64,000 nt of DNA from Mobula hypostoma (Eukaryota), in contig NC_086104.1 in the NCBI RefSeq assembly GCF_963921235.1, positions 135,656,001 through 135,720,000 of the forward strand, in the 5' to 3' direction. This document shows, piece by piece, positions 1-64,000 of this stretch. Under the pieces are notes generated by a model. The model saw nothing but the letters and a program-made list of their open reading frames with translations, ran no database searches and was not told the DNA's origin. Both the position numbers and the translations under genes were made by a program. How positions within the stretch are numbered: the first letter of the stretch is position 1; the number at the start of each line of letters is the position of its first letter.

Positions 1-830
1 GGGTGGTGATGGAGGGTTGCTCATTCAGTTTTGAGAACGGAGTGCAGTATTTTCCTTGTGCTTGTTATTGCAGTATATTAGTGACTTGTATAGCATTCCA
101 GGTGGAATGACACAGAAGGTTGTGTATAACATCAAACTTGCTGCACGGTGAATTGTTAAGGAAGTTGGCCATCGATACATCGCGATCTGGTTCAAATGGA
201 AAGGAGTGCACGGGACTGGTAGTTCAAACTTAAATCAGATGGGCGCGAAGTGCTATATATTTTTTTTAGAATTTAAACCAGCGTAAGACATACATAGTGA
301 ACCAGTAGATCTCGAGGGGTGTTAATGAACAGAGAAAGCCAAAGTACAAGTAATTGATTCACTGAAAGTGACAACACAAATGGGATTGTGAGGAGGCTAT
401 CTGGTGTACTTCCCTCATGGGCCGGGGATAGGAGCACAACTGTGGGTCATCAGATTACTGATTTGCGCGATGTAGGTCCGAATGCGCTTTTAGTGTTGTG
501 TGCAGTTCTGATCTCTACGCTACTGGAAAGACGGATTTAGGCTGGAGAGGGTGCATAGAAGAATCAGAAGGATTTTTGATGGGCCGGGACAGCTTGAGTT
601 CTAAGAAATAATGGACAAGATGACACTATATTTAGCAAAGATTATGGAGATGTTAGCTTATAGCAGTTTACAAAATTAATAGCCGCAGAAGTGGGATATG
701 GCGTTAGAATGTGAACAAAATCAGTGCAGCAAGTCGGGGAGTATTTTCCTTCTACTACAGAGCGGGGTTCATGGTCGGAAACGGCTTCATTGAACGTTAA
801 TCAAGAACACTCATATTTATTCTTGCATAG
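1..830 (+). mobile_element. Highly decayed CR1 LINE RT 3' fragment
   Basis: Degenerate CVQF-S-Y...RLERV-RR--R motif near 495-570; similar to other CR1 3' ends in the window. Confidence 0.6.
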
Positions 831-1312
831 ACTCCAGTCGTGGGATAGCAGAGGATCTGACGTAACGCAAGCGAGCTGGTTTATTTAGGATCATTATCTG
901 TCCCCAGTTAATTTGGAAAAGAGAGATCTGGTTGCCGACGGTATACTGATATCGTGATGTGAAAGTCGATAAAGTCGACAAGTGCTCAAACCGGCTGAAT
1001 GCACTTATGATAGAAAGATTGTTCAACTCGGAATCTAGAATAATTCCTATCATGACTGTAGCAAATCATTTGCGAGACTCAGCGTCAGCTTGTAAAATAT
1101 GAGTAAACTCTGATCGGTATGGTGCCAAAATTAATCTACCAGTATCAAATTATTGCGGTGCAGAAGGGAGGAAGAAAAGCATATCATATGCATGAGATGA
1201 AATTTAAATCCCGATGAATTCGGAATCTGAAATAATCTGAATTTAATTGGATTTGTCGCACGCTGTTATAATTGTCATTATTATGACTGTCCTTTCTATC
1301 TTTTTTTTTCAG

Positions 1313-1624
1313 ATCACAGAGTTCCAAGATTAGCGTCCGGGCATGAGGAATGCTCAGGAAGACTGGAGATGCAGTTTGGTAAAACCTGGAAAACGGTGTG
1401 TGACCTGCTCTGGGACATGGAAGATGCCAATGTGGTGTGCCATCAGCTTCAATGCGGAGTCGCTGTCTCTGTGCTCGGTGGAGCCCATTTTGGAGCGGGG
1501 ACTGGACCAATACAGAACGGTGTACTTAACTGTCGGGGTAATGAGTCAAACGTTCTGGACTGTCCATTTTCTTCAAGGAATCTTGGTTGCAGCCACATGA
1601 ATGATGTCAGTCTAATCTGTTCTG
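1313..1624 (+). CDS. SRCR group B domain exon (first in window) of a CD163/WC1/DMBT1-like scavenger receptor
   Basis: Polypyrimidine tract and AG at 1311-1312; GTGAGT donor at 1625; 312 nt, phase 1-1. Translates DHRVPRLASGHEECSGRLEMQFGKTWKTVCD...VVCHQLQCG...NCRGNESNVLDC...GCSHMNDVSLICS with all 8 SRCR cysteines. The gene starts upstream of the window. Confidence 0.95.
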
Positions 1625-2524
1625 GTGAGTACTAAATCAATGGGAAATCATTGATGACACTTGTAAATCAATGGCAAGTTATCATTTTTTTTCTTATTGA
1701 GGACGTCTATGTTGTAGTTTCTTTCGATGTGATATCGATGTGGCAATGATCGACAATTTCAGGGTTGAAGTGTGGACTTGAAGAATTTCGCAATGTTTAA
1801 CATTAATAATTGAGTTCCATGTGCGGTTCTGAAGGAGAAATTTAAGTATATATCTCTTTGGAAACTTAGATGTGATGAAGCAGGGATCAGCTGTCAAAGC
1901 TTACTGCATACATTTTCATAGCGTACAATAATGGAAGCTGGTATACAGTTCCATAATCATTGGGGATTTACCTGAGGGGAAAAAAAGGAACACAAGCACG
2001 GATGGACGACTGATGAGATACGGGTGACATATGCAAATCAGCAGAAAATATAGATAATATTATCGTCAGTAAAACGGAAAGACCGGGGTACAAGTAAATA
2101 CATGAAATTAAGAAAACTAAAAGATGCTATGGGGTTGTAGGCTTGCGGGGTACAATGTTAGTCCTGCAACACTATTATAAATAACAAAACACAATACTGC
2201 AAATAAAAATAAGAGAATTGCAAGATGTTTACCAATGCTTTTACTTTAGAAATTGTATTGCACTATAGGGGAAACAGATGGCGAACATCTTCAGAAAACA
2301 TTATTCAGATTAAATCAGAGAAAATATAATGACAAAATGAAGAAAATGTAACAACAGTTGGAAAATCACTTCTGACCCAAAACGGTGATAAATCGCCGAC
2401 AACAGATGGAAAATGAACTAAATGCTGAAGTATACAACAGACTTCGAAATTCTTCTCAGGAAAGCGGTTAACAAGTAACCCCGTTGCCTTTCATCAGTTC
2501 TATCGCAATTAAATTAATTTCGTA

Positions 2525-3845
2525 AGCTCATAATGTGGTAAATTGGATCAGCAAATTTGCTGATGATACAGAGATTGGAGGAGTAGTGGACAGTGAGGAA
2601 TGTTTTCAAGGCTTGCAGAGGGATTTGCAGCAGCTGGAAAAATGGGCTGAAAAATGGTAAATGGAGTTTAATACAGACAAGTGTGAGGTATTTCACTTGG
2701 AAGGACAAACCAAGGTCACTTTTTCTTGAACGAAGGTTCAATAAAGTTCGATCCTTTCCAAAACCGCCAAACAATATCAGCTTTACTCGACTCGGTGAAT
2801 TCCTTTATTTTGATAAGGTTTTCACTCTCTAATATTACTTACAATGGAGAATAGAACACCACTTTGAAACAAAACTGCGTCATAATCCGAATACGCAGCA
2901 ACACGGAGAACTAATGTGAAAACCTAACTGCGTCACCAGGGGTCTCCCTTTTATATACCTGTTGAGAACAGGTCATCATGCGACCTCACTGGCGGAACAA
3001 TTACATCATGTGAGCTCCGCAAGACCATTACATCATCATTATAAGACAGTCACAATATATCCATGAAGTATGTAACAGGTAGAACATATGCGGTAAATGT
3101 TCGGGCACTGAGGAGGACAGTAGAACAGAGGAATCCAGGAATACAGATAAAAGATTCCCTAAATGTGGCGTCACAGGTAGATAGGGTCGTAAAGAGAGCT
3201 TTTGGTACATTGGTCTTTATAAATCAATGGTTTGAGTTTAAGAGTGGAATGTTATGGTGAGGTTGTATAAGGCATTGTTGAGGCCGAATTTGGAGTATTG
3301 TGTACAGTTTTTGTCACCAAATTACAGGAAGTATATAAATAAGTTTGAAAGAGTACAGAGAAGGTTTACAAGGATGTTGGCAGTACTTGAGAAACTGAAT
3401 TATAGAGAAAGGTTGAATAGGTTCGAATTATATTCCCTGGAGGGTAGAAGAATGAGGGTAGATTTAATAGAAGTATATAGAATTATGACAGGTATAGATA
3501 CAGTGAATATAAGCAGGCTTTTTCCAGTGAGGCTCAGGGAGAAAAAAAACAACAGTGGACATGGGTTAAGGGTGAAAGGGGAAAGGTTTAAAGGGAACAT
3601 TGGGGGGGGGGTATTCTTCACACAGGGAGTGGTGGGAGTGTGGAATGAGCTGTCAGATGAAGTGGTAAATGCGGGCTCACTTTTAACATTTAAGAAAAAC
3701 TTGGGCAGGTACATGGATGAGAGTTGTATGGGGGGATATGGTCCAGGTGCAGGTCAGTGGGACTAGGCAGAAAAATGGTTAGGCACAGCCAAGAATGGCC
3801 TGTTTCTGTGCTGTATTGTTCTACGGTTCTGTGGTTCTATGGTTC
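2525..3845 (+). mobile_element. CR1 LINE 3' fragment (split by an insertion at about 2717-3077)
   Basis: SKFADD; LYKALLRPNLEYCVQF..ERVQRRFTRML; (TTCTATGG)-like 3' tail. Confidence 0.9.
2717..3077 (-). mobile_element. LTR-like insertion inside CR1
   Basis: Interrupts the CR1 motif CAAGGT|AGAAC. The minus strand starts TGTTAC and carries a TATATAAAA box near 2950-2960. No clean target-site duplication (TSD). Confidence 0.4.
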
Positions 3846-4804
3846 TACGAATGAATTGCTGCTTGGATAACGCTGAATAAATCTGATCCTTGGGAAAGGA
3901 ACTATACAAGAGAGTTTATTGAAAATTGGACAACAAAGTAGAAAGCCTTGGTTTGGGGGAAAAAAAATCAACTATCTGTCCACTCCAGTGCAGAAAATAA
4001 TCGCGTCGAGACACACTGTGGTATTGCAATCGCAGTTTCGTGCTGCAGACTTAAGCATAATGCCGTCTACATTGATGAAACAAAATGGTTAAGAAAACGA
4101 AATCAATGACATCGGCATACTCAATCAAGACATGGCTTGTGAGTGCCCTGTAGATTTCGACCAGGACGGGGCACTTTTCTAATATCACTAGGAAACTTTC
4201 TAAGCACTTGAAAGGGGCATGCAAATCGAAGAATTGAGTTAGTAGAGAAGAGAATAAACGTATAAATACACCTTAGAAACGATTCAAAAAAATAAAAAAA
4301 ATTCCTGCAAACCCATATCCATATCAAATTCATTTCCAATCATGTGGCGAAAGTAATAGGCTAAATCTGAATGCGAGTTGTGTCTACCAAATCAGGTTGA
4401 ATTTAAACCAAGTACAGTTTGTAATATGTCAGTTTAGTATACATTGCAATCGCATAATAATTAAACTCTGTAAGTATACATCTGAAGTTGATCGACGGAA
4501 GGGAAGTAGTGGGAAAACAAGACTGGGTTTTATTATGGCCAATTTGCATTAAAAAGGTCCTAAGAAAGCATTCTGCGCTACGATAAATAAATAAACAGAC
4601 AGATAGATACACTGATACACATAACATCTGGTAAATCGATCAAACAATCGGACAATCAATAAATACATACGATCAGGAAAAAAGGATTTATCATTGAAAA
4701 TTTTAATGAAAATCCATGGTAGGTAATTCAAAAATGTTACAACAAAACAGAATCTAAATAGAATAAATACACGTTATCCGAAAAAGATAACAAGATGAAT
4801 TTGT

Positions 4805-6145
4805 TACGTCTGTGGTGCGAAAGCTGTTGGAAAATATTCTTAGAGATAGGATCTATAGGCATTTAGAGAATCGTGGTCTGATCAGGGGCAGTTAGCAAGG
4901 CTTTGTGAAGGGCAGATCGTGTCTAACAAGCCTGATACAGTACTTCGAGGAGGTGACCAGCCATATACATGAGGATAGTGCAGTGGATGTGATCTATATG
5001 GATTTTAGTAAGGCACTTGACAAGGTAGGCTTATTTAGAAAGACAGAATGCATGGGATCTAGGCAGGTTTGGCCATATGGATTCAGAATTGTCTTGCCTG
5101 CAGAAGGCAGAGGGTCGTAGTGGAGGGAGTACATTCTGATTGGAGGATTGTAACTAGTGGTGTCACACAAGGATCTGTTCTGGGACTTCAACGTTTCGTG
5201 ATTTTTATTAACGAGCTGGATGTGGGGGTAGAAGGGTGGGTTGGAAAGTTTGCAGACGACACAAAGGTTGGTGGTGTTATAGATAGTGTAGAGGATTGTC
5301 AAGTATTGCAGAGAGATATTGACAGGTTGCAGAAGTGGGCTGAGAAGTGGCAGTTGAAGTTCAACTCAGAGAAGTGTGATGTAGTACACTTTGGAAGGAG
5401 AAACACCAAGGCAGAGTACAAAGTAAATGGGAGGATAGTTGGTAGTGTGGAGGAGCAGACGGATCTGGGGTTACATGTCCACAGATCCCTGAAAGAGCCT
5501 CACACGTGGACAGGGTAGTTAAGAAAGCTGATGGGGTCTTAGTTTTCATAAGTGGAGGGATAGAGTTTAAGAGTTGCAAGGGAACGATGCAGCTCTATGA
5601 AACTCCGGTTCGGCTACACTTGGAGTACTGTGTCAATTTCTGGTCGTCTCACTATAGGACGGATGTGGAAGCATTGGAAAGGGTACAGAGGAGATTTACC
5701 AGGATGTTGCCTGGTTTAGAGAGTATGCATTATGATCAGAGATTCAGGGAGCTAGGGCTTTACTCTTTGAAGAGAAGGAGGATGAGAGGGGACATGACAG
5801 AGGTATACAAGATAGTAAGAGGAATAGATAAAGTGGATAGCCAGTGCCTCTTCCCCAGGGCACCAATGCTCAACACAAGGGGGCGTGGTTTTAAGGTAAG
5901 GGGTGGGATGTTCAAGAGCGATATTAGAGGAAGGATCTTTAATAGTAGAGTGGTTGGTGCGTGGAATACACTGCCTGAGTCAGTGATGGAGGCAGATATA
6001 CTAGAAAAAAAAGAGACTACCAGACATGTATATGGTGGAATTTAAGGTGGCGGGTTATATACGAGGCAGGATTTGAGGATTGGCACAACCATGTAGGCCG
6101 ATGGGCATTTACTGTGCTGTAGTATTCTATGTTCCATGTTCTATG
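4805..6145 (+). mobile_element. CR1 LINE, 5'-truncated RT half
   Basis: GRSCLT, YMDFSKALDKV, SGVTQGSVLG, GKFADDTKVGG, LEYCVNFWS; TTCTATGTT tail. Confidence 0.95.
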
Positions 6146-6199
6146 TAAGAAGTATGAAGAAGTATGAACAATATTTCAATGATCTACAAGAACGCACAA

Positions 6200-9100
6200 T
6201 TAATTAACATCTGTAAATTAACATCTAAGTGTCTTGCACGAGGATCCCTAAGCTGCACTTCTGCACTTCTGTTCCTTTTACCAAAATTCAAGATCATACA
6301 TTGCCCAATACTTTTTCTATCTGCCATTTTTGGTCATCCATCCAATCTGTCTACGTCCTTCTGCAATTGCATTGTTTCCTCAGAACTACCTACCACTCCA
6401 CCTATATTTGTATTATCTGCAAATTTTTCTAAAAGCTATCAATCGTACTGTCAAAATCATTGGTAGTCGACGTCAAAAGAGGCATTCCCAAACTGACCCT
6501 TGAGAAACATCATGACTCACCGGCAGCCAACCAGAAAAGGTATCCGTTATTCCCACTCGTTCCCTACTGCCTGTGAGCCATTCCACTATCTGTGCCAGAC
6601 TCATTCCTGAAATGCCATTGGATTTTATCGTTGTTAAGCAGCCTCATTTGTTACGCTTATCAACTGCTTTCTGAATATTCAAGTCAATGACATGCACTGC
6701 CTCTCCTGTGTCCATCATGCTTGTTACTTCCTCAAAGAAATCAAACAGATTTGTCAGGGATCGTCTCCCTTCACCAGAACCCTGGTGACTTTGATGTTTT
6801 TTTTTTTTTTTGTTTTGTTTTTATTAGTCTCCCAGTACCCTGAAAGATTGCTATTAATAATGGACACAAATACTTTTACGACCACTGAGGTTCGGCTAAC
6901 TGGCCTACAATTTCCGTCCCTTTGTGATCATCTCCAGTTAAAGAGTGGAGTGGCACTTGCAGTTCTCCAGTACGCTGGAATGATGCTATCTATTCAGATT
7001 TTATTTTTCACAACACACACAAGATGCTGAAGGAACTCAACAGGCCAGGAAGCATCTATGAGCAAAGTACATTAGATGGTTCGGGCAGAGACCCTTCGGC
7101 AGAACTGCAAAAAAGAAGATAAGGAGTGGATTTAACGTAGTGAGGGTAGGGAGAGAGAAACAGAAGGTGACAGGTGAACCCAGGAGGAGGGCGGATGAAG
7201 TAAAAAACTGGGAAGTTAATTCGTGGAAGAGACACAGGGCTGGAGAATAGGGAGTCTGATTGGAGAGGGCAGATGTCAATGGAGGAAATAAAAGTGGGGG
7301 GATAACAGCAGAGAGAGGCAATGGGCAGGCAAGCAGATATGGTGAGAGAGGGAACATGGGATGGGGAATGGTGAAGGATAGTTTGCCATTACTGGAAGAT
7401 TGAGAAATAGATTTTCATGCCATCAGATTGGAAGCTTCCCATACTGAATATAAAATGTTGTTCTTCCAACCTGACTGGGCCACTTTCTGGCACTAGAGGA
7501 GCCGATGGATTGACATATCAGAATGGGAATGGGAAGTGGAATTAAAATGGGAGATCCCGCTTCTTCTGGCGGATGTAGCAGAGGTGCTCAGTGAAGCAGT
7601 CTCCCAGTCTACGTCGGGTCTCACCGATAAACAGGAGGCCACATTGGGAGCAACAAGCACAGTGTATCATCTCAATAGACGCAGAGGTGAAGCGTCGCCT
7701 CTCCTGGGAGAACTGCTCGGTGCAATGAATGCTGGTGAGGAAGCAGATGTACGGGAAGGTTTAACGCTTCTTCCGTTTGCAGGAATAGGTGCCAGAAGGG
7801 AGATCAGTGGGGTGAGTCGAATGGAAAATGGATTCGTATTGGGAGCGATCCTTGTGGAAAACAGAAAGTGTGCGGAAGGGGGGAAGTGGAGGGGCAGATG
7901 TGCTTGGTGGTGGGATCTTGTTGGAGATGGCGGAGGTTCCGCAGAATAATGTACTAGACTCGGAGGCTGGTGAGGTGGTAGGTGAGGGCAAGAAGAACCC
8001 TGTCCCTCGTCGGGTGGCGAGACGATTAACGTATGAGCAGAAGTGCATGCAGTGGAAGAGATGCAGTCCAGGGCAGTGTTGATTGTGGAGGAAGGGAAGC
8101 CCATTTCTTTAAAAGAGGAGGGCATCGTCTTCATCCCAGAATGAAAAGTCCAATCCTCAGAGTAGATGTGGCGGAGACGGGGGGATTTGAGAGAAGAAGA
8201 TGGGGTTTTGATAAGTAACATGGTTAAAAGATGTCTAGTCTAGACATCTGTGAAAGTTCGTAGGTTTATAATAGACATCAGTAGTTACGCTGTCTCCAGA
8301 GACAGAAATATTAAAATCGAGAAAGCAGATGAAGGTTTTGGAATTGGACCAGGTAACTTTGAGGGAAGGATGGAAGTTGGAAAACTGATGAAGTCGACGA
8401 GCTCCACATATGTGCAGGAAACAACACAAATACAGTCGTCGATGTAGTGCAGGAAAATTTGGGGACCGATTTAAGTGCAGGCTTGGAACATAAACTGTTT
8501 GACGTAGCCAAGCACAAGGTAGGTATAGCTGGGACCCATGCGTGTGTCCATGGTTACACACTTCGTTTGAAGGAAGTGGTATAGGAGGGGAAATGGTTGG
8601 GTTTGTTGCCAGAAGAAAAGGGAGAGCTTTGAGGCCTTCTTGGTGGGGGGTAGAGGTGTATAGGGACTGGACAACCCTAGTGAAAATAAGATGGTGCGGT
8701 ACAGGGAACTGATATTACTGAAAATATCCAGAGTGTGTGAAATGTAACGAATATCAGTCAGGAGGGACGGAACTGTCGGTATAAAATGGAGTCGCGGTAT
8801 GCAGATATGAGTTCAAAGGGACAGAAACAGGCTGAGCAGATATGAGTTGCGTAGACAGGAACAAGCTCTTTCAGAAATTTGGGATGTAGTCCACTGGACG
8901 AGGTGACTTATTTACCTTAAGACCTTTCGATTTACCCAGCACATTTTCCTTTCAAATAGCAATGCCACTCAATCCTGCTCCCCGACTTTCACGGACCTCT
9001 GGCACTCTGTTAGTGTATTCCACAGTGAAGAATGCTGCAATGTAGTCATTAAGTTTATCCGCCGTTTCGTTGTCCCCCATTACTACCTCACCAGCATAAT

Positions 9101-10215
9101 TCACCAGTGCTCCAATGTCAACATTCACTTCCCAATTTTCCTGCATATAACTGAAGAAAATATTATACTACGTTATATTATTGGCTAGTCGCCCTCATAT
9201 TTCATCTTTTTTCCCTTCTCGTGGCTTTTAGGTTTATTTTTGTTGTATTTTAAATACTTCCCAATCATGCAACTTCCCACTCACTTTAGCAATATTAAAC
9301 CCCATTCCTTGTTTTTTATGCAGTACTTAAGTTCCCTTGCCAGCCACGATTGCATGCCACTGCCATTTGAGAACTTCTTCCTCTGTGGGACATATCCATC
9401 TTGCGCCTTCTGAACTATTTCCTGAAACTGCTCTACTCTGCCTTATCCCCGACAGTAACCCTCTCCAATGCATCTGGGCAAACTCCTCTCTTTTGTCCCT
9501 CTAATTCCCTTTAGTCCATTGCAATACCGATGCATGTGGGATATGTTTTCTCCCACTCAAATTGCTGTATTCAGTCAGACATATTATGATCACCGTGTCC
9601 TCATGGTTCCTTTAGCTTAAGCAACCCCCCCCCCCCGCCACCGCAGTAAAATCTGGATTATTGCATAACACCCAATCTAAGACCGCCTTTCCCTGAGTAG
9701 GCCCAAGCACAATATGCTCAAAAGAAAAACATCTCGTAGGCATTCAACATAGTCCCTTTCTTGTGATCTGACACGAAACTGATTTTTCCAATCCCCTTTC
9801 ATATTGAATTTCCTCATTGCAATTGTGACAATGCACTTATTACATGCACATACCTGCTCCCATTGAAATCTCACCCCATCCCAAAATGCCTTACTTTTCC
9901 CCTTGCAGTTTCTAAAGTCCACCCACAAAAATTCAACATTTATTTGAACCTATGTCACATCTTTCTGAAGATGTATTTACATCTTCCAAAGCTGCTTATG
10001 TATTCATATAGTCTTTTCCATATAAAGTATTTCGTTTGATATTAAACTTCCAACTTCGACCTTCTTTCATTGATGGCTCAGTGATACCCACAATGCCATA
10101 CCAACAAATATCTACTTGCGGCAGAAATTCATCCACCTTACTGCAAATACTGCATGCATTTAAACACAGCGCATTCAGTCCTGCATTCTTTGCCCTTTTT
10201 GAATTTTGCATCTGT
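6200..10215 (-). mobile_element. Decayed CR1 LINE (EN plus RT), split by the Penelope insertion
   Basis: Minus-strand LNACSICSKVDE (endonuclease start) at about 10170; RT remnants at 6250-6960 and 8870-9900. Confidence 0.8.
7010..8865 (-). mobile_element. Penelope-like retroelement (RT plus GIY-YIG remnant), decayed
   Basis: Minus-strand peptides HFLQTKCVTMDTRMGPSYTYL..GYVKQ and NFHPSLKVTWSNS..FLDFNISVSGDSVTTDVYYKPT, plus a GIY-YIG-like (IGETRRRLG-type) segment near 7580-7650. Nested in a minus-strand CR1. Confidence 0.85.
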
Positions 10216-11685
10216 TGTACAATTTAACTCTTTTCATGATCAGTTGATGATCTTTGTGCATATATCTACCACAACGGAAGAGGGTTGTGGATAATACAGT
10301 GAATTAAATACTTAGACTAATAGTTTTGGCCCACAGAGGAGCTTTCTGACATATCAGAACGAAGGTAACACAAGATAATATTACAGAAATATGTATCGAA
10401 TAGATTTCCTACAAATAAACGGAACGCCAAACATCTGATTCATTCTGATATTAACACAGTCATTCCTGAGAAGCAAATTCACAGACACCATCAACAAAAA
10501 AATGATTCACAGAGGGAACCAAAGCAGGGTATTGTTGGGAAGTTCTTGTACATTGACGTTTCAATTTAAATTTTAAAGAGGATTTATTACCAATGTACGT
10601 ATACACAACAATTATAAACCTGAATTTTGTATTTACATGCAAATAATTCTACACAGTAAATAATTCTATCTCCACTACTACTACCGAGACATTTTCCAAG
10701 GCGTCTGACTGAGTCCACTGTGATTCTGTCTATTTGCAAACTTGCTCTCTAATTTTCTGAAGCAGACAAAGATTGTGTATGAAAACAGAAACAATGAAAT
10801 AAGTTATACCGCTAACCACTAACATTAACTTTGTACATGGATGATTTGACATTACGTGTTCCTTCATCAGTTGAGCTAAGGCAATTACTTAAAAAATAGT
10901 AGATCTATTTTGAAAAGATATAAACGTTAAGTTTGGACTGAATAAATGCTTAACATCAAACATAAAGAATGTGCAATGGAGCTAATGGAATACAAAACAG
11001 AACAGCAGGATACAATGCAATTGGTCGAAGAATATTAAACCTATAAGTACGTGGGATATCAACAAGGAAAGAACAAAGATCATAAAATGTAAAGGCAAAA
11101 AGAAAAGACATAATTTACTTCAAGGCTAAAAAAAAAATTCTGCCAAACTGAGATCAACTGTAAATTATAACAAAGGGAATATACACTCTCGCTATACCAA
11201 TATTAATGGCGTAATATTTTTTGTCTGAAACCGATCTGGGATATTAATAAAGAAAAATCAGAAATGAAATAATAAATTTCAGAAAACATCTTGTATATTC
11301 GAATGCACTCAGATTAATACCACCTACGGCAGAAAACAGGACGAGTGAAATACTTTCATTAAAGAAAACAACAATCAACACTCCACGCAAGCATATGCCA
11401 TTCCGAAAAGAAATATATTCCAATAAACGTAAATAAGAGCACAAGCCAAAAAATGAAGACATTATCATTACTGAAGAAAACGTTAGCCAATGGAAGAGCA
11501 TGAACCTCCATGGAAGACACCCCCACAAATTGACCAAATTAGATATTGAAAGCCTGGCTCAGAATTTGAGACCTCCTTGCAGAAACAGAAAGCTTTCTTG
11601 TGGCAAGACAGGATGGGGTGTTAATAATAAAAAAATACAAAACATCATAATAGACCAACAGATACAACAGGGGAAATGCAGAGAA

Positions 11686-13007
11686 TGGCATGGTCCGGTC
11701 CGCGAAATCCGTATTCCGGTTCACAGTCTGGTCCATCGATCGGTATTCCAGATATTACGGTTTTCCTTTGTTCTGTTGGGTGCCCTAACTGAGGCACATG
11801 ATTCTCGTCTAGGCAGACACATCAATACCTCCGGACACCATGGCTTTTCTGCTAGATTGTTCCTGTCAAAACCGCCCTGTTTGAATCCCTTCGCTGCCCT
11901 TTCCTCCTGTAGCCGTACCCCGCAACCAGTGTCTGAAACATTGTCATGCAACCAGTGTCTGAAGCTTTGCCCTACAACCAGTGTCTGAAGCCTTGCCCTG
12001 CAACCCTTGCCTGAAGACATGCCTGCAACCTTGCCTATTCTCACCGTCAAGTTCAACCACCGGAGAGAGACCGGAAACCTGCTGAATCAAGATAAGGAAC
12101 TGTCTATCGTTGAGTTGGAACTGTTTCTGCGTCCACGCTTTCGCTAGGTAGGTTTGGCCGTTTGCCGCTACCTTCTGTTGTGAACCGTCTCTCTGTGCTC
12201 TGTGTATTAGTCCCGACCCTACATCCTCGTCCCTAGCAGGGGTCCTGACTCTGTTCAAAGCCCCGACCCCAAGTCATGTTTACAAAGAGGGGTCCCGGCT
12301 CTGTGTTCCATGTTCTTGTCGCTCAAGACCAAGCCTCTGTGTTCTGTGTTCCTGTCTCAGTCGACCAAAGCTCTGCGTTCCTGTCTCCCTCGACGAAGAC
12401 TCTGTGTTCCTATCTCCATTGACCAAGGCTCTGCGTTCCTGTCTCCCTCGACCAAGGCTCTGCGTTCCTATTCCTCTCGACCAAGACAAGGCTTAGTGTT
12501 CTCGCCCAGCCCACGAGTACCTCGTCCTTCCCAGGAGAACCTCGAGGAACCCAAACCTCGCCATGACCACGCCACGAGGAACCCAAGCCTCGTCATGTCC
12601 TCGCCTCGCTGAACCCAAGCCTCGTCATGTCCTCGCCTCCAGGAACCCAAGCCCCGTCATGTCCTCGCCACGAAGAAACCAAGCGTCGGGGAACCCAAGC
12701 CATGCCCAGACATATAGCCACGTCATGTCCTCGCCTAGTTCCGGGGTTCGAGACCGAGTCAAGAGCCAGGTTCTGGGTCCTTGTCCAGTCTCCGGCTCGG
12801 AATCCAAGCCCAGGCTCCTAGTTCCCAATTCCTTGAACTGGTCCCGCTTTCCTAGCCAAGTCCTAGTCCAAGTCTGTGTTCCTATCTCAGCACCTCGACT
12901 GCAACCATTCACGTCCCTAACTCTAGTCTCTAGTCCTGTCCTGTTCCTAGTACTTCAGTGTTTGTGTCTTACATTTTGTTCCACCACCAGCGTCCCCCAC
13001 TATGACA
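11686..13007 (+). mobile_element. Solo LTR-like element with internal minisatellite arrays
   Basis: Termini TGGCA...TGACA; degenerate 5-bp TSD GAGAA/TAAAA; GC-rich with tandem CCAAGCCTCGTCATGTCCTCGCC and GGCTCTG(C/T)GTTCC units. Homologous to 16106-17630 in inverted orientation. The strand is arbitrary. Confidence 0.75.
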
Positions 13008-13610
13008 TAAAATGTCTAGGAAAGAGAAAAAAAACCAGGCATAATCTAACACATTGCAGGATCCTGTAGCTATTTAACACAGACTGGTTACTTACAGGGG
13101 CACAATTGAGTGGAAATATCATTTATCAAAATCTTGTTTTAAAATATAAATTTATAGATACCATCACACCCTTGTACATAGATCAGCCTGATCCAGTTTT
13201 AGAGTTGGAGCACCACAAAATACAGTATGACCGATGAGCTGTTATCGATAGTACAATGCATAATAACATTCAGGATATCAGAATACAGGATAAACAAGCA
13301 AGAACAACATACTTTGTAGTTATAACCATTCCAAACACACAAAGCGTACAGATATAATTAAAAAAAAGAAAAGAAAAGAAAAACACCAGAAATATGCTGC
13401 ATTCAAAGAGGCAACTGAATGACTTTGGAACTTGAGCAAGGTATACATTGCCCTGATGGGGATATCTCCCACTGGTCTCATCCGAAAGACACTGCACAAC
13501 AGAACTAAGCAATTCGGGCTACAGAGGAAAATCTATGTAAGTATTCAGAAAGCCACATGACTAAACTCCACTGGAATACTCCGGAATTTCCAAACAAATG
13601 ACAAATGAGC

Positions 13611-13712
13611 GTCACACATCAAAGGTGCTGGTGAACGCAGCAGGCCAGGCAGCATCTATAGGAAGAGGCGCAGTCGACGTTTCAGGCCGAGACCCTTCGT
13701 CAGGACTAACTG
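13611..13712 (-). mobile_element. Penelope-like element terminal fragment
   Basis: Homologous to the end of the Penelope copy at 7010-7110 (CACAC..GATGCTG..GAACTCA.CAGGCCAGG.AGCATCTA). Inserted in the 3' end of an R4/Dong-like copy. Confidence 0.75.
13672..13707 (-). ncRNA. Minimal type I hammerhead ribozyme motif in a Penelope terminal fragment
   Basis: The minus strand reads AGUC-CUGACGA-AGG(GUCUCGG)CCU-GAA-ACGU-C-GACU: stem I AGUC/GACU, intact core, stem II, palindromic ACGU stem III and a GUC cleavage triplet. Confidence 0.75.
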
Positions 13713-13779
13713 TTATGCCCATACCTCAAGTTTACCTGATTCAGCTGAGGAGGATAAGTATAATTATTATTAATAATAT

Positions 13780-14950
13780 TGTAGCGATGCAGGAACAGGT
13801 GGCGACAGAAAATATTATCAACAAATATAACACATTTCTTGAGAAAACCCCAACAAATTCAAGACGATAAACGGAGAAAATAACAAGAGAAACCAAAGTT
13901 ATTCCCACATGTAACAGGATGCTGCAACAGTGTAACTCCATCTGATTACTCATACAGGCACGATCAAGTGGCAAATATCATTCACCCTTTGAGAAAAGAA
14001 AATGAATGATACCAATACGAACTTAGATTAACACTGCATAGGACAAGGAGCAACAGAGATAACAGACATAAAAATGAACAACAGTCAGATCAACTTTCAG
14101 GGAATATATGTGTATCAAGGAAACGATTTCGCAATTCATGCTAGCATATGCGATTTGAATACGATGTACACACCACGCAACTTAAATGAACAACAATCCT
14201 TAAATGTGAGGAAATGATCACTGTCACAAATATAGTTTAGCAATTGAAGACCGTGATCCCCAATGGAAGATATTTCTACGATATGAGCAGAGCACATGTC
14301 GACAAGGGCGTTTTGGATGTCTGACTCAGGGTTGGCGTCCTCTTCCCATACGCAGAGGGGCTCTTTGTGGCAATACAGTACCAGGTACTTTAAAAAATAT
14401 AATCAAAATGCATAACAGATCAACAAATTCTTAACAATAAATGCAGAAATTGTCAAGGGAAAGCAGAGACAATCCAACACTTTAAGGGATTCGTCAGCAA
14501 TTTATCGCAATCTCATGACATACACAGGCACATTCAAGTGGAAAATAGCATTCATTAAATTCTTGCTTTAAAATACAAACTCAGCAAAGTCATCATACCT
14601 TATTATAAATACAAGGTTGATCCAGTTTTGGATCAGCAAATAATATTGCAGGATAAACAAGCATTGACCGCTTAATTTGAAACACACATAATATACAGAA
14701 ATAAATAGTCGATGAAACATTAACAAGGTATTTGTTCCGCCAATAATAATATCTATATCTGGTATTACCGGAAAGTTACTACACAGTAGCATTATACAAT
14801 TGGATTCACAGAACAATATGTGTAAAACTTCAGAAATCAATAGTATTAAACATCACTAGTGCAATACGAAAGCTCTCGTAATTACGAAATGATTGTACTT
14901 TGCTGTGGCTGTAGCTCAGATTTTACCAGCTTGACCGACGAGAAAAAAAA
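13780..14950 (+). mobile_element. R4/Dong-like copy B (5'-truncated)
   Basis: EGLFVAIQYQV, KCRNCQGKAETIQH, HRHIQV..ILALKYKL. The 3' UTR (TGTACTT.GCT.TG...TTTTACCAGCTTGA) ends in an A-run at 14943-14951. Confidence 0.8.
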
Positions 14951-17930
14951 ATGAGCTTCGTGCATCCATACATGGGCAATTTGAAGTTATTCGCTCGTTC
15001 ATCAGGAAAGCTAGAGCATTTAATGCAAATAGTAGTACAATTTTCTAAAGATATAAACATAATCTTTCAGCTTGGTATATTCAGAACAGGAAACATAAAG
15101 AAAAATGCAATGGAATTAATGGAATACAAAGCAGGAAAGCAGGCTACAATAGAACCGATATCTGAATATGATACGTATAACTGTCTGGGTTATCAGTCAG
15201 CGAAGAAAATAAATCATAGCGTGATAATGGCATTTACATCAAAGCTTAAGAAAATCATCTAGTTACGTTGAGTAGTGTAAACATAAAGAAGGCATTGCAC
15301 GCTTTTGCAATGACTATATTATCTGCTCTGTTGACATAATATCTTGATCAGAAACCAATCTGGAAAACTTACAAAGAAAGATAAGAACTGAAATATCAGT
15401 TTTTAGATAACGCTGTACATGCAAATGAACATTACTTATCAATACATAGGATAGAAGCAATAAGAACAATAGCAGGTATAAAATACTACATAGCAGTCAG
15501 ATAAAACATCTAAGGAAAGCAGGATTTAGCACTCCACTCGATCATATGTAATTCTGACACGAAGCATACACCACTGAACTTAAATGAGGGAACAACAGAG
15601 AACAATAAAAACATTATCTCAATTGAAGAAAGTAAGCCAATCGAAGATCATGAACTTTCATGGAAGACATCACCACAATCTGAGCAGACTGGACTTCGAC
15701 AAGAATACGTCAAATTCCTGCAACAGATTTGGAGATCTCTTCTTGTGGCAATAGAGGACAAGTTGTTCAACAACGGATAATATCAAAATACATAATAAAG
15801 GCCATCGAATCATAGATGGTAAATGCAGAAACATCTAGTAGATTACAGCCGTTTAACCCAATCTGGTTATTTACACAGGCATAATTAAGTGGCAGACGTC
15901 AGTCGCCAATTTGCTTTACTATAAATACGAATCCATTAAAAAAATACTTCCCTATAAATACAATACTGAACCCGCTTTAGAGGCAGAGTCGTGTGAATGA
16001 TATTACGACAGGTCCATTATTACAAATATAACAATGTATAATAACCGACTGTATATAATATTACAGGATAAATATGCAAGAACTACTGACTTAATAGATA
16101 TAACCTGTCACAACGGGGGCGCTGGGAACGGACCCAAATGCAAGACACAGACACTGATGTACAAGCAACAGGACTTGATTAGAGTAGGGACGTGACAGAA
16201 TACAGACAAGGAGCAGGGACAAGAACGCAGACTAGGGCTTGAACCCCGAGCCAGAGACTGGACAAGGACCCAGAACCTGGGTCTTGCTTCGGGATCGGGC
16301 GACAGAACCAAGCATGGACATTACATAACTGCAGGAATGAAGACTGGGGTTTTGAGACTTGAGACTTGGTAACCTGCTTGGGCTCTTGGTCTTGAGCCTT
16401 GAGGTTGAGGTCTTGGTCATGAGGCTCGAGCTTGCAGACAGGCTGGGGTCTTGGTCTTGAGACTTGAGCTTGGAGACAGGCTGGGGTCCAGAGGCTTTGG
16501 TTCAAGGGACTTTCCTTGGGATCCTCGAGGCCTGGGTATTGGTGCTTGGCTTGCGATCCTCGAGGCCTGGGCTTTCGGAGCTTGGCTTGGAATCCTCGAG
16601 GTTTGGGTTCTTGGAAATTGGCTTTGGATCCTCGAGGCTCGGGTTCTTGTAGCTTGGCTTGGAATCTTGAATTTGGCTGCTGGATGGGGTCTGGGATCTT
16701 AAGTTTGCATGCCGGCTTGTGTCTTGGATCTAGGGTCTAGGATAATTCGAGGCTTGGGTATGGACTCCGAGTCTGAGACTGGGCAAGGACCCTGAACCTA
16801 GGACTTGACTCGGTCTTGGACTCCAGAACTGTGCGAGGACAAGACGGCGCTACAGGACTGGACATGGCTTGGGTGAGGAACTCCTGGGTAAGGCGAGACA
16901 CAAGGACAGGTAAAGGCACATGGACAGGACTCGTATAGGACTGGACTGGACTATCACGGTCTGGACGAGGGAGTTCAGGAGCACGGAGCCTTGTACCAGA
17001 AGAGACAGGAGCAAGGGACACAGAGCCGGGACTCCTCCTGGTGTAGAGGACGTAGGGCCGGGACTCACACACATAACACAGAGCCTGGACCTGGCGCTGG
17101 GAACAGGACATAGGGCCGGGACTCATACACAAAACACTGAACATGAGTAGACGGACCCCAAAACAAGGTGGCGGCAAACTGCCGGACCCACCTAGTGAGG
17201 CGTGGATACAGAGACAGATCCAAACACTAGGAGGCGGCAAACGGCCGGACCCACCCAGCGAAGGCGTGGAAACGGAGAGACAATTCCACATAACACAAGA
17301 CACTTCCTTATCTTGACCTAACAAGTCTCCAGTCTTGCTCTGGGAGTAACACTTCAGTGGTACAGACAGGGTATACAGGCGGTGTATCCAGGCTAGATGA
17401 GCAGGCAGAGAGTCAGGCGCGTTATCCAGGCAAGGAGTCAGGCGAGGCGGGAAAAGGCAGGGAGGGGAACAGAACAGTCCAGCAGGGAATCCCTGGTTTG
17501 CAGACGTATTTATGTGTCAGTCCCATAACGAGAAATGTGTGCCCACTACTGAAACAGGGGAAAACCAGAAACCCCGGAACAAGGAACCATTTACCGGACC
17601 TTGAACCGGAACGCAAACCGGAGTATGACATAACCATTCCGTACAGAATTCAATATGTGTAAAACACCAGGTATGTACTGAATTAAAAGAGGAATTTGGA
17701 GACATGAATAGGGCATGCACTGTCCCACTATTGCAGCTGTTATCACGCCGAAGTCACAACGGAATTACAATAAAAAATTATTCCGTCACATCAACATTTA
17801 TGTATATCTCTAGAAAGGCACAATACTAAACAACACTGGAATAGTCCCAAGGTTCCTCGCAATTGTGAAATGACTGTACTTGGGGATGCCCGGACATCAG
17901 AATTTACCATATGAGCTGAGGAAATGAAGT
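14951..17930 (+). mobile_element. R4/Dong-like copy C (5'-truncated), split by a solo LTR
   Basis: YMGNLKLFARS (decayed YMDD), TYNCLGYQ, HGRH, NNRLYIILQDK..LIDIT|IP, YTELKEE, KATILNNTGIVPRFL. Same 3' UTR as copies A and B. Confidence 0.8.
16106..17630 (-). mobile_element. Solo LTR-like element with perfect 5-bp TSD
   Basis: TGTCA...TGACA termini with TAACC on both sides (16101-16105, 17631-17635). Internal CTTGGATCCTCGAGGC-type tandem repeats. Confidence 0.85.
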
Positions 17931-17969
17931 AAGAGTAAAGAAGCAATGTATATCGAGAAGATGAGACGA

Positions 17970-18290
17970 AGAGTCTTTGAAAGTGCGTTCATAGGTTGCA
18001 GGAACAGTTTATCCTTTCGGGTAAGTGAAGTTCGTTCGGGTCCTTGATCATTGAGGCGTAATAACTGTTCCTGAACCTGTTGCTGTGGCGTCCGAGCCTC
18101 TTGTACCGCTTTGTTGATGGCAGCACCGAGAAGAGAGCATGGCATAAATGGCGGAGTTTTTGATGGTGGATATAGTTTTCCTGCAGCAGACTCGTGCAGA
18201 TGTGCTGAGTAGGGTGGAGGTGGGGGGTGGCAGGGGTGGAGGAATTTACCCATGACAGGCTGGGATCCATCCAGTTTTTGTAATGTGCAA
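17970..18290 (-). mobile_element. Rex1/Babar-like LINE 3' fragment
   Basis: Minus-strand HALFSVLPSTKRYKRLGRHSNRFRNSYYASMIK, the typical Rex1 C-terminal motif. Confidence 0.7.
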
Positions 18291-18821
18291 ATATGAAAAG
18301 TGTGGACACGCACAGTGGTTAGTTAACACTGCATACCGGCAACTGATTGCTCAACAACATTACTCATGGAATGTGGTGCTGCTCAGCGAGAGCTTCAACC
18401 TCGATAGAAAATAATATACATAGACATCAACGATCATGAAGTTCGGGACCATTAATTAAAGGAAATATGCTGTATAAAATGCATGTGAGCAGCCGTTCTT
18501 GTTACGGTTTCAGCCTAATGTTTGCAGTAATGATCTTTATTGCATTCAAACCTTCAAAACGACCAGATGCCGGCCGGAACCTCAGCAGATTTTTAGAACA
18601 ATTAAAATTCATGCATTGTGAATAGATGATCTAGAGTCAACGAGGTGAAAAGCACAGCTGCATTCAGTGCATTACCTTTCATTCACATATACTGGACAGT
18701 CACATTTGGAAGGCGGTTCAGTCATGTGGAAGGTGAATCAAAAAGCACTTTCCTCGTTGTATTAGTTTCCCCCGCTTTGTTATTGAAAGTAATTAACTGT
18801 TTTCAATTATTTCCCAAACAG

Positions 18822-19136
18822 GGAAGGATGGACCACGACTGGTTGGCGGGGAGAACAGATGCTCTGGCCGTGTGGAAGTCCTGCATGGAGACCAGTGGGG
18901 GACACTTTGTGATGAGTACTTCAGCCTGGAAGATGCAAGCGTGGTCTGCGAACAGCTACAGTGCGGTGCACTCAAAGCAACTCCCAAGAGTGCTTACTTT
19001 GGCGAAGGAAAAGGGCCGGTGTGGAGGGATAACTACCGCTGTCTGGGAAACGAGTCCCGATTAGCCGAATGTCCAGTCCCATCTTGGGGTCAGATTACAT
19101 GTTCACATGGGAATGACGCCAGTGTCATCTGCACTG
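18822..19136 (+). CDS. SRCR domain exon 2
   Basis: CAG acceptor ends 18821; GTGAGT donor at 19137; 315 nt, phase 1-1. Translates GKDGPRLVGGENRCSGRVEVLHGDQWGTLCD...CSHGNDASVICT with 8 Cys. Confidence 0.96.
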
Positions 19137-19594
19137 GTGAGTCACATTAAATGTATGTCTAAAACAAACTGTTCTTTGGTTGGAGATATATTCACAACGG
19201 TGAGCTTTTAAGCAATTGAACATATCTGCCCTTTAGTGGCAACCATGCATGATTATGACTTGAAGCAGTTGGTAGACGTTCCTTTGTTTCCCAATGATAG
19301 TCTACGAGGCTATTTCCGTTATATTACGAATAGACCAAACTTTAGTATAGAGTGAATATTTTTGTGATGTTTAATGAATAGTTGCACAAAAGAAAGAAGG
19401 ATGATGACATTTGATGTAGCAGGATAGTAGCTTTGGCTTGATGTAAAAATACGCAAATGTACAGAAGTAATATTTGCACAGAGACTGCTTCTGTGATAGA
19501 TTTTATTGAAACGGTGATGAGAAACAATGTGAAAGAAAGGACCGCATTTAAACTGACTGAGTAAGAAGAAAATCCGACATCGTTTCGTAGATAA

Positions 19595-19990
19595 TAGAAC
19601 ACTGCGGCACGGCACTCTCCCTTCGGCCCACGATATTTCCCGACTTTTTTAACCTGCTCTAAAATCAGTCAAATCGTTCCTTGCTGCACAGACGTCCATT
19701 TTTTTCTATCATCCATGTGCTTATTTCAGAGTTTCTTCTCTGTGTCCGATGTATCAACCTCTATCAACAGCAGGAGCGGCCATTTCACGCACACGCCACT
19801 CTCTTTTTTAAGGATTTAACTCTGACAGCCCCTCTATGCTTTCCTCCAACCACATTAAAATTAGGTCTGTTTGTATTCGCCATTTCGTAGATTGTGAAAA
19901 TTCTCTATCTATCGACTCTACAGAATGCTCATTTCATCCTGTATACCTCTATAGAACGCATCACCTTCCGCTTCGTTTCAAAGAGAAAAT
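19595..19990 (-). mobile_element. CR1 3' end fragment
   Basis: Reverse complement of the CR1 3' UTR (CTTCGGCCCACGAT) and of the LIEVYRM region. Confidence 0.6.
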
Positions 19991-20434
19991 CTGTGGCACA
20001 TTTTAATCTGTGTGATTTTTCCTTACACCCCCTCCCCCACCACCCGAATCCAACTCCGGAAGAAGTAACAAGTCCCCTCTGGGATGCTTGGCTTTGCTGT
20101 AAGGTAACAAAGTAAAGAAACTTCCGAAAGACCCGCCCACGTCAACAGAGAAGAGTCGGCGAGGAATTAGAATCCGTAATACATTCAGAATTTATCAGTA
20201 CACTCAAAATTTAACCAGTCAGCCACATGTCTTCAGTCCATTTTTCAGCCGTGAACGACAGAAATAGTTCTCATAGCTCTAATTTTGACCGATGACGTTC
20301 AGTGATATTATTCACATTCTAAGTAACATGTAGGAAATTCATGTATGAAACATACTATGCAACAAAGGCTGAAAATCCGTAGAATACTTTGGATTGATAT
20401 TAACTTGTTTACCCATTTTCTTTCAATATCGTAG

Positions 20435-20749
20435 ATGAAAGTTGGTCCTTGAGACTGAACGATGGGGGAAGCCGCTGCGATGGCCAAGTGGACGTGTATG
20501 ATAATGGTACCTGGCATAGACTACATGATAAATTTTGGACCATTAGTGAAGCAAATGTTGTCTGCAGACAACTACATTGCGGCTCGGCGATATCTGCCTA
20601 CAACATCTCGAAGTATAGAGAGAATGAACGGCCCGTGTTGGTGACGGAAGTTCAATGTGAAGGAAACGAGTCGCACCTCCGAAACTGCAAGATTTCCGTG
20701 TCGAAACGGTCTTCCTCGGACACCACGGGCGTTGGTGTCCTGTGTTCAG
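20435..20749 (+). CDS. SRCR domain exon 3 (6-cysteine variant lacking C2 and C7)
   Basis: TAG acceptor ends 20434; GTGAAT donor at 20750; 315 nt, phase 1-1. Translates DESWSLRLNDGGSRCDGQVDVYDNGTWHRLHD...VVCRQLHCG...QCEGNESHLRNC...GVGVLCS. Confidence 0.94.
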
Positions 20750-23700
20750 GTGAATATTTTTAAAAGGTGGCAATGGAAATATTTAAAATGGCGTCGCGAT
20801 TAATACTAAATCGAGAAATGCAGATTTATTGAATCGTATAAATATATATTTGGCTGACTGGCCATGTGGTCAATGACAATCAACTCCGCTTTTGCAGGAT
20901 TTCCATTTTATGCTACACCTACACAACACTACACAGACACAAATCCATCTGGAGCACCGTCCCGCAGGCTCTACCATTTATTTGGATATCATAGGGAATT
21001 TACAATACACATCTTTGGGATGTTAATGAAAACCTAAATACAGATGAATGCCACATCCTTTGAGAAAGAAAATACAAAATTCGCACAGATTTGGCATTTA
21101 ATCTGCGTCACTGTATTTGTGAGTATCAGCTTCAGATGCTCTGTGCACGATTTTAGCACATCCAATCACCACTGGACTGTGTGCCCAATGAGTGTGCCCT
21201 GCAGTGCGACATAATGAGTGAAACTGGATTAATCCGTTATCATGGATGTAATCAGCTATTGCTACGAGATTTATCTGATCTATCGCAGAACTTTCAGGCA
21301 AGGTCTTATTATGTGATGTCGAAATGATAGGAAATTCACCTTGAAATTGAAAGCGGAAACAAAAGATTTGTTTGAGCACAGGAGGAATTCAAATATGTGA
21401 GCTTACAAAGTGGTGGTGAGAGGAGGAAGGTATTGTGAACATTATAGAACTGTTGATTATTCACTATTACGACTGCTGAAATATCAGTGGCAGGCGAATG
21501 CATGTTGGAGTTCGCTGGAATATGTCAAAATATGACAAATTTTCAATTCACTGAAGCATAATAAATCTCTGATGAGTTGCATATATCAGTGAGTCGGCCA
21601 AATTTCAGAATAATGCAGGGGAAATGTTGAGTGAAGGAGTTGCACAGCTGGAAGGGAAGGGAAAGAAAACTCAGGTATTGAAGTTAGACAAGAAAATAAA
21701 GCAAATACGTTTCAAAATCAGATGATACGAGTAAGGAGCAACAGAATGCGATGCTACTGAGGGACAGGGTTATTTGTGATCTGATACAAAATGGATCAGA
21801 TAATCAAATAATGGGGCAAATGCGATGCTAAGCGTTATCACAACTTATCCAATAATCCTTCCTGGATCTGCAGGCTAAGTACTTCAGTGAGTTTAGATTA
21901 TCTGTGTCCGTGTGCACTAATGTTTTCAAATGATCTTTTTGTAAATTTGTGCATCACTGTGTATCACAAGCAGTGTCGGAACGCATTCCCATTATCGTAT
22001 TAATCCTGAACCAAAATGAGTTGTTTGATACATTCTGAAGGTTTGTATGGACATCCAGTCTTGCTGTAGTGCTGGGAAATTCATTGCCGATTTGCATGCA
22101 AATGAAATTGTTGTTATTTTTTTTTAATATATAGTTGGGTGCGTATATATGTTGAATGCAAAAGTGTCTTTTAAGAGAATGTGAACTATGCCCAAATGTT
22201 AAAGTGACAGGGAAAATCAGCGGCAAATGTCTTGCCAAATGCCTAGTCTCACAACTACTTAAACTACTTGAGTGTGGGAGGTGCTGAAAGAACAAGCCGA
22301 AGTTAAATACAATTGGATACTAGCAACTTCATTTTAAGTCAGCAGCTGATGTCTGTCTGGTCTGTTCCGTCTGTCCAGGCTTCTTACTGAATGCAGCTGC
22401 CTTATTGATATTTCCCTTGCCTTCACATATAGTATGTTACCCCTTGAGGAATTAAAATGAAAACCGCCGATTGAGCAATGAAATTGAAAACAGCATTGAT
22501 ACACGACCGGAATGAAGACATGCTAAATAATTAATAGTTAATTTTGCTCCATTATCTGATAAAGACTATGAGAATAAGCCGGCAATTTATAGACCGTTCA
22601 GTCTGACATCAGTACTGTCTACATTATTGAAAGGTGCTCCAAGGGATCAGATATATAAATAATTGAATAGACTGGGCATGATTGAGTGGTCAACATCTCT
22701 GTCTGCGGGGCAGGTCTTGTGTAACCAATGTTATAGACTTTTTTTTTTCCCCACACGGTTACCCGGAAAGTTAATGAATGGAAAACAGCGAATGTTACAA
22801 TTTCCGTGAAAGGTGTATAATAAGCAGGGCAGATGAACTTAGAGTGTGGATCATCATGTGGAATTAGGATGTTGTGGACATGCAAGAGACGTGGATGGTC
22901 TAAGTGCAGAAATGACTGCTGAGTGTGCCAGGCTTTAGATATTTCAGAGAAAGTCAGGGAGGAAGCAAACGAGTTAGGGGAGAGGCACTGCTAATCAAGG
23001 ATAGTATCACGACTGCATAAAAGGATAAGTCATGGAAGGATGCCTATTAAGTCGTTGTGGGTGACAGACAGAAACAGGAAAGGGGTAATAACTCCACTGC
23101 ATGTTTCTTTTTTTATATATATAGAACCCCGCTCCAGTAGTAACAGAGATATTGAGGAGCAGATAGGGAGGTAGTTTATAGCATGGAGCAGTAATAATAG
23201 GGTTGTTACGAATGGTGATTTTAACTCTCCAATTATTAAATGGCATCTCCTGAGAACAAGGGGTTTTGACAGGGTGGAGTTTGTTGACCGTGTTCAGAAA
23301 GGTTTTCTGACGAAATATATGGATAGTCCAACTGGAGGAGAGGCTCTACCTGATCTGATAATGGTAAATGAACATGGTCAGGTGTCAGATCTCTCGGTAA
23401 AAGAGTTTTTTGGAGGTAATGATCAAAACTCGATTTCCTTTACCATTGCACTGGAGAAGGATAGGAATAGACAATTTGGATAAACATTTAATAGGGGTAG
23501 GAAGATCTATGATGTTTTTAAGCAGGAACTTGGTAAAATAAATTGGGAGGAGATGTTCTCAGGGAAATGCACGGAAGACATGTAACAAATGTTCAGCGAA
23601 CTCTTGCATGGCCTCTGTATAGGTATGTTCCATTGGGACATGGAAAGGATGATAGTGTTAACGAGCTATGGTCTATAAAGGATGTAGAAAATGTTGTTAA

Positions 23701-24109
23701 CAGGAAAAGAAAAGCTTACGAATGTTTCAAGAAACTTGGACTGTTGGAACTGTAGAAAATTGCAAGGGTGCCAGGAAGGATTTCAAGAACTAAATTATGA
23801 GAGCTTGAAGGGAAATGGGAAGATCTTGCCAAGCAGGAGTAAGGAAAATGCTAAGGAATTCTACAAGAATGTGGAAAGCAAGAGGATGAGCCGTGTAAAA
23901 ATAGGACCAATCAAAAGCGACATTGAAAGATGTACACAGAGCTGGATGAGGTAGTGCCGGTACTTACTGAATACTTTGCTTCAGTATTCACCATTGAAAG
24001 GACTTTCGCAATCATGGAGTTGACTTGCAGCGGAGGGAAACGCTTAATTGTACAGATATTAAGAATGAGGTTGTACCGGAGCTTTTGGAACGTTTTAAGA
24101 TAGATAAGT

Positions 24110-27100
24110 CACACAGTACTCAAGGTGTTTTTTTTTTTCTTTGTTTTGTTTTTCTAAACGCGCACAGTATAAGAAATAAGGTGGAAGATCTTGTTGCAAT
24201 ACCACAGAATGTCAGGTATGATGTTGTGGCCATCACTAGATCGTGGATGGTTGTAGTTGGGAGGAATGTCCAGTGTTACACGTTAGGTCGGAGACATGGA
24301 AAAGTAGGCAGATATGTTGGTGTGGCTCAAATGGTAAAGCATGGCAACAGATCAGTAAAGAGACATAGGATTTGACGACGTTGTATCCTTGTGGGTTCAG
24401 TAAAAAAAAAAAAAAACCTGTATGTGTAAAAGGATGTGATGGCAATTATATACAGCTCTCCCAACAGTGGCTTGGAGGTGGACTACAGGTTACTACAGGA
24501 AATAGAAAAGGCGAGTTAAAAGGACAGTATTGTGGTAGTCATGGGAGTTTTTAACATGCTGTTCGATTGGGGAAATCTGATTGGTAATGAATCTCAAGAC
24601 AGTGTGTCTGTTGAATGCCTAAGAGATAGCTTTTTGGAGCAGTTTGTCATTGAACCTACTAGGGGATCAGCTGTACTGGATTCGGTGTTGTGTAATGAAC
24701 CAGAGGCGATTAGGAAGCTTAAGGTAAAAGAACCATTTGGAACCAATAATCACAATATGATTGACTTCAGCTTCAAATTTGTTAGGGAGTAAGTAAAGTC
24801 CGAAATAGCAATATTTCAGTGGAGTAAGGTAAAGTACAGAGGTATGAGGGAGGATTTGGCCAGAGTAAACTGGAAGTAGCTGCTGGCAGGGATGCCAGAG
24901 GTGCCGCAATGTTAAGCGTTTCTGGGCAAATGAGAAGGTGCAGGACACATGTATTCCAAAAAAATGAAGAAGTACTCAGATGAAAGAGTACAACCATGGT
25001 TAACAAGTGAATTCAAAGCTATTGTAAAGGCAAAAAGAAAGGGCATACAACAAAGCACAAATTAGTGGGAAGATAGAGGATTGAGGAGTTTTTCAAAACC
25101 TACAAAGAGCAACTAAAATAATTGGAAGGGAAAAGATGAAATATGAAATCAAGCTCGTAAATAATATCAAAGTGGATAGTAAGCGGTTTTTCAAGTATTT
25201 TGAAAATAAAAGAAATTAGAGTGCATATAGGACCCCTAAAATGAGGCAGGGAAAATAATAACGTGGGACAAGGTGATGGCTGATGACCTAATGGGTATTT
25301 TGCATCAGTCTTCATTGTGGAGGACACTAGCAGTATGCTTGATGTTGTAGTGTGTGAAGGAAGAGAAGTTGGTGCAATTACTATTACAAGACAGAAGGTG
25401 CTCAAAAAGCTAAAAGACCCACACGTGTATAAGTCACCCGGAGCAGATGAGCTGCATACAAGTGTTCTGAAGGAAGTAGCGTTAGATATTGTGGTGGCAG
25501 TAGAAATTATCTTTCAGAAATCATTGGACTCTGGCCTGCTGCCAGAGGACAGGAAATCTGCAAATGACACTCCACTCTTTATGAAAGGAGGAAGTCAGCA
25601 GAAAGGAAATTATAGACCAGTTAGCCTGACCTCAGTGGTTGGGAAGATGTCAGAGACATTTGTTAAGGATGAGGCGATGGAGTACTTGGTGACACAGAAC
25701 AAGATAGTACAAAGTCAACATGGTTTCCCTCAGGGACAATACTGCCTGACGAACCTGTTGGAATTCTTTCAGGAGATTACAAGTAGGATAGATGAAGGGA
25801 AGGAGTGGATGTGGTACTTTCGGACTTTCTGAAGGCCTTTGACAATGTGCCACAGATGAGGCTGCTTACAAAGTTAAAACCCATAGTATTACAGGAAAGT
25901 TACTAACACGGTTAGAGTATTGGCTGATTGGTAAGAGGCAGCGAATGGGAATAAAATGATCCTTTTATGGTTGGCTGCCAGTCACTAGTGGTGTTCTGCA
26001 TGGCTCAGCGCTGGGATCACTTTTTTTTATGCTCTATATAAATAATATAGATGGGGGAATAGATGGCTTGGTTGCCAAGTTTGCAGATGATACAAAGATT
26101 GGTGGAGGGGCAGGTAATGTTGAGGAAACAGATAAGAAGCAGAAGGATTTAGACAGATTAACAGAATGGTAAAGGAAGGGGCAAATGAAATACAATGTTA
26201 GAAAATGCATAATTCAGATCATTGTTAGTAGAAATAAACGTCTGGAATATTTTCTAAATGGGGAGAAAATACAGGAAAATAAGACGCTGAGGGACTTGGG
26301 AGACATTGTGTAGAACACCCTAAAGGTTACCTTGCAGGTTGAGTCGGTGATCAGGAAGGCAAACGCCATGTTATCATTCATTTCAAGCTGTCTAGAATAC
26401 AAGAGCCAGGATGTTTTGTTGAGGCTTCTTAAGACACTGTGGAGGCCTAACCTTGAGTATTGTGAAAGGTGTTGAGCCCTTCATATTAGAAAAATGTGCC
26501 AGCATTGCGGAGGGTCCAGACGAAGTTCACGGCGGGAGGAGAAGATGGCGGCGCGGCGCAGCTCACAGCGGCCACTCTGGTGGTGATGTCTGTTATTTGT
26601 CAAGAAGGGTGCTGTGCAGAATCCTGATTTGATGCAGACGGACGTGACAGAACGGAGGATCATCTGGCGATACTTCTGAAATGCCTGTTTCGCTGCTGCT
26701 GCTACTCTGTGGTCCGGAATCTCCGGAGGGGAAGGCCCTGACTCCTCGTCTTTGTTTGTTGCTCAGCCGCCGGAGCGAGGTCAAAGCACTGGGCAGAGGA
26801 TGGTTCTCGAAGAGGCTGTGTCGGAGGGGCTGGTCGGAGACTCGAAGTTTTCGGACTGACTCAGAGTCCGCTGCTGTCGGGTGCTTCCAATGCTGTTGCA
26901 TCGGCAAGTTTGCGGCGCTTGCATGTTCATGGCACGGAGAGTTTCTCCCTTCTGCCGCCTCCGTGAGATGATAAGGCTATTGGGACTTTGAGACTTTTTA
27001 AAGGTGCCCGTGGTATGCTGTTTATCAAATTCTGGTATTGCTTTGCACTGTTTTAACTACAAACGATTGCATATGTTATATATATGTGGTTTTGTCAGTT

Positions 27101-27685
27101 TTAGTCCTGGTTTGTATTGTGTTTTTTTGCGATAACATTCTGGGTGAATGTTGTATCTTTTTTTTAATACATGCATTTCTAAATGATAATAAACGAGGAC
27201 TGAGTGTCCACATAATCTAATCAAATCTAATCTAATTATGATTCCCGGAATGAAAGGTTTATCCATACGAGGAGCGTTTGATGGTTCTCTCTCTCTCTGT
27301 ACCCACTTGAATTCAGAAGGATAAGGGGGGAATCTCATTGAAGCCTTTCGAATGCTAAAAGGTCTAGACAGAGTAGATGTGGAAAGGATGTTTCCCATGG
27401 TGGGAGAGTCTAGGACGGGAGGGCACAGCTTGGAGATAAATTGGCGCTCTTTCGAAACAAAGATGCGGAGAAATTCCTTTAGCCAAAGGGTGCTGAATTT
27501 GTGGAATTTGTTCCCACATGGTGCTGTGAAGGCCAGGTCGTTTATTGTATTTAAGGCAGAGACTGATAGATTCTTGACTGGACATGGAATCAACGGCTGC
27601 GGGGAGAAGGCCAGGAACTGCAGTTGAGGAGCAGAAAAAAAGAAAAGATCAGCCAGGATTCTGCTCCTATGTCTTATGGTCTTAT
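24110..27685 (+). mobile_element. CR1 LINE (nested; EN plus RT) of a different subfamily
   Basis: LNAHSIRNKVEDL, YKSPGADELH, NYRPVSLTSVVGK, KFADDTKIGG; 3' tail TCTTATGGTCTTATG. Itself split at 26532-27235. Confidence 0.9.
26532..27235 (+). mobile_element. Non-autonomous ~700 bp retroposon (GAAGATGGCGGC head, (TCTAA)n tail), copy 1
   Basis: Interrupts CR1 between GTTCACG and ATGATTCCCGG; AATAAA followed by TCTAA repeats at the 3' end. Homologous to 37381 and 42613. Confidence 0.8.
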
Positions 27686-29193
27686 GCACCGAACCAGATA
27701 AAACCTAGGCTACTTTGTGCAGCAGTGACGGAGACTCTGGTGATGATCATTGCATCATCAATAGGGATCGGAGAAGAACCAGATGATTGGAAGGTTACAA
27801 ACGTTGTTCCCTTGTTCAATAAAGGTAGCAGAGATAACCGAGGAAATTATAGACCAGTGAGTCTATCTTCAGTGTGGGCAAGTTATCGGAGAATATCCTG
27901 AGAGGCAAGTTTACGAGCATTTGGAGAGAGATAATCTGATTAAGGATAGTCAGCGTGGCTTTATCAAGAACAGGTCATGTGTTACGAACAAGAGTAAATG
28001 TGGATGTAACAATACACATTGATGAAGGTAGAGCAATGAGTGTTGTGTATATGGATTTAGTAAGGCATTTGATAAGGTTCCCCATTAGAGACTCATTCAG
28101 ATTGTAATGCGACATGGGATCCAAGGGGATATTGCTTTGTGGAACAAGAAATGGCTTGTCCAGAGAGGGCAAGGGTGGTAGTAGATGGTTCGTTCTCTGC
28201 ATGGAGGACGGTGCCAGTGGTGTCACGCAGTAATCTATTCTGGGACCCCCTCCCCTTTGTGATTTGTATAAATGACTAATTTGAGAAAGTAGAAGGGTGG
28301 GTTAGTAGAATTGATGATGACACACAAGTTGGGAGTGTTGTGGATAGTCTGGAAGGTTGTCAGAGGTTACAGCGTGACATAGATAGGATGCATAACAGGG
28401 CTGAGAAATAAAAGATGGACTTCAACCCAGATAAGTGTGAAGTGTTTCATTTCGGTTGGTCAAATTTGAAGACAGAATATAGTACTAATGATAAGACTAT
28501 TGGCAGTGTGGAAGATTGGAGAGATCTTGGGGTCCGTGCCCATAGGACACTCAAAGCTGCGGCGCAGGTGGACAGTGTTGTTTAGACAGCCTATGGTGTG
28601 CTGCCTTCAGAAACCGTGGGATAGAGTTCAAAAGCCATGAGATAATGTTACAGATGTGTAAGAACTTAGAGTACTGTGTTCAGTTCTCGTCACCTTATTA
28701 CAGGAAGGATATGGATACTAAAGAGAGTGTGCAGCGGACATTTACAAGGATTTTGCCTGGATTGGAGAGCTTCCCTTATGAGAATAAAGTGAATGACGGA
28801 GCCTTTTCACCCTTGAATCGACGGAGGATTAGAGGTGACCTCAATGAGACGTATGAGATAATGAGAAGCTTTGATCATCTGCATAGCCACTGTCTTTTTT
28901 CCCAGGGCTGAAATGTCTACATGTGGGGTATAGTTTTACGGTGCTCGGAAGTAGGTAAAAAGGGGGTGTTAGAGGTAAATTATTCACACAGAAAGTGGTG
29001 GATGCGTGGAATGCACTGCCAGTGACGGTGGTAGAGGTGGATATAATAGGGTCCTTTAAGAAACTCTTAGAGAAATTCTGGGCTATGAGTTAAGAAATTC
29101 TTGGCAGTTTCTAGAGTCCGTTTTTGGTCGGCACAACATCGTGGGCCGAACAACTTTCAATGTGCTGTCAATTTCCATGCTTCCATGTGTCTA

Positions 29194-29468
29194 TTACACT
29201 CTTCTGTTTAATCTCCGAACAACTAGTTCTTCAATGTCCGACTTAGTCCAGGTTTCTGTGTCACCGATATTGCCATTGGAATAGGTCTGCATGACACAGG
29301 CGTCGGCATCGCCGGGCGGCCGTTTCTCTGCCTGCTCCTCCTTCTCGGACAGCCGGATGAAGTACCAGATAGCGAACTGGACCAGGTCTGCATGCCGATG
29401 CCGCAGCATCTCCACGCTGAAGGCTGCAACAGGTCGGTGAGTCCGGAGAGGGTCTCGATATTCATCAT
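29194..29468 (-). pseudogene. PRKAR2A: Processed pseudogene fragment of cAMP-dependent protein kinase type II regulatory subunit (D/D domain, linker and inhibitor site)
   Basis: Two minus-strand frames joined by a 1-nt frameshift near 29424 give MNIETLSGLTDLLQ/AFSVEMLRHRHADLVQFAIWYFIRLSEK...VMQTYSNG...SDIEELVVRRLNRRV*. This matches the RII N-terminus (MSIEIPxGLTELLQGYTVEVLR..P.DLVEFA..YFTRL) and the RFNRRVS autoinhibitory site. The region is a GC-rich island. RIIalpha versus RIIbeta is not certain. Confidence 0.85.
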
Positions 29469-29519
29469 AGCTCATTAGCCAGGATGGTGATCAGGTGATT
29501 AGAACGTTGATGAAATAAG

Positions 29520-30060
29520 ACATTTATGAGTAATGATTTGCAGTATTATGTCCATTTCTGGTCACCTGCTTACAGGAAATATATTAACAAGACTGTAAGA
29601 GTTCATGGAAAATTTACAATAATGTTTCCAGAACTTGAAGAGTTATAGGGAAAAGCTGAATATGTTAGAACTTCAGGATCTGGAACTCTGGACAATGGCA
29701 AGAGATTTTGCAAAAACAAACAAATTTATGAGGATTGTAGAATAGCCTTAATAAGCATAGGTTCCCACTGAAGTTGTGTGAGACTAAAACTATTTGCGAG
29801 AGATTAACGGTAAAACGGTGAAATATTTAAGCAGACTCGGAGGGGTATCTCCGCGGAAGGGACCAACACTGTCAAAAGAACTACCAATGGTGGATTGGGG
29901 TTCGATTTTAGCATTTAAGAAAAATTTGAATACATTTGTGGATGGAAGGAATATGGAAGGCAATAGACCGATTTCAAATAGATGTGACCTCAGAAAATAA
30001 TAGTCAGGCAATTATTAGATGGGCCGAAAAGAATCTTTCTATGTTGTGGATCTCCATGAG
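29520..30060 (+). mobile_element. Decayed CR1 3' fragment
   Basis: QYYVHFWSPAYRKYINK..RVHGKFT, AFKKNLNTFVDG. Confidence 0.65.
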
Positions 30061-30899
30061 CCTTTAACTCCATAATAGATCGGGGAGGGTGTGCAAATTG
30101 CGTCAGAACTGAAAACGTAGACTACATTGTTTCTCTGGGGAAAATGAGAAGACCTACATGAAAGTGCAGATGTGTACAATGCCCACTCTGTAAAGTTTGC
30201 TTATTTGAACTAGTGACTAAAAAGGGCTATAGTTTAAAATCTGTATTTCAATAACTTCTGAATAACAGTGGAATAAATCTGTACAATATCTCTTTTCCAG
30301 AGTAGTCCGATAACCATCTGTACTAACTGGCTGTACTGATTGAAATTTTCTTGGAGATGTGAAATGCCGTGACTTATTCAAACATAGAATATCCAGTGGG
30401 AATCAACTACGGTTATTGTAGCTTATGTTCACTGATAAGAATCATACATCAATGCACATGGCTCCAAGATTTGGGGCAGTGAACTATTGCTCGGCTGAGA
30501 TAAGTTATTCTATAATAAGGTAGTAATGCCTGGATTTCACTGATACAAAGGGGAAAGGGGTCAGTGTGATCAGATATATTTATCGAGAAGTACATAAATG
30601 TTACATATGGAGCTAAATAGATGTTTGAAATAAGGGTTAAAGGGAACAGGAACAGAAGAAGTCTTGCGGCTTGTATAGATTACCCATCATGGTGTTTTCT
30701 GGAGGAACAGTCTTGCGGTGATAGGTGGAATAATTTTACGCCTCTTTAATTGTACGTTGTGTTCTTAACAGATTTGTTTAATGATATCAGAATAGAGAAA
30801 ATGTGGTCATCTTAAATCAGTGCATTTTACATATATTTTACATAAATATGGAAGCTGATGGCAATTAAAGTAAAGGACTTACACTGAAAGGGACTTTGC

Positions 30900-33800
30900 T
30901 TGGTAGAATTTCCATGTATTCACTACAGGGAGGTAGTCACACCTAGGCTGTCAGAAGCAGGTCGTTGGGTGACAGTCACAGGAGAGAAAGCGAAGGTGAG
31001 AAGACAGGTGGTGCAGAGAACCCCTGTAGCTATTCCCCTGAATAATAAGTTTACCCTCCTGAATACTGCTGGCGGGGACGACCAACCAGGTGTGAGCCAC
31101 GGTGGCAGTGCCTCTGGCACTGAAACTGACACGGTGGTGCAGAAGCGTGGGATAGAGAAGAGCAGAACTGTTGTTACTGGAGACTCTACAGTCAGGGGAG
31201 CAAACAGGAGATTTTGTGGACGTGAGAAGGACACCCGCATGGTTTGTTGCCTCCCGGGTGCCAGGGTCCGGGATGTCTCTGACCGGGTGCATGACATCCT
31301 GGTACGAGAGGGAAAGCAACCAGAAGTCGTGGTACATGTTGGGACCAACGACATAGGCAGGAAGAAGGATGAGGTCCTGAAGTATGAATTTCGGGAACTA
31401 AGCAGAAGGCTGAAGAACAGGACCTCAAGGGTTGAGTTCTCAGGATTGCTGTCAGTGCTACGTGACAGTGATGGTAAGAATTGGAGGACATGGTAGTTGA
31501 ATGCGTGGCTGAGTAGTTGGTGCAGGGAGCAGGGTTTTGGATTTTGGATCATTGGGATCTGTTCTGGGGAAGGTGGGACCTCTACAGATTGGATGGGTTG
31601 CACCTGAACTCGAGGGGGAGCAATATCCTTGCAGGTCGGTTCGCTGGCATTGTTTGGGAGGGTTTAAACTAATTTGCAAGGAGGATTGGATCCGGAGCAA
31701 TAGAGCAGTGAAAGAAGTGCATGGAGTAAAGCCAAATCTAACATATAGAGAGGATTTGAGGAAAGAGAAGCAGAATAATCGGTATAAAGCAGTAAGGTAG
31801 AAGGGCTTAAATGTGTGCACCTCAATGCAAGAAGCATCAGGAACAAAGTTGATGAACTGAGAGCTTGGATACATACATGGAATTATGATGTAGTGGCTAT
31901 TACAGAGACTTGGCTGGCACCAGGGCAGGAATGGATTCTCAATATTCCCGGATTTCTGTGTTTTAAAAGGGATAGAGAGGGCGGAAAAGGGGGAGGAGGG
32001 TGGCATTACTGGTCAGGAATACTATTACAGCTACAGAAAGGGTGGGTAATGTAGTAGGATCCTCTTTTGAGTCAGTATGGGTGGACGTCAGGAACAGGAA
32101 GGGAGCAGTTACTCTACTGGGGGTATTCTATAGACCCCCTGGTAGCAGCAGAGATACAGAGGAGCAGATTGGGAGGCAGATTTCGAAAAGGTGCAAAAAT
32201 AACAGGGTTGTTTTCATGGGTGACTTTAACTTCCCTAATATTGATGGTAACTGATTAATTCCAAGGGTTTAGATGGGGCAGAGTTTGTTAAGTGTGTCCA
32301 GGACGGATTCCTCTCACAATATGTGGACAGGCCGACTAGGGGGAATGCCATACTGAATCTAGTAGAAGGTAATGAACCGGGTCAGGTGACAGATCTCTCA
32401 GTGGGTGAGCATCTGGGGGACAGTGACCACCACTCCCTGGCCTTTAGCATTATCATGGAAAAGGATAGAATCAGAGAGGACAGGAAAAAAAAATAATTGT
32501 GGAAGGGCAGATTTTGAGGCTATAAGGCTAGAACTTGCGGGTGTGAATTGGGATGATGTTTTTGCAGGAAAATGTACTATGGACATGTGGCCAATGTTTA
32601 CAGACCTCTTGCAGGTTGTTGGGGATAAACTTGTACCGCAGAGGAAGATAAAGAATGGTAGGGTGAAGGAACCATGGGTGACAAGTGAGGTGGAAAATCT
32701 AGTCAGTTGGAAGAAGGCAGCATACATGAGCTTTAGGCAGCAGGGATCAGATGGGTTTATTGAGGAATATAGGAAAGCAAGAAAGGAATTTAAGAAGGGG
32801 CTGAGAAGAGCAAGAAATGGGCATGTGAAGGCCCTGGCGAGTAGGGTAAAGGAAAAACTCAAGAAATTCTTCAATTATGTGAAGAATTAAAGGATGACAG
32901 GAGTGAAGGTAGGACCGATTAGAGATAAAGGTGGGAAGATGTGCCTGGAGGCTGTGGAAGTGAGCGAGGTCCTCAATGAATACTTCTCTTCGGTTTTCAC
33001 CATTGAGAGGGAACTTGATGATGGTGAGGACGATATGAGTCAGGTTGATGTTCTGGAGCATGTTGATATTAAGGGAGAGGAGGTGTTGGAGTTGTTAAAA
33101 TACACTAGGACGGATATATCCCCGGAGCCTGATGGAATATTCCCCATGCTGCTCCACTAATCGAGGGAAGAGATTGCTGAGCCTCTGGCTAGGATATTTA
33201 CGTCCTCGTTGTCTACGGGAATGCTACCGGAGGACTGGAGGGAGACGAATGTTGTCCTCTTGTTCAAAAAGGGTTGCAGGGATAGTCCGGGTAATTATAG
33301 ACCAGTGAGCCTTACATCTGTGGTTGGAAAGCTGTTGGAACAGATTCTTAGAGATAGGATCTCTGGGCACTTAGAGAATCATGGTCTGATCAGGGACAGT
33401 CCTCGCATTGCTTTGTGAAGAGCAGATCGTGTCTAACTAGCCTGATAGCGTTGTTTGAGGAGGTGACCAGGTATATAGATGAGGGTAGTGCAGTGAATGT
33501 GATCTATATGGATTTCAGTAAGGCATTTGACAAGGTTCCACACGGTAGGCTCATTCAGAAAGTCAGAAGGCATGGGATCCAGGGAAGTTTGGCCAGGAAG
33601 ATTCAGAATTGGCTTGCCTGCAGAAGGCAGAGGGTCGTGGTGGAGGGAGTACATTCAGATTGGAGGATTGTGACTAGTGGTGCCCCACAAGGATCTGTTC
33701 TGGGACCTCTACTCTTCGTGATTTTTATTAACGACCTGGATGTGCGGGTAGAAGGCTGGGTTGGGTTGGTGATGTTGTAGATAGTGTAGAGGATTGTCAA

Positions 33801-34590
33801 ATATTGCAGAGAGACATTGATAGCATGCAGAAGTAGGCTGAGAAGTGGCAGATGGAATTCAACCCGGAGAAGTGTGAGGTGGTACTCCAAGGCAGAGTAC
33901 AAAGTAAATGGCAGGATACTTGGTAGTGTGGAGGAGCAGAGGGATCTCGGGGTACATGTCCACAGATCCGTGAAAGTTGCCGCACAGGTGGATAGGGCAG
34001 TGAAGAAAGCTTATGGGGTGTTAGCTTTGATAAGTCGAAGTATTTAGTTTAAGAGTCGCGATTTAATGATGCAGCTCTCTAAAACTCCAGTTAGGCCACA
34101 CTTGGAGTACTGTGTCCAGTTCTGGTCTCCTCACTTTCAGAAGGATGTGGAAACACTGGAAAGGCAACAGAAGAGAATTACGAGGATGCTGCCTGGTTTA
34201 GAGAGTATGCATTATGATCAGAGATTAAGGGAGCTAGAGCTTTACTCTTTGGAGAGAAGGAGGATGAGAGGAGACATGATAGAGGTGTACAAGATAATAA
34301 GAGGAATAGATAGAGTGGATAGCCAGCGCCTCTTCCCCAGGGCACCACTGCTCAATACAAGAGGACATGGCTTTAAGGTAAGGAGTGGGAAGTTCAAGGG
34401 GGATATTAGAGGAAGGCATTTTACTCAGAGAGTGGTTGGTGCGTGGAATGCACTGCCTGAGTCAGTGGTGCAGGCAGATACACTCGTGAAGTTTAAGAGA
34501 CTACTAGACAGGTACATGGAGGAATTTAAGGTCGGGGCTTATATGGGAGGCAGGGTTTCAGGGTCGGCACAACATGTTCCATGTTCTATT
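30900..34590 (+). mobile_element. Near full-length CR1 LINE with ORF1 SGNH/GDSL esterase domain and disrupted ORF2 (APE endonuclease plus RT)
   Basis: ORF1: VVTGDSTVRG, CCLPGARVRDV, VVVHVGTNDI. ORF2: [61 protein letters not shown]. Several stops and frameshifts, and the FADD segment is deleted near 33760. Confidence 0.95.
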
Positions 34591-35699
34591 TCCACGCGGT
34601 CATTGCAGGACACTGTTCTTGCTTTTCTGCGCAATACATATCTGCAGCATCCAGATAGACGGATTTATTCACTACTTCTAATCTTCCCTTCGTTAAAAGC
34701 AGCAAGAGTAGAATGGAGGCATGGTCAAGTTTTTGGCAATGTGAGACGGAAAATGGAGTGAGAGTCTGGGTGAGTACAGGTGGATTCGTTTCTGTGAGCA
34801 CGGTCATAGCAGGGTGAATGCCAATTTTGCATTTCATATCATCACAGTGTTTAACACCCCATGATGAAGAAACAAGCAAAAAAAAAAAAGACATCCATAT
34901 ATCTGAACGTATCATGTTGAATTCAGAATTTCTGGTCTTCAATGAGAATGATGTACGATGCTTTCCGTGCTAATGAAACATTCCCGTACTGTAGAACTGT
35001 AGATCCGTTTTGATTGGATTCCTGTTACAGCATTTAAGCCAGAATCTTTGGAAATTCATTAACATATGGCAGTACAATAATTTGACATTGTCCAGTCAAG
35101 AATCTGAACAGAGGTGACGATGGAAGAGATGAGGAGGTCGGTGGGGGGGGGGGGGGGGTAATATTTAAAATTAGAACTGTTCTTGACACCATTTTGCAGA
35201 CAAAAAAATAATTCTGCACAATATTTCCAACTGCAGCTTGGTGAGGTCTAAGTGTAACTGGTGGAGATATTGGGATTTCCATAGAAGGTGAAGACAATTG
35301 TGTGCACGAGTCGTTGGGATAGAAATTTATGTCTAACCATTGTTCCTATTTTAAATAAATACTGCATCAGAGGAAGAGTCAGGTGAAGCAGTTTATGATG
35401 ATTTGGTCATTCAAAGATGACATTCATATCCCAGTCCGTTTCTCCAGAAGTGTGATCAACATCTTAACTTCTGACAATCAATCATGCATTTTGTAACACC
35501 CAATATCCATATGTTCCTGTTGCTCTGAGGTTTGATGTGAATTCTCTTCATTGATAACGTCACAAATTCGCTTTTAGGAATCAGTAGATTTTAAACAAAT
35601 ACCCGACCAGTACGATCAATGAGACAGGCCGGTAGAACATTGCAAACAGCACAGATGCATCACCATCCACAAAATAATTTCGTCCCATTTTAAATGTGG

Positions 35700-36100
35700 A
35701 CGAAACGCTTGTGACTGTGAGGATCACATAAATAGGAAGGCACAGCTACATTCTCATTATTTCCTTATCAGCTGCTGGCAAAAGGGCCAATTGGATCATC
35801 TCACAATCTCACATTGTCCCGAAAGTCATTGTAATTGGGCTGCCGGAGATTTTGGACTCGAACGACAGTGTAAGAAAATCACTTCCATACGATCTGATCC
35901 ACTGATCTTCCCACTGCCCAGGAAGAGGACCGCATCCTTCAAGCTGCAAGGAATCCCAGAGGGAGGTGAATATGCGAAAGACAATGAAAGTGTCCGGCGA
36001 AAAGACATGAAACCCCAGAGTAGAATGGCCAGTGTTTGACACTATGATTGATATGTAGTCCTGAATACAGTTCCGTTGCCAAAGATAACTGCACCTGGCA
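35700..36100 (+). mobile_element. Possible ancient L1 ORF1 remnant
   Basis: QEEDRILQAARN near 35920 resembles the L1 ORF1 C-terminal motif. Very degenerate. Confidence 0.3.
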
Positions 36101-36417
36101 AATTCAATGTCCGCCTTTTTTCTGTTGGCTCCAAAGGTAGCCTGTGATTACCTGATTCAGATTTAAATCGGTGTCTAGGTTCCCGCCTCTGTGGAAAACT
36201 CCGAACCGCGCTCGATGACTACCAGATTCATCCAACCTTTTTGTTGTAGTTTTGCCTTTAAAACTGATACTTGCGTATCGGCAGCATTAAATATTCGGTG
36301 ATATCATTGTACAATTATTTTCAAAATATAATTTCTGAAAAAGTTGTAGATATGCGTACTAAGTGATTAAATCAATTTGCCATGGAAATAAGAATCTCAT
36401 ACATTTCTGTTCAACAG

Positions 36418-36735
36418 GCCACTTGCAATTAAGGTTGTCCGGAAGTGATGATGCATGTGCTGGAAGACTGGAGATCTATTACAACGGATCCTGGGGAACA
36501 GTTTGTGATGACTCCTGGGATCTGGTTGACGCTAATGTGGTCTGCAAGCAACTGGGTTGTGGATATGCTTTAGAGGAAAAAATAATTATTGATTGCTGTG
36601 GTCAAGGCACTGGACTAGTTTGGTTGAATGAAGTGAATTGTTCTGGTAATGAATCGCATCTCTGGGAATGTCCCTCAGCTCCATGGGGCCAACATGACTG
36701 CAACCATAAAAAAGATGTGACAGTTTCGTGTTCTG
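36418..36735 (+). CDS. SRCR domain exon 4
   Basis: CAG acceptor ends 36417; GTAAG donor at 36736; 318 nt, phase 1-1. Translates [35 protein letters not shown]...[14 protein letters not shown]. Confidence 0.96.
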
Positions 36736-37380
36736 GTAAGGCTACTTCCATTGTGCTCATTTTCTGCCGTGCGGTAAGGGAATTTTCAGTTTGAAGATGT
36801 GGGAAATAATTTACAGCACCCAGATGGAGCACTGGCAAAGGATTGTCTGTGTAATGTTTCCCACTGCATTTAGGTAATAAAACAATTAATATTTTGCGTC
36901 CAAGTACCTTCATGAGGGCTGCAAAAAGGAACGGACATACATTTTTGAGCAGCAAAGAAGACGAAGGGGTTGGTGCCTAGAACAATGGCAACCCACTGAT
37001 TGCGTGAAGACGTATAAATTAATATAGCAGTTCGAGTAACCAGATCAGATTATGCCATGTTCTTTTAACTGACGTGCTGCTTATGGTAAGATCGTGATGT
37101 ATAGACGTCCTTCCCTGTGATATGGATAAACATTGGGACAGCCAGAACAAACCAGATGGTTACGAGGAGAACGTACAAAATCCTCACAGATAGCGGCGGT
37201 ATTGATCACGGTCGGCTGGTTCTGAAACAGCGTTACGCTAATAGCTCCGGTACTGAACTGAAAAAAAAAATGAAGCAACAATAGGAAACAAACGATCAGG
37301 TCTTATACAGTTAGATGCCAACATGTAAATACCCAACTCTGGGCAATACGATGTTGAATCTCGTGCAAGAAATTAAAGAC

Positions 37381-38061
37381 GAGGAGAAGATGGCGGCGCA
37401 GCGGCAGCGAGCGCGAACTCTCCGGTGAATGTTATCTGTAATCTGTCAAGTAGGGGACCGTGCACAATTCTGAATTGATGGAGACGGACATGAGGTTACG
37501 GAGGTACATCTGGAAATCTTCTGAAATGCCTGCTTCGCAGACGCTGCTACTGTGTGGTAACCGGAATCTCCGGACCAGAAGCCCCCGAATCCTCGGCTTT
37601 GTTTGTTTCAGCGGCCGGGGTTAGGTCGAAGGCGTTCGGCAGAGGATGGCGCTCGGGAGGCTGTATCGAAGGAGCTGGTCGGAGGCTCGAAGTTTTCGGA
37701 CGGACGTACTCAGTGTCGGCCGTGGTCGGCTGCTTCCAAGGCTTCGGCAAGTTGACGGTGCCTGGAGGTTTATTGCAGGAAGTTTCTCTCATTTTGCCGC
37801 TTGCTATCGGGGACTCGGGAGTCGATCGAATCGGGGACTTCGAGATTTTTTTACAGTGCCTATGGTTTGTTCATTATCAAATTATGGTATTGCTTTGCAC
37901 TGCTGTAACTATATGTTATAATTATGTGGTTCTGTCAGTGTAGGTCTTTGGTTTGTCCTGTTTTCTGCGATAACACTCCGGAGAAATATTGTATCATTTC
38001 TTAATGCACGTACGCATTTCTAAATGACAATGAAAGAGGACTGAGTGTTCTCATAACCTAA
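37381..38061 (+). mobile_element. Same non-autonomous retroposon, copy 2
   Basis: Starts GAGGAGAAGATGGCGGCGC; shares the CTTCTGAAATGCCTG and GGCTCGAAGTTTTCGGAC blocks and the GAGGACTGAGTGT.C.CATAA 3' end. Confidence 0.8.
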
Positions 38062-38892
38062 TAATTTTGAAAAAAAAAAGTTAAAGCATTGTTTCAATAG
38101 CTTCTGTTGCATTTGATTATTCAACTAAAGTGCGGCATGGTGTTGAAAAAAAAAAGACTAGGAGCTATCGGCGATGTTAATAAGGAACCAAAAGCGCACC
38201 TAAGCGACACTTTAGCGAATTGAATACAAATGCTGATCAGACCGATCAAGCTGCCAAGGAGAGACCAAATAATGACACAGACAATAATAACTGCAAGATA
38301 TACAAAATTCAATAAGTGTAGAAAATCTTTGCTTAAAAGTTGAAGACTGTTTGAGTCCTGGAACGAAGGAAGCTATCTGCAATTTAATAGATGGGGTCTG
38401 CGGAATAGACAGATGATACACTGAGGGGTGATTCGATGAAAAGTTGTACCGGTGATAGTTATTTATAAACTTTTCAATGGACCTTTATTGTTTCGTTCCG
38501 TCCATTTATTTCTAGATCTCTCTTCACTTCTCTGATCATGTTCAGACAATAATAAAACAAAATCTTGTTCCTCATCTTCCACCAAACCAGTACCCAGATT
38601 CAATGCATGATCGTTCACAATTCCCAGAAAACCTAACACAATTTCACCAACAGAACTCTTTCCCTTCTCCACATTCAGCAACTTTGTTGGAATACTCCTC
38701 TGTCTTATTCTTGATTTGATTATCCTTCAATACGTTCAAGTCCCTTATCAGTGTTTCGGGAGAGGGATTTATATTTTTTTTATGTATTCCTGATATATAT
38801 CACATGTAATTTTCTGTTTTACAAAAGCAATTTAAGTTTGTTGCCGTATGGGAACATTGCGATGATCTATGCATTAACTGCCTTGTTCTCAG

Positions 38893-39210
38893 AACACAAA
38901 GAAATACGCCTGATGAATGGAGAGCGGCGATGTGAAGGCAGAGTGGAAGTGCGGTACAATGGGACATGGGGAACCGTTTGTTCCGAAACACTGGATAAAA
39001 ATGCTGCGAACTTGATCTGTAAACAGATGAAATGCGGACCCCTGATATCTATTATATATGACTCCGATAAATATGGAAAGGGATATGGTCCAATATGGCT
39101 GGATGAGTTAAAATGTTCTTCGTACGAGAGGACCTTTTGGCAGTGTCGTGCTGATCCATGGGGGAAACACAACTGTGACCACAGGGAGGATGCAGGAGTT
39201 GTATGTGAAG
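38893..39210 (+). CDS. SRCR domain exon 5
   Basis: CAG acceptor ends 38892; GTAAC donor at 39211; 318 nt, phase 1-1. Translates EHKEIRLMNGERRCEGRVEVRYNGTWGTVC...HNCDHREDAGVVCE with 8 Cys. Confidence 0.96.
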
Positions 39211-39297
39211 GTAACAGAGGAAATCCATTACCTGATGATTTTCATTTTAAACGCAGATGATAAAAATAAACAATAATTATTTCTCTCTTGTCATCAG

Positions 39298-39363
39298 AGG
39301 CCAGAATACCGGAGAGTTGCAGCGTAAAATCCCGCGATTCACGAAATGTACCTGGTACTCAAG
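39298..39363 (+). CDS. Inter-domain linker micro-exon of the SRCR gene
   Basis: Pyrimidine tract and CAG ending 39297; GTTAG donor at 39364; 66 nt, open in phase 1-1: EARIPESCSVKSRDSRNVPGTQ. Confidence 0.7.
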
Positions 39364-39460
39364 GTTAGCAGCTGTTCATTGCTACAAGTTACAATATCAG
39401 TGTAAGGTTCGTTTCAAAGTTGTGATTGATACATTATAATTGTTTCCTTATTTCACTGAG

Positions 39461-39772
39461 AATTGCAGTTGCATCTTTTTGGCAGCAATGCCAATTGTTC
39501 AGGAAGGTTGGAAATACTGTTCAATAACACCTAGGGCACTGCATGTGATGATTCTTGGTATATGGCAAATGTCAGTGTTGTCTGCAGGCAATTGGCCTGT
39601 GGCTCTTCCCTTTGGACACAAGCGCCGGATGACATTATTCATAGCATCGGTGATAACTGGCTGGATGAAGTGAAATGCAAAGGGAGTGAATCTCTTTTGT
39701 CCAGATGTCCTTCCTTCGCAACCCGTCAACATGACTGTGGTCACAAGGAAGATTTCTTTGTTGTTTGTTCCG
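39461..39772 (+). pseudogene. SRCR domain exon 6 with in-frame premature stop
   Basis: 312 nt, phase 1-1. Translates ELQLHLFGSNANCSGRLEILFNNT*GTACDDSWY...HDCGHKEDFFVVCS. TAG at 39532-39534 replaces the invariant Trp of the WGTVC motif. The acceptor is a weak GAG (39458-39460); donor GTCGGT at 39773. Confidence 0.9.
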
Positions 39773-39902
39773 GTCGGTATATTTGTGCAAATTTTTTGTT
39801 CTATTCAACTGATTTCTTAAATACGGAATAAGGAACGACTGAAAAATAAAATCATTAAAAAATATGAAGTGGTTGAAATTTGTCCAATAATTGTTTTCAC
39901 AG

Positions 39903-39938
39903 CAACGCCCAGACGTCCCGCTAGTTCCACCGATTCAG
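39903..39938 (+). CDS. Pro/Ser/Thr-rich stalk micro-exon (downstream of the premature stop)
   Basis: TTGTTTTCACAG acceptor; GTATTT donor at 39939; 36 nt, phase 1-1: ATPRRPASSTDS. Confidence 0.65.
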
Positions 39939-40439
39939 GTATTTGATTTTGAGGCTGTTTTTTTATTATTCCGGTTTTAATTTTGAATACTAGCAGTGAT
40001 ATTCCTTTATTACTATTTGTCAATTACAAAGGTCGCCCTGAGTGTTTAAAATATTAGCTGTAATCCTTATTGCTTCATTAAATATTTGAACAAGGTTGTT
40101 ACAAAGTTCTTAAAAAAATAATATATCCAACTCTGGTCAAATGTTTCGATGAGATTAACAGATGTGGTCATTGGGGTCATTGTCCCATTATTAACCATTC
40201 AGAAATGACTGTGAAATGGTGTTCTTATTGAACCTTTGAAGAATTACCATTACACATTTGATAAATGATTGCTGATCTTTGACCAAGTAGTAATAATTGA
40301 TTCATATGATGTGCTGCAAACTAATATTATCTTTGACTTGAAGAAAAATTGCAAGCTGTTAGTTCGTTGATATGTCAACGTGGAAACATTTTCAGCTTTA
40401 GAAGTAAGTATCAATGTCACTTTTTTTGTTGTTTATCAC

Positions 40440-41155
40440 TATTGTAATTCCATGCAAACCCATCACCATATTCCGAAACTGTGAGAAAATCCCTCCCTCT
40501 GCGGCTAGATCCTTGACCTGCCGATCAATAGACTGCAGTCTAACCACTAATACTCCACAAGATTGGGTCCTCTGCCCCTGTCCTGTTCCTTCAACATTCA
40601 AAGTCTGCATGCCCAGATTCCGCTCTCACTCCATCCACAAATCTGTGGATTATATTACCTTAGTTGGCCATATCATGATAACAATGATCAATATACAGGA
40701 AAGAGAAATGCAAGTTAAGTGCCATGGTGTAAATATAACAAACTTTCCACCAATGCGCATCTTCCTGTTTGCATCATCAGTACTGAGCAAGAGGGGGTGA
40801 AAGCTTTGAGTTCGAAGGAGCAAACATCACCAGCGGTTTATCCCGGTCCAATCATGTAGACACGACGTCTCAGAAAGCTCATCAACGCCTCTATTTCCTC
40901 AGGAGATTGTTATAGACTATTTCAAAAGGATCCCCAGAACAACACGATGTATTCTTGACCCTACATTTTATTTTGTTATGATCTTGCCCTCTATTGTTTA
41001 TTACTCGCATTTTCTCTGTAGCTGTTGCAGTTTATTCGGCATTCTATTATTGTATTTGTTTGTTGCCCTCGCCATCTAATGATGCGAGCCGTATGCACAA
41101 TATGAAAAACACAAATTTCAATGACTATATGTCGGTACATGTGACAACAATAAAA
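40440..41155 (+). mobile_element. Rex1/Babar-like LINE fragment
   Basis: FEFEGANITSGLSRSNHVDTTSQKAHQRLYFLRRL near 40805-40910; 3' UTR ending ATGTGACAACAATAAA. Confidence 0.7.
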
Positions 41156-41489
41156 TAATTCCAATTCAAGTTCCATTATGTTAACTTTTTTTTCATTTTT
41201 ATCCGTGCAGGAAGAATTGAATAATTGTTGTAATCTTTCCATCTCCCAATAGTTACTCTGATTTAATTTTCATGGTAAATATGATGTGCGGTCTGACTGT
41301 GTCGCAAGCATATTACCCAAAATTGTTGTTTTGTGCTTCTTTTTGTCGGTTGTCATTGGTAGTGAATCTATATTTTACAGGTATCTTCTGCTTTCACCGC
41401 ATTCCATCCAAAACGGTGAAGAATGTCATTGTTTTCACAATGTACCCTTGCCCACAATACTGCAGTGCAGTACTTATGTGGCAGCAGAG

Positions 41490-43620
41490 AACATAAGGAC
41501 ATAAGAATATAAGAAATAGGAGCAGGAGTAGGTCATCTGGCTCACCGAGCCTGCTCCGCCGTTTAATATGTTTATGGCTGAGTTAGCCATGGACTCACGT
41601 CCACCAACCTGCATTTTCCCCATAACGCTTAATTTCCCTAATATGCAAAATGCTATGAAACCTTGTTTTAAATATATTAACTGCGGTAGCCTCCACTGAT
41701 TCATTTGCAGATAATTCCACAGATTCGCCACTCTCTGGTTGCAGCGTAACCGCTCTATTCTTAAGTTTAATCCCTGTGGCGATGAAGGTTCACATTCTAT
41801 TTGCCTTCTTGATAGTCTGCCGCACCTGCAAATGAACTTTTTGTGATTCATGCACAAGCACTCCCAAGTCGCTCTGCACAGCAGCATGCTGCATTTTTTT
41901 TTTACATTTAAATAATAATCTGCACTTTCATTTTCCCTTCCAAAGTGGATGGCTTTGCTTTTACCAACATTGTATTCCCTCTGCCAGGAAATACCCACTC
42001 GCTCAACCTAGTCATATCTCTCTGCAGACGCTCCGTGTCTTCTGCACAATTTGCTTTTTTGCTCAATTTAGTATCAACAGCAAACACGGCAGTCAGTCCC
42101 CTCTTGCAGTTCGTAATGTATATCGTGAACATTTGCAGGCCCAACACCGACCCTTTGCAACACGGCGCTTATTACTTTTTGCCATTCAGAGTCACACCGA
42201 AGCATTCTAACGCTCCGCGTTTTATTGGTTAAGCAATCCTTTATCCATGCAAAAACTTCGCCACCGACTCTAGGGAACTTACAGAACGCCTGCTGGAAAT
42301 CCAAGTAAGTAGTTCCATCTGTTCGGGTCTATCCACTGCAGCCGTTATATCCTCAACGAACTACAGTAAGTTTGTCAAGCAGGACATGCGTTTGATGAAA
42401 CTATTCTGTGTCTGCCTGATGGATCCAAATCTTTCCAGATGCCTCACTGTTTCTTCTTCAATGATTGCTTCATGCATTTTTAAAACTACAGATGTTCAAC
42501 TAACGGGCCTATAATTGCCTGCCTTTTGCCTACATCCTTCATTGAACAGTGGCGTTACCTTTGCTATCTTCCAATCCGCCGGGACAAGCCGAGGTTCCAT
42601 ATATATGTATTTTAGATTATGAGGACACGCAGTCCTCTTTTATTGTCATTTAGTAATGCAGGCATTAAGAAATGATGCAATGTTCCTCCAGTATGATATC
42701 ACAGAAACATACGAAAACCAAGACTAAAAAAACGGAGAAAAACACATAATTATAACATATAGTTACAACAGTGCAAAGCAATACCTGCAAAGCAATACCG
42801 TAAGTGGATAATGAACAGATCATGGGCACAGTAAAACACAAAGTCTCAAAGTCTCTCGAAAGTCCCATCATCTCACGCAGAGGGTAGAAGGGAGAAGCTC
42901 TCCCTGCCATGAAACGCCAGCGCCACAAACTTGCCGATGCAGCACCCTGGAAGCACCCGACCACAGCCGAATCTTGAGTCCGTCGGAAAATTTCGGGCCT
43001 CCGACCAGCCCTCTGACATCGAGCACCGAGCACAATCTCTGCCTAACGCTGCGACACCGGCACCGGCAACAGGCAGTAGGCAAAGACGAGGATTTGGGGG
43101 CTTCCCCTCAGGAGATTCTCGATCGCACAGTAGCAGAGGCAGTGAAGCAGGCATTTCAGAAGTTTCTCCAAATGTTCCTCTGTGCTTCTAACGTCTGTCC
43201 CCCCAAATTAGGATTCTGTTCGGCCCCTACTTAACAAATATGATATCATTTTGGAGCAGCCGCGTGCGCTGACATCTTCTCCTCCACTCTCTGGTAAATT
43301 ATCGCCTAAGCTTCTACTATAACTTCTGCCATTTCTTTTGCAACTCCAGGATGTATTCCATCAGGAAAAGGGGTCTTGTCTATCTTCAGGCCCACAAGTT
43401 TGCTCAGCACTATACAAGATTTCAATTTGATGCCTTCGTTTTTCAGTTATCCAAGGCAGGCTCTGACTACCCGTACTCTCCTTGCTTTTAACTGGATTAT
43501 ACTTTGTTAAGCACCGTGAGAAATCTCTTTCAAAGTCTTCCACTGTTCCTAAACAGTCCCACCATATAGACTGTGGCTCCAACCTACATTTGCTAAAACC
43601 TCCCTTATCCCATTGTAGAA
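41490..43620 (-). mobile_element. Decayed CR1 LINE, split by retroposon copy 3
   Basis: The 3' tail (AACATAAG)n at 41490-41515; minus-strand MDFQQAF, AVDTKLS and NYRPVS remnants. Confidence 0.8.
42613..43285 (-). mobile_element. Same non-autonomous retroposon, copy 3
   Basis: Reverse complement of the same ends (TTAGATTATGAGGACACGCAGTCCTC ... CATCTTCTCCTCC). Inserted in a minus-strand CR1. Confidence 0.8.
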
Positions 43621-45066
43621 AAAGCACCAACAGAATTTAAATATGAATGCTATTCCGAGCAATACGTTATTTCCAACTTTTTCTCTGAATAACTGGAGAC
43701 CTTACACATATGTGCATTTCAGACCCAGTGATGCATTGGTGAGAGGGTCGGTGGTGATCCTTGAAGTCATCGAGCCCTTTTGCAAAACTTGCTTGGGTCG
43801 GTGATATTTCGAAAAGTTGAAATCCAGGATTGTACAGCAATGCATCGTGGAATGCACCTTGAGTTTGTTTCAACCATGTTTATCCTGAATGGCTGCGAGT
43901 TAATTTTGCACATAGCTTTAAGAGATAATTATGAAATTCGACGACTGATCAAGGACATCTTTTTGCTGCTTAATATAATTTGGAGACAAATAAGATGCGG
44001 CCTTATTACGCAGATAGTGACTGCTAGAACAACTTTAGACCAGCTTTCAACATAGTTTGGAAGCTCAGGTTGCCGTAACCACATGCGTGGAAACAGCATA
44101 CCAACCATCCGATATCTTGCATTAGGGGCAGCCGACAGTCTATCAGATGAGGATAAAGTGGAAACACTTCTGGCCTATATGGTGTGTTTTGAATTGAAGC
44201 TTACTTTTGCAAGTCCATTATGTTGCCCTCTATACTTACAGTTGCAACAACGAATGGTTGTTGTGGGTGGAGGGGAATTGGGATAGTTATGAAAAATAGT
44301 AAGTCATGGGAAACTTGGATAGGTGCACATTCTTTCGAGTATAAATTCCTCCTTTACAAAAATAAAGTATTTTTTTCTCTCAAAATGTCCTTGGATGTTT
44401 TATGTGCGTTTGTTTCTTATTACAATGGAAATGTCGGCAGTGCAGCAGATTCGGCAATTGCGCTCGAGAATGTGCACGTGCCAGCTAAATATTTCATTGT
44501 GGTAGTATTGAACTCCATTCGTCCCGTCGTAGTTTTTGTCAAGACTTGAACTTAGAACATAGCTATGCTTCATTATCTGCATTCCGCCTAGCCTGAGAAA
44601 GTGTACTCTCGATTCGACTGACTCTGAAGACTCGTGGTATTCATTTTATTCTTAATTGTTTTTTTCAGCCGCAGCGTAGGCTTCATTTTCCATTTGAGCG
44701 TTTAGTTAACGGTCCTGTTTGGCCTAGCATTTATCGTATTCTTTTCCCTTGAAACACTGCTCGCATTTAAGTCGGTGAACTATAGACTTGGTTCAGTGTC
44801 TCTCACTTCGCACTTGGGCCATATCCGCACCAGCTGACAGGAAATTGCAGCCACTTTTGTTGTTTCTAACGTCATATCAAACCAATTTATTCATCTCTGG
44901 TGCCATCCACGAAATATTTATCATCTGTCTGTACTTCATATTCTACGGGTAATTTGGAATTATGCAGAATTCTCTGAGCTTAAATTTAGCTATTACCCTT
45001 TGGAAATGTGAGGACCTAAAAATTGTAGGACCAGTTTTAAATTTATCTGCAAAATTTTCATTTAAG

Positions 45067-45106
45067 TGTACGTTGCTGTCTGCATTACCCTTGGGATTAT
45101 CTTTGT
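45067..45106 (+). pseudogene. 5' remnant of the transmembrane exon, interrupted by an LTR
   Basis: Reads VYVAVCITLGIIFV, the start of an SRCR-receptor-type TM helix, in the expected order between the stalk and the YEEI exon. The LTR terminus begins at 45107. The 5' boundary (TTTAAG acceptor at 45066) is uncertain. Confidence 0.6.
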
Positions 45107-45286
45107 TGTTGTGTTATTTATACGTACCGTGGGTTACTAATAATGAAATATCTTCTTTAAGAATAGAACATTTATTTAACAACAGCCACACGTGTCTTAC
45201 AATACCATGTTTTTTCGATATTTCTATAATTCCCGCGCATGCTCAGAACTCTTTCCGATCACGTTCTTATACGTTATATCACCACA
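45107..45286 (-). mobile_element. 3' LTR of a Gypsy-like element (180 bp)
   Basis: On the minus strand a polypurine tract AAGGAAAGGAAAA precedes TGTGGTGATAT. The other end is ATAACACAACA (9/11 inverted match). Internal AATAAA. Confidence 0.75.
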
Positions 45287-46822
45287 TTTTCCTTTCCTTA
45301 AAAAAAGAATAAAACAATTAGCAACATTGACCTCAGCAAATACATGATTTAGCATGCTTCTATCAGTTTTTCTAGGGGTTTATGACATGAGTAGACCTTC
45401 TAAGTGGTTCACACAGTTCTTGTATTTCATTATTATTTCCATGTTTTGTTTCGTCCAAATCAGTTAACTGAAACTTTGAAGTTGGCTCTTTCTGGAGGTC
45501 TTTGCGACCTCTTCGGAGCACTGCTCCTTCTTCTGTTTGGACCATGTATGATCAAGGTTGCACTTCTTCAAGTATGTAGCTTTTTGTGTCCATGTGTACA
45601 TTTTGTCTTGTATCCTAACTTCATCACTTTGGTGTAGTTCAGGTAATGGACGAGAACATCTGTCAAAGTATGTTTTCTGCTTTAGTGTATGTTCATCTTT
45701 CCATCTTTTCACTTGCTCACCTCCATCTGTTCTCAGAAGGCTCTCATCTATTGGCAGATTGGATCTCAAGCGGCATCCCATCAAGAGCTGAGCAGGTGAA
45801 AATCCACATTCAAGTATAGTATTGCGATAGGCTAACAAAGCTTTATAAAATCATCTCCACTATCGTTTGCTTTGTGCATCCTTTTCTTGATAATTCCTAC
45901 ACACGTCTCCACTAATCCATTGGACTGAGGGAAAATGGGTTAGTTGTTGTATGAACAATGCCCCATTTATAGGAAAAACGTCTCATGCATTCACCATTGA
46001 ATTGTAGACCATTGTCTGTGAAATCGTCATCAGGTACAGCATGTGTGGAAAAAAAATGATTTCATGCCTGTAATTACATTCTCTGCGGTTGTTCCGCTCA
46101 GATAACACAGTTCAGGATACAACGAGTAGTAATCTCTTATTAATAGATAATCTTTGTTGTCAGTTACAAAAACATCGACACCTACCTTCTGATAACGTTC
46201 CGAGGGATATGATGTGGATGCAGCGGCTCTTTAGGATTGCTATGTTGGTATTTAAGGCATATTTAACAAAAGGGCACCAATTCTGCAATTTCATGATCCA
46301 TCCTGGGCCAAAATATCACTTCCTGCGTCCTTCTCTTACATTTTGCGGTACCTAGGTGCTCTTCATGAATTTTCTCAAGCATTTCTTTTCGGAGACTTTT
46401 AGGAATCGCAATTCTGCTACCTTTGTACAACTTCCCATCCACAACAGAAAGTTGTGATCTGTGGTTCCAATATTCTTGTACTTCTGAGGTACAATCATGG
46501 TTCTTATCTGGCCATCCATCCATCACCACTTGTGTCACCTGACTGAGAATTTTGTCTTTCTCTGTCTCGAGACGCAGCAGTTCCAACTTTTCGGGAGCAA
46601 AAGGTACAGTCTGTATGATCATATCAATAAATGGCTGAACACCAACAGCGTCCCTGTGACTGTGTTTTGTTGTTGGATTCAGAGCTCTGGAAAGTGTGTC
46701 AGCCGTGTTTTTTGAATTCTCCAGGTCTATATGACACATTCAATACATATCTTTGCAATTTGATTATGATTCGCTGAATTCGCAAAGGACAGTCGCTTCA
46801 AGGTTTGCGAAACAATGCAGTG
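45287..46822 (-). mobile_element. Ty3/Gypsy LTR retrotransposon remnant (RNase H end, integrase zinc finger and core), 5'-truncated
   Basis: LFRKP.SDCPLRIQR..IKLQRY, ADTLSRA, IHEEHLGTAKCKRRTQEVIFWP, TDNGLQF, PQSNGLVE, LAYRNT..CGFSPAQLLMG. Confidence 0.9.
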
Positions 46823-46851
46823 TAAGGGCGAAACAACTCGTACTTAAACAG

Positions 46852-46960
46852 GTGCAGTGTTAAAAGGCGGAGATTCACCCAATACCTTTTACATAGCAAT
46901 TTATGAAGAGATTGAGACTATTCCTCACGTCAAAAAAGTTGGATAATACAGGAGATTCAG
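46852..46960 (+). pseudogene. Cytoplasmic-tail exon with YEEI motif and a +1 frameshift
   Basis: CAG acceptor ends 46851; GTGTGT donor at 46961; 109 nt (3n+1). Translates GAVLKGGDSPNTFYIAIYEEIETIPHVKKVG*. Removing one A from the A6 run at 46932-46937 restores KKLDNTGDS and a phase-1 end. Confidence 0.75.
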
Positions 46961-47099
46961 GTGTGTTTTACAAATTGTCATTGACTTCTTAAGCGATATA
47001 CACAAGGTATTAGAGGTCAACAAATACCACGAAAACTTAACAAAACATACCTCCACGATGAAATTAATATTCAGAGATAGCTAGTTATAGAATGTCCCA

Positions 47100-48240
47100 T
47101 AATAACAAGTGTGAGTGGGACTAGAGTGAGGAGTTCAACTATATCTCCTAGAGTTTTTGGCGAGGAGATGTGGAGGGTGCGCGTAGAATTTTTTCTTTTT
47201 TTTTTGAAACGTTCTGCCTTTGTTTATTGCACAGTTAGAGCAGTGATTAGGCTAGACAGGATAGTGCAAGTCTCCTGTCGCGGGCTGGGGGAAGGCAGAG
47301 AGGCATCCATTCTCCCTGTAACCGCAACTGTAAGAGGTACAGCTTACTACAGAGCGTGCTAAGAAATTGGCGATCGAATCAGATAATTATTCAGAAAGCT
47401 GAAGGGTTGATCGTTCGGGCTATCATGGAGGTAATTACAACTAAAGTGTAGGACACAATCAACAAGCCTCGGGAGAACAGCAGTGCAGGGTAGCCCTGTT
47501 GCCGTCCCCACGAGCAAAAGCAGTACCGCTTCGGGTACTGTTGGGGGATGTCCTTGCAGAAGAAAGCCAAAATGGTCAGGTCTGTTTCATTGAGCCTAGC
47601 TTGTCAGTCAGAATGGAAAGGAAGAGAAGAAGTGAGCTGCAGCGATAGGCGACTCATTGTTTAGGGAAACAGAAATTATGGTGTGTCTACGAGAATGAAA
47701 TTACGGTGAAGTATGTGCGTCAGAGCTGCCAGGGTCAAGGATACCAGGGATCATGTCCATAGCACTCTTAAGTGGGAGAGTCAACAGACAGACATCATGT
47801 TGTACTACAGCACCTATCATATTGGTAGAAAGGGCAATGTACTCCAACAAAGTGAGCTCAGGGAGTTGCATGCTAGGTTGAAGGTTACGATCTCTATGAT
47901 TTTAATCACCGGATTGCTGCCCGCGGAACATTCAAGGAGCGTTTGCTTTTGCTGCACGAAGGGGCGGGCGCAGCTGTTGGTGGTTGTGGTTTATACCATA
48001 GTGGCAGGGGAATAGGAACAGGGGCACACGTATAGGTCGTGGAGGGGTTGCACGTAGAAGATGTGAAGCTAGCATGCAAATTCAGTTAATCAAAAGTTTG
48101 AGCTTGGTGTGACTAATATTCTCAGTCGCATATACTTAATTGCAAGGATCATTGCAGGAAAGGCGTAAGAGCTTTGATCATGGGTAAGCATGTGGAACGG
48201 TGACATTTTAGCCATCAGTGAGATGTGGTTGCAGCACCAT
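47100..48240 (+). mobile_element. Decayed CR1 5' region (ORF1 remnant)
   Basis: IGDSL.R, ARVKD..D.VH.TLKWE esterase-like remnants. Confidence 0.6.
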
Positions 48241-51200
48241 ATGGTCATATAAATGTACAGCAGAGTATCAGCCGATCGGCCAGGCTAGTTCGTGCCGAAC
48301 CGTTTAAACTGTCTTTTCCCATCTATCTGCACCGAGCCATCTACCTCTATAACCGTACCAGCCACGTACACATCCAATCTTACCTTAAACGCTGAAATCC
48401 AGCACTTCCCAGACAGATCACCCCATGCTTTCAGGATCCTCTGAGTGAAGACTTTTCCCTTCATATTCGCCTTGTATATTTTACCTTCCACACTTAGCCC
48501 ATGCCCTCTAGTTGAAGTCCCAACCTATGTGGAAAGGCCTGCTTGCATTTACGCTCTCGATACCCCCATAATATTGTACAAGTCTATTAAAAGTCCACTC
48601 AATAATCCACATTCCAAGGAACAACGTTCTCACCTATCTATTTTTTTCCTTGCAACGCAGGGCCCGCGGTCCCGCCAATATCCTTGTAAATCTTCTCATA
48701 ACCCATTCAGTCTTATATACATATTTCCTGCAGTTTGATCACAACTGCACACAATGCTTCAATATAGGTCTCAAAGTCGTATGCTCCCTCTATTTATCTG
48801 CCCAGTACTGTACGCAATGCTTTGATTTATGACGGCCAATGTAGCAAAAACTATATTTCCGACCGTATCCACCGACGCCACTTTCAATGAATGTTGTACC
48901 TATATTCCCAGTTGTCTTTATTCTACAACAGTCTATTATGCTCCACCGTTCACTGTGTAAGATATGCCCTAGTTGTTCCTACCGAAGTTCAACACCTCGC
49001 ACGTCTGCATTTGAATTCATATAACCATATAAGAGTTACAGCAAGGAAACAGGCCACTTCGGCCCATCTAGTCCATGACGAACTCATACCCTCACCTAGT
49101 CCCACCGACCTGCACTAGGCTCACAACCCTCCATTCCTTTCTTGTCCATATAATTGTCCAATTTAACTTTAAACGTCAACATCGAACCTGCCTCAACCAC
49201 TTCTGCTGGAAGTTCGTTCCACACAGCTCCCACTTTCTGAGTAAAGAAGTTCCTCCTCATGTTACCACTAAACTTTTGTCATCTGACTTTCTCTCTCAAC
49301 TCATGTCCTCTTGTTTGAATCTCCCACACTCTCAATGGAAAAAAGCCGATTCACGTTAATTCTATCTATCCCCCTCATAATTTTAAATACCTCTAACAAG
49401 TCCCCCCTCAACCTTCTACGCTCCAAAGAATAAAGACCCAACTTGTTCAACCTTCTCTGTAACATAGATGATGAAACCCAGGTAACATTCTAGTAAATCT
49501 TCCCTGTACTCTCTCTAATTTGTTGACATTTTCCTATAATTCGGTGACGAAAACTGTACACAATACTCGAAATTTGGCCTCACCAATGCCTTGTACAATT
49601 TCAACAATACATCCCAACTCCCATACTCAATGCTCTGCTTTATAAAGGCCAGCATACCAAAAGCTTTCTTCACCACTCTATCCACATGAGATTCCACCTT
49701 CGGGGAACTATGCACCAATATTCCTTGATCCCTCTGTTCTACTGCACTGTTCAATGCCCTACCATTTACCATGTATGTCCTATTTTGTTCAGTCCTACCA
49801 AAATGTAGCACCTAATATTTATCAGCATTTAACTCCATCTGCCATCTTTCAGCCCACCCTTCTAACTGGCCTAAATCTCTCTGCAAGCTTTGAAAACCTA
49901 CTTTATTATCCACAACTCCACCTAACTTAGTATCATCTGCATACTTACTCATCCAATTTACCACCCCATCATCCACATCATTAATGTATATGCTAATTAA
50001 CAATGGACACAGTACAGATCCCGGAGACACACCACTAGTCACTGGCCTCAAATCTGACAAACAGTTATCCACCACCACTGTATAGCGTCTCCCATCCAGC
50101 CACGGCTGAATCCATTTTACTAGTTTAATATTAATACATAACGATTCAACCTTCCTAACTAACCTTCCATGTGGGACCTCGTCAAAGGCCTTACTGAAGT
50201 CCATAAAGACAATATCCACCGCTTTACCCTCGTCAACTTTCCTACCAACCTCTTCAAAAAATTCAATAAGATTTGTCAAACAAGACCTGCCACGTGCAAA
50301 TCCATGTTGACCGTTCCTAAAAAAGACCCTGTCTATCCAGATATTTATATATACCAACTCTAACAATACTTTCTATCAATTTACCGACCACTGACGTCAA
50401 ACGCACAGGCCGATAATTGCTAGATTTAGTCTTAGAACCCATTTTAAACAATGGAACAACATGACCAATATGCCAGTCCTCCGGCACTATCCCCGTTTCT
50501 AATGACATTTGAAATATTTCTGTCAGAGCCGCTGCTATTTCCACACTAACTTCCCTCAAGGTCCTAGGGAATATCCTGTCAGAACCCGGAGACTTATCCA
50601 CCTTTATATTCCTTAAAAGCTCCAGTACTTACTCTTCTTTAATTATCAGAGAATATCCTTCTCTTTAGTTAATATCGAAGAAAAGATATTGTTCAGAATC
50701 TCCCCCATCTCTTTTGGCTCCACACATACCGGTCCACTCTGATTCTCCAAGGCTCCAATTATATCCCTCACTATCCTTTTACAGTTAATATAACTGTAGA
50801 AAACCATGGGATTTATTTTCACCTTACTTGCCAAAGCAACCTTATAACTTCTTTTAGTTTTTTTTTTCTAATTTCTTTCTTAAGATTCATTTACATTCTT
50901 TGTATTCCTCGGGCACCTCATTTGAACCTCATTTGAACACTAATGCGCGCCAAGTTTCAGATATCCCTCGAAAAACATGGCTCCCTCAAACTTTGAACCT
51001 TTCCTTTCAACCTAACAGGAATGTAAAGATTCTGTACTCTCAAATTTTCATCTTTAAATGACCTCCATTTCTCTTTTACATTCTTCCCATAAAACAAATT
51101 GTCCCAGTCCATTCTTTCTAAATCCTTTCGCATCTCTTCAAAGATAGCCTTTCTCCGATCAAAAATATCAACCCTGGTTCCAGTCCTATCCTTCTCCATA

Positions 51201-54200
51201 ATTACAATGAAACTAATGGCATTGTGATCACTGGACCCGAAGTGCTCCCCAAAACAAACCTCCGTCACCTGACCTATTTCATTCCCTAACAGGAGATCCA
51301 ATACTGCCCCTTCTCTAGTTGACACCTCTATGTATTGCTGCAAAAACCTATCCTGCACACATTTTAGAAACTCCAAACCATTCATCTGTTTTACAGTATT
51401 GGCTTCCCAGTCTAGGTGTGGAAAATTAAAATCTCCCACAATCACAGCCTTGTGCTTACTACAAATATCCGCTATCTCCTTACAAATTTGCTCCTCAAAT
51501 TCTCGCTCCCCATCTGGTGGTCTATAATACACTCCGATACGAGTTACCACACCTTTCCCATTACTCAATTCCACCCAAATAGCCTCTCTAGACGAGCCCT
51601 CTTATCTATCCGGCCAGGCACCTATATATTATTTTCTCTGACAAGCAATGCAACACCTCCCCCTCTTGTCCATTACACCTGATGCAATTAAATCCAGGAA
51701 TATTTAGTTTCCAATCACACCCCTCCTGTAACCATGTTTCACTAATAGCTACCACATCATACTTCCACGTATCAATCCATGTTTTAAGCTCATCCACCTT
51801 TCTTGTGATGCTCCTAGCATTAAAATAAATGCATTTAAGAAATGTTTCAACACTTACTCTCTGTTTATCACTATCGGTGCAAACAACTTACTATTTTCTT
51901 TTTCTTCCGTCTTTCCTACATCTGTTCCTACACTCTGGTTCCCCTCCCCCCTCGTATCTAGTTTAAATCCACCGGAACCTCCTTAGAAAACCTACCTGCA
52001 AGAATATGTGTCCCCCTATCCGAGCCACGTCCGAACCTATCCATATTTTTCCTTACAAATCAGGGCCTCCAATCCCGCCAATATCCTTGTAAATCTTCTC
52101 TGTACCATTCAATCTTATTTAGATGTTTCCTGCAGGTAGTTGAGCACAACTGCACACAGTATTTCAATTTAGGTCTCAACGAACTCTTCTGCACCTTCTT
52201 CATATCTGCTCATATACTGTATACAATACTTTGATTTATGACGGCCAATGTGCCAAAAGCTCTCTTTGCGACCGGCACCACCTGCGACGCCACTTTAAAT
52301 GAAATTTGTACCTGTATTCCCAGCTGCCCTTGTTCTACAGCACTCCTTTATGTTCTATTGATCACTGTGTAAGATATGCCCTGGTTGTTCCTACCGAATT
52401 TCAACACCTCTCTCGTCTGCATTTGAATTCAATATGCGATTTTACATCCTATTTGTCCAGCTTTGCCAGATCCCGCTGGAATTTCTGATAGCTTTCCGCG
52501 CTGCTGCTGCACTCCAGACTTATTGTCATCCGCAAATTTGCTGATGAAGTTAGCCACATTTTCATCCAGGTAACAGAAAGAGATGACAAATAAGAATGGG
52601 TCAAGCACCGATCCCTGAGTCAATCTACTCGTAACGGACCTCCAGTCAGACAGCCAACAAACTTCGGCCACGCTGGCTTCTCCCACAAAACCAATGTCCA
52701 AATCAGTTTACCACCTTCTCTTAAATGCCCTGCGGCTGAACCATCTTGATCAAACTCCCATGCGGGACATTGCCAAATACCTTTATAATTTATTTACTGT
52801 CTTGTCTTCATTGAATTTCCTGGGAACTTCTTCGAATTCTCTTTAAGGCAGGTTAGACTTGTCTTACCACTAACAAAGCCATGAAGTCTATCTCTAATCT
52901 GTTTATGCCTATGCTCATATATCAGGTCCCTTAGAATACCTTCCAATAACTTTCTCACTATGTATGTGAAGCTCACTGGTCTGTTATGTCCTCGTTTATT
53001 TTCAGAGCATTTCATAGCAGTGGATGAGCAGTAGCTATCTTCCAAGCTGGCACCTCACCTGTTTGTTCAAATATCTCTCCTGGAGCTCCTGCAATTTTTT
53101 AACTTGTCTCCCATAGAGTCTGCGGGAATACCTTTTCAGGCTCTAGGGTGAATCCACACTAATATGCCCCAAAATAGCAAATGACCCCTCCTTTGTAATC
53201 TGTATATGTTCCACGAAATCGATTCTGATTTTCTTCACTTTTATAGACTCTGTGTTCGTCTCCTTTGTAAATACAGACGATAAAACTAAATTGACAGCTC
53301 CACGATCTCTTTTGGTTCTATGCATGGATTGCGAATCTTATCTTCCAGAGGGCCAATTATGTCCCTTGCAATTATTTATTTATTTATTTCTCTTAACATA
53401 TCCGTTAAATCCATTAAGATGATCTTCCAACTTGTCTGCTTGGGGAAACTTCATGCCTTCTTTTAGCACTTTTTTTTATTATTCAGTGTTTTCTGCCATT
53501 TATTACACACCATAAGTACTTTGTTGGTATCTCCTTTTTCCTGTGAAATACCTCTTTTATTTCCTAATATCCCTCAAAAATGGCCTAAATATCCCTTGAA
53601 AGGGTAGGTTCCCTAGTCCGTTTATTCTGCCACGCAGAAACGAACTTTGTTTTCTCAAAACTTCACTTTTGAAGTCTTTCTAGTGACCAAGTACATCTTT
53701 GCCAGAAAATAGCCTTTCCCAGTCCATACTGGCCAGGTCCTTTCTGATAAACAATCTTTCATCGCTACCCTGCTTCTTTCTCTGATCAAAGATCATGGAT
53801 CTCACACTCTATCACTGGGACTTCTAAGTACTGATGAAGGAAAATTTCCTCTACTCAACTGACAATCTCTGTCTCTTCTAGTCCTTTAAAGTATTGGAAT
53901 CCTGGTCAATCGGTGGAGAGTTAATATCACCTACTCAAACAAGCTGAGGTTTTTGGCGGCATTCTCCAATGTCTGTACAATTTCGTTCCTGTACGTCCAG
54001 TCGGGTAGACTATAACATAGTCTCATTAACGTCGTCATACATGACATGATTTTCAATTGCATCAATAACGCCTCACAAGACTAGCTGTCCAATCTGTCAT
54101 GGCAGCACTACCGTGACATTTTCTCTGACTAGTAAAGCCAACCCTCCTCTTCTAATCATTCCCGCTCTGACCCATTTGAAGCTATGGAATCAGCATGTCC

Positions 54201-54400
54201 CCTTCAACTAAGTCTTACGAATGGCTACAATACCGTAATACCATGTGCAAATCTATGGCTTGAGCTAATCTGCCTTTTCTACGATATTACTTGCATTGAA
54301 ATACGTGTAATTCAGAGCAATAGTCACACTATGCTCACCCTTTTGTTCCCTGACATTGTCGAAGGCTTAACCATATCTGCTTTATTTTAATTATGTCTGC
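48240..54400 (-). mobile_element. Decayed CR1 (outer), with a nested CR1 at 49021-52020
   Basis: 3' tail at about 48240; minus-strand RT and EN remnants resume at 52020-54400 (SKFADD, RPVSFTY). Confidence 0.75.
49021..52020 (-). mobile_element. Nested CR1 LINE, ORF2 (EN plus RT)
   Basis: [61 protein letters not shown]. Confidence 0.93.
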
Positions 54401-54559
54401 CGATCAATCCCAACCGCTGTTCGAAACACTAAATTGCGCGAGTCGATACCTGAGGCCAACCAGAGTGAACATCGTCTTCTCACGCTTCCTATCCACAATT
54501 TGCCACTGTTCTTAAAAAAAAAAAGTAGGGACAGGACTGGCAGCTGAAGTTCCAGGGTT

Positions 54560-57010
54560 CCGTTGCCTGGAACGTAATTAAGCGTGAGCGAGAACTCTCA
54601 GGGACAATGTTGGGACTGCAGAGGACGTCTACTGGCGTGTTATGGGTGGAACTGTGGAATATAAAAGGAATGACGACTTGTAGGACAATTTTACAGACTC
54701 CCAACAGTCTACAGGATTTAGAGGGGCACATTTCTGAGAAATCACAGGCTGTTGCATGAAACATAAGGATGATGACAGGTGATTTATAGTTTCCACATAT
54801 TGACTGGGATTCCCGTACTGTAGAGGGGGGATGGGATAGAGTTTATTAAATATGTTCATGGCAGCTTCCCTAACCAGTACGTTGAAGTCCAGCTAGAAAG
54901 AACATGATACTAAATCTCCTGTTAAGGAATAAGGCAGGGCAAGCAGCAGAAGTATGTGCCAGGGAAAACTTTGAAATTTTGCATCTAGAGCTCATTTGCC
55001 ACTAGTTTCAAGACCTTTTTGGAGAAGGATAGATTTGGTCCTCCAGATAAGGTTCTAAATTGAAGAATGACCAAATTTGATGGTATCAGAAAGGATCGGG
55101 CAAGTGTGGACTGCGACAAGCTGTTTTCTGGCAAAGGTGCATTTGGTAAGAGGAAAGCCTTCAGAAGTTAAATGCTGACGAGTATAGCGTTTGTATATTG
55201 CTGTCAGAATAAAAGGCGGAAATAACAAGTTCAGGAAACTTTGTTTTCGAGAGGAATAGAGGCCCTGGTTAGATCGAAAGATGCATAACGTGAATAATTA
55301 GGATGGAGCCAGTGAGTTACTCAAAATGTTTTAGAAACATGAGAGAGCACACAAGAACGAAATCAGGAAGTTGAAAGCAGGCTCGAGGTTGCTCAGGTAG
55401 AAAACTTGAAAGTGAATCCAAAGACTTCTACAGGTATGCTAAGGGCAAAGGCATAGCAAGGGACAAAATATATCCTCAGAAAGATCAGAGTGTTCACATG
55501 GAACCGAGAGAGATGGTGGAGGTCTTAAATGATGCTGTTTTGCAGCAGTATTTACTCCCGACATAGAACGATTCTGTAGATGTTAAGCTAAGCCGACTTG
55601 AGGTCTTACATTACATAACAGCAAGCATTTTGTGCCTTGAGTTAACTGAGAGACAATAAATTCCTCATCCCTGAGACATCTTGGCATTCAAAATGAGGTG
55701 GAAATTTTGAATAAAAATTGACTTTATGGAAAATTCATGGACTGGTCTCTGACCAGCAGTTTGCCACATAGGTCGTTGCCAGGTGCATTGCTGGTGTCAC
55801 ATTATTGACGATCTCGAAGATAGTTTGGTGAAATGGGTTGGCAAACCTGCGGATTTCAGCAAATTTAGAGTGTAGTGAACAGCGACGAAAACTTTCAAAG
55901 CTTGTAGTCGTCCCTTGACCAGATGGAAAACTGGGCTATTAATTTTATATGGAATTTTATACAGACATATGTAAGGTGTTGCACTTTTATAGGACTTACA
56001 CAGTGAGTGGTGGATGATTGAGCAGTGCAGTAGGGCAGAGTGATCCAAGAAAACAGATGAGTTATTCTTTGAAAGAGGCGTCACATGTAGATTAGGTCGA
56101 AAAGAAAGCTTATGGCACACTGAGCTTCATAAGTCAAAGTACCATGTACAGGCGATGAGATAACGTGTTGAATTTGCGTAAGTAGTTATTGAGGCCTAAT
56201 TTGGGGTATTATGTGCAGCTTTTTTCACCTACCTTCACGAAACATTTCAAAGGGATTGAAAGAGTACAAAAATACTAAAATGTTGTAGGACTTGAGATAT
56301 AGGAAAAGGTTAAACAAGTTAGTTCTTCATTTCCTGGAGTGTTTAAGAATTAGGAGAGATTTGACAGAGATATGAAAGTATGGAGATGTGTCACTAGCAA
56401 GGAAGGTGTAAATAATTCCCTCCCTCCGCTGGCGTGCAAGTCCCTCTTTGGCAATGTGCAGCACTTACCGAGCGGACTGCACCCACTACCGCTCCCTTAT
56501 ACACCGATGGGAGTAACAAGAAGTCATGGGAGCAGGTGGTGGATGGTCGTATAAACAGTCATTGCATATCACAAGCCCTGGTTATATTCTGCCACTGATG
56601 CCAGGCAGAAAATCCCTGAATAGTATTGATAATAGTTCGGGTGAACTTTTTGTATAAAGACACAGTGCAGAAAAAGGCAAAGGCAAAAAACATCAGAAGG
56701 AGGAAAATTGCCAAGAACAATCGTGGTAATGGATAAGACCATGATCGCCAACCCACTCGACACGGTAGCAAATGATGATAATGATGATGAGGAGAATGAT
56801 GAAACTAAATTAAGACCAGTGTGTAGGGTAAATGCAATCAGGTTGTTTCAATTGAGGCTGTTTAGGACGAGAACTAGAGTAATTGTGTCAGGAGTGAAAG
56901 GTGAAATGTTTAAGGAAAACATTAAAATAATTTCTTCACTCAGAATTTGGTGAGTGTGTGGTATAAGCTGACAAGGAAAGTGGTAGACGCGGATTCGATT
57001 TCTTCCTCTA
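54560..57010 (+). mobile_element. Heavily decayed CR1 LINE
   Basis: EN and RT remnants (GDL.FP.IDWD, RPNLGYYVQLF). Interrupted at about 56392-56800. Confidence 0.7.
56392..56800 (+). mobile_element. RTE-related SINE-like insertion
   Basis: GAAAAAGGCAAAGGCAAA (decayed GAAGGCAATGGCAA of RTE 3' ends) and a (TGA)n-like tail at 56772-56800. Interrupts CR1. Confidence 0.5.
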
Positions 57011-57095
57011 GCAGACATTTATTTTGCTATACTGAGGGCTATTATCCATTCAAAGAAATTAAAACGATGCACAGAAAACAGATGCTGACGTCCAG

Positions 57096-57203
57096 ATTCT
57101 GGTTCAATCGATTCCATCAATCAAATCGACTATTACACCAGCGACCCGTTTAACGGCTCCGTTTATGGACGGGATTGTAGTGAAGGAAACACCTGTGTTC
57201 CCG
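57096..57203 (+). CDS. Second cytoplasmic-tail exon (Tyr-containing), downstream of the lesions
   Basis: TCCAG acceptor with a weak pyrimidine tract; GTTGGT donor at 57204; 108 nt, phase 1-1: DSGSIDSINQIDYYTSDPFNGSVYGRDCSEGNTCVP. Acidic, Ser/Tyr-rich sequence in a non-repetitive island. Confidence 0.6.
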
Positions 57204-57636
57204 GTTGGTACATGTTTTCTTTCGGTTTTTATTTTCTACCTCTACCTCATGTTGGTGTCAAATATAAACTAACAAAGAAAGTTGTACAGGCATGCACGAC
57301 GTAAATTGATCTGAGATCTGATACTTTTCTGAGCGATTTGCTTTAATTGATGTGTGTGACAAAAAAAAAACGCTTCTGTAGCCAGGTGTGTAATTGAACG
57401 AAACGTTATTTCATTGTTCGTTGCATCTTGCTCGTTTTCATGTGGAGATTTTGAGGAATAATTAGTACATCGTGTTCGTGCGCAATACATTGCTCATAGT
57501 CAGAAAACAAATAAACATCCATCCTTCATCGAAATGCGCATCACACAAAGAACAAAAACAATATCTCTCATTCAGCAGGGTGTGCTGTTCAACATGTTGT
57601 TTCGGAGATAGTGATTTCATTCATTCTTCCTTCTAA

Positions 57637-57756
57637 ATCTGGTTCTCGGCGCTGAAAGTAAAACCATTGGCTCTCCTGATGCTCCGGTCCTGATGGCCGG
57701 CAGTACTGACAATCTGCTGATGCTCAGAGATTCCCAAGATGATCACAAAAATTAAG
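57637..57756 (+). pseudogene. Putative decayed third cytoplasmic exon
   Basis: Good pyrimidine tract, but it ends TTCTAA rather than TTCTAG. The phase-1 frame reads DLVLGAESKTIGSPDAPVLMAGSTDNLLMLRDSQDDHKN*; GTAAAT at 57757. The assignment is inferred from position and composition. Confidence 0.4.
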
Positions 57757-57769
57757 GTAAATTAATTTC

Positions 57770-60700
57770 AACAAGGACGGGCTACACCTGAACCCGAAGG
57801 GGCCAGTATAGTGGTGGGAAGATAGAGTTGTTAGGGAGGGATTAAACTAATTTAGTAGGGGGATCGGAACCGGAATGATAGAGCCGTGGTGGGGGAAACA
57901 GAAATAAATCTAAGATAGTGAAGAGTAAAGATGTCAGGAAAGACAAGCAAGTGATGGGGCAAATTTGTTGTCATTGGGATGAGTTGAAGTGCAATAAATT
58001 TGCAGTGCAATCAAAGCAAAACATACCAAATACTGGTCTTAAGGTGTTATAATTAAATGCACGCAGCATAAGGAATAAGGTGGACAATCTTGTCGTACAG
58101 CTACAGATTGGCAGGTATGATATTGTGACCATCAGTGAGACGTCGCTAAAGGATGGATGCCTCTGGTAGCTGAACGTCCAAGGATACACGGTGTATCGGA
58201 AGGATAGACAGGTAGGCAGACGGTGTGGTGGTGGCTTTATTGGAAAGGAATGATATTAAATCATTAGAAAGAGGTGACATAGGATCGGAATGTTCAGAAA
58301 CTTTATGGGTTGAGCTAAGAAATCGCAGGAGTAAAAGGACCCTGTTGGCAGTTATATACAGGTCTCCTAAAGGGGTCCTTTGACATCTGCCGGACGATGC
58401 TGAGGACGTTCTACGAGTCTGTGGTGGCCAGAACGATCATGTTTGCTGTTGTGTGCTGGGGCAGCAGGCCGAGGGTAGCAGATACCAACAGAATCAACAA
58501 ACCTATTCGTAAGGCCAGTGATGTTGTGGGGATGGAACTGGACTCTCTGGCAGTGGTGTCTGAAAAGAGGATGCTGTCCAAGTTGCATGCCATCTTGGAC
58601 AATGTCTCCCATCCACTACATAATGTACTGGTTGGGCACAGGAGTACATTCAGCCAGAGACTCATTCCACCGAGATGCAACACAGAGCGTCATAGGAAGT
58701 CATTCCTGCCTGTGGTCATCAAACTTTACAACCCCTTCCTTGGCGGCTCAGACACCCTGAGCCAATAGGCTGGTCCAGGACTTATTTCCTTGCATAATTT
58801 ACATATTACTATTAAACTATTTATGGTTTTATTACTATTTAATTATTTATCTTGCAACTGTAACGAAAACCAATTCCCCCGGGATCAATAAAGTACGACT
58901 ATGACTATGACTATGACAAACTGCTGCAGGGATGTGGACTACAAATTACAACAGGAAATAGAAACGGATTGTCAGGAGGACAGTGTTATGATAATTGTGC
59001 AGGATTTTACAATGCCAGTGGATTGGCAAAAAATAGGTCGGCACTGGATCTCAAGAGACAGAATTTGTAGAATATTTGCGAGATAGCCTTTTAAACAGTT
59101 TGTTGTTGAGCCCACCAGGGAATCGGCTGTACTGGATTGGGTATTGTGCAATGAACCAGAGATGATTAAAGAGATTGAGGTAAACGAACCCTTAGGAGTC
59201 AGTGATTATAACATGATTGAGCTCACTGTGAAATTTGAGAAAGAGAAGCGGGAATCGGATGCATCGGTATTTCAGTGGAATAAAGGAAACTACAGTGGCA
59301 TGAGAAAGGAACTGGCCAAAGTTGACTGGAAAGAGACACTGGCGGAAAAAAACGGCAGAGCAGCAGTGGCTGGAGTTTATGCGAAAAATGAGGAATGTGC
59401 AAGACAGGTATATTCCAAAAAAGAAGAAATTTTCGACTGGAAAAAGGATGCAACCGTGGCTGAAAAGAGAAATCAAAGCCAAAGTTAAAGCAAAGGAGAG
59501 GGTGTACAAGGAAGATAAAATTAGTGGGAAGACAGAGGATTGGGAAGTTTTTAAATGCTTACAAATGGAAACTAAGAAGGTCATTAAGAGGGAGAAGATC
59601 AACAATGAAAGGAAGCCAGCAAATAATATCAAAGAGGATACTGAAAGATTTTTCAAGTATATAAAGAGTAAAAGACAAGTGAGAGAAGATATAAGACCGA
59701 TAGAAAATGATGCTGGAGAAATTGTAATGGGAGATAAGGAAATGGCGGCGGAACTGAATGAGCATTTTGCATCAGTCTTCACTGAGGAAAACATCAGCAG
59801 TATACCGGACACTCAAGGGTGGCAGGGAAAAGACGTGTGCGCAGTTACAATTCTGACAGAGAAACTGTTCAGGAAGCTGAATATTCTAAGGGTAGATAAA
59901 TTTCCCGGACCAAATGGAATTCACCCTCATGTTCTGAAGGAAGTAGCTGTCAAGATTGCGGAGGTACTAGCAATGATCTTTCAAAGTCAATAGATTCTGG
60001 CATGGTTCCGTAGGACTGGACGATTGCAAATTTCGCTCCGCTATTTAAGAAGCGGGTAAGGAGGCAAAAAAGAAAATTATAAACCTGTTAGCATGACATC
60101 GGTGGTTGGGAAGTTGTTGGAGTCGATTGTTAAGGATGACTTTACAGAGTACCTGGAGGCATATGACAGGATAGGCAGAATACAACATGGTTTCATTAAA
60201 GGAAAATCCGACCTGACCGACCTTTTGCAATTTTTTGAGGAAATTACACGTAGGCTAGACGGGAAATGCAGTGGATGTTGTATATTTGGATTTTCAGAAG
60301 GCCTTTGACAAGGTGCCACACATGACGCTGCTTAACAAGATAAGAGCCCATGGAATTATGGGAAAGTTACATACGTGGATAGAGCGTTGGCTGATTGGCA
60401 GGAAACAGAAAGTGGGAACAAAGGGATCCTATTTTGGTTAGCTGCCGGTTACCAGTCGTGTTCCGCAGGGGTCCGTGTTGGGGCTGCTTCCTTTTACATT
60501 CTACATCAACGATTTGGATTATGGAATATATGGCTTTGTGGCTAAGTTTGCTGATGACTCAAAGATAGGTGGAGGGGCCGGTAGTGCTGAGGAAACGGAG
60601 AGTCAGCAGAGAGACTTGGATATATTGGAAGAATGGGCAAAGAAGTGGCAAATAAAATAGAATGCTGGAAAGTGTATGGTTATGCACTTTGGCAGAAGAA

Positions 60701-61510
60701 ATAAACGGGAAGACTATTATTTAAATTGGGAGAGAGTTTAAAGTTCTGAGATGCAACTGGACTTGGGAGTCCTCGTACAGGATACTTTTAAGCTTAACCT
60801 CCAGGTCGAGTGGGTGGTGAGGAAGGCGAATGAAATGTTGGCATTCATTTCTAGAGGAATAGAGTATAGGAGCAGGGATATGATGTTGAGTCTATATAAG
60901 GCACTGGTAATACCTCACTTGGAGTACTGTGGCTAATTTTGGGCTCCTTATTTAAGAAAGGATGTGCTGACGTTGGGGACGGTTCAGAGATGATTCACCA
61001 GAATGATTCCGGGAATGAGAGGGTTAACATATGAGGAACGTTTGTCTGTTCTTGGACTGTATTCCTTGGAGTTTAGAAGAATGATCGGGTACCTCATAGA
61101 AATATTTAGAATGTTGAGAAGGATGGACAGAGTGCATGCGGCAAAATTGTTTCCCATGGGGGGGGGGGGGGGGGGGAGTCCAGTACCCGAGGGCAGGATT
61201 TAAGGATTGAAAGGCACCCATTCAGAACAGAGAGGCGAACATTTCTTTTTTCTTTTTTTGTTTTTACCCAGAGTGTGGTGAATTTATGGAATTTGTTTTC
61301 ACTGGCGGCAGTGGAGGCCAAGTGTTTGAGTGTATTTATGGCAGAGATTGTTAGGTATCTGAGTAGCCAGAGTATCAAATGTTATGGTGAGAAGGCGGGA
61401 GAGTGGGTCTAAATGGGAGAATGGATCAGCACATGATAAAATGGCGGAGCAGACTTGATGGACCGAATGGCCGACATCTGCTCCTTTATCTTATTGTCTT
61501 GTGGTCTAAA
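57770..61510 (+). mobile_element. CR1 LINE ORF2 (EN plus RT), split by a Rex1 insertion
   Basis: LNARSIRNKVDNL, DKFPGPNGIHP, QHGFIKGKS, KFADDSKIGG, PHLEYC; 3' tail TCTTATTGTCTTGTGGTCT. Confidence 0.93.
58371..58917 (+). mobile_element. Rex1/Babar LINE 3' fragment (relatively young)
   Basis: Open C-terminal ORF MLRTFYESVVARTIMFAVVCWGS...HPLH...RCNTERHRKSFLPVVIKLYN; AATAAA followed by an (ATGACT)n tail. Confidence 0.9.
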
Positions 61511-62688
61511 TACACTCTTTTTCACATCCGTAGGAACCAAAATTCTGGGTAACGGATTATTGACCGGCCTATGATTTCGACAGCACAATCTTTATTGGTA
61601 TTTCTTAAAAATACATGTCCTGGGAAAGTGGTTCAGGAGCAGTGCTGTTCTCAAGCAGACAAAGTTGTCATCCTGGAGTCTTATCCGAAACACGTGACTC
61701 TACAATTTTGTATCGTCCACGCCGGTTTCTCTGTATACACTATATTTCCAGTGACTGAAACTACTTCCAACCATTTCTCCCCAGCATCTGGTCCTCCTAC
61801 GCAAATGAGATGCTTAAATCCGTGCTGCTGATTAAATCACTGCCGTTGATTTTCAATAGTTTGTCCTCGCGGTGCAAATTTCTCTCTCGCGTATTGAACT
61901 TAATGTTTTTTTTGTTTTAAATGTCATGTCTATTTAGTTTGAGAAGACTAATCCTTTCAATGAGAAACTTTCAATTTCGTTAATGAAATAAAAAGGCCGA
62001 GTAATATTCCAAATGTTATTAAGTTTCAATCCGCTTTATTTGGCATAATATATCAACTTTGTTTTCATTCTCAGGTAGATTAATATAAAGTCCAAGATTC
62101 CATATTCGATTGCCAATCTTGAAGACAATGGAAATGTTCTGACTTAGATCGAGAAGCCACCCTTTCTTCTGTCAAGAAAGAGGCGCATGCAGATCTTCAT
62201 CTTGCTGTCATCTCTTGCACAATTACCAAATGCAGAAATATTGACTAATTTTGTGTTTATTTGGTTTGACTCCTGTCCTGTTACTTACAGAAAACATCTT
62301 TGTTTTGTTCAATGTAAATAAGTTTGAAGAAATGAAAAAAAAAAGGAAAATCCCTCGTAAAGAAAGATCATGGCTATTTCTATCGATTAAATATTAAAAA
62401 CAATTACTCTGTATTACCCTTTTCCAGTATTCCTAACACTTGTTAGAGATATACCGGGTGTTCAGATGAATGGATTAACGGTTATATTGCGCTTTATTTT
62501 GTTATGGATGTTGGCAGTTGGTCTTTTATTTTTGCATTGCTCTGCGACATTTCAAGCACATTAAATAAATATATCATCTTATGCATGTGTTCACATTTTG
62601 TCCGAAAACAAGCCATATCAGGGGCAGTGAAATACTACTGCGCTGTTTCATCAGGAATTCTAATGTGAACAAGAGATATATACTATTA

Positions 62689-63025
62689 TCATAGACGTTC
62701 TTATGATTCTCCAAATGATCCAGTAAGTTGACATCTGGCACAATAGATTAAAAACAAAAAACAAAACAAAACAAAAAAGTAGCTATCAACAGATTAAGAG
62801 AAAAATAAGGGAATTCAAAAAGCCTGAGAGCACTCTTCAGAGACACGAGAGAAGCGGGGGATGGGGGGTGGAGTCATAGACGTTCTTATGATTCTCCAAA
62901 TGTCCCGGCAAGTTGGCATCTGGCAGAGTAGATTCAAAACGAAAAATAAAGTTGCCAGCAACAGATTAAGGGAAAAATAGGGGAATTCAAAGAGTCTGAA
63001 AATGCTCTTCAGTGTCATGAGAGAG
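62689..63025 (+). repeat. Tandem duplication of about 150-185 bp
   Basis: TCATAGACGTTCTTATGATTCTCCAAATG...GGGAATTCAAA...CTCTTCAG occurs at 62689 and again at 62874. Confidence 0.9.
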
Positions 63026-63530
63026 AGGGGGTAAGATGGGAGAGGGAGGAGGGGAGAGAAAGGAGGGGAGGAATGGGGGAAGGAGAGGGAGCGGGGGAAG
63101 GAGGGGGGGAAAGGGGGAAAGAGAGGGGAGAGTGAGAAGAGGGAGAGGGGGGATTGAGAGGTCTAGGGGAAAGCAGACGGAGGGGAACGAGGGGGAGGGG
63201 AAGGAGGGGATGGAAGGAGAGGGGGAAGGAGGGGATGGAAGGAGAGGGGGAAGGAGAGGAGAGGGGTGAGAGAGAAAAACAGAGAGGGGGCAAGAGGAGA
63301 GAGAGAGAAGGAAAAAGAGAAACAGAAAGGAAGGAGACGGTGGGAATGAGAGTGAGAAAGAGAAGGAAGAAGAGAGAGTGGAGAGGATTGAGAGAGAAAG
63401 AAAACCGGGAGAGAGAGAAAAGGGCGAGGTGAGAGAAGGGGAAAGGAGAGAGAGGGTGGAGGAGAGAGAGGGATGGAGAGAGGGGGTGAGAGAAAAAGAG
63501 GGAAGGAGAGAGAAGGGGAAGGAATGAGAG
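63017..63530 (+). repeat. Polypurine (G/A) low-complexity tract
   Basis: About 510 nt of almost only G and A, with many GGG(G) runs. Confidence 0.95.
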
Positions 63531-64000
63531 ATAAGGAATCTCTCTCCAGGAAACCCAGGAAATCTCTTCAATTTCGAATGCAGTTTGGGAGTACAGGTGA
63601 ACATAAAATATAAACTCCTAAGATAATTGATATGCAATTGCATGGGGAATTTACGTCATATTTTCTCTTATTTTGTTGTGCAAGTTGTTTATATCGTGTC
63701 TCGCGTAATTGATGGTGATAACATCTAAATCGGTGATGAGTGATCCGACAAATATAAACACAATACTTCAAAATATTCTAACCCTGTTTGTCACTGACTT
63801 TTCCCATTTCTACGTCTTTTAATAGGATAAAAAATCTACACTATGTTTCTTCATCTGCAAACATTTTGTGGTCTTCATGTTTTCATAATTGTAAAAGCAA
63901 AGTTTATAATCGTGTATAACCACGGATGATTTAATTAAAATTTCAAGATATAAACCATCTTCAAGCTCATAAAGACGAGAACGTCGTGTTACATCTTAAC

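What the first reader, a model, noticed from the sequence alone, without database searches (positions are those of the whole stretch)
29194..29505. Hidden antisense retrocopy of the PKA RII N-terminus (AKAP-docking D/D domain plus RRVS site)
A GC-rich island between two CR1 fragments encodes, across one frameshift, the RII dimerisation/docking domain, the linker and RRLNRRV*, with the phospho-acceptor Ser codon now TAA. In mammalian PRKAR2A the RRVS site lies on a small separate exon, so contiguity here implies an mRNA origin. Unusually, the 5' end of the mRNA is kept and the 3' part is missing, ending tail-to-tail with a CR1. Retrocopies are considered scarce in CR1-dominated genomes because CR1 needs its own 3' tail. 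Host-gene transcription would make intronic RNA antisense to the parent mRNA.
Basis: partly seen in the sequence, partly recalled or inferred. Interest (0 to 1): 0.7.

Follow-up and report, generated by a model that had tools for sequence, protein, structure and literature searches.

The report
Dead PKA-RII retrocopy fragment beside CR1
A roughly 280-base, intron-free and broken copy of the first two exons of the protein kinase A RII-alpha regulatory subunit gene lies backwards in a LINE-filled intron of a devil-ray SRCR gene; it is an ordinary dead retrocopy, and its only unusual feature is that it may have been copied in together with the neighbouring CR1 element.

Summary
The minus strand 29476-29196 encodes the start of a PKA RII subunit. 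It runs MNIETLSGLTDLLQ, then a 1-base deletion at 29424/25, then the rest of the docking/dimerisation domain, the linker and RRLNRRV followed by TAA.

The mRNA origin is shown. In RII-alpha genes an intron follows "DFE", and PPVVNRFNRRVS lies on a 36-base mini-exon (seen directly in a lizard locus, 19.5 kb downstream of exon 1). The window joins both exons with no intron. It matches spliced exon 2 at 23/33 bases, against 10/33 for an elasmobranch-type intron 1.

No exon 3 remnant was detected in the 64 kb, and two cNMP-motif patterns gave no hit. There is no poly(A) and no target-site duplication.

The TAA could be a mutated Ser codon or part of the CR1a tail; the junction is ambiguous over 29193-29200.

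The fragment sits exactly between a LINE tail and the 5'-truncated start of CR1b, head-to-head with CR1b. That is the geometry recently attributed to twin priming in antisense RNA/LINE-1 chimeras. I rate this at about 50%, inferred only.

Retrocopies are not scarce in cartilaginous fishes. No function is supported.

The scan earlier noted a comparable HMGB2 retrocopy head-to-head with a Penelope tail elsewhere in this genome; I did not check it.

The parts
29196..29228 (-). Exon-2-derived segment, 33 of the 36 bases of the RII-alpha mini-exon. It encodes (E)LVVRRLNRRV followed by TAA.
   Evidence: 23/33 identical to spliced exon 2 of L002, against 10/33 for intron 1 of L001. The mini-exon with its AG/GT borders was seen in lizard locus L005.
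29229..29465 (-). Exon-1 coding part: ATG, D/D domain and linker up to ..SDIE+G.
   Evidence: tblastn to P0002, P0004, P0009, P0016 and P0018. 71% DNA identity to L001 exon 1. Pfam RIIa and PDB RII hits.
29424..29425 (-). 1-base deletion (frameshift) between the first helix (..LTDLLQ) and the rest of the D/D domain.
   Evidence: Pairwise alignment with L001 and three-frame translation.
29195..29197 (-). TAA at the position of the phospho-acceptor Ser codon. It overlaps the last unit of the CR1a tail, so its origin is ambiguous.
   Evidence: Aligns to TCA in L002. 29189-29196 also fits the 8-base tail unit of CR1 copies.
29466..29476 (-). Short remnant of the 5' UTR.
   Evidence: The BLASTN alignment with L001 starts 11 bases upstream of the ATG.
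29477..29513 (.). Unassigned 37 bases between the RII homology and the CR1b homology: more 5' UTR, CR1b or filler.
   Evidence: No match to the L001/L003 upstream sequence. CR1 protein homology starts at 29514.
29194..29475 (-). 93-aa ORF that starts out of frame and joins the RII frame only through the frameshift. It is not a plausible protein.
   Evidence: No homologue found for it as such.
27690..29196 (+). CR1a, a 5'-truncated CR1 LINE. Its microsatellite tail abuts the 3' end of the RII fragment (tail-to-tail).
   Evidence: blastn and tblastn to other CR1 copies in the window. Tail alignment. High-copy family in related species.
29514..30080 (+). CR1b, a 5'-truncated CR1 LINE, head-to-head with the RII fragment.
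   Evidence: tblastn: KTFMSNDLQYYVHFWSPAYRKYINK... is 51% identical to CR1 ORF2. 3' UTR and tail alignment.
27328..27687 (+). LINE X, the 3' part of another CR1-like element. Its tail directly precedes the 5' end of CR1a, giving a nested array of insertions into tails.
   Evidence: tblastn and sequence.

Best explanation
**What it is.** This is a non-functional processed pseudogene fragment. It is a cDNA copy of the 5' end of the ray's prkar2a-type (PKA RII-alpha) mRNA, made of about 11 or more bases of 5' UTR, exon 1 and nearly all of the 36-base exon 2.

**Where it sits.** It lies antisense in the 15.6-kb LINE-filled intron between SRCR exons at 20449-20763 and 36363-36794.

**Why it is dead.** It carries a frameshift, has lost invariant D/D residues and stops at the RRVS serine position. 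No exon 3 or cNMP-domain remnant was detected in the window.

**Most likely origin (about 50%, inferred).** It was never longer, and it arrived in the same event as CR1b by twin priming:
1. CR1b integrated by target-primed reverse transcription into the microsatellite tail of an older LINE.
2. The free top-strand 3' end, which ends in tail sequence ...TCTATTACAC, annealed by 3-6 bases of microhomology to the prkar2a mRNA at GUGU(C/A)A near the end of exon 2.
3. That end was extended towards the mRNA 5' end.
4. The two cDNAs were joined head-to-head.

This accounts for the antisense orientation, the retained 5' end, the missing 3' end and poly(A), and the exact fit between a LINE tail and a truncated LINE start.

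**Shown:** mRNA origin, decay and anatomy. **Inferred:** that it was a single event, and which enzyme made it.
For: **mRNA origin**
- Exon 1 and exon 2 are contiguous.
- Intron 1 (phase 1, after DFE) is present in many genomic ORFs that read C|GTAAG or C|GTGAG.
- It is present in the elasmobranch-type contig L001 as G|GTAAAC.
- It is present in lizard locus L005, where exon 2 lies 19.5 kb downstream of exon 1.

**Decay**
- 1-base deletion at 29424/25.
- Invariant residues changed: P to L, T to S, V to M and P to H, judged against alignment A2.
- No remnant of exon 3 or of the start of the first cNMP domain, and no hit to two cNMP motif patterns.

**Anatomy**
- The LINE X tail is followed directly by CR1a. 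The CR1a tail is followed by antisense RII, then by the 5'-truncated CR1b.
- The CAC/ACAC overlap at the junction also occurs at the end of the LINE X tail.

**Persistence.** Contigs of another species bridge both junctions (organism E, 29126-29565), and one of organism B spans the CR1a junction and all of the RII homology (29125-29499). The composite is therefore old and inherited as a unit.

**Precedent.** PMC13174262 proposes twin priming for antisense 5S, tRNA-half, U5 and some mRNA segments joined to LINE-1. For 5S rRNA it states that the RNA's 5' start lies at the LINE junction and that the RNA is 3'-truncated.
Against: - No target-site duplication could be found. CR1 insertions often lack one, and the locus is old.
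- No species with an empty site was seen, so a single event is not demonstrated.
- The fragment ends 1-4 bases before the exon 2/3 boundary. Twin priming leaves that as a coincidence of roughly 3-4%.
- The ray's own prkar2a locus was not available, so the true parent sequence, the 5' UTR length and the age are unknown.
- The search for a remainder used only exon 3, the N-terminal 218 aa of an RII and simple cNMP motifs, not a full-length vertebrate RII.
Confidence: 0.5

Rival explanations
1. An ordinary retrocopy of prkar2a, made by any reverse transcriptase and originally longer, was later cut down by independent LINE insertions (CR1a or X at the 3' side, CR1b in the 5' UTR) and by deletion of the remainder.
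For: - The intron is packed with CR1 fragments, so adjacency to LINE ends is not rare.
- Retrocopies are fairly common in cartilaginous fishes.
- CR1a belongs to a much higher-copy family than CR1b and could be a later insertion.
Against: - No remainder is visible: no exon 3 or cNMP remnant, and no 5' UTR beyond CR1b.
- The sequence left of CR1a's 5' end is another LINE tail, not RII.
- This reading therefore needs several exactly placed insertions plus a deletion.
- There is no poly(A).
Confidence: 0.33
2. It is a retrocopy of a short aberrant transcript or RNA fragment that really ended at exon 2. Candidates are exons 1-2 spliced to an antisense CR1 in parental intron 2, or a free 5'-exon splicing intermediate used as template.
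For: RII homology stops 1-4 bases before the exon 2/3 boundary. In LINE-1 chimeras the RNA breakpoints often match processed RNA ends.
Against: - The splice variant needs the cryptic acceptor to sit exactly at the terminus of a CR1 tail, which is a second coincidence.
- The last 3-4 bases do not match the exon 2 end (TAAT against TCAG).
- No poly(T) tract on the + strand marks the end of such a transcript.
- Not testable without the parental intron 2.
Confidence: 0.07
3. It is a DNA-level copy of exon 1, or a live first exon of a prkar2 gene on the minus strand.
For: It is GC- and CpG-rich like a first exon, and the start codon and a little 5' UTR are present.
Against: - Exon 2 sequence follows exon 1 directly where the intron should start. 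There is no GT donor, and the match is 10/33 to the intron against 23/33 to exon 2.
- There is a frameshift in the D/D domain.
- No further RII exons were detected in 29 kb downstream on that strand.
- No promoter or UTR homology.
Confidence: 0.02
4. The fragment has acquired a function, either as a small D/D-like peptide from the 93-aa ORF or as an intronic antisense RNA that regulates prkar2a.
For: - A 93-codon ORF is open.
- Host-gene pre-mRNA would contain the antisense strand.
- The stretch is present in four related species.
Against: - The ORF starts out of frame and lacks the first helix of the D/D domain.
- Invariant residues are lost.
- No protein homologue exists.
- Only 71% identity and at most 14 exact bases to the nearest exon 1.
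- Presence in relatives is matched by the neutral flanks.
Confidence: 0.03

Closest known systems
Vertebrate processed pseudogenes (retrocopies)
   Same: An intron-less copy of a multi-exon gene's mRNA at an unrelated locus, decaying by frameshift and substitutions.
   Different: Only the first ~280 bases of the mRNA are present. It has no poly(A) and no detectable target-site duplication. Classical retrocopies keep the 3' end and lose the 5' end.
Antisense RNA/LINE-1 chimeric insertions attributed to twin priming (Cell Genomics 2026, PMC13174262; Ostertag and Kazazian 2001 as cited there)
   Same: A foreign RNA segment lies antisense to a 5'-truncated LINE. Its 5' start is at the LINE junction (stated there for 5S rRNA) and its 3' part is missing.
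   Different: - The LINE here is a CR1 in a ray, not a mammalian L1.
- The captured RNA is an mRNA 5' end that includes the first exon. The paper says its antisense mRNA cases did not include a first exon.
- TSD and endonuclease-motif evidence is lacking here.
Tailless retropseudogenes (Noll et al. 2015, PMC5322556)
   Same: A 3'-truncated retro-copied RNA without an A-tail, explained by internal priming through complementarity to the integration site.
   Different: Those are standalone, TSD-flanked and tied to relaxed L1 activity. None was found in chicken or platypus. This one is joined to a CR1 and has no visible TSD.
PKA RII-alpha N-terminus (D/D AKAP-docking domain, linker, RRVS inhibitor site)
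   Same: Colinear sequence: MNIE..GLTDLLQ / ..VE.LRHR..DLV.FA..YF.RL / ..MQT.SNG.. / ..R.NRRV.
   Different: It is frameshifted, several invariant residues are replaced, the serine is missing, and no cAMP-binding domains were detected. It is not a functional RII.

Membership tests
Processed pseudogene / retrocopy | Homology to the mRNA of a multi-exon parent gene | tested here: met
   RII-alpha-type matches in protein and DNA.
Processed pseudogene / retrocopy | An intron is absent at a position where the parent family has one | tested here: met
   Intron 1 is shown in L001 and L005 and inferred from more than 10 genomic ORFs. The window joins exon 1 to exon 2. The ray's own parent gene was not examined.
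Processed pseudogene / retrocopy | 3' poly(A) tract | tested here: not met
   The copy ends at the RRV codons against a CR1 tail, and there is no A-run.
Processed pseudogene / retrocopy | Flanking target-site duplication | tested here: inconclusive
   No shared word of 7 or more bases between the left flank and the sequence after CR1b. The locus is old, and CR1 often leaves none.
Processed pseudogene / retrocopy | Located away from the parent gene | tested here: met
   It lies inside an intron of a + strand multi-SRCR gene, and no other RII exon was detected in 64 kb.
Functional PKA RII subunit | Intact RIIa D/D domain | tested here: not met
   Frameshift at 29424/25. Pfam score is 22.3, below the 22.4 cut-off. 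Invariant P, T, V and P residues are replaced.
Functional PKA RII subunit | RRxS inhibitor/autophosphorylation site | tested here: not met
   RRV is followed by TAA, with no serine.
Functional PKA RII subunit | Two cNMP-binding domains | tested here: not met
   No tblastn or motif hit in the window. The probes were limited to exon 3, the start of the first cNMP domain and two motif patterns.
Twin-priming RNA/LINE chimera | A non-LINE RNA segment antisense to a 5'-truncated LINE, head-to-head, with the RNA 3'-truncated | tested here: met
   RII (-) 29476-29196 lies next to CR1b (+) starting at 29514. The geometry matches that described in PMC13174262.
Twin-priming RNA/LINE chimera | One TSD pair and an endonuclease site flanking the whole composite | tested here: inconclusive
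   None was found.
Twin-priming RNA/LINE chimera | Both parts absent together at an empty orthologous site | not testable with these tools
   All four related species laid hold the stretch. Listed contigs bridge both junctions in organism E and the CR1a junction plus all of the RII homology in organism B. No empty site was seen.

The most novel reading that the evidence does not exclude
CR1 reverse transcription in cartilaginous fishes can copy the 5' ends of host mRNAs by heterologous twin priming at LINE microsatellite tails. This would be a route to 5'-anchored, tailless retrocopies that bypasses CR1's need for its own 3' tail. In the strongest version the template was an RNA piece that truly ended at exon 2, such as a 5'-exon splicing intermediate. 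The HMGB2/Penelope head-to-head case noted elsewhere in this genome would be a second instance of such antisense capture.
Probability: 0.3. Interest if true: 0.45.

Novelty: new member of a known kind. Interest (0 to 1): 0.24.

Why it matters
In itself this is one more dead retrocopy fragment and has no bearing on PKA signalling or on the host SRCR gene.

Its value is as a clean worked example in two respects:
- A conserved 36-base mini-exon lets 33 bases prove an mRNA origin.
- The anatomy (antisense, 5'-anchored, tailless, wedged between a LINE tail and a truncated CR1) matches what has just been proposed for LINE-1 twin-priming chimeras in mammals.

If a census showed many such cases, it would show how genomes dominated by 'stringent' LINEs such as CR1 still produce retrocopies.

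Tried and rejected
**Searches that gave little**
- Whole-library phmmer with the 93-aa ORF gave 3 hits. The top one, P0001, is a spurious tandem-repeat protein.
- The word-indexed search with the window ORF found nothing.
- The search with P0003, meant to reach full-length RII proteins, returned only two close relatives. No full-length vertebrate RII was therefore available for an exhaustive tblastn.
- No catshark DNA could be fetched for P0002 because the file was too large.

**Tests on the window that were negative**
- A TSD search found none.
- A search for parental 5' UTR or intron sequence elsewhere in the window found none.
- CpG richness as a sign of an unmethylated island was rejected: the fragment is only in the top 14% of windows.

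**Assignments left tentative**
- Alpha versus beta by PDB scores is nearly tied (5.6e-30 against 8.5e-29). The alpha call rests on RRV and on source names.

**Limits of the read laying**
- At 80% likeness it was swamped by CR1 copies and gave no empty site.

**Earlier notes.** The scan's findings index, searched by sequence, was blank.

Full report
**1. Observation**

On the minus strand, 29465-29424 reads MNIETLSGLTDLLQ. One frame over, the 93-aa ORF 29475-29197 reads ..AAFSVEMLRHRHADLVQFAIWYFIRLSEKEEQ..VMQTYSNGN..SDIEELVVRRLNRRV followed by TAA.

The search evidence is consistent:
- Pfam finds the RIIa docking/dimerisation domain at E=1e-4. The score of 22.3 bits is a hair under the 22.4 cut-off, because the first helix is in another frame.
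- The PDB search returns only PKA RII-beta and RII-alpha chains at the top.
- tblastn with the catshark protein P0002 (scyTo_0014994) covers 29430-29227 at E=1.5e-12. The first 14 residues match 11/14.
- Linker motifs that are poorly conserved between paralogues are shared with P0002 and the Logan protein P0004: KEKEEQ, DADA, MQT.SNG and TET.

The start MNIE..TDLLQ is shared with the catshark protein and P0004, whereas the tetrapod and paddlefish hits begin MSIE..TELLQ (two unnamed Logan proteins have MSIE..TDLLQ). The fragment therefore comes from the chondrichthyan orthologue of this gene.

**2. Parent type**

- The named relatives are 'type II-alpha regulatory subunit' (Varanus) and 'KAP2' (paddlefish).
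- The inhibitor site reads RRV as in RII-alpha; the RII-beta chains read RRAS.
- PDB scores for a spliced relative barely separate alpha from beta: 5.6e-30 against 8.5e-29.

I call the parent prkar2a-type, tentatively.

**3. mRNA origin**

Many genomic ORFs from birds, lizards and paddlefish run ...SDSDFE and then RK, RE or RH. These read-throughs spell C|GTAAG or C|GTGAG, which is a phase-1 donor straight after DFE.

- The elasmobranch-type genomic contig L001 shows ...GACTTCGAAG|GTAAAC.
- The spliced RNA-derived contig L002 continues ...GACTTCGAGC|CTCCAGTTGTTAACCGATACAACAGAAGAGTATCAG|TTTGTGCTGAA (PPVVNRYNRRVS|VCAE).
- In the lizard locus L005, exon 1 is followed 19.5 kb later by ...TCATTACAG|CTCCTGTTGTCAACAGATTCAATAGAAGAGTATCAG|GTAAGA. 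This is a 36-base mini-exon with canonical borders.

The window reads GACATTGAAG-AACTAGTTGTTCGGAGATTAAACAGAAGAGTGT with no intron. These 33 bases match spliced exon 2 at 23/33, against 10/33 for intron 1 of L001. The binomial tail is about 3e-6.

The one caveat is that the ray's own prkar2a could not be fetched.

**4. State of the copy**

- There is a 1-base deletion at 29424/25.
- Residues invariant in alignment A2 are replaced: EIPPGL became ETLSGL, YTVEV became FSVEM, and HRP.DL became HRHADL.
- The serine position is a stop.
- No exon 3 remnant, no remnant of the start of the first cNMP domain, and no hit to two cNMP motif patterns were found anywhere in 64 kb. The probes were limited, because no full-length vertebrate RII could be obtained.
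- The exon-1 part is 71% identical to L001. This is a cross-species figure, so the age is unknown.
- CpG o/e is 0.87 against 0.575 for the window, which is unremarkable.

**5. The two ends**

*Left end.* CR1a (+ strand, about 27690-29196) ends in 8-base tail units, TTCCATGC TTCCATGT GTCTATTA, like other CR1 copies in the window.
- The TAA (29197-29195) and the following TAG ACA CAT GG are the reverse complement of that tail.
- TAA also aligns with TCA, the Ser codon, of L002.
- The tail of the LINE to the left (X) also ends ..TATGCAC.
- The junction is therefore ambiguous over 29193-29200, with a 3-6-base overlap.
- RII homology stops 1-4 bases short of the exon 2/3 boundary.

*Right end.* Only about 11 bases of 5' UTR align to L001. 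The next 37 bases are unassigned. CR1b (+ strand) begins at 29514 with KTFMSNDLQYYVHFWSPAYRKYINK, which is 51% identical to CR1 ORF2.

*Overall layout.* The X tail at 27687 is followed directly by the truncated start of CR1a. The region is thus an array of LINEs inserted into LINE tails. The RII piece is the only foreign sequence in it, and it sits exactly at the 5' junction of CR1b, in the inverse orientation.

**6. Mechanism**

On the top strand the RII sequence is cDNA-sense. It runs from a point near the end of exon 2 (left) to the mRNA 5' end (right), and then meets the 5'-truncated CR1b head-to-head.

This is the geometry of twin priming. During CR1b integration, the second nick's 3' end would prime on another RNA by microhomology and be extended to that RNA's 5' end. 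The second nick's end here is LINE-tail sequence.

A 2026 study of LINE-1 chimeras proposes exactly this for antisense 5S rRNA, tRNA halves, U5 and some mRNAs. For 5S rRNA it notes that the RNA's start lies at the LINE junction and that the RNA is 3'-truncated (PMC13174262). Tailless retropseudogenes are a related L1 phenomenon (PMC5322556).

I rate the single-event reading at about 50%.

*Main rival, about 33%.* An ordinary retrocopy was later cut down by insertions. This needs several exactly placed insertions and a deletion, and it leaves no remnant.

*Second rival, about 7%.* The template truly ended at exon 2. This explains the exon-boundary coincidence, which by my own rough estimate is about 3-4% by chance. 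The splice version, however, needs an acceptor exactly at a CR1 terminus.

No TSD was found, and no empty site was seen.

**7. Related species**

Contigs of four other species (organisms B-E) were laid on 27200-31200.
- All four cover the RII stretch at low depth, like the non-repeat flank 30150-30800. CR1a parts reach depths 1,000 to 10,000 times higher. The RII piece is therefore not a repeat family.
- Contigs bridge 29126-29565 (organism E, two different contigs) and 29125-29499 (organism B) at about 83-85% identity with 0-2 gaps.
- Between 2 and 8 distinct contigs cover single positions, both in RII and in the unique flank.

This is an inference from contig counts, not a demonstration.

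**8. Context claims**

- Retrocopy scarcity applies to birds. A 2026 preprint reports 14,081 retrocopies (5.4% of loci) in cartilaginous fishes, mostly species-specific (10.64898/2026.06.26.734816).
- Antisense regulation of prkar2a by intronic RNA has no support: 71% identity, with a longest exact run of 14 bases, to the nearest available exon 1.
- Expression could not be tested.

**9. Earlier notes of this scan**

- The host gene and taxon (a WC1/SCART-like SRCR gene of a cartilaginous fish; devil ray) come from notes s1-142274 and s1-223189.
- I confirmed only the SRCR exons on the + strand.
- Note s1-223189 describes an HMGB2 retrocopy head-to-head with a Penelope tail elsewhere in this genome. 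Note s1-143829 describes a 28S fragment joined to a truncated CR1.
- These are unchecked leads that chimeric retro-insertions recur here.

**10. Verdict**

The observation and the core reading (a hidden antisense retrocopy of the RII N-terminus) are right. It is a dead fragment of a known kind. The only point of interest is the likely CR1-linked twin-priming origin, which remains inferred.

Noticed in passing
window 27328-30080: Three + strand, 5'-truncated CR1-like LINEs lie in series: X, CR1a and CR1b. X's microsatellite tail is followed directly by CR1a's truncated start, and CR1b follows CR1a's tail after the RII piece. This pattern points to repeated insertion into existing LINE tails.
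   Followed up: partly
window 29125-30820, as seen in runs X5, X9, X10 and X11: Two to eight distinct contigs per position, with the listed ones about 83-85% identical to the window, cover both the RII piece and the non-repeat flank in four related species. This suggests paralogous copies of this intron segment, possibly in paralogous SRCR genes.
   Followed up: partly
P0003 (and P0027, P0028): A protein named 'cAMP-dependent protein kinase regulator' by JGI carries two tandem RIIa docking domains (MSLELPDGLTDLLQ... then EIPEGLSDLLQ...) before the inhibitor site. That is a duplicated D/D domain.
   Followed up: no
P0002 (catshark scyTo_0014994), P0018 (Lerista lerEdw1_015477; locus L005 10001-33481): Public gene models of RII-alpha are truncated or wrong after exon 1 or exon 2. 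The 36-base mini-exon is skipped in the catshark model and read through into the intron in the lizard model.
   Followed up: partly
P0001: The best whole-library hit of the 93-aa ORF is a 718-aa protein made of 13 copies of a 53-residue unit containing AFSVEML. It is a chance word match, not an RII relative.
   Followed up: no
L001 1-70: The start of the elasmobranch-type prkar2a contig matches the LEYCVQF region of CR1 copies in this window at about 70% (for example 49561-49630 and 34040-34112). Related CR1 families therefore flank the parent-type gene.
   Followed up: no
window 37350-37900 and 12350-12850: These are the most CpG-dense stretches of the window: up to 29 CpG per 300 bases with o/e about 1.2 at 37551, and GC 0.6 at about 12500. 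They lie in the SRCR gene's introns. Their nature was not examined.
   Followed up: no

What the first reader, a model, noticed from the sequence alone, without database searches (positions are those of the whole stretch)
38893..57756. Polarised decay of an SRCR receptor: intact ectodomain, destroyed membrane anchor and tail (candidate secreted or decoy form)
Seen in sequence: five SRCR exons and the linker are open with canonical splice sites over 38 kb. All four lesions lie at or after SRCR6: TAG at 39532, an LTR in the TM exon at 45107, a +1 frameshift at 46932-46937 and an AA acceptor at 57635. Inference: uniform pseudogene decay should also hit the ~1.6 kb of upstream coding sequence, so selection may be keeping a soluble multi-SRCR protein derived from a CD163/WC1-like signalling receptor.
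Basis: partly seen in the sequence, partly recalled or inferred. Interest (0 to 1): 0.8.

Follow-up and report, generated by a model that had tools for sequence, protein, structure and literature searches.

The report
Shark SRCR receptor turned secreted protein
A WC1/SCART-like immune receptor gene of a cartilaginous fish has lost its last SRCR domain, membrane anchor and signalling tail, and its RNA skips those dead exons, so the message encodes a membrane-less multi-SRCR protein.

Summary
Five SRCR exons and the linker are open with canonical phase-1 splice sites. By homology to ray, sawshark and zebra shark genes, all four reported lesions are real: TAG 39532-34, a Gypsy fragment from about 45107, an extra A at 46932-37, and an AG>AA acceptor at 57635-36. 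I found further lesions in the same exons.

The new evidence is RNA. Spliced contigs from four public runs of two related species join SRCR5 to the linker. They then join the linker (39363) to a 36-nt PST mini-exon at 39903-39938, skipping SRCR6 altogether. In one run the contig continues directly into 62075, the ancestral last exon. The reading frame there ends after four codons (G-R-L-I-stop).

Inside the window the message therefore encodes SRCR1-5, linker and PST stalk with no membrane anchor, 563 codons. No contig covers the TM remnant.

Disabling lesions number 4-7 in about 780 nt of skipped exons and none in 1695 nt of used exons (P about 0.01 to 0.0003).

Limits:
- The 5' end and signal peptide lie outside the window.
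- dN/dS does not separate used exons from SRCR6.
- The ectodomain has evolved fast at the protein level.

A transcribed, recently dead gene is therefore not excluded. The scan has not reported this before on other DNA.

The parts
1313..1624 (+). SRCR1 exon (second SRCR domain of the family architecture), used in mRNA
   Evidence: PF00530 E 2.6e-23. It has AG/GT sites, phase 1-1 and 8 Cys. Runs X1-X4 hold 1.00 of its words.
18822..19136 (+). SRCR2 exon; carries GRVEVLHGDQW, a match to the VEVLxxxxW bacteria-binding motif of DMBT1
   Evidence: PF00530 E 2.7e-31; splice sites; the motif is described in PMC5906529.
20435..20749 (+). SRCR3 exon (6-Cys type, as in sawshark and ray)
36418..36735 (+). 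SRCR4 exon
38893..39210 (+). SRCR5 exon, last SRCR domain of the mRNA
   Evidence: PF00530 E 1.8e-32. The spliced joint 39210|GT..AG|39298 is present in X1, X2, X3 and X5.
39298..39363 (+). Interdomain (ID) linker exon, 22 codons
   Evidence: Joints on both sides in all four runs. The ray has the same exon 78 bp after its SRCR5.
39461..39772 (+). SRCR6 pseudoexon: TAG at 39532-34, weak donor gtcggt; skipped in mRNA
   Evidence: The joint 39363 to 39903 skips it in all four runs. Only low-depth unspliced contigs cover it.
39903..39938 (+). PST stalk mini-exon (ATPRRPASSTDS), used in mRNA
   Evidence: Joint in four runs. It is orthologous to the zebra shark mini-exon about 146 bp after SRCR6, with the same tttcacag| acceptor and CAG|gtattt donor.
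45052..45106 (+). Remnant of the stalk/TM exon (..VAVCITLGIIF), with in-frame TAA at 45064-66 and its 3' half missing; not in RNA
   Evidence: Depth is 0 in all runs for 44931-45130.
45107..46800 (-). Gypsy fragment (LTR-side end, integrase, RNase H end) replacing the rest of the TM exon and most of the next intron
   Evidence: Integrase_H2C2 E 1.3e-9; ORFs; no second LTR. The limits are approximate.
46852..46960 (+). Tail exon A pseudoexon (..FYIAIYEEIETIP..), +1 frameshift in A6 at 46932-37
   Evidence: 59-61% identity to the sawshark tail; family alignment; the ray exon has the same phase.
57096..57203 (+). Tail exon B (SGSIDSINQIDYYTSD..), intact but skipped in the X1 contig
   Evidence: The donor G|gttggt is the same as in the ray.
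57637..57756 (+). Tail exon C pseudoexon: acceptor AG>AA (57635-36), 12-nt deletion of the acidic motif, TAA at 57753-55
62075..62581 (+). Terminal exon: G-R-L-I-stop, then 3' UTR; ATTAAA at 62560
   Evidence: The X1 contig continues from 39941 into 62078-62107 with 0 mismatches. The region is collinear with the ray last exon and 3' UTR (E 3e-12). For the polyA signal and contig length arithmetic.

Best explanation
This is a gene of the chondrichthyan WC1/SCART-like family. The ancestral architecture is tandem single-exon group-B SRCR domains, an ID linker exon, a last SRCR, a PST mini-exon, a stalk/TM exon, tail exons with a YEEI motif, and a last exon. Here the gene has been converted in the germline into a gene for a membrane-less, presumably secreted, multi-SRCR protein.

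Shown:
- SRCR6, the TM exon and tail exons A and C carry disabling lesions.
- The spliced RNA joins SRCR5 to the linker and then to the PST mini-exon in four runs. In one run it goes on to the ancestral last exon.
- Every exon is phase 1-1, so skipping keeps the frame.
- The ORF stops four codons into the last exon, so the message should escape nonsense-mediated decay.
- The linker-to-PST joint that skips SRCR6 is seen in a second species, about 3-4% diverged in coding sequence.

Inferred:
- The upstream, unseen part supplies a signal peptide and one more SRCR domain. The length of the X3 contig fits this.
- The product is secreted and acts as a soluble pattern-recognition or scavenger protein, or as a decoy for ligands of membrane-bound paralogs.
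- Selection against ORF-breaking mutations maintains the used exons.
For: - Spliced joints 39210>39298 and 39363>39903 occur in X1, X2, X3 (organism A) and X5 (organism B) at depth 12-253. SRCR6 bins have depth 0-7, and depth is zero on the TM remnant.
- The X1 contig runs from the PST exon into 62078-62107 exactly.
- The ORF of 563 codons has no hydrophobic anchor.
- The SRCR1 exon is held completely by X1-X4.
- The X3 contig has about 1743 nt upstream of SRCR5. That is enough for SRCR1-4, one more SRCR domain, a leader and a 5' UTR.
- The ancestral exon order is established from ray L001 and zebra shark L002 and from sawshark protein P0054.
- Lesion polarity: 4-7 lesions in 780 nt skipped against 0 in 1695 nt used gives P 0.01-0.0003. 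P(0) is 2e-4 to 2e-6 at the lesion density of the skipped exons.
- All Cys of SRCR1-5 are retained.
Against: - The 5' end and signal peptide are outside the window and were not seen.
- Pairwise dN/dS to the ray is 0.30 for SRCR1-5 and 0.25-0.28 for the dead SRCR6, so there is no contrast.
- On the window lineage the retained domains show 26 nonsynonymous to 21 synonymous changes at codons identical in ray and zebra shark. The ray lineage shows 5:22 (p=0.003). This means relaxed or diversifying evolution.
- The PST-to-last-exon junction is shown directly only in X1.
- The runs are labelled RNA only by guess. The spliced joints and near-empty introns are what argue for RNA.
- The frameshift lies in a homopolymer and was not read-checked.
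Confidence: 0.62

Rival explanations
1. It is a transcribed but dying gene. The promoter and strong splice sites still work, and the spliceosome skips broken exons. The product has no function, and the upstream ORF is intact only because the decay is recent.
For: The dead SRCR6 exon has the same dN/dS as the retained exons, which suggests a recent loss. The window lineage has an excess of nonsynonymous changes in SRCR1 and SRCR3. The 5' end was not seen.
Against: There are zero ORF-breaking lesions in 1695 nt against 4-7 in 780 nt. The skipped exons have had time to collect stops, indels, a splice-site loss and a retroelement. The same spliced form occurs in a second species about 3-4% diverged. 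The spliced contigs have high depth. The stop lies in the last exon.
Confidence: 0.28
2. The gene still makes a membrane receptor. The soluble message is one isoform, and a TM-bearing isoform uses exons that I did not recognise.
For: Only four small runs were examined, and contigs drop rare variants. Tail exon B is intact.
Against: The only TM-homologous exon is truncated, has an in-frame stop and has zero coverage. Tail exons A and C are broken. The other hydrophobic hit, at 41026-41076, ends in two stops and has no splice sites. No alternative joints leave the linker or the PST exon.
Confidence: 0.06
3. The lesions are assembly errors, and the locus is an ordinary intact receptor.
For: The +1 frameshift lies in an A6 homopolymer, a typical long-read error site.
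Against: The TAG is confirmed by an independent contig. The Gypsy fragment, the 12-nt deletion, the AA acceptor and the missing half of the TM exon are not error types. The RNA itself skips these exons.
Confidence: 0.03

Closest known systems
WC1 / CD163c-alpha (SCART) group-B SRCR co-receptors (Herzig et al. 2010, PMC2906472)
   Same: Tandem SRCR domains with one exon each; a separate interdomain exon; a TM exon and several tail exons. The relic tail carries Y-E-E-I, which fits the Y-(Q/E)-(D/C/E)-(I/L) motif shared by WC1 and CD163c-alpha.
   Different: In the expressed message the last SRCR, the TM and the whole tail are absent, so it cannot signal as a co-receptor. Orthology to mammalian WC1/SCART was not tested by phylogeny.
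Intact chondrichthyan relatives annotated 'DMBT1-like': Pristiophorus japonicus P0054, Amblyraja radiata P0262 (L001), Stegostoma tigrinum P0255 (L002)
   Same: Same domain order and exon phases, with 54-76% amino-acid identity per SRCR domain to the sawshark protein P0054 (45-73% to the ray, 45-63% to the zebra shark). The linker, PST mini-exon, tail exons and last exon are homologous.
   Different: The relatives keep an open SRCR6, a TM with a conserved acidic residue, the YEEI exon and a (D/N)YDDV or DDHDD motif. The window gene has these only as wreckage.
Soluble group-B SRCR proteins: CD5L/Sp-alpha, SSC5D, DMBT1
   Same: It would work like these: a secreted chain of SRCR domains with a short PST-rich end. 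SRCR2 has the VEVLxxxxW motif mapped as the bacteria-binding site of DMBT1.
   Different: The origin is independent, because its nearest relatives are membrane receptors. There are no CUB or ZP domains, and relics of the TM and tail exons are still in its introns.
Soluble CD163, released from the membrane form by proteolytic cleavage (mentioned in PMC2906472)
   Same: A soluble ectodomain of a CD163-family receptor.
   Different: Here solubility is fixed in the genome by exon death and skipping, not produced by a protease from a membrane form.

Membership tests
SRCR superfamily, group B | Domains match the SRCR profile (PF00530) | tested here: met
   Six exons score E 6.9e-18 to 4.3e-33.
SRCR superfamily, group B | Each SRCR domain is encoded by one exon, with 6-8 cysteines | tested here: met
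   Single phase 1-1 exons. There are 8 Cys in SRCR1, 2, 5 and 6, 10 in SRCR4 and 6 in SRCR3; sawshark and ray have the same counts except 9 in SRCR4.
WC1 / CD163c-alpha (SCART)-type membrane co-receptor | Interdomain (ID) exon between SRCR domains | tested here: met
   39298-39363 is spliced into the RNA. The ID exon is described in PMC2906472.
WC1 / CD163c-alpha (SCART)-type membrane co-receptor | Transmembrane segment in the product | tested here: not met
   The TM exon is a truncated remnant with zero RNA coverage, and the ORF has no hydrophobic anchor.
WC1 / CD163c-alpha (SCART)-type membrane co-receptor | Cytoplasmic Y-(Q/E)-(D/C/E)-(I/L) motif in the product | tested here: not met
   YEEI exists only in the frameshifted pseudoexon 46852-46960, which the X1 contig skips.
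WC1 / CD163c-alpha (SCART)-type membrane co-receptor | Phylogenetic grouping of its SRCR domains with the mammalian WC1/SCART domain types | not tested
   No tree with mammalian sequences was built.
Soluble group-B SRCR proteins (works-like class: CD5L, SSC5D) | SRCR domains only, no membrane anchor | tested here: met
   The 563-codon ORF is SRCR1-5, linker, PST and GRLI-stop.
Soluble group-B SRCR proteins (works-like class: CD5L, SSC5D) | Signal peptide | not testable with these tools
   The 5' exons lie upstream of the window, and no convincing leader exists in 1-1312.
DMBT1 (the name database annotators give the relatives) | CUB and zona pellucida domains after the SRCR array | tested here: not met
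   The mRNA ends at the exon starting 62075, directly after the PST exon. The relatives have a TM and tail instead.

The most novel reading that the evidence does not exclude
This is a germline receptor-to-opsonin conversion caught with its wreckage still in place. A WC1/SCART-type co-receptor of a cartilaginous fish became a secreted SRCR protein through the death of five internal exons, whose symmetric phases let the spliceosome skip them cleanly. The soluble product has been kept across species. It acts on the same ligands as the intact membrane paralogs elsewhere in the genome, either as a decoy or as an opsonin partner. This would also place the WC1/SCART signalling tail at the base of the jawed vertebrates.
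Probability: 0.3. Interest if true: 0.7.

Novelty: new variant of a known kind. Interest (0 to 1): 0.55.

Why it matters
The locus shows, exon by exon, how a signalling immune receptor can become a secreted recognition protein. All exons share phase 1-1, so the dead ones can be skipped without breaking the frame, and the ancestral last exon supplies the stop and the polyA site. It documents relatives of the WC1/SCART family, tail motif included, in cartilaginous fishes. It also offers a testable model for the origin of soluble SRCR proteins such as CD5L and SSC5D. For annotators it is a warning: exon-homology gene models would call this a pseudogene or build a false receptor.

Tried and rejected
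- A phmmer search with SRCR5 against 1.84 billion representatives, and a word search with P0054, were both ranked by the number of SRCR repeats and gave no close ortholog. Useful relatives were found only by tblastn of C-termini.
- My first reading of the 0.79 word share of X1 as 'SRCR5 + linker + SRCR6 spliced' was wrong. It comes from low-depth unspliced contigs.
- Pairwise NG86 dN/dS and a three-taxon count gave no contrast between used exons and SRCR6.
- A leader exon in 1-1312 was not found.
- An alternative TM at 41026-41076 was rejected: two stops, no splice sites.
- 'GDSDF' upstream of tail exon C was considered as a relic of DYDDV and rejected. The ray exon boundary puts the motif inside exon C, where 12 nt are missing.
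- A search for an LTR pair around the Gypsy fragment found none.
- Rfam gave no hits.
- Contig lengths alone cannot exclude that X2, X3 or X5 include tail exon B. That would add 36 residues and still no anchor.
Full report
**1. What is in the sequence**

tblastn with the window's own SRCR domains finds six SRCR exons on the + strand, and all match PF00530. Refined limits are 1313-1624, 18822-19136, 20435-20749, 36418-36735, 38893-39210 and 39461-39772, with a 66-nt linker exon at 39298-39363. Every one has an AG acceptor and a GT donor, and its length is a multiple of three in phase 1-1. The sixth carries TAG at 39532-34 in place of the Trp of WGTVC. Its donor is gtcggt, a weak site, where the ray has gtatgt and the zebra shark gtaagg.

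**2. Relatives and the ancestral gene plan**

A C-terminal tblastn of the proteins returned picked out P0054. This is a 1003-aa protein of the sawshark Pristiophorus japonicus (name). Its plan is seven SRCR domains, a linker before the last one, a PST stalk, a TM and a tail with AIYEEIE and GDYDDV.

The same tail occurs in Amblyraja radiata (P0262) and Stegostoma tigrinum (P0255). Genomic loci L001 and L002 give the exon plan:
- SRCR exons
- an ID exon 78 bp after SRCR5
- SRCR6
- in the zebra shark, a 39-nt PST mini-exon about 146 bp further on
- a stalk/TM exon
- tail exons A, B and C
- a short last exon

All of these are phase 1.

Herzig et al. (PMC2906472) describe the ID exon. They also describe a Y-(Q/E)-(D/C/E)-(I/L) tail motif as shared by WC1 and CD163c-alpha. 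The family here fits both. Database annotators call these proteins 'DMBT1-like', but they have a TM and tail and no CUB or ZP domains.

**3. The lesions**

- **TM exon.** Only ..VAVCITLGIIF is recognisable, at 45072-45104. The homologous frame has TAA at 45064-66. A short alignment to the ray suggests that the acceptor is lost as well. From about 45107 to 46800 the minus strand carries a Gypsy RNase H end and integrase without a second LTR. The conserved acidic TM residue, the basic stop-transfer stretch and the donor are gone.
- **Tail exon A** (46852-46960). It has an intact acceptor but one A too many in 46932-37. The +1 frame restores ..KK[LM]D.. of the family.
- **Tail exon B** (57096-57203). 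It is intact, and its intron start gttggt matches that of the ray.
- **Tail exon C** (57637-57756). It has AA where the ray has AG (tctaa|ATCT against cctag|ATCT). It lacks the 12 nt that encode the acidic motif and has TAA as its last codon.

**4. RNA**

Runs X1-X4 (organism A) and X5-X7 (organism B) hold the SRCR5-SRCR6 stretch. I laid X1, X2, X3 and X5 on 39131-45130. All four show two GT..AG joints:
- 39210 to 39298, which is SRCR5 to the linker
- 39363 to 39903, which is the linker to a 36-nt exon at 39903-39938

The second joint skips SRCR6. Joint depths are 12-253. The SRCR6 bins have depth 0-7. In X1 these bins are covered only by unspliced low-depth contigs that also run through the flanking introns and carry the TAG unchanged. 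Introns are nearly empty in X2 and X3, so these small runs are transcriptomes, not genomic DNA. No contig lies on 44931-45130.

All four contigs leave the genome at 39941. In X1 the next 255 letters begin with a 30-mer found once in the window, at 62078-62107, directly after an acceptor at 62073-74. The region 62041-62605 is collinear with the ray's last exon and 3' UTR (E 3e-12), so this is the ancestral terminal exon.

ATTAAA lies at 62560. By length arithmetic the X2 contig would end at about 62581. The lengths of the X2, X3 and X5 contigs cannot exclude inclusion of tail exon B.

The SRCR1 exon, 38 kb upstream, is held completely by X1-X4 and partly by organism B. The X3 contig has about 1743 nt 5' of SRCR5. 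That is enough for SRCR1-4, one more SRCR domain as in P0054, and a leader.

**5. The encoded product**

Joining the RNA-supported exons gives 563 codons. They comprise five SRCR domains, the linker, ATPRRPASSTDS, and then G-R-L-I-stop in the last exon. There is no hydrophobic anchor and no tail. Because the stop is in the last exon, the message should escape nonsense-mediated decay. All cysteines of SRCR1-5 are kept. SRCR2 has GRVEVLHGDQW, a match to the VEVLxxxxW bacteria-binding motif of DMBT1 (PMC5906529). That match is a lead, not a test.

**6. Is it maintained by selection?**

For:
- There are no ORF-breaking lesions in 1695 nt of used exons, against 4-7 in about 780 nt of skipped exons. 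The chance that all fall in the skipped part is 0.01 to 0.0003.
- At the lesion density of the skipped exons, 9-13 lesions would be expected in the used part.
- The same splice pattern occurs in a second species. Its word shares imply about 3-4% coding divergence.

Against, or neutral:
- NG86 dN/dS to the ray is 0.30 for SRCR1-5 pooled and 0.25-0.28 for SRCR6.
- At codons identical in ray and zebra shark, the window lineage shows 21 synonymous to 26 nonsynonymous changes in SRCR1, 3, 4 and 5, and 7:8 in SRCR6. The ray lineage shows 22:5 (p=0.003).

SRCR6 therefore died recently relative to these deep comparisons. The ectodomain has evolved fast, either by diversifying selection, as is common in recognition receptors, or under relaxed constraint. 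These tests cannot decide between the two.

**7. Verdict**

- The soluble-form interpretation is supported by RNA, with one correction. The message does not stop at the TAG. It skips SRCR6 and, in X1, the TM and tail exons, and it ends in the ancestral last exon.
- I put about 0.9 on the statement that the locus makes a TM-less message.
- I put about 0.6 on the statement that this is a functional secreted protein kept by selection.
- The main rival is a transcribed, recently dead gene (about 0.28).
- Earlier notes of this scan agree on the Gypsy fragment (s1-144498). They also mention a WC1/SCART-like receptor 1.4 Mb away in the same genome (s1-143159, not checked here), which would be a candidate membrane partner.
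- A search of the held literature found no description of this family or of such a conversion in cartilaginous fishes.

Noticed in passing
window 42612-43240, 26594-27220, 37441-38061: There are three copies of an interspersed repeat of about 630 bp, 71-74% identical to one another. In the RNA contigs of both species this element reaches summed depths of thousands to tens of thousands, so it is a very abundantly transcribed repeat family. Its type was not determined, and Rfam gave no hit.
   Followed up: partly
window 41331-41930 (weak copy 60584-60726): A second repeat shows high RNA depth (400-7700) in all four runs. It overlaps a minus-strand ORF, 41474-41998, with no Pfam hit.
   Followed up: partly
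L001 (Amblyraja radiata) 1155-11298 and 75780-99707: Two tandem copies of the receptor gene have been fused by the annotation into one 1400-aa model (P0262). The copies differ by 1-7% at synonymous sites, and dN/dS is about 1 in SRCR2, 4 and 5. This points to recent duplication or gene conversion.
   Followed up: partly
L002 (Stegostoma tigrinum) around 16-20 kb and 66-70 kb: Near-identical tandem duplicates lie about 50 kb apart. The annotated model P0255 reads through the donor of tail exon A into the intron, although tail exons B and C are present downstream at 70875-71496.
   Followed up: partly
window 20435-20749: The SRCR3 domain has only 6 cysteines, with WHRLHD in place of WGTVCD. The same two cysteines are missing in sawshark and ray, so this is a family trait and not a lesion.
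   Followed up: yes
window 3254-6045, 33415-34761, 49515-51574 (-), 59144-59993: These are LINE fragments with a CR1/L2-like reverse transcriptase and endonuclease (RVT_1 and Exo_endo_phos_2 for the copy at 49.8-51.6 kb). They fill much of the introns.
   Followed up: partly
window 62987-63643: A purine-rich, low-complexity tract lies just downstream of the gene's 3' UTR and gives long S/P/L-rich and E/R/G-rich ORFs on both strands.
   Followed up: no
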